Part shown: positions 1 to 32,000 of the stretch, in pieces
Layout: the number at the start of each line of letters is the position of its first letter
Numbering within the stretch: the stretch's first letter is position 1
Assembly: GCA_042852035.1 (NCBI GenBank)
Contig: BAAFHK010000002.1
Span: 120,001 to 152,000 of the forward strand
Length of the DNA stretch: 32,000 bases
Reading direction: 5' to 3'
From: Candidatus Saccharimonadota bacterium
GTDB taxonomy: Bacteria > Patescibacteriota > Gracilibacteria > BD1-5 > UBA2023
Translations under genes and position numbers: made by a program
Notes under the pieces: generated by a model
The model's input: the letters and a program-made list of their open reading frames with translations, nothing else
The model's database searches: none
Told to the model about the DNA's origin: nothing

Positions 1-3000
1 CATGGTGATGGGCATCTTGGATATCTGGTTTCTACATGGAATGATGGTATAACGGGTTATAATTTTTGAATCAAAGATTCTGATTATTCTTACCAGAGTC
101 GAGGAAAATACACAAGTTACATCCATACGGATAGGAAGCTCTATCTCCCATGAGAAAAAGTTCATATACATGCAATCCTTCGTGAAAATAAAGCATCTTT
201 AACGATTCCAACTACTCCTTTTATTGCAATACTTACCGACCCACTTGGGCGAGAGATACGTAGAGTTTCTGTCAAAACAAATGAGTATGGATCTTTCTCT
301 CTTGATTATGAGCTCCCAAAAGAGGCAACTCTCGGAATGTATAGCATCAACCTCATTACTCCGGATAATACAGAATATGTAGAAAACTCTTGGACGAATT
401 TTCAGGTTGAAGTCTTCAAAAATCCTACATTTACAGCTACGGTTGAGTTAAAGAGTGATGATTTAGAAAATGAAAGCGTAAAAAATCTCATGAAGGTCCC
501 GAATAATGATCCGTACAATCCATGGTATACTGATGCATATATTGGAAACTTTAGTATCGGGGGAATCGTAAAAGCCAAATACTATAATGGTGCAGAAATG
601 AGAAATACGAGCTTTACCTATCGTGTCTATAGAAGCGAATATTATCCTGATGATTATTGGGGGGATTGTTTTTGGTGATGTTACTGGGAGCCACCTCTAG
701 AGCTCTATAGCGAAGGTACTGGAAGTATTGATGGTGATGGCTATGGTGTTATGCGGATCCCAGTAGAATATAAATCATTTTATAGCGACTATAAGTATAC
801 CGTTGAAGTAACAATTAGGGATGCTCTTTCTTGAGAAGAGGTAACAACGCCTTGATCACTTATTGTGAAGCTTCCTTCGACCTATAAGGGATTCTCTCTC
901 GATAACCCTCTCGTATTTACTCCAAAAAAGAAAATCCTAAAAAATACTGAAATGCTTACGGGCGATTTTGCTCCGACTTATGGTAAGTGGGACCAAAGTC
1001 TTGTGAATAAGTATCAGTATGAGATATATAGAAAAGACTATGAAGAGTGATGGGTGGAAGATATTCGTATGGGAAAAACTCGTATAACGACAAGCGAAGA
1101 TGTCCTTATATCGAGTGGGGTTATCGTTAAAAAAGACTTTTCTATAAATATCCCAGCAGCAAAACCAGGAGAATACCACATAAAGGTTCGCCCTGCTTCT
1201 TGAGATGCTCCAGAATCGAGTATATCTGAGACGCTATTCTATATTTCATGAGACAATACAAGCATCAGAGATATGAATCTCAGAGTAATACCAGAAAAGA
1301 CGGTCTATCACAAGGATGAGACAGCGAGAGTTATGATTCAAGTGCCATTTACTGGTTCATATCTCCTTATTACTCAGGAGAAATGAGGTGTTATTCAGAA
1401 AGAATATCTTTACCTTTCGGGAAATACCCTTATGCGTGAGTATAAGGTAGATGATACGATGATTCCAAACTCGTATATATGAGTTGTGGCACTTCGTCCT
1501 TGAATTGGTTGAGATGATACAAGAGGATATGCAGTAGGCTATGGAGAAATTATTACCGATATTTCCGAGAAGAAATCTATCCTGACTATTACTCCAGATA
1601 AAGAGCGTTATAAGAATCGAGATACAGCGAATATTGATCTCACTCTCACAAATAGCTCTTGAAATCCTCTTATTGGGGAAGTGACAGTAATGGTCGTAGA
1701 TGAAAGTCTGATTCGTCTCCTGGGAAATGTCGACCTTGATATTATGCCAAAATTTTATCAAAAGTATCCATTTACCGTGCGTACAGCTCTTACAGCTATT
1801 GGTATCGAACGCTGACAGTTTCTCTCAAGAAAATGATCGAACGGAGGCTGAGGAAGCAAGTGATGAGATGGTTCAGAGATCTCAACTCGAACACTCTTCG
1901 AAAACACAGCCTACTATCATCCTGGAATTGTTACGGACATAAGTGGTAAGGCACGAGTTACCTTTACGCTTCCTGATAACATTACAAACTATCGTATTAT
2001 TGCTATTGCTAATACGAAGGATTCTCATTTTGGAGTAAAAGAGCGTACCATAGAGATTCGGAAGGACTATGTTGTTGAACCAAAACTCCCGATGATTCTA
2101 AGAACGGGAGATACTTTTACAACGATTGTAAGTGCATTTAATAATACGAATAAAATTACTGCTGCGGAAGTTGTTATGACTCTCGGGACAGGAACTTGAA
2201 AGATAGAGAAAAAATCTCCTCTTTCACTAGGTGTTGCGGAGAGAAAAAAGGTGGATTTTAAAATTACTCTTCCAGAAAATTGGAAATGAAGTGTTCCATA
2301 TACGATTCAACTGAAGGAAGGTGATAAGGTACTTGATGGAGTATCTTCAAGTATAAAAATAGCACCGCTTCCATTTCTTACAGATATAGTTCGCGATGTT
2401 CGAGTATTTTCTGGAACAACATTCTCTTACACTCTCCCAGAGATTAAAATATCTGATGCAGACAAGGCAAAGTCACGAGTTAGTATTATGGTAGCGAGCT
2501 CTTATGCCTCTGAATGGAAGAACTGACTGGATTCACTCATTACGTATCCATATGGTTGTATCGAACAGACAATTGCTTCTACACTTCCAAATCGAGTAGC
2601 TTTGAGTCTTACCTGAGTCGTATCATGAAATTTTGATACTCAAAAAGCTCGTGAAAATGTCGCAAATGGTCTCGCAAAGATAGTGCGAATGCAGCATGTA
2701 ACTGGTGGTTGGACATATTGGGAAGGGGATCAGAATGTAGAATCACATATTACTCCATATGTAGTTCGATCGCTCGTACTTTTCCGTGAGCTTTGAGAAA
2801 AAATTCCAGATGAGGTGTTTACCAATGCTGTGAGCTATATCATTGCTAATGAGTATGAATATCAAAAGGATATGGATACCTATGCGGAGGCGGTTTGGAC
2901 TCTTGCTCTTCTCAAAAATGAGAATGCTCTCAATTGGTGGAGTAAGGTAGATAGTTCAAAACTTTCACGTCACGGATACTTGGCATATCTTTGGGCATCA

Positions 3001-3960
3001 CAGAAGCTCGGTAAATACTCCCTTGAAAATGAAAAGATTTTTATGGATAAGCTTTCAACCTCAAATGAATCAAGTTGGTATTGGTCATCTCGATCTGATC
3101 AGGCTCTCTTTGTTCAGCTCCTTTTTGAACGAAACGAAAGGGAGAAGGCACTTCGTTATCTTGATCCACTCATGCGATATGCTAATTTTGATAGTTTCTA
3201 TGTTTCTACGCAGGAAAAGATACAAGTTCTTCTTGCTCTTCTTGGAGAGTCTCGAGGAATCCAGAAACTTAAGAATCCAGAAACAATAGCACTTCGAGGT
3301 GATACGATAATTTCTGATATTTCAGTTTCACCAGATAGATCTTCGAATACTATGGATACAAATCGAGAAAAAATAGGTCCTTCCTATAGCCTTAAACGAT
3401 CAAATGGTGCAACTCCTCTTATTGTTACTACTCGTATTCAAGATATTCCAAAGGATCTCTCAAAGCTTCCTGCTTATAGCACTGGTTGAATAAAAATCAC
3501 TCGCACGTTTGATCTTATCGATGAATCAAAGGGGCTTGATAAGAATAATAACTTTGTTTCCGTGACTCAGATTAAAGATTTCACCTTTCAAAAGGGGAAA
3601 CTCTATCGAGTAACACTCACGGCTTCGATAGATCGTAAAAGCGATGAATATTGGTATAATCTTGCTATCGAAGATTTCTTCCCAGGTGCATGGAGACCGA
3701 TTAATCAAAATTTCAAGACCGAATCAAGTCTTATGGATAATGTTCAGAATAATGAATATTGGTGGACATATACGGAATCAAAAGAAGATCGATTACTGGT
3801 ACATATGAATTATGGCTGGGGAAATACAAGAAAATATGTCTACTATTTTCGACCGGAGCTTGTAGGAAGTTATCTTTTGCCCCCTGCAACAACCTACTAT
3901 ATGTATAATCCTGATATTCATGCTTATACAGAGTATGCTCAGGTTAAAGTAGTAGAATAG
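1..3960 (+). CDS. Alpha-2-macroglobulin family protein, 5' partial (thioester-containing, YfhM-like)
   Basis: Frame 1 is open from position 1 to TAG 3958-3960 once TGA is read as Gly. It has the bait/MG-domain signature [14 protein letters not shown]. It has the A2M domain [41 protein letters not shown]. An intact thioester motif YPYGCIEQT is present (CIEQ at 2557-2568). The standard-code track breaks it into at least 6 pieces. Confidence 0.9.
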
Positions 3961-4064
3961 ATGGATTGGGAATACATGACATTTTACACAGAGTACTTCT
4001 TATAAAATATTCTCGCTTTTCTGCTAAAAGTTTCTATACTAAAGTTATCTTCAATTTATCGCAT

Positions 4065-4511
4065 ATGAAATGTCCAAAATGTAAAAATCTTGATACTAAA
4101 GTTATCGATTCCCGAAGCACTGAAGACGGCAAGGCGATACGCCGTAGACGTGAGTGCGAGAAGTGTTGAGCTCGTTTCACGAGCTTTGAGCGTCTTGAAT
4201 TCGTTTCTTTTATGGTGACGAAATCAAGCGGAGAAAGTGAGCCATATGATAGAACAAAAGTCGTAAACTCTATGATGAAAGCGCTTACAAAAAGAACTTT
4301 TAATCCCGAAAAACTCGAAGATATGATCAATGCTCTTGAGAATGAGTGGGCTCAGAATAAACAGGGAATCACCTCAAAAAGGATAGGTCGTGATATTCTG
4401 CGTAAACTTCGAGATCTTGATGAAGTTGCATTCCTTCGATACGCGTCAATTTACCATAATCACGAAAGCGTGAAAGGCTTTATTAAATTTCTCGAAGAAG
4501 AATTGGGTTAA
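4065..4511 (+). CDS. nrdR: Transcriptional repressor NrdR (Zn ribbon + ATP-cone)
   Basis: [34 protein letters not shown]-[TGA=G][10 protein letters not shown], followed by an ATP-cone. 148 aa, TAA stop. The TGA at 4167-4169 sits on the conserved Gly after the second CxxC. Confidence 0.93.
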
Positions 4512-4516
4512 AACAT

Positions 4517-5068
4517 ATGAAATGACAGCTTTTAGAGGGCAAACATATCCGACTTCGTCTCATGTGTGAGGATGATTTTCCTTATCTAATCGAGGCAAAC
4601 CATGATCCAGATATAGAGCAACTCGCTGGATGAATTTATCCGATGTATGCAGAAGAACTTAAAGAATTCTATGAAAATGAACAGAAGGATGGCGCAATGT
4701 GTTTTATGATTGAAAATAAAAAAACATGAGAAATAATTGGAGAGGTTGGACTTCATGAGATTCGCCAATGAGATAAGACAGCTGAAGTGAGCATTACTAT
4801 TTTCAAAAAATTGAACCAGAATAAATGATATGGTTCAGACGCTCTGGATGCTCTTCTTCGATATGCATTTTATGGACTTTCTTTGCGAAAACTTATAGCA
4901 TGGATTTATGCTCCAAATGAAAGATCTATCGGGCTTTTTAAGAAATTCTGATTTAGCCTCTCAGGAAGTCTCAAGGCACATAGGCTGTATAGAGGGAGAT
5001 ATGAAGATACTCTTATTTATGAAAAATTTCGAAGTGAGACCTACGCTAATTTTTTAGGAGATGAATAA
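4517..5068 (+). CDS. GNAT family N-acetyltransferase (RimJ/RimL-like)
   Basis: 183 aa. The N-terminus LEGKHIRLRLMCEDDFPYL is typical of RimJ/L-type GNATs. The acetyl-CoA motif NQNK-[TGA=G]-YGSDAL is present, with 6 in-frame TGA. The stop overlaps the next start (ATGAATAA). Confidence 0.8.
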
Positions 5069-6053
5069 TTTAGCTGAATCTTCTTCATCTGTTACGGTTA
5101 TTCCTCTTGGAGATACGATATTTCGAGGAACTCTTATCTCTTATGAGCTCGCTCAAATAATCGAGTGATCAAAAGGAGATAATTCTATCCTATTTTTTTA
5201 TAATAGAAGATGATCTGGGAGAGCCTGGATATGTAAGGATTGTGGATATTTCTCGAAATGTCCAAATTGTGATATTGCTCTCGCATATCATGGATATCCT
5301 CATAAACAACTTGTTTGTCATCACTGTAATTTTCGTAGTGAAATAATTCTTTCCTGTCCTTTATGTAGAGGGGTTGAATTTCAGGAAGTTTGAATTGGAA
5401 TACAAAAGATAGTAAGCGATCTCGAAAGAAACTTTCCAAATCGAAAAATCCTTCGCATAGACTCTGATTCAAATGATAAAAAATCCGTTCTTCATAAAAA
5501 AATAGATTGATGTCAGCTCATCGTTTCGACCTATGCTGGGATTAGTCTTGTTCACTCAGAGAATGTAGGAGCAGTGGTATTTCTTCTTTTTGAATCGGAC
5601 TTAACACTTCCAGACTATCGTATGGAAGAGGATCTCTATCATACCCTTGAATATGCTAAAAAATCCTGAAAGGAAATGTATATTCAAACCTATGTCCCAG
5701 AACATCCACTTCTTACCACTCTTACAGAAGGGAATTATCGAGATTTTCTTCATTATATAAGCGAAGAGAGAAAAAAATTTTCATATCCTCCGTATGTTGA
5801 TTATGTAACTATTCGTATCCATGATGTTTCCAGGGATAAGCTTGAAAATATGAAAAATAAACTTATCAATAAGATAATCACCCTTCAGGATGGCACCAAT
5901 ATTGCCTTTTTTGATTATGGTGCAATCGAAAAATATCAATGAGAATGGGTAGTAAAAATATTTCTTAAGTGAAACAAAATAGAGAACTTCCTCAGTCAAT
6001 TTGAGGTTGAGCTGTTAAAAAATCGCAGCATTACCCTTGACTGGAACTCATAG
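5061..6053 (+). CDS. priA: PriA (primosomal protein N') C-terminal remnant: Cys-rich Zn region + C-terminal domain, no helicase lobe 1
   Basis: 330 aa, collinear with roughly the last 310 residues of E. coli PriA. It has FFYNRRGSGRAWICKDCGY and four CxxC pairs (CKDC, CPNC, CHHC, CPLC), then GIGIQKI, PEHPLL and YPPY. There is no Walker A/B region. Motif V/VI equivalents are degenerate (STYAGIS, EYAKKSGKE). Confidence 0.8.
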
Positions 6054-6055
6054 AT

Positions 6056-7747
6056 TTATACTGGAATATCATCTTTTTTGCTGATACTCCAAACAAGTAC
6101 CGATAAGATTACTATACCAAAAAGGATAAAAAACCCAGAGTAATTTACGATTCAAAGTATAACACCACCGAGGACTAATCCAATGACGTTCGCAGCATTC
6201 TGTAGGATTTTCATAGGTCATGCAGAAGCGTTAGAGTCAATCTCTTGAAGTCGCATAGTCTTCGCATATATTTTATTATAATTATCGAGAAATTGATTTT
6301 GTCAGAGGGCCATTCCACAGGCATACCCAACACTATTTATAATTGCGAGAGCAATAAGTACAATTGATCGTGGTCCAAATTCTGTTCCATATCATATAGA
6401 TACAAGTCACATACCGATAAGCGAGACACCAGAAAGTCAGAGTCAAAAGAATGCTACGGTTTTGATACCAATTTTATCCGCAAGTTTTCAGGCGATTTCT
6501 TGGAGTCAAAGCGCTGGTATAGCAATAAAAGCAAGGAGGATGTATGCTGTTTTTTCTGTGCCTATTTTTGCAAGGAATTCTATAAGAAATGTTGAGGCAA
6601 ATGTATCCCAAAATCAAAAAATAAGAACAAGAGACATAGTCCAGTATATTACCAAATATATTGGAGTATGGAGCATGATATTCTTAATAACTGCTGCTGT
6701 ATTTTTTGTTTCCAGGAGGAGCTCTTTCCATTTTAATGGGTTAGTCTCTTTTTGTTTTGGTTTAATAAAGATATATTTTGCTGACTCTACAACCTTCTGC
6801 AGATCGATGGCATTTATTTTCTCAGATATGTACTCAGCAACATTTTCCTTATTTAATTTTTTGATTCCAATAGTAAAAGAAGTTATATCAGATATCGAGA
6901 TACTTTCATCAGAATTATCAAAGAATCGGCTTGTAAAGAAGAGGAATCCTGCAATGATAATCCCAAGAACAATAACGGCAAACGTCGGATTGACCGAAAG
7001 AATAAAGCCTGAAAGAACAAGACCCATGAGAGATCCCAATCCATAAGTAATATTGTTTCTTGCAAGAATCTTTCCATATTCGCTTGGATGCGCATGGGAA
7101 AGTATATATCAATAGGTAGAGATATCATTAATTTCTTTTGTTAGACCATAACAAATCGATGCTATGACTATGAGGACCCAGTTGAGTGCATTATCAAAAA
7201 ACCATCCCCATATGGAGCTAAAACCATCAGGAATTATGGTTTTTCCAGTAACTTCAACCACGCTAAATACGTTGTATATAAAGTTAAAAAATATCCCGAC
7301 AGCTATTAATTGAGATATGGCCGCGATGATAAAAAGTTTTTTTGTTGAATAATATCTCTGAAGAATTCCAACAGGGATATCTAGGAGAAATGCAATCGCA
7401 TTAGCAATTCAAAGAAATATTCCTACAAGAGCTACCTTTTTCAGCTGAAAGGTAAAAAAGAATACCATAGAAAAGTGAAATATCATCCAAACAAATCCTT
7501 GGAATGCATTTGTAAGATAAAAATTTCTTAATTTATGTCCCTCAAAAGCATTATTTGCAGAAATAACAATAACATCTTCTAGATGTTCGGTCGCAGTTGT
7601 GATTCATTCCTCACTTCAGTTTTCTTCTCCTTTTTTCTTATCGGTACTCTCATAGGCTATCGTATCCTCATTTATCTTTAGAGGATCTGGGCTACTTGGG
7701 TTTGATGTGATTTCTTCCTGAGGGGAAGATTCATTTTCGAGAGGCAT
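6056..7747 (-). CDS. Polytopic membrane protein, probable MFS-type transporter with long central loop
   Basis: 563 codons open in code 25. I checked every tta/cta in the interval and none is in frame. It has an acidic N-terminus, then hydrophobic helices. An MFS motif-A-like stretch PVGILQRYYSTKKLFII is present. A soluble insert of about 90 aa separates two hydrophobic halves. TAA stop at 6056-6058. Confidence 0.55.
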
Positions 7748-7896
7748 AATGAATGAAAAAATAAGCCGAGAGCGGCCTATATATTATCATGGGTCACTTC
7801 TTTACGTGTTCCTGACCAGGGAACAATATTACGATACAACGAATCTTATTTTTTTGCAAAGAATTGCTCTTGCAGGAAGTAAAGTTTTATGTAGGG

Positions 7897-8274
7897 CTAT
7901 TCATCTGGTATTTGGCCAATACCTCGTATGAGGTTAAGTTTTTGAGATTGTTGGTATTTTTGGACTCATTCAAGTTCGAGACGGACCTGCTTGTGTCTTT
8001 GAAAGCGTTCGATTTCTTTCGCGGCATCATAATGATTTTTTACATCCTTAAGTGTATCAGCAAGTTCGAGCACCCGATCAAGGATAGCTCGGTTATTCGC
8101 ATCAATTTCTTTTCGCGCCATAACCATCTCCACGATATATATATCCCAGTTATCGAGAATATACTGTTGTCGATCAGGAGTAAGTGCATGAAAAATCACT
8201 GCTATATTATGGCAATCTTCTTCTGAAAGTGGGCACCTGTCCAAGAGTGTCTGGAGACGAGTATTCGGCGGCAT
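7897..8274 (-). CDS. Hypothetical protein (orphan, 125 aa in code 25; 102 aa if the TGA at 7966-7968 terminated)
   Basis: ATG at 8272-8274. The ORF MPPNTRLQTLLDRCPLSEEDCHNIAVIF... is predicted helical, with no motif I recognise. The first TAA/TAG in frame is TAG at 7897-7899. Confidence 0.55.
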
Positions 8275-8292
8275 AAGGCGGTACGGTCGAAT

Positions 8293-8327
8293 AAAAAAAC
8301 CAATACTTTTTATTGTATCGGTTTTTT
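8293..8327 (-). terminator. Rho-independent terminator-like hairpin between the two orphan genes
   Basis: On the minus strand: A-run, ACCGATAC, 8-nt loop, GTATTGGT (8 bp including one G-U), then TTTTTTT. It lies 20 nt after the TAG of the upstream gene. Confidence 0.55.
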
Positions 8328-8347
8328 GATATTTGCAAGGATATATT

Positions 8348-8668
8348 CTACGCTGCTAATAGTTCCTCACTATCGTTAGCTCACTTTCTTCATGTATCTG
8401 CTATTTTTCCAACTCTTCCATCTTGTAACATAACTCGACTGATTCGTATGCTAAATTCATTCTGTCCGTTGAGTATAGCTTCTACTTCTTCTTTTAATAC
8501 AGGGATAAAGCTTCTTCGTACATCTGGCGTCATCTGTGCTACAATAGCGTGAAGTCGATCAACTACTGGGAGCATTTTTTCTGGAAGACGAGAGAGAAGC
8601 TTCTGTGCTTCTGTAAGGGAGGGATCCTCTCTTCCTAAATCGAGATGATTGAGTGTACGGTGGTTCAT
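8348..8668 (-). CDS. Hypothetical protein (orphan, 106 aa in code 25; 92 aa if the TGA at 8390-8392 terminated)
   Basis: ATG at 8666-8668. The ORF MNHRTLNHLDLGREDPSLTEAQKLL... has no recognised motif. The first TAA/TAG in frame is TAG at 8348-8350. Confidence 0.55.
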
Positions 8669-8674
8669 AATCGT

Positions 8675-8703
8675 ATAATACTGTAATTTCCCAGAAATTG
8701 CAA
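8675..8703 (-). promoter_or_regulatory. Sigma-70-like promoter TTGCAA-17-TATTAT ending 6 nt before the ATG (leaderless geometry)
   Basis: Minus strand reads TTGCAA (8698-8703), a 17-nt spacer, TATTAT (8675-8680), ACGATT, then ATG (8666-8668). No SD-like sequence is present. Confidence 0.4.
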
Positions 8704-8832
8704 ATTTTATAAATATTTTTATAAAAAAAGCAAGTCATTTTCTCAAAAATGATTGGCAGATTATGGGAGTTTTTTAGGATTTTGCAAGAGATTTTCAATT
8801 TTTCCTCTCCTTCTTCACTTAAGGAGAAAGAC

Positions 8833-9558
8833 TTATAACTGATTCCTTAATGCATCTATCATTGGTTTTAGACTTTCTGGAATGTCTCTTGGCATTTTTG
8901 CATCGACAATCACATACATATCTCACGTTTTTCCTTCACTTATTCGACCTTTTCCACTAATCTTAAACTTTGTTCCGGGTTTTGTTCAGGCTTTTACTTT
9001 GAGAGTAAGATGCTTTCCATAGACCGTTCGTACATCCAAAGATGTATCATAGAGAAAATCTAAGAAGGGGATTTCCATGGTTTCGATAACATCGAGGCTT
9101 GTTTCTTCTTTCCTCTTCTGTGGTTCATTATAAACCTCATCCTCCTCATATGGATTTCTTCGAGATTTTCCTCATCCCATCCCAGAGAGTATATCTCAAA
9201 AATCGAACTCAAATCATTGATTTCCTCAATTTCATAATCCAAACTGACGGAAAATATCTTCGAATCAGCCATATCACGTTCCATTGGTTTTGTATCCAGA
9301 TCAAAAAGGATTGCCAGATCACATTCCTCAAAAAGGATTTCCGTCAGCGGATCAGAATTGATCGTAATTCTTTTTCTTTGTGCTATCTGAGAGTGTTTGA
9401 TAGGCTTCATTAATCTCCTTAAATTTTTCCTCAGCCTTTTTATCCCCCTTGTTTCTATCAGGGTGATACTGCATGGCAAGTTTTTTGTATGCCTTTTTAA
9501 TCTCGGCTTCAGTTGCTGATTTTTGTACTCCGAGAATGTCATAATAATTTTTACTCAT
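8833..9558 (-). CDS. J-domain co-chaperone (DnaJ/CbpA-like): J domain + G/F linker + single C-terminal substrate-binding domain, no zinc finger
   Basis: 241 aa. The J domain reads [35 protein letters not shown]. The G/F linker is rich in G, F, N and S. The C-terminal part reads [37 protein letters not shown]. There are 13 in-frame TGA, 11 of them inside the G/F linker (9172-9354). The 160-aa track ORF at 9060-9542 is in the wrong frame. Confidence 0.85.
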
Positions 9559-9564
9559 ACCAAT

Positions 9565-9592
9565 ATTTTATAAAAAAAATAGCACCTGTCAA
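9565..9592 (-). promoter_or_regulatory. Sigma-70-like promoter TTGACA-16-TAAAAT ending 6 nt before the J-protein ATG
   Basis: Minus strand reads TTGACA (9587-9592), a 16-nt spacer, TAAAAT (9565-9570), ATTGGT, then ATG (9556-9558). Confidence 0.45.
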
Positions 9593-9605
9593 AGGATGGT
9601 GCTAT
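9579..9605. promoter_or_regulatory. CIRCE-like inverted repeat (candidate HrcA operator) overlapping the J-protein promoter
   Basis: ATAGCACCT-N9-TGGTGCTAT has 9-N9-9 geometry with core TAGCAC/GTGCTA. The CIRCE consensus is TTAGCACTC-N9-GAGTGCTAA. The -35 hexamer lies in the spacer and one arm lies between -35 and -10. Confidence 0.45.
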
Positions 9606-9648
9606 TTTTCTTACTTGCTCAGAAGAACTATTTCTATAATATTATTCT

Positions 9649-11538
9649 ATGCGAACCCAGACAAGCGAATACATAAAAAAAATCCTCAAAAACCTGCCTC
9701 TTTCACCCTGAGTTTACCAAATGAAAGATAAGGAAGGAAAAGTGATTTATGTTGGAAAGGCAAAAAATTTAAAAAGCCGAGTGAATTCCTATTTTGATCG
9801 GACGAGTGAGCTTACTCTTGCAAAAAAACAGATGGTAGGAAAGATATCAGATATAGAAACGATACTTTGTGAGACTGAGGTTGAAGCACTTGTTCTAGAG
9901 ACTAATCTTATCAAGCACCTCACCCCCAAATACAATATCCTCATGAAGGATGATAAGAATCTTGCTTACCTAAAAATTACTCAATCACCAATTCCTGAGC
10001 TCGTAAAGACGCGTATTCGCATAAAAGATGGGTCTGAATATTTTGGCCCCTATGTATCCTGAGTTGAACAATGTGTACGGGCTTTACGGCGTATTTTTAA
10101 GATTCGAAATTGTCGAATGAAGTTTCAAGTGAACGAGTGAATATTAAGAATTACTGATAAGGCAGGGAAGACGGTTCCATGTTTAGATTACTATATCTGA
10201 CTTTGTCCTGCTCCATGTCTCTTAGAAGACGAGAAAATTTCGCTTCATAAAGAAAATATAGAGAAAGCGCGAATGTTTCTTCTTGGAAAGAACGATGACA
10301 TTATTTCCGACCTTCAAAAAGAAATGTATGCTTACTCGAAAAATCTTGAGTTTGAAAAAGCAATGGAGATAAAAGATACCCTTGAAGCTCTTAAGCTTCT
10401 TCATGAGAGACAGAAAGTCCGCGATATTGTTCAAGGAAATATTGATATTTTCTTGAAGTATGAAAAGTATGATAAAATATATATTGCCCTTACTCAAATT
10501 CGATCATCGCAGATTGTTTGAGTATTTCGACATGAGGTAAATCTTGGTGCAGATGAAAAAGAAAATTTAGATATATCATTTCTTATGAGGCAGTATTTGG
10601 ATAAAAATGATATACCAGACTTACTTATTCTCTCAGAGGGAATTTCAGATCCTTCATTTTTAGAGTTTCTAAAAACACTTCATATAGCTATAGAATATCC
10701 ACAAATTGGACCCAAAAAAGAACTTCTTGAGTTTACGCGAAATCAGATTCGTGAGTATGCCTATAAAAGAGAAATGGAAACGCTTGAGCAGAAAATTCTT
10801 ACGAGAGAACATATGGTTCATGTTTTAGAAAAACTTTGATATGATGCTCCAAAAAAATGAGAAATAATTTTCGAATGTTATGATATATCTCATACTGATG
10901 GGCATTTTACTTATGCGAGTCGGGTGGTTATTGTGAATGGAAAAGCGGAAACATCTCGATATAAAAAGTACAAAATAAAAACCCTCGATGATGGTCAGAT
11001 TGATGATTTTGCTTCCCATAAGGAAGTCATGATTCGAAGAACCATTGAGGGGCTTGAGAATAATAACTTCCCGCATCTTATTATCATCGATGGAGGAAAA
11101 TGACAGCTTTCATCTGCTCTTTCTGGAATTCGGGAGTGAAATTGGAAGTTTTTTCATGAGAAAGATCAAAAAGGTGACGAATTTGTCCCTCCCATTTGTT
11201 CTCTAGCAAAAAAGGAAGAAGAAATCTTTCTTCCAGGCAGAAAGGATTCAGTAATGTTTGAAAAGGGTACTCCAGAACTTATGGTTATCCAAAAAGCTCG
11301 AGATGAATCACATAGATTTTCCATATGAGCAAATAAAGGCGCACGTATGAAAAGTATGAAAAAGAATATTCTAGAAGAGTTACCTTGATTTGGTCCTATA
11401 ACAAGAAAAAAACTTTTAAAAATAAGTGGAGATATTGAAAATATAAAGAATATCGAACTTGAAGAAATAAAAAAAATAGTTACAAAGACACAACTTCAGA
11501 CCTTAATAGATCATTGACTGTTTTCATGTATATCCTAG
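9649..11538 (+). CDS. uvrC: Excinuclease ABC subunit C
   Basis: 629 aa. The true start is ATG 9649, giving MRTQTSEYIKKILKNLPLSP-[TGA=G]-VYQMKDKEGKVIYVGKAKNLKSRVNSYF (GIY-YIG domain). Also present are CLDYYI-G-LCPAPC, IIIDGGK-G-QL, RDESHRFSI and a C-terminal HhH. TAG stop at 11536-11538. Confidence 0.93.
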
Positions 11539-12548
11539 CTTTTGAGACATCTTGTGATGATACTTCGGTGGCTCTTATGAAAGATGGTGAGCTTATTGCT
11601 ATGAGTACACGAACTCAACTTGAGCACGATAGCACAGGCTGAGTTGTTCCTGAAGTGGCTGCGAGAAGTCATGCAAACGCAATTTTTCCATGTATATATG
11701 ATGTCCTCAAGCAATCCCAGATCCAGTTGGCTGATATAGATTATATTGCCTGCACTGAAAAGCCATGATTACTTCCATCACTATTGACTGGATTAACAGT
11801 TGCGAAGACGCTCTCGCTTACCCTCTCGGTTCCACTCATCTTAGTTGATCATATTGAGAGCCATATTTTTGCCAATTTTCTTGGACGTTCCTACGCCGAT
11901 ATTCAATTCCCAGCAGTTGTTTTGACGGTGAGTTGATGACATACGGAAATATATTTATGGAAAAGTCTTTTTGAGCTGGATATCATATGACAAACTCGAG
12001 ATGATGCTGCAGGAGAGTGTTTTGATAAAGTTGCGAAAATGATGGGGCTTTGATTTCCTGGTTGAGCAAAGATAGCAAAACTTGCTGAGGAGTATAGAAG
12101 TCTTCATGATGATGATTTTCTTTCCCAGAAAAGTCGGATTTTTCCTCTCGTATTACTCGAAAAAGATTCTCTTGATTTTTCCTTCTCAGGACTTAAGACA
12201 GCTGTCAAACGAGAGATAGATATGCGATCAGATACTTCAGAGAATAATAACTGAAATTCGAAATATCTGAGTGAAGAAGATATACGAGAGATTTCATATG
12301 AGGTAGAGGAAATTATTGCCCTTATACTTTCGAAGAAATTAGTTCGTGCTCTTGAGTTTACCGGAGCAAAAATGATGTGCCTTGCTTGATGAGTGAGTGC
12401 AAATACTCTTCTGAAAAAGAAACTCCTTGCTTATGCTGAAGAGCAGAGTATTCCTTTCCATGCGCCAATAAAGAATCTCTATTCAATGGATAATGCTGCG
12501 ATGGTTGGAATTCGAGCCTTTTATGAAATAAGAAGAAACTCCGTATAG
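11526..12548 (+). CDS. tsaD: tRNA N6-adenosine threonylcarbamoyltransferase TsaD
   Basis: 340 aa with [59 protein letters not shown] and LA-GG-VSAN. It overlaps the uvrC end by 13 nt. Confidence 0.93.
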
Positions 12549-12582
12549 TTCCATAGGAAAGTAAAGCGTCAATCCCATTTTT

Positions 12583-12610
12583 TTGATTATGAGAAACACT
12601 TTCATATAAT
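12583..12610 (+). promoter_or_regulatory. Sigma-70-like promoter TTGATT-16-TATAAT
   Basis: TTGATT is at 12583-12588 and TATAAT at 12605-12610. The ATG of the next gene is 27 nt downstream, with no SD. Confidence 0.45.
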
Positions 12611-12637
12611 TTATACACTTATTTATTATTTACTTCT

Positions 12638-13600
12638 ATGGTTACGAAATCAGCACCACAGCAAGAACAAACTGTTTCTGCAAGTGCAACAACTACATCA
12701 CTTCAGGGACTAACCATTATTATGCTCACTCTTACACTCATTTTGAATGTAATTTGTGTATACTTACTCATGGGCTTTTCTCTTCCGCTCCAGTTTCTTT
12801 CTGCGAGAACCACTCAAGACTCTTCTATATGAATTAAGAGGGCTCTTCTTGAATTAGAGTATGAGAAAGTAGGAGGAAAAGAGAACTATGATATCCTCCA
12901 GAAATATTCAAAGATGCAAATAGCACAAAATATTGATAACTTTAAAAATGCTATTAATGGTCAAAATACTGGAGATACTCCTTCAAATGGACAACCTTCA
13001 GTTACTGCTGCTGACACACTGAAAAATATTTCACAGGACGAAATAAAATCAATTGTATCAACAGCATCTATTGAATGAAATAAAAGCGCTGATATTATCG
13101 CTATAGAATATTCTGATATGGAATGTCCGTTCTGTATTCGACAATATCATTCTACAAAGCTTTTTCCAAGCCTTCTTTCTCAGTATGGAAATAAGATAGG
13201 AATTGCCTTCAAAAATAATCGTGGAGTCAACCATCCAGGTACAGAGGCAAAGGCAATAGGAGCACTTTGTGCGAAAAAAGTTTGAGGAGATGCTCTATAT
13301 CAGAAATTTTATAAAGGAGTGATGGATAAGTCTACAAATGAAGGTGGTGTTATGCCAGTTTCAGAGCTTCCCGCTCTTGCAAAATCACTTGGTCTCGATA
13401 CAACAAAATGGCAGGAATGTGTAGATAAGAAAGATACTCTTTCCCAATTTTCTGCAGAGACACAAGAGGCTCAGAAATACGGGCTCGGAGGAACTCCAGG
13501 AACTATGCTAATAAATGTTAAAACTGGAAAATATGCTACGGTTGAGGGAGCATATCCTTATGAAAAATTCGTTGCAAATATTGAGGCTCTATCTAAGTAA
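12638..13600 (+). CDS. Membrane-anchored DsbA-family thiol:disulfide oxidoreductase
   Basis: 320 aa. It has an N-terminal TM helix (LTIIMLTLTLILNVICVYLLMGF) and the thioredoxin-fold active site EYSDMECPFCIRQYH. The DsbA-like C-terminus carries GGTPGTMLIN (cis-Pro loop). Confidence 0.8.
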
Positions 13601-13617
13601 GCTTATCGAAAATAAAT

Positions 13618-13648
13618 CCCCTCAACATTATTTGAGGGGTTTTATTTT
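13618..13648. terminator. Bidirectional rho-independent terminator shared by convergent genes
   Basis: CCCCTCAA (13618-13625), loop CATTAT, TTGAGGGG (13632-13639), then TTTTATTTT. An A-rich stretch lies on the other side. The TAA of the minus-strand methyltransferase (13642-13644) sits inside the U-tract. Confidence 0.7.
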
Positions 13649-14970
13649 CGTATCCATTCATGTGGAAATCTATTTGAACAGATACCTTTTTCAATGTTCT
13701 CTAGAGAAATTATAATTCCTTGGTAGGTAAGTATTATTGGTCACGTTGGGCTTTCTATGTTCAGCTTTCCTCACCTGAGATAAAGATCGAGTTCACCCTC
13801 ATTTGCAATTTCATATTTTTGAATCCCATCAGTTTCTATATATCTATGTGAAAAAGCACCAAAATCAGTGATTCATTTTTCAATCTGACCAAACTTTTCT
13901 CAGAACCGCATAAAGTAGTATTTTTTTCTTATCGTATCAATAAATTCGTTATTTTTTACTGCTAGAAGTTTTCATTCGTGACTATAGATCGAAATATTGG
14001 GTTTTATAGTTTCATTTATACCGGTGTCTCCAATCTTTTCTATTTTTGTATTACTATTTTCTGGTCGTGTTTTTTCATGATTTTCAATAGGTTTATTTTT
14101 CCGAATTCGTGCTACAAAGAATCATCCTGTACCATCTTTATGTGGCCAAAATCTCTTTTGTGAAAGGATTTCAAAAGAATTTGGATATTTTCCCTCTATT
14201 TTTTGGATAACTCATTCATTTTCTAAAAGATTCATCGAGCAGGTTGAATAGACCATTTCCCCAGAAACTTTCAGAGAAATAAGAGCTGCTTCAAAGAGCT
14301 TCTCTTGAAGAGAGGCTATGTTTTTTATATTTTTTATATGCCAATGTTTCGTTGCAAGAGTACCTTTATATAAGGTTCATTCACCACTACATGGAGCATC
14401 GAGAAGAATTCTATCAAATGTTTCCGGTGAGTGCCTGAAGAATTGACCCGGATAAAGGGTTACTCATATATTGGAGCTTCACATACGGTCCAGATTTTGC
14501 AGAAGTTGAGGAATTCTTTCGCGAGTAGGTTCATTTGCAATTATAAATGCATTTGGATAATGTTCAGAAAGTTGTGTTGTTTTTCCACCGGGGCTCGATG
14601 CCATATCGAGTATGAGGTAAGGTTCATTGTGGATTTTTCCGTCACTGAGAACTTGAACAGATGTTGCTGCGGCAAGTTCTTGAATATAAAAATTTCAAAC
14701 GAGATGATCAAGAGTGAATCATATACGACGCTCGAGAGGATCAAAGTCATCATTTCGATCCAAAGAAAAAACATTTGGAATATATGTTTGAGAAAGTACA
14801 AAACCGTATGATTCGAGTCGTTTTTTTACCTCTTCCACACGATCGGGCTTTATTCTCAATGTTCTTGGAATCGATTTTTCTAGAGAGATAAGGAATTCCC
14901 CAAACTCATCCTCTTTTCCACTAAAGAAGGTACTTTTAAAATATTCGATGAAACGAGGATTTATATTCAT
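13642..14970 (-). CDS. NOL1/NOP2/Sun (RsmB/RsmF) family rRNA cytosine-C5 methyltransferase
   Basis: 442 aa from ATG 14968-14970. The SAM motif is LDMASSPGGKTT. The catalytic motifs are LLDAPCSGE-G-T and VYSTCSMN. The longer TTG-start ORF in the track (to 15069) overlaps the smpB 3' end and is not used. Confidence 0.85.
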
Positions 14971-14974
14971 AGTA

Positions 14975-15430
14975 CTAAAATCTAAATTTTTTTGCCATTT
15001 CTCGATCAAGGTCACGTGCTTTGATACTTTCTTTTTTTTGCCACGTCTTTTTTCCTTTAACAAGGGCAATGCGAACCTTTATGAGATTTCATTTGCTATA
15101 GAAAGAAAGTGGTACGAGAGTTGCTCACATTTCTTTTACTTTAAGTTCAAGTTTGAGTATCTCCTTCTTTTCAAGGAGTATTTCTCTCTCTCTTTTTGGA
15201 TCAATCTTTCTTACTCCTCACTTGAGCTCTCCGATATGTGTCCCTATAACTCGAGGGATTGAATTCGTAATGAGTATATAAGATCATTTAAGATTGATAT
15301 TTCCATTGCGAACGCTTTTTACTTCTTCTCAAAGGAGTTTAATTCAGGCCTCATACTCTTCGAGAATTTCATAATCAAAGAAGGCTTTTTTATTTTCCGC
15401 AAAAATGCTTTTCTGAATTCATTTTTCCAT
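14975..15430 (-). CDS. smpB: SsrA-binding protein SmpB
   Basis: 151 aa: [43 protein letters not shown]...LVPLSFY...ALVKGKKTWQKKESIKARD. It is invisible in the standard-code track because it carries 8 in-frame TGA. Confidence 0.92.
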
Positions 15431-15524
15431 GTGAGCCCGAGTATACATGAAAAATAGAAAAAGCAACTTGCGAGATTTAAAATATGTGATAAACTATATT
15501 TATATTAAATGTCAATATATATCT

Positions 15525-15740
15525 ATGCGTTTTTTGCTCTTTATCGCATTATTTGTTTCACCTATCTGACTTTCTTATGTGCATGCAGAATCTACAGGAA
15601 AATCAGAAGGAGTTTGAAGCGTACATCATACGCCCCATCCTCCACATGATCATCATGATGATGATCATGTAAAAAAACTTGATGAATCTCTCAAACGTTC
15701 ACGAGAAGAAGATGGGGTGACTGAGGATAATGAAGATTAA
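15525..15740 (+). CDS. Small secreted His/Asp-rich peptide (hypothetical)
   Basis: 71 aa. The signal-peptide-like N-terminus is MRFLLFIALFVSPIGLSYVHA. It is followed by HHTPHPPHDHHDDDH and an acidic tail. TAA stop. The call rests on ORF and composition only. Confidence 0.45.
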
Positions 15741-15784
15741 CCTCTTGAAATATGAAATGGACTCAATAATCTATGAGAAATTTT

Positions 15785-16528
15785 CTATTGGATTTCAGTA
15801 GAAAACATTTTCTTGAGTTTTTTTAGGGCAATTCATTGGTCAATAAAATAGGGAGAGGTTGCTATAGTGATACATTCTACGTTTTTCAGTAATTTTCGAA
15901 TGAATCTTAGTTTTTTTTCTTCGGGGATAAACTCCATTTCTTGAGAAAAGAAATCGAGATCAATATTTAAAACGGTATTTTTTCAGGGGGAGTAATCTTC
16001 ATATTGATTGAGTTGAAATTCATTCTCGATTCGAATTATTTTTCCAACTATTCATGATTCGATAGCAGGGGGAATATAGTTACCAACATTACATGAGAAG
16101 TTCGTAAACTCCCAAATATATTGAGCATCATGGAGTGCTTTATTTTTATCGAGAGTATTTTTATTTTCCCAGAGATCGGAGTGCTCATCAATATGAATGA
16201 GCTCAAATCATGGGCTTAAAAGTCAATCGTATATAGCCTGTACCCAGAAATAAAGAGCATGATTATGGTTATCGAATATCGTTATTGATTGGGATTCCTG
16301 ATCTCTCAATCGAATAAATTGCTTGAGTCACTTGCAAGATTTAAGAATCCCATCCTCTAGTTCTTCAAATACAATATCTTCCCCGACTTCTATATCTTCG
16401 AGCGTTCAATATTTAAGAGATGGAATTGTAAGAGTTGGATCTTTTCATTTCTTCTTTGTTCGCTCTTTGTAAGAAAATGCATTATTTCATATTTCTCACA
16501 CTAATATATATGGATTATTATAATTCAT
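15785..16528 (-). CDS. UPF0489-family protein (arginase/ureohydrolase-like fold)
   Basis: 247 aa with IFDNHNHALYFW, LIHIDEHSDL and NIDLDFF. These resemble the DxHxD / DxD metal-ligand pattern of the arginase superfamily and UPF0489 (C5orf22-like). The start lies 10 nt after the stop of the upstream gene. Confidence 0.6.
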
Positions 16529-16537
16529 GGAAAAAAA

Positions 16538-17500
16538 TTATCTCAAAACATCCCGTACAGTACTTCGAATATCATACCCTACTTCGTCTGACCTTATATT
16601 GATTGATGGGCTTCTTTCATTCGGGCCTTTTTCTATTTTTTTTGAATGTTGAGTATCGCTGTTTGTGGTCTCTTTTGAAAGGAGAGTTTGTATTAGACGA
16701 GCTGTTTCTGTAGGTTGAGGCACATAGTACATGCTTGTAACTCCCTGATTGAGATCTCATCATTCTGTCATTATTTCTATGGTTCCATACTGAAAAAAAC
16801 TTCAAATGAATGATGGATATTTTGCGGTTACGGTTTTTACCTTTTCTCCCTCCACAGCTTGACTTGAAGAAAGCATTCCTGATTGATTTACAAAGATAAT
16901 TTTTCCAGGAACAACGATATTGTAGTCCATTTCGAGATCCATCATTTTTTTTCTATATTTTCCGAGTAAAAGCCACTGAATAAAAAGGAGAACCCCATCA
17001 GAGATGATCCATATTCCCCAGTTTATTTTTAGGTGCGTAATATAAAAAATAATACTCCAGATAAGAAGTCATATAATAATCCACTGATTTAAGATAGTTT
17101 GATTAAAGAATCGAATAAAGTAATTGTCTCATTCCTTGAGGGATGCGATAAGTTTCTGAGTATCGGTTTCGATTCGAGGAGCATCGTAGACCTGTCGGAA
17201 ATGAGCCAGATAACTCCACACAGAGAAAATGAAGAGAAGTAATGAAAAGGCTACTCATATAAGAAGAGAATACTTTAGATTCAGATCTTTGTATGAAAAG
17301 TATGAAATATAAATATTCGTGAATGAGAGAATGAGAATGAGGAGTGGTACCCATATCATTGCAAGTCAAAATATCCAAGAACGCTTTATAACCATTATTT
17401 TCTTTATTCACTCATCATTCAATCTTTCAATAGTTTCAGTTTCACTATTGATATTAAATGATTTAAATATCGTAGAATATATTTTATGGAAGGGAATCAT
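16538..17500 (-). CDS. Membrane protein with YdbS/YdbT-like bacterial PH (bPH) domain
   Basis: 320 aa, visible only in code 25. It has several TM helices (IFGLAMIWVPLLILILSF, WIIIGLLIWSIIFYI, GIWIISDGVLLFIQWLLL). These are followed by VVPGKIIFVNQSG...YGTIEIMTEGGDL...YVPQP. The track ORF 17103-17411 is in the wrong frame. Confidence 0.6.
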
Positions 17501-17538
17501 GAATAGTGAAGATTATAAAATATATTATATTGGAAGAC

Positions 17539-18093
17539 TTATTTATTTTTAAATAAATGTATTCTTCATAGAGCCTCATCAAGAACTTCATCTGGGGTTT
17601 TACCCGTTGTATCTATAACTATATTGTAAAAATTCATGTCATATATATGTATTCAATAATACTTCATATATCGTTCATCTTCACTTTTTCTACGAATATT
17701 TATATTGTTAGCTGCGTCTTCTATGTCGAAGTGACTTTCGATCACTGAGTTTCTGGTTGAATCATTGAATATCCTCTTAGCAGCTTCATGACTATCAACT
17801 TGGAGAAATATTTTTATTGCATGGGGAATAAAGTGGAATGCTAGGCGTCAGTCTATTATAAAGTTATCTTCTGTTAATCCAATTTTCTTTTGACGGTCGT
17901 CAAGTATATGGTCGATGATTCCTCAGTCTATTTCTGCTTCTTTAGCAAGCTCTAAGAGAGATATTCATCTCTCTCAAGCCATTTCTCTCATGAAGGTTCA
18001 TGTAGAATATTGTTTATATCAGAATATTTCAGCAAGTTTTTTTCAAAGAGTGCTTTTTCCTGAACCAAGATGTCAGCCGAGGGTAATTATCAT
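17539..18093 (-). CDS. P-loop kinase, cytidylate-kinase-like / AAA family
   Basis: 184 aa. The P-loop is MIITLG-G-HLGSGKSTL-G-KKLAE, with a lid/NMP-like region. It is absent from the standard-code track. TAA stop. Confidence 0.7.
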
Positions 18094-18129
18094 AATATCG
18101 AAATTATATTCAAACCTAAAAAAACGCAA

Positions 18130-20013
18130 TTATCGTATCTTCCAATTTGTTATCTCATCAGAGGTAAGTGGGGTTACGAATTCATTAGCATAGTATATTT
18201 TACTTGCTGGACGCGATTTTCCTACGTACCCAGTTTTTGTATAGGCTATCTCCTTTCGGAAACATGACTCATCGAGGCAGAGGCTCCCAAGAGTTACTCA
18301 TACTGGTGGAATAATCTCTTTTTTCCTTATGTATCATCGGCGTATGAGTTCTTCTGCAATATGATGAAAAATGGGTCATGCTCAAGTGACTCATGATACA
18401 TCATCCATGCTAGAATTATCAGCATTTCCAACCCAGACTCAGATAATAATTTCATCAGTGTATGCTATAGTCCAATTATCATGAAAGTCGGTACTAGTTC
18501 ATGTTTTTACTGCCATAGGAAGGGATGTATTGAGGATGCTAGATTCACCGAAAGTCATACTTCGATTTGCATGATCAGAGAGTATATCGTAAAGGAGAAA
18601 ATTTTGAGGATTATTCAGTTCTGTAATGTGCCGATATCAGCTTACAATGTTCTCAAGAGAAAGCTCTATAGATCAGAGTACAATACCATATCCATAATAG
18701 CTTGCATCGTGATTGAGCTCGAATCAAAGTGATCGGAAATTTTCATACACTTTACTTACACCAATCTCTTCAGTAAGTCTTACAGTAGCGCTGTTAAGGC
18801 TATTTCAGAGGGCGCTTTTTAGACTTATTGGTCCATATGCTTTAGGGATATAGTTTTCTGGAACATAGGAGACTCCATCTTGTCCCGTTTCGTATACCTT
18901 TGCTTCATCTAAAATAAATTCATTTGGATCATGATGTTCTAGAATGATATGGTAGAGAAAGGGTTTTAGAACCGATCCAACAGATCGCTTTTTTACGATC
19001 ATATCATATTGATTTCATATCGCATCATCTTTATTTCCTATGTAGAGGATAACTTTCTTTTCCTTTTCTGACCAAGCATAAATGGCACCGTTGTGAACAT
19101 TTTTTGCCTCAAGAGGATATAAGACTGACCTCAGTATATTATTGGCCTCTATAGAAGCATCTTTATCTACGCTCGTTATGATTTTTTTATATGGATTTGA
19201 ACATATATCATTCGAGATGCTAAGAGTAAAATCAGAGAGTTTTGAGCTGACTGGATTATTACAGTAGAGAGAAAGTTCCTTTTTGATTCGTTCCGTGAGA
19301 AAAGGGAGGGTATCCATATAATTCTTTTTTTCCCTTTTCAGAAGAGGTTTTTCTGTTGATTTGAGTCCAAGACGATTTTCGATTTGTTTTCTGTATTCTT
19401 CAGATGATCCACCTAGATTTGGATAGCGGAGTCGTGTAATGATTTCTGAAATGGCTTCATCAGAGATGGAGTTGATATCTTTGTTTCAAAAATAGTTTTC
19501 AATCGCAGCAGGTATACCATATATTCCATTTCCCATATATACCGTCTCGAGGTATTTTTTTAGGATTTCATCTTTTGAGTACTTTATTTCTGCTATGAAG
19601 GCCCATAATCCTTCTCGAAATTTTTGGGATATACTTCGCGGGGCTTCGGGGAAGTATCTATTTTTTATATACTGTTCAGTAATCGTTGATCACCCTCGTG
19701 TTATTTTTCCTGCAAGAAGACTTTCCCGTAAAACATTCAATTTTGAAAAGAGATCTATTCCATAATGGGAATAGAATCTTTTATCTTCAATGGAAACAAT
19801 ATTATGAACTAATACAACATCAAGGCTTCAGGAGTATTCAATACTATATCAATCCTCTCAGGGGAGAAGTGCAATTTGTTTTTCATTTCTATCAAAAATC
19901 AATAAATTTCCTCGAAGATTCGGAGTTGTTTCAAGTGATTGGTAAATATCGGTAATAGTAATAACTCAAATGAGAGTGAGAGAAAATAACAGAGTGAGAA
20001 GAATGCGTTTCAT
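18130..20013 (-). CDS. Class A penicillin-binding protein (GT51 transglycosylase + transpeptidase), PBP1C-like in size
   Basis: 627 aa. It has an N-terminal anchor. GT51 motifs are EDKRFYSHYGID, RG-G-STITEQ and KDEILKKYLETVYMGNGIYGI. Transpeptidase motifs are RSVGSVLKPF (SxxK), SLNS (SxN) and KT-G-TS (KTG). Confidence 0.9.
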
Positions 20014-20054
20014 AAGCTCATTATATGGGAAAATTCTCCAAAATAAACTTTTGG

Positions 20055-20082
20055 TTTGACTTATAGAAAAATACTATATAAT
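20055..20082 (+). promoter_or_regulatory. Sigma-70-like promoter TTTGAC(T)-15/16-TATAAT for rplJL
   Basis: TTGACT is at 20056-20061 and TATAAT at 20077-20082. An untranslated leader of about 200 nt follows. Confidence 0.45.
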
Positions 20083-20089
20083 CCACTCA

Positions 20090-20286
20090 CTCTATCGGAG
20101 ACCGTGAGACGGACAATAGTTCTATAAATCTCACCGAGATGGACAATTAGATTTGAATTACTGGCCTCGTAGAAATTCTATGGCGTATTCACTAAAGTTG
20201 TTCGTACGATATTGTGCGATTTTTTTTCGCATTTCGTCAGAGTTTATGATTTTTTCATAATTATAATTCCTCAATTTTTACTCGTT
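20090..20286 (+). promoter_or_regulatory. Candidate rplJ (L10) autoregulatory leader
   Basis: A leader of about 200 nt precedes rplJ, the position where L10-leader RNAs are known. It contains a duplicated GAGA(C/T)GGACAAT motif 27 nt apart. It also has small hairpins (CCGT-GAG-ACGG; ATCTC-ACC-GAGAT). Assignment is by position only. Confidence 0.3.
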
Positions 20287-20952
20287 ATGGCTGTTTCTAA
20301 AGCAAAAAAAGTAGAACAACTTGCTGCACTCGAGGCTCATCTCAAAGATGCAAAGTCAGTTGCTTTTACTTCAAATCAAAAGGTAACTGTAGCAGAAGTA
20401 TCTTCACTTAAGAAAGATCTTCGCGCCCAGAATGCTCTCTTCCTCATTGCAAAAAAGACTCTTATTCGTATTGCATTTAAGAATGTTTATGGTGTCGAAC
20501 TCGATATCTCTACACTTCCAGGACAAGTTGCCCTTGTTATTGGTAAGGGTGATGCTATCGCACCATTTGGTGTTGCTAATAAATATGCTAATGAATGGAA
20601 GAAAGAAGAAAAAATGGTATTCGTAGGTGGATATATGGATGGACGACTTATGGATGGTGCTGAGACAAAGAAGCTCGCTACTCTCCCTTCTCGTGAGGTT
20701 CTCCTTGCGAAACTCCTTGGTTCTATGATGTCTCCACTTTCTGGTCTTGCTCGATTCTTCGATGCAGCAAAGAAAGACCTCGAAACAAAGAATCTTACCA
20801 AAGTTGGTGATCTCACTATCGCAGCCCCAGAAGCTCCAAAGGCTCCAGAAACTGCAAGTGTTGCTTCTCCTGCTGTAAATGAGGAGGCTCCAGCTACTGT
20901 AGAAGAATCTGCTCCAGTTGAATCTGCTCCAGAAGCTCCAAAGGCCGAATAA
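20287..20952 (+). CDS. rplJ: 50S ribosomal protein L10 with Ala/Pro/Glu-rich C-terminal extension
   Basis: 221 aa from ATG 20287 (MAVSKAKKVEQLAALEAHLKDAKSVAF...). The track's upstream extension from 20212 is not credible. There is no in-frame TGA. TAA stop. Confidence 0.93.
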   Translation: MAVSKAKKVEQLAALEAHLKDAKSVAFTSNQKVTVAEVSSLKKDLRAQNALFLIAKKTLIRIAFKNVYGVELDISTLPGQVALVIGKGDAIAPFGVANKYANEWKKEEKMVFVGGYMDGRLMDGAETKKLATLPSREVLLAKLLGSMMSPLSGLARFFDAAKKDLETKNLTKVGDLTIAAPEAPKAPETASVASPAVNEEAPATVEESAPVESAPEAPKAE

Positions 20953-21127
20953 TTTTCGTTTCACATCCTACTCATGATTCATGGGTAGGTGCGAGGTGAA
21001 AATCTCGATTGGTTCCATAACTTGCGAGCAGAGTAAAGCAATTCTTGCTACTCATCCTACATGGATTTCTTTGCTCCGCTTGTAGTGCGGTCCAAAATTA
21101 ACTTTTATTTTATTATTTTTTTATACT

Positions 21128-21511
21128 ATGGCTGATCTTAGTAAAAATGCTGAGAAAGTTCTCGAACTCGTCGAGGGTCTCACAATCGTAGAACTCGCTG
21201 ATCTCGTCTCTGCTATGGAGGAGAAATTCGGTGTTTCTGCAGCTGCTCCTGTAGCAGTTATGGCTGGTGGTGCTGCACCTGCAGGTGGTGGTGATGAAGA
21301 AAAAACATCATTCGATGTTGTTATGACTTCTGCTGGTGGTCAAAAGATTGCTGTTATTAAGGTTATTCGTGAAATCACTGGTCTTGGACTTGGTGAAGCG
21401 AAGGCTCTTGCTGACAACGGTGGTGATATCAAGAAGGGAATCAAGAAAGATGAAGCTGAAAAAATCAAGAAGCAACTTGAGGAATCAGGTGCTACAGTTG
21501 AGCTTAAGTAA
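21128..21511 (+). CDS. rplL: 50S ribosomal protein L7/L12
   Basis: 127 aa with [26 protein letters not shown], an Ala/Gly hinge, and [24 protein letters not shown]...ATVELK. There is no in-frame TGA. Confidence 0.97.
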
Positions 21512-21520
21512 GTTTTCTTT

Positions 21521-21552
21521 AAAAACCCCCTCGAATATTCGAGGGGGTTTTT
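21521..21552. terminator. Strong bidirectional rho-independent terminator
   Basis: AAAAA-CCCCCTCGAATATTCGAGGGGG-TTTTT is a perfect palindrome with stem at 21526-21547. It lies between convergent rplL and the exonuclease gene. Confidence 0.85.
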
Positions 21553-21587
21553 AAATATATATTTTTCAGGCTATATATGAGAGGTAT

Positions 21588-22190
21588 CTATCGTTTAAAT
21601 TTTAGAAACTTAAGGAGCGCTTCTCTCGTTGCCATAATGTCTCATCTCGCAGTATGAGCACTATATCCGGTTATTCGAAGTACTTCAGCAAGGCCCCCAG
21701 GTTTTGAGAGGCTTGTTGACTTAAAGGGGAGGGGAATTTTATTGTATCGTGCTATAGCATTTGCTTGGTTTGCAATAGATTTTGTATCTATAATATCATT
21801 TCAAAGCTTCATATAAAGATTGGGCTTTCTTGCATTCGCAAAAACTGATGCGAGAAATGCAATATCAGCAGCAACAAATTGTCATACAAGTATTGGTTTT
21901 TGCTCTCATGGAAAGTGTGTTTCAAGAAATCATTGAAAGTATTCACAAAATTCTTCATAGGATTTTCCAGCAGCAATACGATCAAGGGTGAAGCCATTGT
22001 ATTCAAGGGCTTTTTGGTCGATAATAATGTTATCGGGTGGAAGGAGATCCATAAAAAATTCTCAGATGATCTGAAATTGGGCATCCATGACAACGGCTCA
22101 AACTTCAATAACTCCATGTTGAAACGGATTAAGTCCAGTCATTTCGAGATCAAGTATAAGATATACTCAAGGAGATGTTGTATCAGGCAT
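21588..22190 (-). CDS. DEDDh 3'-5' exonuclease (DnaQ/epsilon-like)
   Basis: 200 aa. Exo I is LILDLEMTGLNP, Exo II is GQFVAADIAFL and Exo III is YSAHTAR-G-DIMAT. The track ORF 21809-22117 is in the wrong frame. Confidence 0.8.
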
Positions 22191-22292
22191 AGAAAACTTG
22201 ATTTTTAAAGATTCTTGTCTACTCTTCTTTTTATACGATAAAGAATGATAGTTCTTATACGAAAAAAGTCAAAAAATTTCACTTTACAAATT

Positions 22293-22892
22293 ATGACAAA
22301 GCCATTTATAGTCCAAGATCCCTATTTTGATAAAGCAAAGAAACTCGGGTATCGAGCTAGAAGCGCATTTAAGCTTATTGAGATTGATGAAAAATTTCAT
22401 GTAATAAAGCCATGAATGTGTGTTCTTGATGTTGCGAGCGCACCTTGAAGTTTTATTCAGGTGATTTCAAAGATTGTGGGAGAAGAATGAAGAGTAATCG
22501 GAGTTGATATACAATCAATTAAGTCTTTTGGGCAAAAAAATATTTCATTCCTTCAGGCAAGTATCTTTGAGTATGATAAAATCCGAACTTTTATTCAAGA
22601 GAGGGGAATTGAACAATTTGATCTTATTACTTCAGATATAGCACCAAATACTTCAGGTATTACCTGAGTCGATCAATATAGATCTATTGAATTGAACATT
22701 GCTATTTTAGATGTGGCTGAAGTATTTCTCAAAAAATGATGAAATCTTATTCTTAAGGTATTTGTTTGAGAGGATGTGGAAGATCTTATAGCTCCTGTGA
22801 AACAAAAATATACAAAACTTACTCGTTTTAAACCAAAAGCTTGTCGTGATCGAAGTTTCGAAGAGTACTTCATCTGTCAATGAAAGAAATAG
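22293..22892 (+). CDS. rlmE: 23S rRNA (uridine2552-2'-O)-methyltransferase RlmE/FtsJ
   Basis: 199 aa with YRARSAFKLIEIDEKF, VLDVASAP-G-SF, SDIAPNTSGIT-G-VD, KVFV-G-ED, and KPKACRDRSFEEYFIC. Confidence 0.9.
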
Positions 22893-22963
22893 TCTGTCAA
22901 ATCTAATTATTTGGTAAAACTAACATTTATCTATAATAGAATCTATCAATAGAGATTCATTTT

Positions 22964-24609
22964 ATGAAGTATACCTTTCTTGCTATATCATTTTTTTGGA
23001 TATCTTGAGTATCAGCATTGGAGAGATTTGATTCATCCTGTTATCGCGAAGTGGCTACAATTGATACGAATTCTTGAGTTTCATCGGTTCAAGTACAAAA
23101 TACTACTGATGATATTTTTTTTAGTACCACTTTTTGAGATATCCTTCCTTCAAGGTTAGAAAATACAAAAAAAATCCACCCATTCAATATACCTCAAAAG
23201 ATTTTGTTGATATCCCACTTCTTGATGATAGTGATCCTTATACCTGAATTGAAATTGATCCAACACTTTTTTTGAAGGGTGAAGTGAGTTACGTTTTTGA
23301 TTTAGGAAAAATATATACTCGTTGACAAATAAAACCAGAAATAGGATTTGTGACGGATAGAAATATCTCAGTAAGTCTATCTATTGATGGAAACTTTTTT
23401 ATCCCAGTAACCCTTGGGAGTATAGGAAACTTTGACTTTCGTTTCATAAAAATAGGATTTTCTGGGAATTGAAAACAAACAGAAATCACAAGATTCCATA
23501 CACTCAATTTTTTTCAAAATATACAAAATACTTACGTATTCTCTTCACCTGGTTGAGAGGTAAGGATATTTCGGTGATATGCATGTACTTCCCAGGGTCA
23601 TCAGTACTCTATGTTAGATCGCCCGAAACTTCCATATACGGAGATTATCCCAGATAAAAGCTACACACCTATTTTTTTACCAAATCCTCTTTATAAAGAT
23701 GATGGTGATAGTGATGGATTTGAGAATATTCGTGATAATTGTCCTATCGTAAATAACCCAGATCAAAATGACAGAAATAATGACGGTATCTGAGATGCTT
23801 GTGATGATTCTGATAGGGATAATAGGTATGGATTTGATGACAACTGTCCTACTATAAGTAATCCAGATCAAGCTGATAAAAATGCGAATAAAATCGGAGA
23901 TGCCTGTGAATTTGATACCGATAAGGATGGCGTTTTCGATGATACTGATAATGCCATTCATATGAAAAATCCAGATCAAGCTGATATTGATAGGGATGGA
24001 ATTGGTGATGTGATGGATAATTGTAATCTCTATAATCCAGATCAATTAGATTTGGATAAAAATGGAAGAGGTGATGTGTGCGATAAGAATGAAGAATATC
24101 GCAGAACAAATGATTTCGATAAAGATACAATTTTGGATTATCTCGATAACTGCAGTAAAATGAGTAATCAGAATCAAGCTGATTCTGATATTGATGGCAT
24201 CGGTGACGTATGTGATAACTGTAAAGAGTTAAAAAATCCAGAACAATCAGATATTGATGTGAATGGAGTAGGTGATAGTTGTGAAGATGTTGATCATGAT
24301 GGAGTAGTATGATGGAGAGATAATTGTCCGAGTATCTCGAATCCCGATCAAAAAGACAGTGATAATAATAGGGTGGGAGATATCTGTAGTGATATTGATG
24401 GAGATTGAAAATATGATGAGGTTGATAATTGTCCAACGGTTTTTAATGATACTCAATATGATATCGATAAAGATGGAAAGTGAGATGTCTGTGATGCCGA
24501 TGATAATAGGTTTATCGAATCAAATAAATATGTCTTTATGGCTCTTGTTGGTATTTTTGGGCTTATTTTTATCGGAGGTATTATTGTGCTTATTCGTAAA
24601 CTTCAGTAA
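22964..24609 (+). CDS. Surface protein: signal peptide + discoidin-like domain + thrombospondin type 3 Ca-binding repeats + C-terminal TM anchor; reading frame broken at an A8 tract
   Basis: Frame 2 (22964-23305) encodes MKYTFLAISFFWISGVSA... and dead-ends at TAG 23303-23305. Frame 1 is open from 23125 to TAA 24607-24609. It encodes VSYVFDLGKIY...SLSIDGNFF (F5/8-type-C-like), then about 14 DxDxDGxGDxCD / DNCPxxxNPDQ units. It ends in YVFMALVGIFGLIFIGGIIVLI. A -1 shift in A8 (23167-23174) joins the two frames. Confidence 0.75.
23167..23174 (+). repeat. Homopolymeric A8 tract at the frame junction (A_AAA_AAA slippery heptamer in the 0 frame)
   Basis: The sequence reads aat-aca-aaa-aaa-atc in the signal-peptide frame. 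One extra A, or a -1 slip, gives aaa-aaa-aat-cca-ccc, which is the downstream frame. Confidence 0.9.
23698..24507 (+). repeat. Tandem coding repeats (thrombospondin type 3 / Asp-rich Ca-binding loops)
   Basis: Recurrent nucleotide units are present. For example, aatccagatcaagctgat occurs at about 23862 and again at about 23968. They encode NPDQADxDxDGIGDxCDNC. This explains the long spurious antisense ORFs. Confidence 0.8.
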
Positions 24610-24620
24610 TTTTTCAACCT

Positions 24621-27600
24621 ATGACACAAGTTTCTCTTCTATCTTTTCTCAGACGCATCTCGTGGCTCATATCCTTTCTTCTTGGTGCTTTTTCTGCTCT
24701 CCTCCTTTCAGATTTATCTTCTTGAAGTTATACGACTGGTGCTGAGAATTTCTTTGAATGGGGATGGATATGGGGAGTTATATTTATGCTTCTTTTTAAG
24801 AAATTTCTTCTCTCAGAAAATATTATATCAGCTATTTCTTTTGAGCCAGTACCTCTAAAGAATGACATTTGAGTATCTTCACCGCATCAAAATATTGATG
24901 TTCAATCATTTCCACTAATACAGTTGAGTGAAATATCTGATATGAGAGGTAATTTTAAAGAAAATATCCAAGCCGAATCGAAACAAGAAATAGAAAAAAA
25001 ACAGGTGACACCGGTGATTCCTCCTCCACCGGAAGTAAAGAAACCAAATTGGATTGTTGCTTTCTTTTCCGATCGACCGCTTGCAAAGATTTGAGGTATT
25101 ATCCTCTTTTTGGCTGCATTTTTCTTTCTCTCACTTGTATGGTCAATTGTTGGCTCTATAGGAAAAGTTATTATAGGTCTTATTTTCGGTTTCTCTCTCT
25201 ATGTTATTTGAGTTTGGATGGATAAAAAATGACATATTACAGAGTCTCGTACTCTTTTATGAGTTGGTATCGCTATAAATACTCTTACTATTCTTTCTTG
25301 AAGATGGATTATTGGGGATACATCAGGAAGTATTTTTTCAGATACGCTTACTCTTATCTTTCTTATTCTAAATACTCTTTTTGCTGTAGCTACTGGACTC
25401 GTATATAACTCGAGAACTTTTCTTATTTTCTCATTTGTTTTTGCTTATTTTATACCGTTCATTGTTCGTTCAGAATCAGATAGCTCCATCCTTATAATGT
25501 TCTATACGCTCACAATTTCTCTCGGTTGATATTTGCTAACCTGGCTTTTTCTACAGAGAAATGAGCGTATTGATGATATGAAGTGGCTATTTCGAACAAT
25601 TATTATAGGAAGCCTTATGCTTCTTGGATTAACGGGTTTTGGTGTAGAGAGTGTAATGGAGCTTATTTTGATATCTATTCTGAGCTCTATTCTTACAACC
25701 ACAGGAATATTTATCTCAAGAAAGACTGAACTTCGTGACGAATCAGTTCCAAGTCTACTCATTTCTGCTTATATAATTCTTATATGTTCAATCTTCTGAA
25801 TCTGAGATAAAGAACAGGCAACAATAATCGTTAGTTTTATTTTCACTCTTCCGATTTTGGTTTATACAGCTCTATTTATGGTGCGAGTGAATCTTGTAAT
25901 ATATACTTGGATTTTGCTTATTCCGTTGTGAGTTGCATTAATTCTTTTTTGAGTATTTGGAATTCCTTCGTTAGTGCTCATTCTTGTCCCTATTGTTCTT
26001 ATATACGGATTGGCGTGATTATTCCTTGTTTCTTTTATGACAGAAGTTCTGCGCTATGTCTTTTTCCTAGTTATTAGTGCTTTTATTTTTATTTGTTCTG
26101 TTGCCATAGATGGATCTCACTATGAGATTTCTCTATCAAGCCGTTGGGTTATAAGTATTTCTTCACTCGGATTTTTTCTCCTTTCACTCTGGTCGAGTTA
26201 CAAATATAAATTAATCCATCTTTCACTCATTGCTCTTATATCTTCCTCAATTATATTTACGACTTCTCTTATTCCAGAATGGGAAGCATCATGGATGATG
26301 TATATTCTTTTCCTTGCAGTGACCTTTTCTTATCCTTTTTTCGTTAGAAAATCAATCAAAGAGCAATTTTCCTCATTTATCAGCTATCAAGTAGTGGCAA
26401 ATCTTTTTATGATAGGAGAGCTATTTTACCTCGGGAGAAATATCTGGTTTACAAGAGATGGGAGTTCACTAGTTACCCTTGGGATAATTGTTTTTCTTCT
26501 TTCAATAGCATCACTCTTCTACTCATTTATGCTTATTCGAGTCACTTTGAGTAATGGAAGCCTTTCATCTCTGAGTTCTGATCTAAAAAGGAATGCTACG
26601 ACACTGCTCTGAATCCCGCTATCCCTTTTTACTCTTGCAATTGCTGTGACTTTCTCAGAAAGCCCACTTGTGGTATCGACGGCATGGGTAGTTGAATCAG
26701 TAGTGCTTGCATATTATTCTTCAAAACAGAGGAATCAATGAATGCTTATAGGAACAATTATATTAGCAAGCATATGAATATTGAGGCTTATACCATTTTT
26801 TGATAGTATATACACTGGAGAGTATCTTGCTCTTGTTCCCATAACTATCATTGCACTGAGTCTATATTGTACACTACTATTTATTGTTGATAGAGAAAAA
26901 AATCCACTTGCAAATGTTTATGATTTTATTCATATCTTTGGCATAAGTATGGTTGCTTATGCTCTTATGGAAATTATTCCTCATACCCAGACTGGATGGA
27001 GCCTACTTTGACTTAATATATTTCTTCTTCTTTCAACTTGGTTTTATACAAAAGTATCGAGCAAGATTATCTCCTTGTGGATGATATTTTTATCTCTTAT
27101 TATTTACTTTTATCACCTAGTTCGAGTTGAGGAACTCAGTATGAATCTTGGACCAGTATTTATACAACTTACAGCTCTTTCAATTGGTACATTTGCCGTT
27201 TGGTATATGAAATCAAAAAACCAATTCTGAAAGTATGCATTTATTTATGCTTTCATTATGTTTCTTTTGATTACGTCTATTTATGTAAATCAACTGACGA
27301 ATAATATTTTTGCCGTAACCATCTACCTTACCATTATTGCTACGATTTATCTCCTATTTTGAATCAATAATAATGTTGCAAAGTTTAGGACTATCTGACT
27401 TTATATCGGAAGCGGGGTACTTATAAAAATTCTGTTTTATGATATTTGGGCCTGAGTTGATAATCTCATCATTCGTGTTGTAGCTCTCATGATTACATGA
27501 GGTATTATGATTGCTATTTCTCAACTTTATGGAAGGAGAGTAAACCGACCATGGAATGAGGAATTCGCTCTTTCTAACTTTGCGAATAATTCCCAAAGTG

Positions 27601-27968
27601 CAATGATCATTAATGATGAAATGCAATGAGAGCATCCATCTTCTCCTGATGACATGCCATTCGATGAAAGTATTTCAAATGATCTAAAAGAGTTTGATAT
27701 AAGTCATATTTCTTCGATTGAGCTTCAGAATTTATCTTGAGAAATAATTCTTCTCTCTCGTAGGGCAGGAATAATTCGTGTTGCAAACTACATTGTAAAA
27801 CATCTCGGAAAGACAGAATTTGTACCAAATGAACTTGAAGCAGCTCTAAAAAACCTTATTCCTCACATACAGAGCTCTCTCCCCAAAAAGGAACTTGATA
27901 CTATCTTATTAAAAATTCATAATTGGGTACTTCTATGATGAAAAATAGTTATAAAAGAAAAAATATAA
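24621..27968 (+). CDS. Large polytopic membrane protein, DUF2339-like
   Basis: 1115 aa, open in frame 0 with TGA=Gly. It has dozens of hydrophobic helices. The N-terminal motif is FFSDRPLAKI-G-GIILFLAAFFFLSL. The C-terminal motif is FRTI-G-LYIGSGVLIKILFYDIWA. A soluble tail of about 110 aa follows. TAA stop at 27966-27968. The start lies 11 nt after the upstream stop. Confidence 0.8.
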
Positions 27969-28381
27969 AGTGGTTTTATTTCCTTCTTTCCTGATTCAGG
28001 TATTTTTTCCTTTTACTTTGAGTCGGATTTTTTCTCCATTTTCTTTTACTTACTCTAAGTATTGCTTTTACAAAATCTAATACAGATGTAGAGAGAAAAT
28101 ATGCGTATACAACTGATGGATGTAGTATGTTTATCGACGGGGACTACAGGGAATGCTGTGAGGCTCATGATCGTGCATATTGGGAAGGTGGGCGACTTTA
28201 TAAGAAGCTTGTAGCTGATGCTCTTCTCTATGCTTGCATAGCAGAGAAGTGACATAATGTTCGAGAAAATTTTATGTTTCCTGCTGTACTCATTGGTGGA
28301 AATCCAGGTTTTCCTACGAAATTTCGTTGGGGTTATGGTTACCCATATCCATATTATGATATTCGATGAGTTCAGAAATAA
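27935..28381 (+). CDS. Small membrane-anchored protein with secretory-PLA2-like CCxxHDxxY motif
   Basis: 148 aa from ATG 27935, overlapping the DUF2339 3' end by 34 nt. It has an N-terminal TM (WFYFLLSGFRYFFLLLGVGFFLHFLLL). It then reads YTTDGCSMFIDGDYRECCEAHDRAYWEGG, which resembles the sPLA2 catalytic His-Asp network CCxxHDxCY. TAA stop. Confidence 0.5.
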
Positions 28382-28483
28382 GTGTTTATATTATATTCTA
28401 AATTTGTAAATACTATATATTCATATTTATTTGAGTGCATTAGTAACTCATGATATGATAATCACTAATTAACCATTTTTTTT

Positions 28484-31108
28484 ATGTATCTTAAGGGTAT
28501 ATTTGCTGTTGCTCGTTTTTTCTTACGCCTCCGTTACCGAGTGCGGATTGAGGGAATGAAGGAATTTGATCATCCTGGTCCAATTATTGTATTTCCGAAT
28601 CATCCAGCACTTGTTGATCCGATGATTATGATTACCGAGATTGGGAGAAAAAAAATACTTTCACCCGTAATGACCGAAACGTATATAAATACTCCGTGAC
28701 TCGGTCCAATTTTGCATGCTATGAAGACGGTTCCAGTAGGTGATCTAGCGCGATGATGAAACATTGATGATGTAGAAAAGGCTTTCGAAGGTATCCGAAA
28801 GGGAATTGAAAACAAGCAAAATATTCTCATCTATCCATCATGACATATTTATGTTCAACCATTTGAACATATTGTTGGGAAAAAAATGGCTTTTGAAATT
28901 GTTTCTCGACTCCCTGACGATGCTAAGATTATTGTGGCTCGTACGAAATGACTTTGGGGAAGCATATGGGGAAAGGCTTATACTGGAGAATCACCAAAAC
29001 TCATGAAGGTCCTCACAAAGTCTTTGTGGTATATTTTCTCTAATGGGATATTCTTTGTGCCCAAACGGGAAGTTACTATAGAGTACAAGGATATGACAGA
29101 ACAACTCCGAATGTGGAAAAAGGAGGGGTTAGATGCATTCAATCAGAATCTTCAAGACTATTATAATCATTCCTGAAATGAAGAATGTCGTTTCATTAAA
29201 CATTATTTTTACCATAATGATGTCCTAGGAAAGAAAGAGCCTGAGGCAATCGCGTGATCCATTGCTGAGCTTGAGAAAAAAACAGAGGTGAATATAGATA
29301 TTCCTGCTGAAACCCTAAAAGATATTAGGAAAAAAGTTGCCACAATAAAAAAGATTGATTTGAAAGATATAAAAGATGAGTCGAATCTTGTTCTTGAGCT
29401 CCATTGTGATTCACTTGATATGGCAGAAATCAAATCTGTAATACAGAAGGATTATCCGAATTCTTCGAACCCCCCGATTGGTTTACTTAAGACTCCTAAG
29501 GATTTAGCATATATGTCTCTCTGAGTTTCGCTCTGAGAAGAGAAGCTCCCTCGTTGCACTTTTCAGCCAAGAACTGAAACCAATATAGTCTATAAGTATA
29601 GTGAGGGGGATACGATTCTTTCTGAAGCAAAAAAGGTTTTTAAGAGTGAAAAAAATAGTCCTTTTCTCTATGATGCTATACTCTGAGAAATGACGAGAGA
29701 TGAATTTTTACTACGTTCATATGTTATATCAACCTATCTTTCTCGTATAAAAGATGACCGAATTGGTATCATGATACCAGCACTATCTTCTACTTCTTTG
29801 CTTCTTTTTTGAGTTTATCTCTCCTGAAAGCTCCCTGTTATGCTTAATTGGACGGTGTGAGAAAAGTCATTTGCGCATTGTATGAATTTTGCCGGACTTG
29901 AAGTCATACTCACGAGCAAAAAGTTTTATGAAAAAATCCAATCTCCTTGGCTTGCTGCTTTTGAATGAAAAATGGTATTTATTGAGGATATTATAAAGGA
30001 TCTATCATTTTCAATGAAAGGTATAGCTGTTATTAAAAAGTTTTTTTTCTTACTCCCAAAGAAGAGGGAGGATGCGGTAATGCTTTTTACATCATGAAGC
30101 GAATCTCTTCCTAAGGCAATTCTTCTTACTCATAAGAACATTCTTTGTGATATTGAGTGAGCTCTTGCTCTTGTTCCTTTTAAGAAAAATGAGACAATTA
30201 TTTGATTCCTCCCACCATTTCATAGTTTTGGTTTTACAATAAATACGATTTTTCCATTCGTAGCACCAGTGCAAGCTGCCTATACACCAGACCCTGGTGA
30301 TGCTCGAACTATAGGAAAGATTCTTTTACACACTCAAGCGAGTATTGTATCAGCAACTCCAACATTTCTTCGTATGATTCTTTCTGGAAATGAGGCTCAC
30401 TCACTCACTTCACTCAAATTTGCTTTTGTGTGAGCAGAGAAATGTAACGATGAAGTATTTTCTCTTTTTCGAAAGAAGTGCCCTGAAGCTATTATTCTTG
30501 AATGATATGGTATTACTGAGTGTAGTCCTATAGTGACGGTGAATCCTCTTTCAAAACAACTGAAATGATCAGCAGGAAAATTTCTTCCTACAATAATACC
30601 AATGATTCGATCACTTGATAATAAAGAGTCTCTCAAAGCATGAGAACAATGAATGATTTACATTACGGGCCCAAGTATATTCTGATGATATATTGACCCA
30701 AATTTGGAAAGTCCTTTTGATGAATTTGATTGAAAAAAATGGTATAAAACTTGAGATCTTGGTTATATAGATGAAGAATGATTTCTCTTTATTACTGGCA
30801 GACTCAAGCGGTTTGTGAAAATTGCCTGAGAAATGATATCACTTCCTTTTATCGAGGGTATTCTTCTTGAAAAATATGGAAATCCTGAGGTTACAACTCT
30901 TGCAATTGAGGCAAAAGAAGAAAATGGGAATGTCACAATTGTTGCATTCACAAATTTTGAAGAAAGTGTTGATGTAATCAATGATTACATACATACCCAT
31001 GGTGCATCAAATCTTGTAAAAATTGCAAGAGTAGAGAAGCTAAATGCTATTCCTATTCTTTGAACGGGAAAGACCGATTATAAGCAGTTAAAATCACTGA
31101 TTCAGTAG
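28484..31108 (+). CDS. Tri-domain fusion: lysophospholipid acyltransferase (PlsC-like) + acyl-carrier domain + acyl-AMP/ACP ligase (Aas-like)
   Basis: 874 aa. The acyltransferase domain has FPNHPALVDP (HX4D) and IYPS-G-HI. The carrier domain has LELHCDSLDMAEIKSVI (DSL phosphopantetheine site). The adenylation domain has [64 protein letters not shown] and L-G-TGKTDYK. TAG stop. Confidence 0.88.
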
Positions 31109-31140
31109 GCTTGTAATTCTCCACGATTACCTATAATTGA

Positions 31141-31170
31141 GGGCAATACGTAATTTACGTATTGCCCTTT
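31141..31170 (+). terminator. Perfect 12-bp hairpin + U-tract (terminator of the fusion gene or 5' attenuator of the next)
   Basis: GGGCAATACGTA-ATT-TACGTATTGCCC-TTT. A TATAAT box (31131-31136) sits just upstream. The next ATG is 17 nt downstream. Confidence 0.65.
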
Positions 31171-31186
31171 AGAATTTCATTTTTTG

Positions 31187-32000
31187 ATGCAAAACAAACC
31201 TCATAATCCTATAATCAGGAATCTTACACGTATCTCACGAGAATCATCAAAAAGTTTCGAAGATTTTTTTGATTGGAATCAGTATAAGAAAGATGATGGA
31301 CAATACTACATGCCCCCAGAATTACTCTCGATATATGGATCAGAGTTATATGAAAAACTTACTGAGAAACAACTCCGAGAGCTCACCCGAATCGAAGCCA
31401 TACAAACACTTTATCTCTATGCCTATGCAGAAAGTGTGATGTGTTACTATATGGCACGCCATCTGGTAAAATCAGACTTTTGAAGTGAAGAACATGCTTT
31501 TATCCTCAGGGAACAAATCGAAGAGTATCGGCATCAGGATATGTTTCTCCGTGCATTAGAAATCCTTGGGAAAGATTATAAACCAATGTCAAAATTCACG
31601 AAATGGTGGACAGGATTTGAGGCAATAGTACTTCCGCCAAAGATTTTCTTTCTGCTTCAAATTGCAATTGAACTTGTAACACGTGAGATTTGAAGACTTA
31701 CATTTCCAGATGAGAGAATCCACCCGCTTGTCCGAGATCTCTGTATGATTCATGAAAGGGAAGAGGCTCGACACGTTACCTTTTCTAATGCATATATAGA
31801 AAATGCCTATAAAAGAGATGGATTTTTTATGAGAACAATTGCTGGTATATGCATAGCTCTCGATATAGCGTTTCTCCACCATTTCTACGTTTACCCCTGA
31901 ATGTATAAAAAGGCCTGAATCTCCGAAGATCTCAAATATTACAAAACAGCGAAGAAATTCATTTTAAGAAGTGAAGTGAAAAATATGATGACAGGAAGTG
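31187..32000 (+). CDS. Ferritin-like diiron oxygenase (AurF / desaturase-like), 3' partial
   Basis: Open to the window end. It has two E...ExxH-type ligand motifs, LREQIEEYRHQDMF and MIHEREEARHVTF, in a helical context. This matches AurF-family / diiron-carboxylate enzymes. Confidence 0.65.

What the first reader, a model, noticed from the sequence alone, without database searches (positions are those of the whole stretch)
23122..23305. Adhesin-like TSP3-repeat gene split by an A8 tract: phase variation, programmed -1 slippage, or homopolymer error
The only good signal peptide (22964 onward, frame 2) is out of frame with the 480-aa body, which runs in frame 1 to 24609. The body has no ATG or signal peptide of its own before 23611. 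Both frames are open only between 23125 and 23305. Inside that overlap lies A8 (23167-23174), forming the slippery heptamer A_AAA_AAA in the 0 frame. A -1 ribosomal slip, transcriptional slippage, or a 9th A fuses the two parts exactly (..ENTKK|NPPIQYTSKDF..). Homopolymer switches in surface proteins are a classical phase-variation device. For an epibiotic CPR cell, such a switch would gate a Ca-binding host-contact protein sitting directly upstream of the putative lipid-salvage genes.
Basis: seen in the sequence. Interest (0 to 1): 0.7.

Follow-up and report, generated by a model that had tools for sequence, protein, structure and literature searches.

The report
One-base frameshift in surface protein gene
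A conserved cell-surface protein gene of a Gracilibacteria (CPR) bacterium is split in two by one missing base at a run of eight A's; relatives all have the gene intact, so this is either a very recent slippage mutation or an assembly miscount, not a special decoding device.

Summary
The genome reads TGA as Gly (code 25). ATG 22964 opens a frame-2 ORF that stops at 23305. A 494-codon frame-1 ORF is open from 23125 to 24609. A8 lies at 23167-23174 in the overlap.

The two ORFs are one gene. Adding one A gives a 548-aa protein that aligns without any gap to intact 547-548-aa orthologues at 60-69% identity. The upstream ORF carries the signal peptide plus about 50 residues of the mature N-domain.

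All ten orthologous loci read at DNA level are single-frame. The closest read T-E-K-N (ac[agc] ga[ag] aaa aat), so the long tract and the break are specific to this lineage or assembly.

Programmed recoding is disfavoured. There is no stimulatory RNA structure, no conservation, and the run is only 8 nt. A8/T8 runs occur at chance frequency, and the other nine coding ones (13 in all) are in frame.

The copy keeps 134 of 137 strongly conserved positions and has no further defect, so it is not an old pseudogene. It has, however, evolved about twice as fast as its sister copy.

Best reading (about 0.5): a genuine, very recent or polymorphic slippage-type null/OFF allele. Main rival (about 0.33): a consensus miscount. 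Only read data can decide. Interest is low to moderate.

The parts
22964..23020 (+). Start codon (ATG 22964) and predicted Sec signal peptide, MKYTFLAISFFWISGVSA|LE, in frame 2
   Evidence: Read directly from the sequence. A hydrophobic N-terminus followed by a small-x-small site is conserved in all full-length orthologues. No signal-peptide predictor was available, so the cleavage site is an inference.
23021..23166 (+). First ~50 residues of the mature N-terminal domain (FDSSCYRE...NTTDDIFF...ILPSRLENT), frame 2. Includes the family-invariant Cys26.
   Evidence: Family alignments A2 and A3 show an invariant Cys, a conserved D-FF motif and the LPSR motif. All three are encoded upstream of the break.
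23115..23122 (+). T8 run encoding the conserved DDIFF motif. Its last base starts the TAG (23122-23124) that closes frame 1 upstream.
   Evidence: The same T8 is present in L007, L008 and L010.
23167..23174 (+). A8 tract and site of the one-nucleotide deficit. It reads A_AAA_AAA in frame 2. One extra base here restores the ancestral frame.
   Evidence: The A9 fusion aligns without gaps to P0005, L007 and L008. Orthologues read ac[a/g/c] ga[a/g] aaa aat cc at this position.
23175..23305 (+). Out-of-frame tail of the as-is product: 43 frame-2 codons (IHPFNIPQKILLISHFLMIVILIPELKLIQHFFGRVKGVTFLI) ending at TAG 23303-23305.
   Evidence: No family member matches this tail. Over the same DNA the homologues match frame 1 instead.
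23173..23697 (+). Remainder of the N-terminal domain in frame 1 (fusion residues 71-245). It is a galactose-binding-like (CBM32 / F5-8 type C) beta-sandwich and contains the second conserved Cys (C208).
   Evidence: PDB profile hits to CBM32 modules, best E = 0.017. AlphaFold model of the homologue P0001 at pLDDT 78.8, with Foldseek top hits CBM32 / F5-8C, best E = 1.3e-4. Precomputed PF00754 hits in several family members.
23698..24522 (+). Thrombospondin type 3 (calcium-binding) repeat region, 8 Pfam-matched stretches, frame 1. Boundaries are approximate.
   Evidence: Pfam PF02412 TSP_3, E = 2e-43, 8 stretches.
24523..24609 (+). C-terminal hydrophobic anchor (YVFMALVGIFGLIFIGGIIVLI), a short basic tail (RKLQ) and the stop codon at 24607-24609.
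   Evidence: Translation. The C-terminus is conserved in all orthologues.

Best explanation
Positions 22964-24609 are a single gene for a conserved Gracilibacteria surface protein. Its parts, in order, are a Sec signal peptide, a CBM32/discoidin-like domain, eight TSP3 calcium-binding repeats and a C-terminal membrane anchor. In this genome the gene is one nucleotide short inside or at the A-tract 23167-23174. There are two possible routes. In the first, the ancestral ACA GAA AAA AAT (T-E-K-N) mutated GAA to AAA, which created an unstable A9 that then lost one A by replication slippage. In the second, the single G was deleted outright, which gives exactly AC-A8-T. As written, the DNA encodes a 113-aa secreted fragment with a 43-residue nonsense tail, and the 478-residue remainder is not translated. 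I take this to be a real null/OFF allele that is evolutionarily very recent or still polymorphic, sitting at a slippage-prone run. Such a run can revert by +1 A, and RNA-polymerase +1 A insertions or ribosomal -1 slips on A_AAA_AAA would give a small leak of full-length T-K-K-N protein. I do not take it to be a conserved or specially evolved recoding or switching device. SHOWN: the two ORFs are one gene; the position and size of the defect; its absence from all relatives examined; the absence of stimulatory elements; the retention of conserved residues. INFERRED: that the deletion exists in the cells' DNA; that it is reversible; that there is a leak.
For: One gene: the A9 fusion (548 aa) aligns with zero gaps to P0005/L006 (60%), P0152/L007 (69%) and P0153/L008 (61%). 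More than 100 full-length family members cover the fusion end to end. The invariant Cys and the D-FF motif lie upstream of the break, and the rest of the domain lies downstream. Lineage-specific: ten orthologous loci (L001-L004, L006-L011) are single-frame at the junction. Not an old pseudogene: only 3 of 137 columns with >=90% conservation deviate (F27Y, D283S, D404N), within the 0-7 range of intact relatives, and there is no other stop or indel over 548 codons. Assembly otherwise clean: every other gene in the window is intact, and the other nine coding 8-nt runs are in frame. An independent Logan assembly of run DRR350542 is 100% identical over 1,901 nt, including a T8 run. Weakened or altered selection on this gene only: the window branch carries 59 unique changes against 28-31 in sister L007 (p = 0.001-0.004). 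L007, L008 and L006 are clock-like with one another, and the flanking RlmE (6 vs 4) and DUF2339 (26 vs 27) are symmetric. Runs of >=9 A/T are about 4-fold depleted across the clade (8-to-9 ratio 0.10 against about 0.39 for the earlier steps). That fits a newly formed A9 being unstable. Literature: poly(A) runs in 5' coding regions frameshift at 1e-3 to 1e-4 in M. hominis vaa (PMC524362) and about 1000 times the point-mutation rate in L. monocytogenes inlA (PMC2831843). Transcriptional +1 insertions in A/T runs rise exponentially with run length (PMC5574713).
Against: No read-level data could be obtained, so a consensus miscount explains the same sequence equally simply. No second assembly of this species covers the tract. 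The rate acceleration could reflect diversifying selection on a surface protein and may have nothing to do with the frameshift. An intact, well-conserved gene carrying a single homopolymer frameshift is also the classic signature of an assembly error. Leak by slippage on only 8 A's is likely small. In Buchnera no transcript-level restoration of a frameshifted gene was detected genome-wide (PMC5574713).
Confidence: 0.5

Rival explanations
1. Assembly or sequencing consensus error. The organism's DNA has A9 (or ACA GAA AAA AAT) and an intact 548-aa gene, and the deposited contig undercounts by one base at its longest class of homopolymer.
For: The gene is otherwise perfect: it aligns without gaps to orthologues and keeps its conserved residues. 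The break is unique to this assembly among all relatives. The defect sits in one of the longest homopolymers of the window, and no run of 9 or more appears anywhere in the 32 kb.
Against: The other nine coding 8-nt runs and all other genes are in frame. An independent Logan assembly reproduces 1.9 kb of neighbouring sequence exactly, including a T8 run. The lack of runs >=9 is clade-wide and not peculiar to this assembly. The gene-specific rate acceleration would need a separate explanation.
Confidence: 0.33
2. Evolved phase-variable contingency locus. The A-tract is maintained as an ON/OFF switch (A9 ON, A8 OFF) that gates a host-contact protein, as in Mycoplasma hominis vaa.
For: The run lies in the 5' coding part of a surface-protein gene. 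The gene is intact apart from the switch. Faster evolution with retained core residues is what intermittent OFF states could produce. There is precedent in vaa, where 8 A is ON and 7 or 9 is OFF at 1e-3 to 1e-4 (PMC524362), and in inlA (PMC2831843).
Against: The closest orthologues (61-69% identity) have an interrupted A5-A7 at the site, and more distant ones have none. So there is no evidence that the tract is maintained. A8/T8 runs are at chance frequency and occur equally in uvrC and other housekeeping genes. Length heterogeneity was not observed because it could not be tested.
Confidence: 0.1
3. Programmed recoding. Expression of the full-length protein normally depends on -1 ribosomal frameshifting at A_AAA_AAA, or on transcriptional slippage, at a set efficiency. 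This would yield both a short product and the full-length protein.
For: A canonical X_XXY_YYZ heptamer lies in the 0 frame. A -1 shift gives exactly the homologous protein. Precedents exist in C. rodentium tssM1 (PMC4256274) and in endosymbiont genes (PMC3017870, PMC5009743).
Against: The 86 nt downstream show no stimulatory structure: MFE -6.7 kcal/mol, z = +0.93, and 166 of 200 shuffles fold at least as well. Upstream there is only a 4-nt AAGG. The site and the two-ORF layout are absent from all ten orthologous loci. The 43-residue 0-frame tail has no homologue. The run is 8 nt, whereas documented transcriptional-slippage sites have 9-11 (PMC5009743, PMC4256274).
Confidence: 0.05
4. Two independent genes: a small secreted peptide (22964-23305) and a separate TSP3 protein that starts at TTG 23134 or ATG 23611.
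For: Candidate start codons exist in frame 1.
Against: The conserved domain spans the break. The body would lack its signal peptide although it carries an extracellular-type architecture and a C-terminal anchor. No + strand promoter-like or terminator-like site lies between 22964 and 23611. No orthologue starts there; the short database products P0156, P0162 and P0167 are gene-calling truncations of in-frame genes.
Confidence: 0.02

Closest known systems
Mycoplasma hominis vaa adhesin poly(A) frameshift switch (Zhang & Wise 1997, as summarised in PMC524362); also L. monocytogenes inlA 5' poly(A) tract (PMC2831843)
   Same: An A-run of 8-9 nt sits in the 5' coding region of a surface or adhesion protein gene in a small, AT-rich genome. 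A +/-1 A change toggles between the full-length protein and a short truncated product.
   Different: In vaa the tract is maintained, and ON/OFF variants were isolated at 1e-3 to 1e-4. Here no heterogeneity has been observed, and the tract is not present in the closest relatives. The in-frame length would be 9 here rather than 8.
Frameshifts in poly(A)/poly(T) tracts of endosymbiont genes (Buchnera, Blochmannia) partly rescued by transcriptional slippage (PMC3017870; Tamas et al. 2008 as cited in PMC5009743)
   Same: Reduced, AT-rich genome. A single indel lies in a homopolymer of an otherwise undegraded gene. The required correction is a +1 A insertion, which is the predominant transcriptional error in A-runs (PMC5574713).
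   Different: Endosymbiont cases mostly involve runs of >=9-10 nt, and some are conserved across populations or species. Here the run is 8 nt and the frameshift is unique to this genome.
Citrobacter rodentium tssM1 transcriptional frameshifting on A11 (PMC4256274)
   Same: A premature frame break is restored by adding A's within a poly(A) run. Both a short and a full-length product are possible.
   Different: In tssM1 the run is 11 A, slippage is about 20%, both products are required, and the same arrangement is found in Y. pseudotuberculosis tssM3. None of that is shown here.
dnaX / IS3-type programmed -1 ribosomal frameshifting
   Same: The heptamer fits the X_XXY_YYZ pattern (A_AAA_AAA) in the upstream frame.
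   Different: There is no downstream hairpin or pseudoknot, no convincing upstream SD-like stimulator, no conservation, and no functional 0-frame product.
TSP3-repeat / F5-8 type C (CBM32) surface proteins of Candidatus Gracilibacteria (e.g. NCBI 'thrombospondin type 3 repeat-containing protein')
   Same: After frame repair the gene is a full-length member with the same length, domain order and neighbours (RNase_T - RlmE - this gene - DUF2339).
   Different: It is the only member seen with a broken frame, and its branch is about twice as long as its sister's.

Membership tests
Gracilibacteria signal peptide-CBM32-like-TSP3-TM surface protein family | End-to-end collinearity with full-length members (~540-560 aa in the close subgroup) | tested here: met
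   The A9-repaired product (548 aa) aligns with no gaps to P0005 (547 aa), L007 (548 aa) and L008 (548 aa) at 60-69% identity. The as-is DNA does not meet this feature.
Gracilibacteria signal peptide-CBM32-like-TSP3-TM surface protein family | Domain content: TSP3 repeats, a galactose-binding-like N-domain with two conserved Cys, and a C-terminal TM segment | tested here: met
   Pfam TSP_3 at E = 2e-43 with 8 stretches. CBM32 / F5-8C support is weak to moderate, from a PDB profile search, Foldseek and precomputed PF00754 hits in relatives. The Cys positions are invariant or nearly so.
Gracilibacteria signal peptide-CBM32-like-TSP3-TM surface protein family | Conserved neighbourhood (RNase_T, RlmE upstream; DUF2339 membrane protein downstream) | tested here: met
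SSR-mediated phase-variable (contingency) gene | A hypermutable simple repeat within the ORF whose length change toggles the reading frame | tested here: met
   A8 at 23167-23174; +1 A restores the frame.
SSR-mediated phase-variable (contingency) gene | Repeat-length heterogeneity within or between populations of the same species | not testable with these tools
   There is no read data. No second assembly of the species covers the site.
SSR-mediated phase-variable (contingency) gene | The repeat is maintained in relatives, or long repeats are enriched in surface or contingency genes | tested here: not met
   Orthologues carry gag aaa aat, gaa aaa aat, gag aag aat and similar. A8/T8 count is 14 against 11.25 +/- 5 expected. 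Such runs also occur in uvrC (twice) and other non-surface genes.
Programmed -1 ribosomal frameshift site | Slippery heptamer X_XXY_YYZ in the 0 frame | tested here: met
   A_AAA_AAA at 23167-23173 in the frame-2 register.
Programmed -1 ribosomal frameshift site | A stimulatory element: a downstream stem-loop or pseudoknot, or an upstream SD-like sequence | tested here: not met
   Folding 23175-23260 gives MFE -6.7 kcal/mol, z = +0.93, with 166 of 200 shuffles at least as stable. Only AAGG lies 11-14 nt upstream.
Programmed -1 ribosomal frameshift site | Conservation of the shift site and the two-frame arrangement among orthologues | tested here: not met
   None of the ten orthologous loci has it. 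The >100 database proteins are single-frame products.
Programmed transcriptional slippage site | An A/T run of at least about 9 nt | tested here: not met
   The run is 8 nt. Documented cases have 9-11 (PMC5009743, PMC4256274).
Programmed transcriptional slippage site | An mRNA pool that is heterogeneous in run length while the DNA is uniform | not testable with these tools
   No transcriptome or read data are available.
Homopolymer assembly/sequencing error | Reads or an independent assembly disagree with the contig at the run | not testable with these tools
   The only same-strain contig found (L005, Logan DRR350542) ends at 21547, which is 1.6 kb short of the tract.
Homopolymer assembly/sequencing error | Other homopolymer-associated frame breaks in the same assembly | tested here: not met
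   All other genes are intact. The other nine coding 8-nt runs are in frame.

The most novel reading that the evidence does not exclude
The A-run is a newly born contingency switch in an epibiotic or predatory CPR bacterium. A lineage-specific GAA-to-AAA change would have turned an interrupted run into a hypermutable A9/A8 toggle. That toggle would gate a glycan-binding, calcium-dependent surface protein that is conserved across Gracilibacteria. The gene-specific doubling of the evolutionary rate would then be the footprint of time spent in the OFF state. This would be the first homopolymer phase variation documented in the Candidate Phyla Radiation.
Probability: 0.1. Interest if true: 0.6.

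Novelty: new member of a known kind. Interest (0 to 1): 0.25.

Why it matters
If the deletion is real, a conserved putative host- or prey-contact protein is switched off, or nearly off, in this Gracilibacteria population. It would be a small example of the homopolymer-driven gene inactivation that is well known from mycoplasmas and insect endosymbionts, but not yet documented in CPR bacteria. If it is an artefact, the practical lesson is for annotation. The locus should be annotated as one 548-aa gene, and code-25 MAGs need frameshift-aware curation. In either case the useful by-product is the definition of a conserved Gracilibacteria surface-protein family (signal peptide, CBM32-like domain, TSP3 x8, TM anchor) in a conserved rlmE-X-DUF2339 neighbourhood. 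The finding does not open a new mechanism.

Tried and rejected
- **Same-strain DNA across the tract.** An exact look-up of L7/L12 found Logan contig L005 (DRR350542), which is 100% identical but ends at the hairpin 21526-21555. Look-ups of the code-11 fragments 23962-24312 and 22245-22415 found nothing. An exact DNA pattern spanning the tract found nothing in JGI metagenomes, and the earlier peptide-pattern scan there also found nothing. A full-length protein search returned nothing above 68% identity.
- **Recurrent breaks at the same site.** P0156, P0162 and P0167 begin at fusion residues 60-65, which looked like independent frameshifts. Their DNA shows the N-terminal segment in the same open frame under code 25, so they are gene-calling truncations. 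Rejected.
- **Homopolymer truncation by the assembler.** There are no runs >=9 in the window, but the same sharp drop is seen in 75 kb of relatives from other assemblies. It is therefore not diagnostic.
- **Old pseudogene.** Rejected: 134 of 137 conserved columns are retained, and there is no additional stop or indel.
- **Internal promoter or terminator separating two genes.** None found on the + strand between 22964 and 23611.
- **RNA elements.** No Rfam family is matched anywhere in the window.
- **Pfam on the N-domain of the window protein.** This gave no hit. Fold assignment had to rely on weaker profile and structure evidence.
- **A planned chimeric-query homology search** was dropped as uninformative.
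Full report
**Observation**

The window (35.6% G+C) uses TGA as a sense codon. Reading TGA as sense raises stop-to-stop ORF content from 6,111 aa to 21,553 aa. In the target gene, window TGA codons align with GGA, GGT or GGG in the orthologue L006 at four positions. L006 TGA codons align with window GGA at two more positions. None aligns with TGG. All relatives recovered from genome collections are Candidatus Gracilibacteria MAGs. The code is therefore 25 (TGA = Gly).

Under this code every detail of the finding is correct:
- ATG 22964 opens a frame-2 ORF that ends at TAG 23303-23305 (113 aa).
- Frame 1 is closed by TAG 23122-23124 and then stays open for 494 codons to 24609.
- A8 occupies 23167-23174 and reads A_AAA_AAA in frame 2.
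- One extra A gives a 548-aa product, ...LENTKK|NPPIQYTS....

**Is it more than chance?**

An A8 run on its own is not. The window holds 14 A8/T8 runs against 11.25 +/- 5.0 expected from dinucleotide-preserving shuffles. The nine other coding runs are ordinary in-frame ...KK... or ...FF... codons in genes such as uvrC (twice), the DUF2339 gene and the acyltransferase gene. What is not chance is that homology forces the frame switch to occur inside this particular run.

**The two ORFs are one gene**

- A first homologue, P0001, reads straight through the junction (LPSRLDLNEKNPPLKYTS). On its contig L001 the gene runs in one frame from a signal peptide into the TSP3 repeats.
- Three Gracilibacteria MAG loci (L002-L004) show the same arrangement.
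- An exhaustive profile-free search and a second word-based search revealed more than 100 full-length family members of about 540-640 aa.
- The three closest are P0152/L007 (69% identity), P0153/L008 (61%) and P0005/L006 (60-61%). All three align to the A9 fusion with no gap over 547-548 residues.
- Family alignments show that the upstream ORF is not only a signal peptide. It carries about 50 residues of the mature domain, including the family-invariant Cys (FDxSCF), the D-FF motif and the LPSR motif. The second conserved Cys and the rest of the domain lie downstream of the break. The body alone therefore cannot be a complete product.
- No + strand promoter-like or terminator-like site separates the two parts.

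**What the protein is**

- Pfam finds eight TSP3 (calcium-binding) repeats, E = 2e-43.
- The N-domain has no Pfam hit in the window's copy. A family profile weakly hits CBM32 modules in the PDB (best E = 0.017).
- An AlphaFold model of the homologue P0001 (pLDDT 78.8) matches CBM32 / F5-8 type C / galactose-binding-like domains best (E = 1.3e-4, TM-score about 0.43-0.5 normalised by target).
- Several relatives carry precomputed PF00754 hits.
- With the signal peptide and the C-terminal hydrophobic anchor, this is a type-I-like surface protein with a probable glycan-binding head. 'Adhesin-like' is a reasonable inference but remains untested.
- The neighbourhood RNase_T - RlmE - this gene - DUF2339 membrane protein - ... 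- acyltransferase/AMP-binding (Aas-like) gene is conserved in L008, L009 and L011.

**The break is unique to this genome**

At DNA level, all ten orthologous loci are in frame at the junction:

| Locus | Junction codons |
|---|---|
| L007 | acg gag aaa aat |
| L008 | aca gaa aaa aat |
| L006 | acc gag aaa aat |
| L001 | aat gaa aaa aat |
| L002 | act gag aag aat |
| L004 | aca gag aag aat |
| L003 | aat gcc aaa aat |
| L009 | aca gag aag aat |
| L010 | aga gaa aaa tat |
| L011 | aaa ggt aaa aat |

. Three database products that start exactly at the junction (P0156, P0162, P0167) looked like recurrent breaks. Their DNA shows them to be gene-calling truncations of single-frame genes.

The ancestral state in the close subgroup is T-E-K-N. 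The window's ac-A8-tcc can arise in two ways. GAA may have changed to AAA, creating an A9 that then lost one A. Alternatively the single G of an L008-like aca gaa aaa aat may have been deleted, which gives exactly the observed string. In either case the deficit is one nucleotide within 23165-23175.

**Programmed recoding is disfavoured**

- The 86 nt downstream of the run fold no better than shuffled sequence: -6.7 kcal/mol, z = +0.93, with 166 of 200 shuffles at least as stable.
- Only a 4-nt AAGG lies upstream.
- Neither the site nor a two-frame layout is conserved in any relative.
- The 43-residue 0-frame tail has no homologue.
- The run has 8 A's. Documented transcriptional-slippage sites have 9-11 (PMC5009743; tssM1 has A11 with about 20% slippage, PMC4256274).

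Some leak is still expected from general knowledge. Single-A insertions are the dominant transcriptional error in A/T runs and increase exponentially with run length (PMC5574713). That same study, however, found no transcript-level restoration of frameshifted Buchnera genes.

**Age of the lesion**

The window's copy deviates at only 3 of 137 columns where at least 90% of 21 relatives agree (F27Y, D283S, D404N). Intact relatives deviate at 0-7 of these columns. The copy has no other stop or indel in 548 codons. It is therefore not an old pseudogene.

Its branch is nevertheless about twice as long as that of its sister L007: 59 vs 31 unique changes with L008 as reference (p = 0.004), and 59 vs 28 with L006 (p = 0.001). 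L007, L008 and L006 are clock-like with one another (52 vs 56, 52 vs 51, 56 vs 51). The flanking genes are symmetric (RlmE 6 vs 4; DUF2339 26 vs 27). This gene-specific acceleration at variable positions fits either weakened selection, for example time spent in an OFF state or incipient loss, or diversifying selection on a surface protein. It gives a modest lean towards the frameshift being biological.

**Real or artefact?**

This could not be settled. The same strain is present in run DRR350542: Logan contig L005 is 100% identical over 1,901 nt, including a T8 run. That contig stops at a 30-nt palindrome, 1.6 kb short of the tract. All attempts to reach the tract in another assembly failed.

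Points in favour of a clean assembly:
- No other gene is broken.
- The other nine coding 8-nt runs are all in frame.

The absence of any run of 9 or more in the window is not diagnostic. The same cut-off holds in 75 kb of relatives from other assemblies, where the run-length counts are 329, 135, 52, 20 and 2 for lengths 5 to 9. The 8-to-9 ratio is 0.10 against about 0.39 for the earlier steps. That depletion suggests runs of 9 or more are selected against. An A9 allele would then be both unusual and unstable.

**Verdict**

| Reading | Probability |
|---|---|
| Real, very recent or polymorphic slippage-type null/OFF allele, reversible in principle and slightly leaky, but not shown to be a selected switch | about 0.5 |
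| Consensus miscount | about 0.33 |
| Evolved phase-variation switch | about 0.1 |
| Programmed recoding | about 0.05 |
| Two separate genes | about 0.02 |

The closest known parallels are the M. hominis vaa poly(A) switch, where 8 A is ON and 7 or 9 is OFF (PMC524362), the L. monocytogenes inlA 5' poly(A) tract (PMC2831843), and homopolymer frameshifts in Blochmannia and Buchnera genes (PMC3017870). The finding is a new instance of a known kind of event, in a lineage where such events have not been described. Interest is low to moderate, and read-level data would settle it quickly.

Noticed in passing
window 23115-23122; L007 1175-1189; L008 6145-6159; L010 484-498: A second 8-nt homopolymer (T8) lies 45 nt upstream of the A8 and encodes the conserved DD[IV]FF motif. 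The same T8 is kept in several orthologues, so this gene's 5' part carries two slippage-prone runs.
   Followed up: partly
window (whole) and loci L001-L004, L006-L011: A/T runs drop off sharply at 9 nt across the clade. Pooled relatives (75 kb) have 329, 135, 52, 20 and 2 runs of length 5-9; the window has 182, 80, 37, 14 and 0. The one 9-mer that was located (in L004) is intergenic; the other, in L009, was not located. This suggests selection against runs as long as the RNA:DNA hybrid.
   Followed up: partly
window 22964-24609 versus L007, L008, L006: The target gene has evolved about twice as fast in the window lineage as in its sister (59 vs 28-31 unique amino-acid changes). The flanking RlmE and DUF2339 genes are symmetric, and conserved core positions are retained.
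   Followed up: yes
window 21526-21555: A perfect 30-nt inverted repeat lies just after the L7/L12 gene and is probably a terminator. The independent Logan contig L005 breaks at this point.
   Followed up: partly
window 21588-31108; L008, L009, L011: The gene block RNase_T exonuclease - RlmE (FtsJ) - TSP3 surface protein - DUF2339 membrane protein (1115 aa) - small ORF - acyltransferase + AMP-binding (Aas-like) fusion is conserved across several Gracilibacteria. An AurF-like di-iron oxygenase follows in the window (31187-32000).
   Followed up: partly
window 5061-6053: This 330-aa ORF matches only the PriA Cys-rich zinc-ribbon region and looks like the C-terminal half of PriA. No helicase N-terminal half is visible upstream, where a GNAT acetyltransferase ORF lies at 4517-5068.
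   Followed up: no
window 7784-8832: About 1 kb lies between a membrane-protein gene and a DnaJ-like gene with no convincing ORF and no Rfam match.
   Followed up: no
P0005, P0051, P0092, P0102 and other database proteins; P0001, P0156, P0162, P0167: Public gene calls for this family are often wrong because of code 25. Some are translated with code 4, which puts W where the TSP3 repeats need G. Others are truncated at or after in-frame TGA codons under code 11.
   Followed up: yes
window 20287-21511: The ribosomal protein genes L10 and L7/L12 contain no TGA codons at all, whereas the neighbouring genes carry 4-29 each.
   Followed up: no

Follow-up and report, generated by a model that had tools for sequence, protein, structure and literature searches.

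The question raised by this locus is whether four co-directional genes of a Gracilibacterium act together as a Lands-cycle-like lipid-salvage unit, as a sequence-only reading had proposed. The genes occupy the end of the window, that is, the whole stretch of 32,000 nucleotides that was analysed. Reading frames were taken with genetic code 25 (UGA = Gly); translation with table 11 split the region into short ORFs, and the ORFs of at least 150 aa rose in number from 15 (2,772 aa) to 48 (15,246 aa) once UGA was treated as a sense codon. Where the third gene has UGA (29 positions), Bacteroidota homologues that use the standard code gave 232 aligned residues, of which 163 were Gly (background 6.4%) and none was Trp. 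By this alignment, UGA is read as Gly and not as Trp in the source organism. The translation obtained for the second gene was identical to that of NCBI (GAB0174953.1, HHAS10_08320, Candidatus Altimarinota, i.e., Gracilibacteria). With code 25 the positions of the four genes, the 34-nt overlap of the first two and the gaps of 102 nt (second to third) and 78 nt (third to fourth) were all reproduced. Since the four ORFs are long and have conserved homologues, they did not arise by chance. The domains assigned to the four proteins were upheld as well, by Pfam or, for the small second protein, by profile matches, fold and catalytic residues.

The first gene (24621..27968, forward strand) encodes a polytopic membrane protein of 1115 aa that matched DUF2339 (Pfam PF10101) with an E-value of 3.4e-12 and 46.4 bits against a gathering cut-off of 33.6. 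A crude count gave 23 hydropathy peaks, i.e., at least 20 hydrophobic segments, and the C-terminal region of about 150 aa is soluble. DUF2339 is the Arc3A family. In Pseudomonas, Arc3A keeps LPE and MLCL from building up under a PLA toxin, its effect is additive with that of Aas, and arc3 genes adjoin aas in many bacteria, a link seen independently in unrelated phyla (PMC8926400). Because this anti-lysophospholipid role and the arc3-aas adjacency are published, the core pairing of DUF2339 with Aas is already known, and the belief that the combination had not been described had to be dropped. The locus resembles Arc3A (PA5114) and Aas of Pseudomonas aeruginosa (Ting et al., 2022, eLife, PMC8926400) in that the gene for a giant, polytopic DUF2339 protein lies near one for an Aas-type lysophospholipid acyltransferase, and in its theme, the avoidance of lysophospholipid accumulation after phospholipase A action. 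It differs in lacking the Arc3B (DUF3999) partner, in having its own PLA2-like gene between the two, overlapping the DUF2339 gene, and in an Aas-like fusion whose carrier domain is internal and which is not fused to LplT.

Immediately before the DUF2339 gene, at 22964..24609 on the same strand, a surface protein is encoded that has thrombospondin type-3 repeats (Ca-binding), a signal peptide and, at the C-terminus, a TM anchor. Using tblastn, this gene was located 5' of the DUF2339 gene in the related loci L085 (69%), L009 (51%) and L006 (48%), and Pfam TSP_3 is on record for the L085 orthologue. Judged by these matches, the TSP_3-repeat gene is conserved in its place next to the DUF2339 gene, on the upstream side. 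Its reading frame in the window is broken at a run of eight A (23167-23174).

The second gene (27935..28381, forward strand) encodes a protein of 148 aa that matched no Pfam or NCBIfam model and belongs to a family of about 2,400 clusters at 50% identity without a curated model. A putative calcium loop, DGC, is encoded at 28115-28123 and the catalytic motif CCEAHDRAY at 28154-28180. The residues D61, G62, C63, C74, C75, H78, D79, Y82, D95 and C101 are invariant, four of them being Cys. Across 100 diverse family members the calcium-loop Asp, the His-Asp pair, the Tyr and the second Asp did not vary, which argues for PLA2-type catalysis. In the PDB, the family profile matched only bacterial and fungal PLA2s (8k1w best, E 1.2e-3; 7ygk, 4aup, 1faz), the alignment pairing DGC, C, HD, Y and the downstream D. 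The same bacterial and fungal PLA2s led the Foldseek list for the AF2 model (pLDDT 87), with 8k1w and 7ygk best at probability 1.0 and TM 0.47-0.51, and in BFVD the fold matched phage and parvovirus PLA2 domains. Although the assignment is remote (E about 1e-3, identity to solved PLA2s 18-20%), profile and predicted fold agreed on the sPLA2-like identity that had been claimed for this protein.

The best profile and fold matches were secreted PLA2s (PF09056) from Streptomyces violaceoruber (1faz), Saccharothrix (8k1w), Sciscionella (7ygk) and Tuber (4aup). Like the 148-aa protein, these are small, all-helical and disulfide-bonded, and have a D-x-C element in the calcium loop, the active site C-x-x-H-D-x-x-Y and the downstream Asp. 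In contrast to these enzymes, the family misses the Pfam model PF09056 and has its own conserved C-terminal P-x-x-R-W-G-Y-G motif and CC doublet. Moreover, whereas they are freely secreted, the 148-aa protein is predicted to be membrane-anchored via an N-terminal helix. The AF2 model shows a single long helix after a basic N-terminus, and among 153 family members an N-terminal hydrophobic segment was found in 115 and a lipobox-like motif in 50; together with the invariant Cys, these features suggest that the PLA2-like domain is extracytoplasmic. On sequence and model, the protein is a divergent secreted-PLA2-like protein of the bacterial/fungal type with an N-terminal signal anchor. The domain is also phage-borne (29 viral contigs), and in 68 non-CPR genomes the gene had no conserved neighbour.

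The third gene (28484..31108, forward strand) encodes an Aas-like fusion of 874 aa, identical to HHAS10_08330. It comprises a PlsC-type acyltransferase domain with HX4D (28538-28912), a carrier domain (29321-29455) with the DSL Ser (Ser310) at 29411-29413, and an acyl-ACP-synthetase-type adenylation domain with its adenylation motifs (29702-30691). Pfam gave Acyltransferase at 1.4e-7, AMP-binding at 4e-45 and PP-binding at 0.033, the last below threshold, and all these signature motifs were kept in comparison with Bacteroidota homologues. The best NCBIfam models were acyl-[ACP]--phospholipid O-acyltransferase, long-chain fatty acid--[ACP] ligase and bifunctional Aas. None of them reached its equivalog cut-off, and for Aas the score was far below (409 bits against 1221; 248 against 886). 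With its motifs intact and Aas and acyl-ACP ligase as the closest models, the protein retained its description as Aas-like.

In E. coli, LplT-Aas is a lysophospholipid repair system and Aas uses free ACP. Like E. coli Aas, the fusion joins in one polypeptide a PlsC-type acyltransferase at the N-terminus to an acyl-ACP-synthetase domain at the C-terminus; with LplT-Aas it shares the logic, here predicted, of using ATP and free fatty acid to re-acylate lysophospholipid. Unlike E. coli Aas, it bears its own DSL carrier domain, and the phosphopantetheinyl transferase gene that adjoins the fusion gene in relatives fits a functional carrier. The LplT gene adjoins the Aas gene, an arrangement comparable to that of a Bacteroidota homologue of the fusion, whose divergent neighbour is an MFS gene. 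In the window, however, no LplT-type flippase was recognised, the sole MFS protein there having no NCBIfam match. The PLA2-like domain is predicted to be outside the cell and the Aas-like enzyme inside, which leaves a gap in topology.

The fourth gene (31187..32000, forward strand, cut by the window end and continuing beyond) encodes 271 of about 300 aa of an AurF-family diiron oxygenase (PF11583, E 1.5e-36). All seven metal ligands are present, and E, ExxH, E and HxxxExxH were invariant in 23 homologues. The protein had no PDB match at sequence level. The AF2 model (pLDDT 90) of a homologue, P0280, which is 81% identical to the L085 AurF orthologue, had AurF 2jcd (TM 0.63) and CmlI as best Foldseek matches, and fold and ligands bore out the diiron oxygenase-like identity. 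With the arylamine N-oxygenases AurF and CmlI it shares a diiron fold of the four-helix-bundle type and the full set of seven ligands, among them the additional His in HxxxExxH. However, identity to them is 11-12%, and it is surrounded by genes for fatty-acyl enzymes (KASIII, AMP-ligase, reductase) and not by those for aminoarene biosynthesis, so an acyl chain or an acyl-carrier species is its probable substrate. In five of five independent loci the gene was accompanied by KASIII, AMP-ligase and 3-beta-HSD-type reductase genes and by one for a membrane protein of 345 aa, sometimes also by an alpha/beta hydrolase and FA_hydroxylase; this module lies downstream of the AurF-like gene in L085, L089, L090/91 and L092. 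Because the gene travels with the module in all five loci, its proposed role as an acyl-modifying Lands-cycle step is unsupported, and it is better read as a member of the KASIII module. The module is known from relatives only and in the source DNA falls beyond position 32000; the AurF-like gene of the window is probably its first gene.

By sequence, the module resembles olefin/beta-lactone (Ole) chemistry. The best solved relatives of its KASIII (3row, 3s21, 4kti) are deposited as 3-oxoacyl-[ACP] synthase III and are presumably Xanthomonas OleA. The AMP-ligase partly matches olefin beta-lactone synthetase, the best NCBIfam models for the reductase are OleD-type 2-alkyl-3-oxoalkanoate reductases, and in L090/91 an alpha/beta hydrolase is a further Ole-like component. 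In contrast to OleABCD, all scores are far under equivalog cut-offs, the KASIII scores nearly as high against FabH structures as against the presumed OleA entries, and AurF-like and FA_hydroxylase-type diiron enzymes and the 345-aa membrane protein are added. The module probably draws on the same activated acyl-chain pool as the first three genes.

Neighbourhoods were compared over about 14 Gracilibacteria loci, including the window. The DUF2339 orthologue was directly upstream of the PLA2-like gene and packed on it in 7 of 10 loci (window, L085, L002, L005, L006, L007, L009), with an overlap or a short gap kept at 40-73% identity and the 34-nt overlap recurring in L085. The fusion gene lay within 7 kb in 5 of the 10 (window, L085, L005, L002, L009), and in L090/91 DUF2339, Lnb, PAP2 and fusion genes are contiguous. 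The gene set stays together, with varying order and inserts, even where identity falls to 66% for the fusion and to 36-39% for AurF. PAP2, Lnb-type, phosphopantetheinyl transferase and YiiX-type genes (the last encoding a permuted NlpC/P60 protein) come and go but all recur in the locus, which favours a lipid-related locus. KASIII, PlsC-type and CDP-alcohol phosphatidyltransferase genes also occur near the locus in relatives, and the first two count against the salvage reading. The expected conservation of the four-gene neighbourhood held only in part: the full block was present in the closest relative, L085, but elsewhere it was shuffled with inserted lipid genes. As the PLA2-like gene is missing from the fusion loci L086, L088 and L090/91 (with or without DUF2339) and accompanies PAP2 alone in L001, L008 and L014, the unit is not obligate.

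These observations make it about an even call that the first three genes constitute a plastic envelope-lipid locus with a DUF2339 protein of the Arc3A type and a self-contained enzyme of the Aas type at its core, and that this locus would generate, handle and re-acylate lysophospholipids. The same housekeeping flanks (TsaD ... PBP, L10, L12, then AlaRS downstream) are common to the relatives, so part of the co-localisation may be plain inheritance, and the genes could be independent envelope genes in an ancestrally shared, rearrangement-prone stretch between the L10-L12 operon and alaS. The differing gene content from genome to genome, the lack of conserved neighbours of the PLA2-like family outside CPR and promoter and terminator scans that were uninformative agree with mere adjacency. 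The packing kept in seven loci, the grouping of the lipid genes in spite of their changing order and the independent arc3-aas link in unrelated phyla (PMC8926400) make it distinctly unlikely. A slim chance is left that the PLA2 fold works with PAP2 and Lnb on another acyl ester, for example lipoproteins, lipoteichoic-type anchors or polyprenyl-linked lipids, or is a non-catalytic lipid-binding module. PAP2, the commonest direct neighbour of the PLA2-like gene, has its best scores with undecaprenyl-diphosphatase (SepP 2.6e-27) and PgpB models, which might indicate a part in the metabolism of cell-wall lipid carriers; in L007 and L009 genes with Lnb_N, a lipoprotein N-acyltransferase domain (PMC11573676), follow. 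The low identity to solved PLA2s and the absence of a Pfam PLA2 model at threshold would also suit another substrate, but all Ca-dependent PLA2 residues are invariant in the 100 diverse members.

A surface PLA2-like enzyme of an epibiotic or predatory Gracilibacterium might instead mainly lyse host membranes, with the DUF2339/Arc3A and Aas-like proteins as an immunity and repair pair for the producer's membrane and lipid nutrition as a by-product. Toxin-immunity pairs are often translationally coupled, as are the DUF2339 and PLA2-like genes by overlap in the window and L085 and by short gaps elsewhere. Virion PLA2 domains, which the phage-borne domain resembles structurally, serve to breach membranes. 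Furthermore, what has been demonstrated for Arc3A is that it defends against a PLA toxin, with an effect additive to that of Aas (PMC8926400). Such a weapon is nevertheless rather unlikely to be the main function, given a protein that is membrane-anchored, neither secreted nor on a delivery system, and a gene missing from several loci that retain DUF2339 and the fusion; nothing here separates it from salvage, and the two are mutually compatible.

For the envelope-lipid locus, the gene structure, families, catalytic residues, folds and neighbourhoods described above lead us to propose the following activities, substrates, topology, order of steps and cooperation. The PLA2-like protein would be anchored by its N-terminal helix, with the disulfide-bonded catalytic domain outside the cell, and would hydrolyse phospholipids of the host, the prey or its own outer leaflet to lysophospholipid and free fatty acid. 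The translationally coupled DUF2339 protein would keep lysophospholipids from accumulating in the producer's membrane, either sequestering them or handing them over. The fusion would use ATP to load the free fatty acid onto its own phosphopantetheinyl carrier domain and would transfer the acyl group to lysophospholipid, regenerating a diacyl lipid. The AurF-like gene would stand outside this cycle, as part of the adjacent conserved module. Of the Lands-cycle-like unit in the sequence-only reading, the PLA2-like and Aas-like identities are thus kept, but not the diiron step, the fixed four-gene unit or the novelty of the core pairing. Its premise that CPR bacteria are generally reported to lack lipid synthesis agrees with a Gracilibacterium reported to be without it and dependent on external fatty acids (PMC6851277). 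Because the organism's group is reported to lack de novo lipid synthesis, the main use of the locus may be salvage and not defence; if the proposal is true, the locus would serve both salvage and membrane repair in such a group.

Under the standard bacterial code the region contained only short open reading frames. When UGA was read as a sense codon, the window gained long ORFs: those of 150 aa or more increased from 15 (2,772 aa) to 48 (15,246 aa). The gene for the Aas-like acyltransferase-carrier-adenylation protein (the fusion) contains 29 UGA codons; at these sites, eight standard-code Bacteroidota homologues carried glycine at 163 of the 232 aligned residues and tryptophan at none; because glycine and never tryptophan aligned there, genetic code 25 (UGA = Gly) was assigned. 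Under this code four plus-strand genes were obtained, which encode a DUF2339 membrane protein (24621-27968), a small PLA2-like protein (27935-28381, overlapping the first gene by 34 nt), the fusion (28484-31108, after a 102-nt gap) and an AurF-like diiron protein (31187 to beyond 32000, after a 78-nt gap). These positions are the ones at which the sequence-only reading had placed four co-directional genes. Pfam assigned DUF2339 to the first product, Acyltransferase and AMP-binding as well as a weak PP-binding match to the third, and AurF to the fourth. The code-25 product of the PLA2-like gene was exactly GAB0174953.1 (HHAS10_08320) and that of the fusion gene HHAS10_08330, both of which are named "hypothetical protein" and come from a Candidatus Altimarinota MAG (Gracilibacteria, Patescibacteria group).

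Long antisense ORFs over real genes arise once UGA is a sense codon. Such ORFs, for example 30326-31039 (-) of the window, were rejected as genes, as they overlap conserved plus-strand genes and the tblastn homology lay on the plus strand. In the locus of the closest relative (L085), a public gene caller had annotated a 247-aa antisense ORF (9001-9744, -) instead of the AurF-like gene. Code-4 translations were common among the public homologues (e.g., P0002, P0003, and P0005) and placed tryptophan where glycine belongs, resulting in degraded alignments. A promoter scan returned fewer promoter-like sites than shuffled controls, no convincing terminator was found between the genes, a search of Rfam with positions 20000-32000 gave no match, and the only repeats seen were thrombospondin type-3 (TSP3) repeats. 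The TSP3 surface protein upstream of the DUF2339 gene (22964-24609) was split over two frames at an A8 run (23167-23174): one frame matched residues 1-87 of its L085 orthologue and the other residues 64-548. The split stems either from an erroneous assembly or from a tract that is prone to slippage and possibly phase-variable. A GCIEQ thioester-type motif (2554-2568) lies in a large ORF (1-3960) that runs off the left end of the window; as judged by eye, its product is presumably bacterial alpha-2-macroglobulin-like.

The first gene product matched PF10101 over residues 152-566 with 46.4 bits (cut-off 33.6) and its hydropathy profile had 23 peaks. DUF2339 corresponds to the Arc3A family. In P. 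aeruginosa, Arc3A is the most critical factor for surviving the phospholipase toxin Tle3; it blocks the build-up of lyso-PE and monolyso-cardiolipin, acts additively with Aas, and a genomic association of arc3 with aas has already been reported (PMC8926400). In a closed Gracilibacterium genome, a DUF2339 protein with 32 transmembrane segments was called enigmatic, and the organism was concluded to be devoid of lipid synthesis and dependent on external fatty acids (PMC6851277). The fusion gene lies 516 nt downstream of the DUF2339 gene in the window, and both genes share one locus also in L085 and in the related loci L002, L005, L009, L088, and L090/91. As the arc3-aas link is published, this pairing was already known, and the view of the sequence-only reading that the combination had not been described as a unit does not hold for its core (PMC8926400). 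What is new is that the cell's own PLA2-like gene lies between the DUF2339 and Aas-type genes and overlaps the former; the carrier-containing Aas together with a phosphopantetheinyl transferase (PPTase), and the plastic "super-locus" of lipid genes in a lineage for which an absence of lipid synthesis has been reported, further set the locus apart from the known pairing.

A word-indexed search with the PLA2-like protein retrieved just 10 relatives. An exhaustive profile search collected 2,423 cluster representatives (50% identity clusters, E ≤ 1e-3) from Gammaproteobacteria, Acidobacteriota, phages, and other groups, and 527 PLA2-like loci, mostly of Gammaproteobacteria, were found in a scan of GTDB species representatives. 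All named members carry only the name "hypothetical protein" in their sources. No Pfam or NCBIfam model matched any tested family member at threshold; the window protein had no Pfam match at E ≤ 0.1 and did not reach a gathering score, and the member P0080 gave sub-threshold Pfam matches to PLA2G12 (0.027) and Phospholip_A2_3 (0.067). The residues D61, G62, C63, C74, C75, H78, D79, Y82, D95, C101, and W132 were invariant or nearly so in alignments of 11 and of 100 sequences. Among these, H78, D79, Y82, and D95 align with the HD, Y, and D of the solved structure 8k1w (C-x-x-H-D-x-x-Y and a second Asp), and the invariant D61-G62-C63 aligns with SDGCS, SDSCS, or DDGCS of 8k1w, 7ygk, and 4aup, a putative calcium-loop element. 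Compared with all PDB sequences, the 100-sequence profile gave four matches at E ≤ 10, each of them a secreted PLA2 from a bacterium or fungus (8k1w at 1.2e-3, then 7ygk, 4aup, and 1faz), with D-G-C-S, C, H-D, Y, and the downstream D aligned.

The fold prediction pointed in the same direction. An AF2 model of P0004, a homologue with 61% identity to the window protein, had a pLDDT of 87 and showed three helices downstream of an N-terminal transmembrane one. Foldseek ranked 8k1w and 7ygk first among PDB folds (probability 1.0, at E values of only 0.09-0.17; TM 0.47-0.51 on the target, rmsd 2.6-3.0 over about 80 columns); the remaining PDB list consisted for the most part of PLA2s, and the viral fold library (BFVD) returned phage "phospholipase A2" proteins and PLA2 domains of parvovirus/densovirus VP1. 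"PLA2-like" is accepted here as a remote but consistent assignment drawn from profile and predicted-fold similarity, and not as membership of a Pfam family. From the basic N-terminus, the long single helix, the four invariant cysteines, and the signal-anchor or lipobox-like N-termini that prevail in the family, we infer that the domain is located outside the cytoplasm. The domain was also present in 29 viral contigs, including a Mu-like phage in which a 90-aa PLA2-like ORF (8001-8273 of L003, equal to L112) is flanked by the portal and Mu-F head-morphogenesis genes. BFVD contains phage proteins at 38% identity, and "Phospholipase A2" is the annotation of some related proteins from phages. In P0088 and P0119 the domain is fused to a C-terminal dual-specificity/PTP-like phosphatase domain (Tc-R-P, PTP-NADK, Y_phosphatase2), a type which occurs in polymorphic toxins too.

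The adenylation domain of the fusion was nearest to the NCBIfam models of acyl-[ACP]--phospholipid O-acyltransferase, long-chain fatty acid--[ACP] ligase, and bifunctional Aas, with scores below the equivalog cut-offs (409 vs 1221 for PRK08633, 339 vs 847 for PRK06334, and 248 vs 886 for PRK08043), and is thus Aas-like rather than an Aas equivalog. The motifs NHPALVD (HX4D), PSG, TSGSExxPKA, GYGxTE, YxTGDLG, GxGKxDY, and the DSL serine of the carrier were kept. The acyl carrier of Aas is a separate ACP; the fusion instead has an internal carrier domain with the conserved DSL serine; its Pfam PP-binding match was weak (E 0.033), and PP-binding is recorded for Bacteroidota homologues. In Gracilibacteria the fusion gene is often followed by genes for a 432-aa YiiX-type protein (Peptidase_C92, permuted NlpC/P60; hereafter C92) and a 4'-phosphopantetheinyl transferase (ACPS), and the adjacency of this PPTase gene suggests that the carrier domain works. 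As a rule, enzymes of the permuted NlpC/P60 type are directed at lipids (PMC12994826). The three-domain architecture of about 880 aa is widespread in Bacteroidota at about 40% identity and occurs also in Vampirococcus lugosii, and is therefore not specific to CPR bacteria. One Bacteroidota homologue forms a divergent pair with an MFS gene, an arrangement that appears to us reminiscent of LplT-Aas. No LplT-type transporter was recognized in the window; the MFS protein encoded at 6056-7783 (-) had no NCBIfam match and was rejected as a candidate.

About 14 independent Gracilibacteria loci were compared by mapping 23 query proteins under code 25, with L085 (about 85% identical) serving as a proxy for the region beyond position 32000. 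The order TSP3 - DUF2339 - PLA2-like - fusion - AurF was found in the window and L085. L005 contained DUF2339 - PLA2-like - PAP2 - fusion, L006 DUF2339 - PLA2-like - PAP2, L007 the same two genes followed by a PAP2::Lnb_N fusion protein, and L001, L008, and L014 only PLA2-like - PAP2. In L002, genes for a 1380-aa protein, an ABC ATPase, and a permease lie between DUF2339 - PLA2-like and the fusion; L009 has the same order with Lnb_N ahead of the 1380-aa protein. The fusion gene is followed by C92 - ACPS in L086 and by C92 - ACPS - 340-aa protein - DUF2339 - Lnb_N in L088, and L090/91 showed DUF2339 - Lnb_N - PAP2 - fusion - KASIII, then AurF, and further on C92 - ACPS. The junction of the DUF2339 and PLA2-like genes was always tight, with the 34-nt overlap also in L085 and a short gap in five other loci. 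Synteny of the four genes in relatives, by which the lipid-salvage proposal was to be checked, thus held insofar as the lipid genes stay together; their order and content shift, and the complete four-gene order was confined to the window and L085. Outside CPR (68 genomes) the PLA2-like gene had no conserved neighbour, and no neighbour family occurred in more than 7 loci.

Two further gene groups were seen in these loci. A recurring trio comprises a secreted or anchored protein of about 1380 aa without Pfam domain, an ABC ATPase, and a permease of about 390-460 aa (L002 1045-7046, L009 8136-14165, from 18730 in L088, and from 18767 in L090); its possible role is to export or import lipids or lipoproteins. 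Upstream of the fusion gene in L086 (1-9720; also in L087) lie genes for an SDR, two radical-SAM proteins, a CDP-alcohol phosphatidyltransferase, a UbiA prenyltransferase, a PEP-utilising enzyme, a GNAT protein, and a PlsC-type acyltransferase. By its gene content this cluster looks like lipid head-group or ether-lipid type biosynthesis, in a lineage said to be without lipid synthesis.

The AurF-like protein matched PF11583 with 126.5 bits (cut-off 29.6), and all seven ligands (E, ExxH, E, HxxxExxH) were invariant in 23 homologues. A fold model of the homologue P0280 (pLDDT 90) matched AurF (TM 0.63) and CmlI first, followed by R2lox and stearoyl-ACP desaturase; searches of PDB sequences with the single sequence and with a profile gave no match, so that only the fold search succeeded. 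AurF and CmlI act on arylamines in a nitroaromatic biosynthetic context. In five loci (identities down to 36%), by contrast, no aminoarene pathway genes neighbour the AurF-like gene; its neighbours are the gene for the Aas-like fusion and conserved genes for KASIII, a 345-aa membrane protein, a 489-aa AMP-ligase, and a 3-beta-HSD-type reductase. Some versions of this module additionally include an alpha/beta hydrolase, a protein of the FA_hydroxylase family, and/or a PPTase; the module was located at 9860-14990 of L085, 5059-8507 of L089, 6342-14115 of L090/L091, and in L092. In L085 it directly follows the AurF-like gene, and for the DNA of the window it is therefore likely to be encoded shortly past position 32000. 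The module abuts the fusion gene in the window, L085, and L090/91; in L089 the sequence upstream of it gave a partial fusion-like match. A FAD_binding_4 protein (738 aa in L002) is encoded directly after the fusion in L002 (9730-10836) and after the AurF/KASIII module in L085 (15016-15780), so that the module behaves as an insertion of about 6 kb between the fusion and the flavoprotein genes.

The best solved relatives of the KASIII protein were 3row, 3s21, and 4kti, deposited as 3-oxoacyl-[ACP] synthase III, which we take to be Xanthomonas OleA; the scores of 3row and 3s21 were about equal to that of FabH. The best NCBIfam models of the reductase were OleD-type 2-alkyl-3-oxoalkanoate reductases and the ligase partially matched olefin beta-lactone synthetase; these OleC- and OleD-type matches were weak (1.6e-21 and 6e-16, respectively) and far below the cut-offs. 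An OleB-like alpha/beta hydrolase was present only in L090/91. The resemblance to OleABCD thus lies below cut-offs, and the Gracilibacteria module would differ from it also by additional predicted diiron enzymes. In our reading the AurF-like gene belongs to an ole-like acyl-condensing module, and an acyl chain or acyl-carrier species is a more plausible substrate of its product than an arylamine. Although the diiron assignment made from the sequence was supported, as were the PLA2-like and Aas-like ones, the role then given to this gene as a step of the re-acylation cycle was not upheld by its partners. Overall, the observation was confirmed and its interpretation partly supported.

The best-supported reading, to which we give an even chance, is that the locus generates, handles, and re-acylates lysophospholipids for salvage and repair, a route in which we infer every catalytic step. 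That the lipid genes stay together despite changing order and content argues for a functional neighbourhood; housekeeping flanks are common to the same genomes, and inheritance therefore contributes to the co-localization too. Inherited adjacency without cooperation is one of the main rivals. Another is that the PLA2-fold enzyme acts on a different lipid, as suggested by the frequent PAP2 neighbour with its best matches to undecaprenyl-diphosphatase and PgpB models. The remaining main rival regards the genes as a weapon combined with self-protection, and this is compatible with salvage and repair.

A bolder reading, which we hold to be rather unlikely, is that the DUF2339 protein, the translationally coupled PLA2-like surface enzyme, and the carrier-containing Aas-like enzyme constitute a dedicated lipid-harvesting machine serving as the membrane source of Gracilibacteria without fatty-acid synthase. 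The PLA2-like enzyme would cut host phospholipids at the contact surface, the DUF2339 protein would capture or translocate the lysophospholipids, and the fusion would rebuild them with scavenged fatty acids. If true, such a machine would provide a first mechanistic handle on Arc3A action.

The PLA2-like family, whose tested members match no Pfam or NCBIfam model, represents a gain for annotation whatever the outcome for the CPR bacteria. The locus bears on the question of how membranes are supplied and maintained in CPR/Patescibacteria without lipid synthesis. For three of the steps involved it supplies candidates that can be cloned, namely a PLA2-like ectoenzyme, an Arc3A-type protein, and an Aas that is self-contained. 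With the cell's own predicted phospholipase encoded beside Arc3A, it may serve as a natural system for asking whether Arc3A sequesters, flips, or hands over lysophospholipids.

What the first reader, a model, noticed from the sequence alone, without database searches (positions are those of the whole stretch)
28484..31108. Aas-like enzyme with an embedded acyl-carrier domain (PlsC - ACP - AMP-ligase in one 874-aa chain)
E. coli Aas couples an acyltransferase and an acyl-ACP synthetase but uses free ACP. Here a DSL-containing carrier domain (LELHCDSLDMAEIKSVI, around 29390-29440) is inserted between the HX4D acyltransferase and the adenylation domain. This would make fatty-acid activation and transfer independent of a separate acpP. 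That is a sensible adaptation in a genome that may lack FASII. The adenylation core motif is unusual: [10 protein letters not shown] rather than TSGTTGxPKG.
Basis: partly seen in the sequence, partly recalled or inferred. Interest (0 to 1): 0.65.

Follow-up and report, generated by a model that had tools for sequence, protein, structure and literature searches.

The report
Aas-like lipid enzyme with built-in carrier
This gene from a tiny, recoded (TGA = glycine) candidate-phyla bacterium encodes one protein that most likely activates a scavenged fatty acid, holds it on its own carrier domain and attaches it to a membrane lipid, which offers a testable route by which such bacteria could rebuild membranes from borrowed lipids.

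Summary
Under the standard code the ORF is broken by 29 in-frame TGA codons. These sit where 50 standard-code homologues have Gly (69% vs 6% background, never Trp). Read that way, 28484-31108 (+) is an intact 874-aa protein with three domains: a PlsC-type acyltransferase (HX4D; PlsC fold), a carrier domain (residues ~270-348) and an Aas-type acyl-ACP-synthetase domain.

The window's carrier domain alone scores just under the Pfam PP-binding threshold. The family profile matches solved ACPs at E=7e-13, with DSL aligned on the ACP DSL. Asp309-Ser310 is invariant in 116/116 homologues, and Ser310 starts helix II in the model. E. coli Aas has no such segment.

The 'unusual' [10 protein letters not shown] motif is the Aas-family hallmark (E. 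coli: TSGSEGHPKG).

The architecture is not unique: at least 557 GTDB species encode it. In Bacteroidota it usually sits beside an lplT homologue. In CPR relatives it sits beside an Sfp-type phosphopantetheinyl transferase and an MFS transporter.

It is best read as an uncharacterised Aas variant with a cis carrier, probably for lysophospholipid/fatty-acid salvage. No PPTase, acpP or LplT-like gene was found in this window, and the acyl acceptor is not known.

The parts
28484..31108 (+). Complete ORF of 874 aa under genetic code 25 (29 in-frame TGA = Gly; stop TAG at 31106-31108): PlsC - carrier domain - acyl-ACP-synthetase fusion
   Evidence: full-length homologues at 40-84% identity
28484..29167 (+). 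N-terminal glycerolipid-type (PlsC/AGPAT) acyltransferase domain, residues ~1-228 (Pfam match 28538-28912)
   Evidence: PF01553 E 1.4e-7, 31.8 bits > cutoff 23. The five best Foldseek hits for the AF2 domain model (pLDDT 81) are T. maritima PlsC 5kym (chain A, E 1.5e-5; chain B), squash GPAT, LpxM and human GPAT1.
28601..28618 (+). HX4D catalytic motif (H40-P-A-L-V-D45)
   Evidence: H40 is present in 109/109 aligned homologues; position 45 is D in 105 and E in 4. It aligns with NHVSFID of E. coli Aas.
29291..29527 (+). Embedded acyl-carrier (PP-binding) domain, residues ~270-348, a helical bundle
   Evidence: Family profile vs PDB ACPs E 7e-13, E. coli AcpP 2e-9. An HMM built only from distant, mostly Bacteroidota, domains hits residues 265-349 at E 2.5e-24. 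AF2 helices at 275-289, 310-323, 332-334 and 338-346. dN/dS 0.078 vs the closest relative.
29411..29413 (+). Codon of Ser310 in the DSL motif: the predicted 4'-phosphopantetheine attachment site
   Evidence: D309 and S310 are invariant in 116/116 homologues. The motif aligns on the DSL of solved ACPs. Ser310 is the first residue of helix II in the model.
29594..31105 (+). C-terminal Aas-type adenylate-forming (acyl-ACP synthetase) domain, residues ~371-874
   Evidence: PF00501 E 4e-45. NCBIfam best matches are the AAS parts of PRK08633 (E 3e-122), AasC PRK06334 (E 4e-101) and Aas PRK08043 (E 2e-73). 30% identity to E. coli Aas residues 253-711. Foldseek hits to ANL enzymes include AasS-ACP 8i8d.
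30089..30118 (+). Adenylation P-loop motif [10 protein letters not shown] (the Aas-family form of TSGTTGxPKG)
   Evidence: T536, S537, S539, P543 and K544 are invariant in 116 homologues; position 538 is G or TGA-derived W, and E540 is in 115/116. E. coli Aas has TSGSEGHPKG.
31070..31072 (+). Lys863 (GTGKTDYK), the conserved A10 catalytic lysine of adenylate-forming enzymes
   Evidence: K863 is present in 114/114 aligned homologues.
27935..28381 (+). Context, tentative: 148-aa membrane-anchored protein with an invariant DGC...CCxxHDxxY...AD motif; candidate secreted-type phospholipase A2, 102 nt upstream on the same strand
   Evidence: Conserved in L004 and L016. The family alignment gives the invariant residues. 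The profile's only two PDB hits are microbial PLA2s (8k1w, 4aup), aligned on the catalytic motif but at weak E of ~0.3. No Pfam hit.
31187..31999 (+). Context: AurF-like di-iron protein gene, 78 nt downstream on the same strand, truncated by the window end; its link to the fusion gene is seen only in this sub-clade
   Evidence: PF11583 E 1.6e-36. The orthologue is in the same position in L004 at 85% identity. It is absent next to the gene in the other 83 loci.

Best explanation
The gene encodes a self-contained Aas-type enzyme. (1) The C-terminal domain adenylates a free, probably scavenged, long-chain fatty acid using ATP. (2) It transfers the acyl group to the phosphopantetheine thiol on Ser310 of the protein's own carrier domain, where E. 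coli Aas would use free holo-ACP. (3) The carrier domain delivers the acyl thioester to the N-terminal HX4D PlsC-type domain, which esterifies it to a glycerolipid acceptor, most likely a lysophospholipid. A separately encoded Sfp-type phosphopantetheinyl transferase must first convert the carrier domain to its holo form. Shown here: the three domains, their catalytic motifs, the invariant serine, purifying selection, and the conserved partner genes in relatives. Inferred: phosphopantetheinylation, the in-cis acyl relay, the fatty-acid substrate and the identity of the acceptor.
For: Domain identities. Homology to E. coli Aas at both ends, with about 165 extra residues where the carrier domain sits. 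The carrier-domain HMM finds nothing in E. coli Aas. Catalytic residues conserved in 116 homologues (H40/D45, D309-S310, TSGSExxPK, GYGxTE, YxTGD, K863). All three domains are under similar strong purifying selection against the 84%-identical relative (dN/dS 0.05-0.08). Ser310 is at the N-terminus of helix II in a model with mean pLDDT 83. In 17 CPR loci an ACPS-superfamily PPTase lies within a few genes, at +1 or +2 in 12 of them (PF01648, 34.6 bits > cutoff 25; Sfp-type by NCBIfam), usually followed by an MFS transporter. No such adjacent PPTase appears in the 51 Bacteroidota-type loci. In those, 23 loci have at position -1 (28 within the locus) a clear LplT homologue (blastp 9e-22 to E. coli LplT; NCBIfam LplT 5e-29; PRK08633 MFS part 1e-73), mirroring the E. 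coli aas-lplT operon. No stand-alone ACP lies within +/-10 kb in any of the 85 loci. Published context: E. coli Aas uses free holo-ACP to re-acylate lysophospholipids flipped in by LplT (PMC11416262). Absconditabacteria lack lipid synthesis (PMC8080830). CPR membranes are rich in lysolipids, and ACP-dependent enzymes were not found in the CPR genomes of that study (PMC7242380).
Against: No PPTase, acpP or LplT-like gene was found in this 32-kb window, and no PPTase homologue could be tied to the window's 289,822-bp source contig. In this sub-clade the neighbours differ (AurF-like here; FabH-like, a second AMP-ligase and a reductase-like gene in L004), which could point to a different lipid product. 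The window's own carrier domain is just under the Pfam threshold. The CPR MFS neighbour is only weakly LplT-like. Sequence alone cannot distinguish ACP-loading from CoA-ligating adenylating enzymes (stated in PMC12086093). The acceptor specificity of the PlsC domain cannot be read from sequence. The protein scores far below the NCBIfam cutoffs for Aas and AasC.
Confidence: 0.68

Rival explanations
1. The chemistry is the same (adenylation, cis carrier, PlsC transfer), but the acceptor is glycerol-3-phosphate or lysophosphatidic acid. The enzyme would then be the entry point for de novo phospholipid assembly from scavenged fatty acids, not a lysophospholipid repair or re-acylation enzyme.
For: The best structural matches of the N-terminal domain are an LPA acyltransferase (PlsC 5kym) and G3P acyltransferases (1k30, 8e4y). 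CPR genomes are reported to lack the PlsX/ACP machinery needed to feed PlsY/PlsC (PMC7242380). No LplT homologue was found in this window.
Against: The adenylating domain and the motif set are specifically Aas-like. Bacteroidota homologues are paired with lplT. Absconditabacteria are described as lacking phospholipid synthesis altogether (PMC8080830).
Confidence: 0.15
2. In this sub-clade the protein is a loading and off-loading module of a specialised lipid pathway. A fatty acid loaded on the cis carrier would be modified while tethered, for example by the adjacent AurF-like di-iron enzyme, or extended by the FabH-like enzyme seen in the closest relative, before the acyltransferase places it on a lipid.
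For: An AurF-like di-iron gene follows the fusion gene here, and also in L004. There it is followed by FabH-like, two membrane proteins, a second AMP-ligase, an epimerase/reductase-like gene and an FAD-oxidase-like gene. Carrier-tethered substrates are typical for such tailoring enzymes (general knowledge). FAAL-ACP loading didomains are well known (PMC11837247).
Against: The adjacency is confined to the window and one relative out of 85 loci. Relatives at 60-67% identity have PPTase and MFS neighbours instead. The domain order (carrier before the adenylating domain) and the PlsC domain are conserved across phyla regardless of neighbours. No function is known for this AurF-like protein.
Confidence: 0.1
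3. The carrier domain is a structural relic that is not phosphopantetheinylated. The enzyme would use free ACP or CoA like other Aas/FadD-type enzymes.
For: The window's domain scores below the Pfam PP-binding cutoff. No PPTase was found in the window or linked to its contig.
Against: Asp-Ser is invariant in 116/116 homologues across phyla. dN/dS is 0.078. The profile match to true ACPs is strong, with the serine in register. A dedicated PPTase is adjacent in 17 CPR loci.
Confidence: 0.05

Closest known systems
E. coli Aas (bifunctional 2-acylglycerophosphoethanolamine acyltransferase / acyl-ACP synthetase) of the LplT/Aas lysophospholipid-remodelling system
   Same: Both have an N-terminal HX4D PlsC-type domain followed by a C-terminal acyl-ACP-synthetase domain. 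The AAS domains are 30% identical, and both carry the family-specific motifs TSGSExxPK and GRxKRFxKIAGEMxSL. Bacteroidota members of the new family sit beside an lplT homologue, as aas does in E. coli.
   Different: E. coli Aas is 719 aa, has no carrier domain and uses free holo-ACP (PMC11416262). This protein has about 165 extra residues, including an ACP-like domain with an invariant DSL serine. It scores far below the NCBIfam Aas cutoff (248 vs 886 bits). No lplT was found in this window.
LplT-PlsC-AAS triple fusions (NCBIfam PRK08633 / PRK06814, ~1140 aa 'acyl-[ACP]--phospholipid O-acyltransferase')
   Same: This is the best NCBIfam match for the adenylating domain (E 3e-122). The lplT-like neighbour of Bacteroidota homologues matches the MFS part of the same model at E 1e-73. 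It is another way of fusing the components of the same system.
   Different: Those proteins fuse the transporter and not the carrier. Judged by length, 735 residues remain after the MFS part, similar to E. coli Aas, so there is no room for a carrier domain. Their function is also uncharacterised (PMC11416262).
Soluble acyl-ACP synthetases AasS (Vibrio harveyi) and AasC (Chlamydia)
   Same: Same adenylate-forming chemistry that loads exogenous fatty acids onto a phosphopantetheine thiol. AasC model PRK06334 matches at E 4e-101. The AasS-acyl-ACP complex 8i8d is among the structural matches.
   Different: They are stand-alone enzymes that act on free ACP feeding FASII or PlsC. They have no acyltransferase domain and no carrier domain.
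FAAL-ACP didomain loading modules of polyketide/lipopeptide pathways
   Same: An adenylating domain is fused to its cognate carrier domain, so the acyl group is loaded in cis (PMC11837247).
   Different: The order there is FAAL then ACP, and the acyl chain is passed to KS or C domains of assembly lines. Here the carrier precedes the adenylating domain and follows a PlsC-type glycerolipid acyltransferase. The adenylating domain is of the Aas type.

Membership tests
Aas family (bifunctional acyltransferase / acyl-ACP synthetase) | N-terminal PlsC-type acyltransferase with HX4D | tested here: met
   PF01553 at 31.8 bits > cutoff 23. H40 is in 109/109 aligned homologues. PlsC is the top fold match. 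The region aligns to the Aas N-terminus.
Aas family (bifunctional acyltransferase / acyl-ACP synthetase) | C-terminal Aas-type adenylating domain with TSGSExxPK and GRxKRFxKIAGEMxSL | tested here: met
   30% identity over 473 aligned columns to E. coli Aas, E 5e-68, with both motifs shared. Conserved across the family.
Aas family (bifunctional acyltransferase / acyl-ACP synthetase) | Scores above the curated NCBIfam equivalog cutoff (PRK08043, PRK08633, PRK06814 or PRK06334) | tested here: not met
   248 vs 886, 409 vs 1221, 331 vs 1349 and 339 vs 847 bits. It is therefore not an equivalog of any named model.
Aas family (bifunctional acyltransferase / acyl-ACP synthetase) | Two-domain protein that uses free holo-ACP as acyl carrier | tested here: not met
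   A third, carrier domain is inserted. Use of free ACP cannot be tested here.
Aas family (bifunctional acyltransferase / acyl-ACP synthetase) | Genetic linkage to the lysophospholipid flippase gene lplT | tested here: inconclusive
   Met for Bacteroidota homologues: a clear LplT homologue is at -1 in 23 loci and within the locus in 28. CPR relatives have an MFS neighbour that is only weakly LplT-like. No LplT-like gene is in this window; the MFS gene at 6056-7747 does not match.
Aas family (bifunctional acyltransferase / acyl-ACP synthetase) | ATP-dependent acylation of lysophospholipids | not testable with these tools
   Needs an enzyme assay.
Acyl/peptidyl carrier domains (Pfam PP-binding, PF00550) | Pfam gathering threshold reached | tested here: inconclusive
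   The window sequence scores 14.9 bits in the full protein and 20.1 bits as an excised domain, vs a cutoff of 20.8. 29/42 family members hit PF00550 at E<=0.01, best 3e-13. 34 of the 120 best homologues carry a precomputed PF00550 hit.
Acyl/peptidyl carrier domains (Pfam PP-binding, PF00550) | Homology to experimentally solved ACPs, with the DSL serine in register | tested here: met
   Profile E 7e-13 (3gzl) and 2e-9 (E. coli AcpP), with DSL aligned on DSL.
Acyl/peptidyl carrier domains (Pfam PP-binding, PF00550) | Conserved serine at the N-terminus of helix II of a helical bundle | tested here: met
   S310 is invariant in 116/116 homologues. Helix II spans 310-323 in the AF2 model.
Acyl/peptidyl carrier domains (Pfam PP-binding, PF00550) | A phosphopantetheinyl transferase is available, and the serine is modified | tested here: inconclusive
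   An Sfp-type PPTase is adjacent in 17 CPR loci. None is in this window or traceable to its contig. The modification itself cannot be tested here.
ANL adenylate-forming superfamily (PF00501) | AMP-binding domain with P-loop, GYGxTE, YxTGD, hinge and A10 lysine | tested here: met
   E 4e-45. Motifs conserved. Foldseek E down to 4e-34 against 4CL, luciferase, MenE, DltA and AasS.
FAAL-ACP loading didomain of PKS/NRPS pathways | Order adenylating domain then carrier, with a downstream KS or C domain partner | tested here: not met
   The carrier lies upstream of the adenylating domain, and no KS or C domain is in the protein or the window. A FabH-like gene occurs only in relative L004.

The most novel reading that the evidence does not exclude
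In TGA-recoded CPR bacteria (Gracilibacteria/Absconditabacteria), which are reported to lack fatty-acid, phospholipid and ACP machinery, this tri-domain enzyme would be the central and perhaps only acyl-carrier-dependent route for building diacyl membrane lipids from host-derived lysolipids and fatty acids. Its dedicated Sfp-type PPTase, an MFS importer and, in this sub-clade, a candidate secreted phospholipase A2 encoded just upstream would complete a compact, self-sufficient lipid-scavenging module underlying the epibiotic or predatory lifestyle. The fused carrier may be the only phosphopantetheinylated protein in the cell.
Probability: 0.3. Interest if true: 0.78.

Novelty: new variant of a known kind. 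Interest (0 to 1): 0.58.

Why it matters
How CPR/Patescibacteria obtain and remodel membrane lipids is an open question. Published surveys report no lipid-synthesis pathways and no ACP-dependent enzymes, yet these cells have ordinary acyl-glycerolipid membranes enriched in lysolipids (PMC7242380, PMC8080830). An Aas-type enzyme that carries its own ACP, next to its own PPTase and a transporter in many relatives, gives a concrete mechanism that can be tested biochemically. It also identifies a third, unstudied architecture of the LplT/Aas membrane-repair system. That architecture is present in hundreds of species, including cultured Marinilabiliales in which genetics is feasible. A single-chain fatty-acid-to-phospholipid enzyme that needs no host ACP could also be useful for lipid engineering.

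Tried and rejected
1. Pseudogene or fragmented gene. Under table 11 the ORF is in pieces. Rejected because TGA is sense across the window and falls on conserved Gly columns.

2. TGA = Trp (code 4, as used in several database translations of homologues). Rejected: 0% Trp and 69% Gly at those columns.

3. Looking up the window protein's own contig for more flank: not on record.

4. Searching for the window organism's PPTase. tblastn and an HMM of the CPR PPTase family found nothing in the window. The homologue search gave no hit on a 289,822-bp contig. The search is word-limited, so absence is not shown.

5. Foldseek with the full-length model returned only ANL enzymes and said nothing about the other two domains. 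The N-terminal domain was therefore modelled separately.

6. The AurF-like neighbour as a conserved partner. Rejected as a general feature because it appears only in the window and L004. It has no PDB or NCBIfam match.

7. The window's MFS gene at 6056-7747 as LplT: no similarity to E. coli LplT.

8. Single-sequence Pfam and PDB searches of the small upstream ORF gave nothing. Only the family profile gave weak PLA2 hits.

9. Eight full-text literature searches and six papers read in part found no description of a PlsC-ACP-AAS enzyme. The library is incomplete, so prior description cannot be excluded.

10. The promoter/terminator scan gave counts at or below the shuffle expectation and is not used as evidence.
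Full report
**1. Is the feature there?**

Under the standard bacterial code no long ORF exists at 28484-31108; the frame is broken into fragments of at most 78 aa. Across the whole window, treating TGA as a sense codon raises the total length of ORFs of 100 aa or more from 6,111 to 21,553 aa. Reassigning TAG or TAA gives much smaller gains.

In the claimed frame there are 29 in-frame TGA codons and a TAG stop. I aligned the protein to 50 homologues from standard-code genomes. At the 29 TGA columns the majority residue is Gly in 22 columns. Pooled, Gly is 69% against a background of 6.2%, and Trp is 0%. Several TGAs fall on invariant glycines of adenylation motifs: TS-G-SE, E-G-YGITE, YKT-G-D and G-T-G-K.

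The organism therefore uses code 25 (TGA = Gly), the code of Gracilibacteria and Absconditabacteria (SR1). The closest genome-database relatives are Gracilibacteria MAGs at up to 67% identity. Read this way, the ORF is an intact 874-aa protein whose start, length and end match full-length homologues.

**2. The three domains**

*Acyltransferase.*
- Pfam Acyltransferase matches residues 19-143 at 31.8 bits, above the cutoff of 23.
- H40 of HX4D is present in all 109 aligned homologues; position 45 is D in 105 and E in 4. A YP[SQA]G block is also conserved.
- An AlphaFold2 model of residues 1-262 (pLDDT 81, pTM 0.82) has five best PDB matches, all glycerolipid-type acyltransferases: T. maritima PlsC chain A (E 1.5e-5), squash G3P acyltransferase, PlsC chain B, LpxM and human GPAT1. 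TM-scores are modest (0.40-0.53).

*Adenylating domain.*
- Pfam AMP-binding matches at E 4e-45.
- The best NCBIfam models are the acyl-ACP-synthetase parts of PRK08633 (3e-122), chlamydial AasC (4e-101), PRK06814 and E. coli-type Aas (2e-73). All are far below the curated full-length cutoffs.
- Residues 422-873 are 30% identical to E. coli Aas 253-711 (E 5e-68).
T536, S537, S539, P543 and K544 are invariant in 116 homologues; position 538 is G (or W where databases mistranslate TGA), and E540 is in 115/116. It is the family hallmark and not an oddity.
- The A10 lysine (K863) and the hinge [16 protein letters not shown] (E. coli: GRAKRFAKIAGEMVSL) are also conserved.

*Carrier domain.*
- In the full protein, Pfam PP-binding scores only 14.9 bits (E 0.033). 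The excised domain scores 20.1 bits against a cutoff of 20.8.
- A profile of residues 262-352 from 42 diverse homologues matches solved ACPs at E 7e-13 (Plasmodium ACP) and 2e-9 (E. coli AcpP). The family DSL is aligned on the ACP DSL.
- 29 of the 42 members individually hit PF00550, best 3e-13.
- An HMM built only from the distant, mostly Bacteroidota, domains finds the window protein at 265-349 with E 2.5e-24.
- D309 and S310 are invariant in 116/116 full-length homologues.
- In the full-length AlphaFold2 model (pLDDT 83, pTM 0.65) the region forms helices at 275-289, 310-323, 332-334 and 338-346. Ser310 is the first residue of helix II, which is the standard carrier-protein geometry.
- Against the 84%-identical relative, dN/dS is 0.078 for the carrier region and 0.066 for the whole gene. 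Synonymous sites are near saturation, so the ratios are approximate.
- E. coli Aas has about 165 fewer residues between its two domains, and the carrier HMM gives no real hit on it (0.5 bits).

The carrier domain is therefore real and is an insertion relative to classical Aas.

**3. How common is it?**

It is not rare.
- The protein search returned 895 homologues at E <= 1e-10, from a capped candidate list. The 120 best are mostly full-length proteins of about 870-915 aa, and 34 of them carry precomputed PF00550 + PF00501 + PF01553 hits.
- JGI's automatic names for some members already include 'acyl carrier protein'.
- A scan of one genome per GTDB species found at least 557 loci. They come from Gracilibacteria, Absconditabacterales/SR1 (including human oral taxon HOT-345 and Vampirococcus lugosii), Peribacteria, a Moranbacteria MAG, a Chlorobiota MAG and many Bacteroidota. 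The Bacteroidota are chiefly Marinilabiliales and include cultured Carboxylicivirga, Saccharicrinis, Mangrovibacterium, Labilibacter and Breznakibacter.
- A neighbour-joining tree separates a code-25 CPR clade, which contains the window, from Bacteroidota plus the standard-code Peribacteria. This suggests long residence in both lineages and no recent transfer.
- All 85 loci examined contain the carrier domain inside the gene.

**4. Genomic context**

I called ORFs in all 85 loci, using code 25 wherever the target gene had at least 3 in-frame TGAs, and clustered the neighbours.

*Bacteroidota-type loci.* A 412-aa MFS gene lies immediately upstream in 23 loci and within the locus in 28. A different 437-aa MFS gene is adjacent in 11 more. 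The 412-aa family is a clear LplT homologue:
- 28% identity over about 370 residues to E. coli LplT (E 9e-22), and cluster HMM vs E. coli LplT at 3e-31;
- NCBIfam LplT at 5e-29, and the MFS part of the LplT-PlsC-AAS model PRK08633 at 1e-73.

This mirrors the E. coli aas-lplT operon. In one genome the downstream gene is an MFS-acyltransferase fusion.

*CPR loci.* A protein of about 190 aa recurs within a few genes of the fusion gene in 17 loci, at +1 or +2 in 12 of them. Thirteen of the loci are code-25; the others are three Peribacteria and one Moranbacteria. It is a 4'-phosphopantetheinyl transferase:
- PF01648 at 34.6 bits, above the cutoff of 25;
- GIDIE and WTAKEAxxK motifs;
- Sfp-type by NCBIfam (AusB 7e-12, AcpT, HetI).

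It is usually followed by a 393-aa MFS transporter that is only weakly LplT-like. No such adjacent PPTase was seen in the Bacteroidota-type loci. A PPTase kept beside the gene in very small genomes is strong circumstantial evidence that the fused carrier is its substrate.

*This window.* The window belongs to a sub-clade whose context differs. Upstream, on the same strand, are a thrombospondin-type-3 repeat protein, a 1115-aa DUF2339 membrane protein and a 148-aa ORF. Downstream is an AurF-like di-iron gene, cut by the window end. The 84%-identical relative L004 has the same arrangement, and after the AurF-like gene it continues with a FabH-like gene, two membrane proteins, a second AMP-ligase, an epimerase/reductase-like gene and an FAD-oxidase-like gene.

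The window contains no PPTase, acpP or LplT-like gene. I could not locate the organism's PPTase. None of the 28 hits to the CPR PPTase family lies on a contig of 289,822 bp, the length reported for the window protein's contig. Some do share contig lengths with other fusion-gene homologues.

**5. Mechanism**

The best-supported reading is a self-contained Aas.
1. The C-terminal domain adenylates a free fatty acid.
2. The acyl group is passed to the phosphopantetheine arm on Ser310 of the protein's own carrier domain.
3. The HX4D domain transfers it to a glycerolipid acceptor.

In E. coli these steps use free holo-ACP, and the acceptor is a lysophospholipid flipped inward by LplT (PMC11416262). 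The lplT linkage in Bacteroidota argues for the same acceptor class there.

For the CPR lineages, published work says they lack lipid synthesis (PMC8080830). They have acyl-glycerolipid membranes unusually rich in lysolipids, probably acquire lipids from other cells, and showed no ACP-producing or ACP-requiring enzymes in the genomes surveyed (PMC7242380). A carrier-containing Aas with its own PPTase and transporter fits that picture and qualifies the last statement for these lineages.

What is shown: domain identities, catalytic residues, conservation, selection and gene linkage. What is inferred: the post-translational modification, the in-cis relay, the substrate and the acceptor. Sequence cannot separate ACP-loading from CoA-ligating adenylating enzymes (PMC12086093).

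Three rivals remain:
- G3P or LPA as the acceptor, i.e. de novo assembly;
- a specialised lipid pathway involving the AurF-like and FabH-like neighbours in this sub-clade;
- a vestigial carrier domain. This is the least likely, given the invariant Asp-Ser and the adjacent PPTases.

**6. Comparison with known systems, and novelty**

The protein works like Aas and shares its two catalytic domains and signature motifs. It is not an equivalog of any curated Aas, AasC or LplT-Aas model, and it departs from the defining two-domain, free-ACP design. FAAL-ACP didomains are known in natural-product pathways, but with the opposite domain order and different downstream partners (PMC11837247).

Eight full-text searches and six papers, including the 2024 LplT/Aas study and a 2025 FAAL review, gave no description of a PlsC-ACP-AAS enzyme. 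Automatic annotation has noticed the domains.

I therefore class it as a new, uncharacterised variant of a known kind. It is widespread and not unique to this genome. It needs three corrections: the alternative genetic code, the ordinary nature of the P-loop motif, and the fact that the fusion is not specific to FASII-less genomes.

**7. Side observation bearing on mechanism**

The 148-aa ORF directly upstream (27935-28381) has an N-terminal hydrophobic segment. Its small family, Gracilibacteria only, has the invariant pattern DGC...D...CCxxHDxxY...G...AD...C...RWG. A profile of the family has only two PDB hits among 177,635 sequences. Both are microbial secreted phospholipases A2 (8k1w; 4aup, group XIII), aligned on the DGCS...C-x-HD-x2-Y catalytic segment, but at weak E-values of 0.26 and 0.34.

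If it is a PLA2, it would produce a lysophospholipid and a free fatty acid, the two proposed substrates of the fusion enzyme. This is a lead and not a finding.

Noticed in passing
window 1-32000 (whole window): The whole window is recoded. TGA is a sense codon (Gly, code 25) in essentially every gene. Under the standard code the longest ORF is 259 aa; with TGA as sense it is 1,319 aa. G+C is about 33-40%. Many database homologues are mistranslated with Trp at these positions.
   Followed up: yes
window 27935-28381 (+): A 148-aa ORF lies 102 nt upstream of the fusion gene. It has an N-terminal hydrophobic segment and an invariant DGC...CCxxHDxxY...AD motif. Its family profile hits only two PDB entries, both microbial secreted phospholipases A2, at weak E (~0.3). 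It has no Pfam family, and all 10 database homologues are 'hypothetical' and, where named, from Gracilibacteria.
   Followed up: partly
window 31187-31999 (+), truncated; L004 8905-9828: An AurF-like di-iron protein (PF11583, E 1.6e-36) lies directly downstream. It is conserved only in the closest relative and has no PDB or NCBIfam match. Its function here is unknown. It could act on a carrier-tethered acyl chain.
   Followed up: partly
L004 9860-15780 (closest relative, beyond the window's end): After the AurF-like gene, the relative has a run of lipid-type genes: FabH-like KAS III, two polytopic membrane proteins, a second AMP-ligase (489 aa), an epimerase/NAD_binding_4-like protein and an FAD-binding oxidase-like protein. 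This is unexpected in a lineage said to lack fatty-acid synthesis. It probably also lies just beyond the window.
   Followed up: no
L001 13935-14495, plus 16 other CPR loci (e.g. L011, L016, L067, L078): An Sfp-type 4'-phosphopantetheinyl transferase of about 190 aa lies next to the fusion gene, usually followed by a 393-aa MFS transporter. JGI annotates the L001 copy as 'hypothetical protein'. In L001 a Peptidase_C92 (permuted papain-like) gene sits between the fusion gene and the PPTase.
   Followed up: yes
L005 10852-12726: In one Bacteroidota genome the gene after the fusion gene encodes an MFS (LplT-like) domain fused to a PlsC-type acyltransferase (624 aa) with no adenylating domain. It might use the neighbour's acyl-carrier domain in trans.
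   Followed up: no
window 23611-27968 (+): A thrombospondin-type-3 repeat protein (332 aa) and a 1115-aa DUF2339 polytopic membrane protein form a conserved pair upstream of the fusion gene. The DUF2339 protein is found in seven other code-25 CPR loci and the repeat protein in five of those (L004, L011, L015, L030, L068).
   Followed up: partly
window 337-3960 (+): A 1207-aa bacterial alpha-2-macroglobulin-like protein (A2M, bait region, TED and MG10 domains). The Vampirococcus paper notes similar large protease-inhibitor proteins as possible defence against host proteases.
   Followed up: no
window 5061-6053 (+): A 330-aa ORF whose only Pfam hit is the PriA Cys-rich zinc ribbon. It looks like a PriA C-terminal portion without the helicase core, either a split or degenerate priA or a start-site problem.
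   Followed up: no
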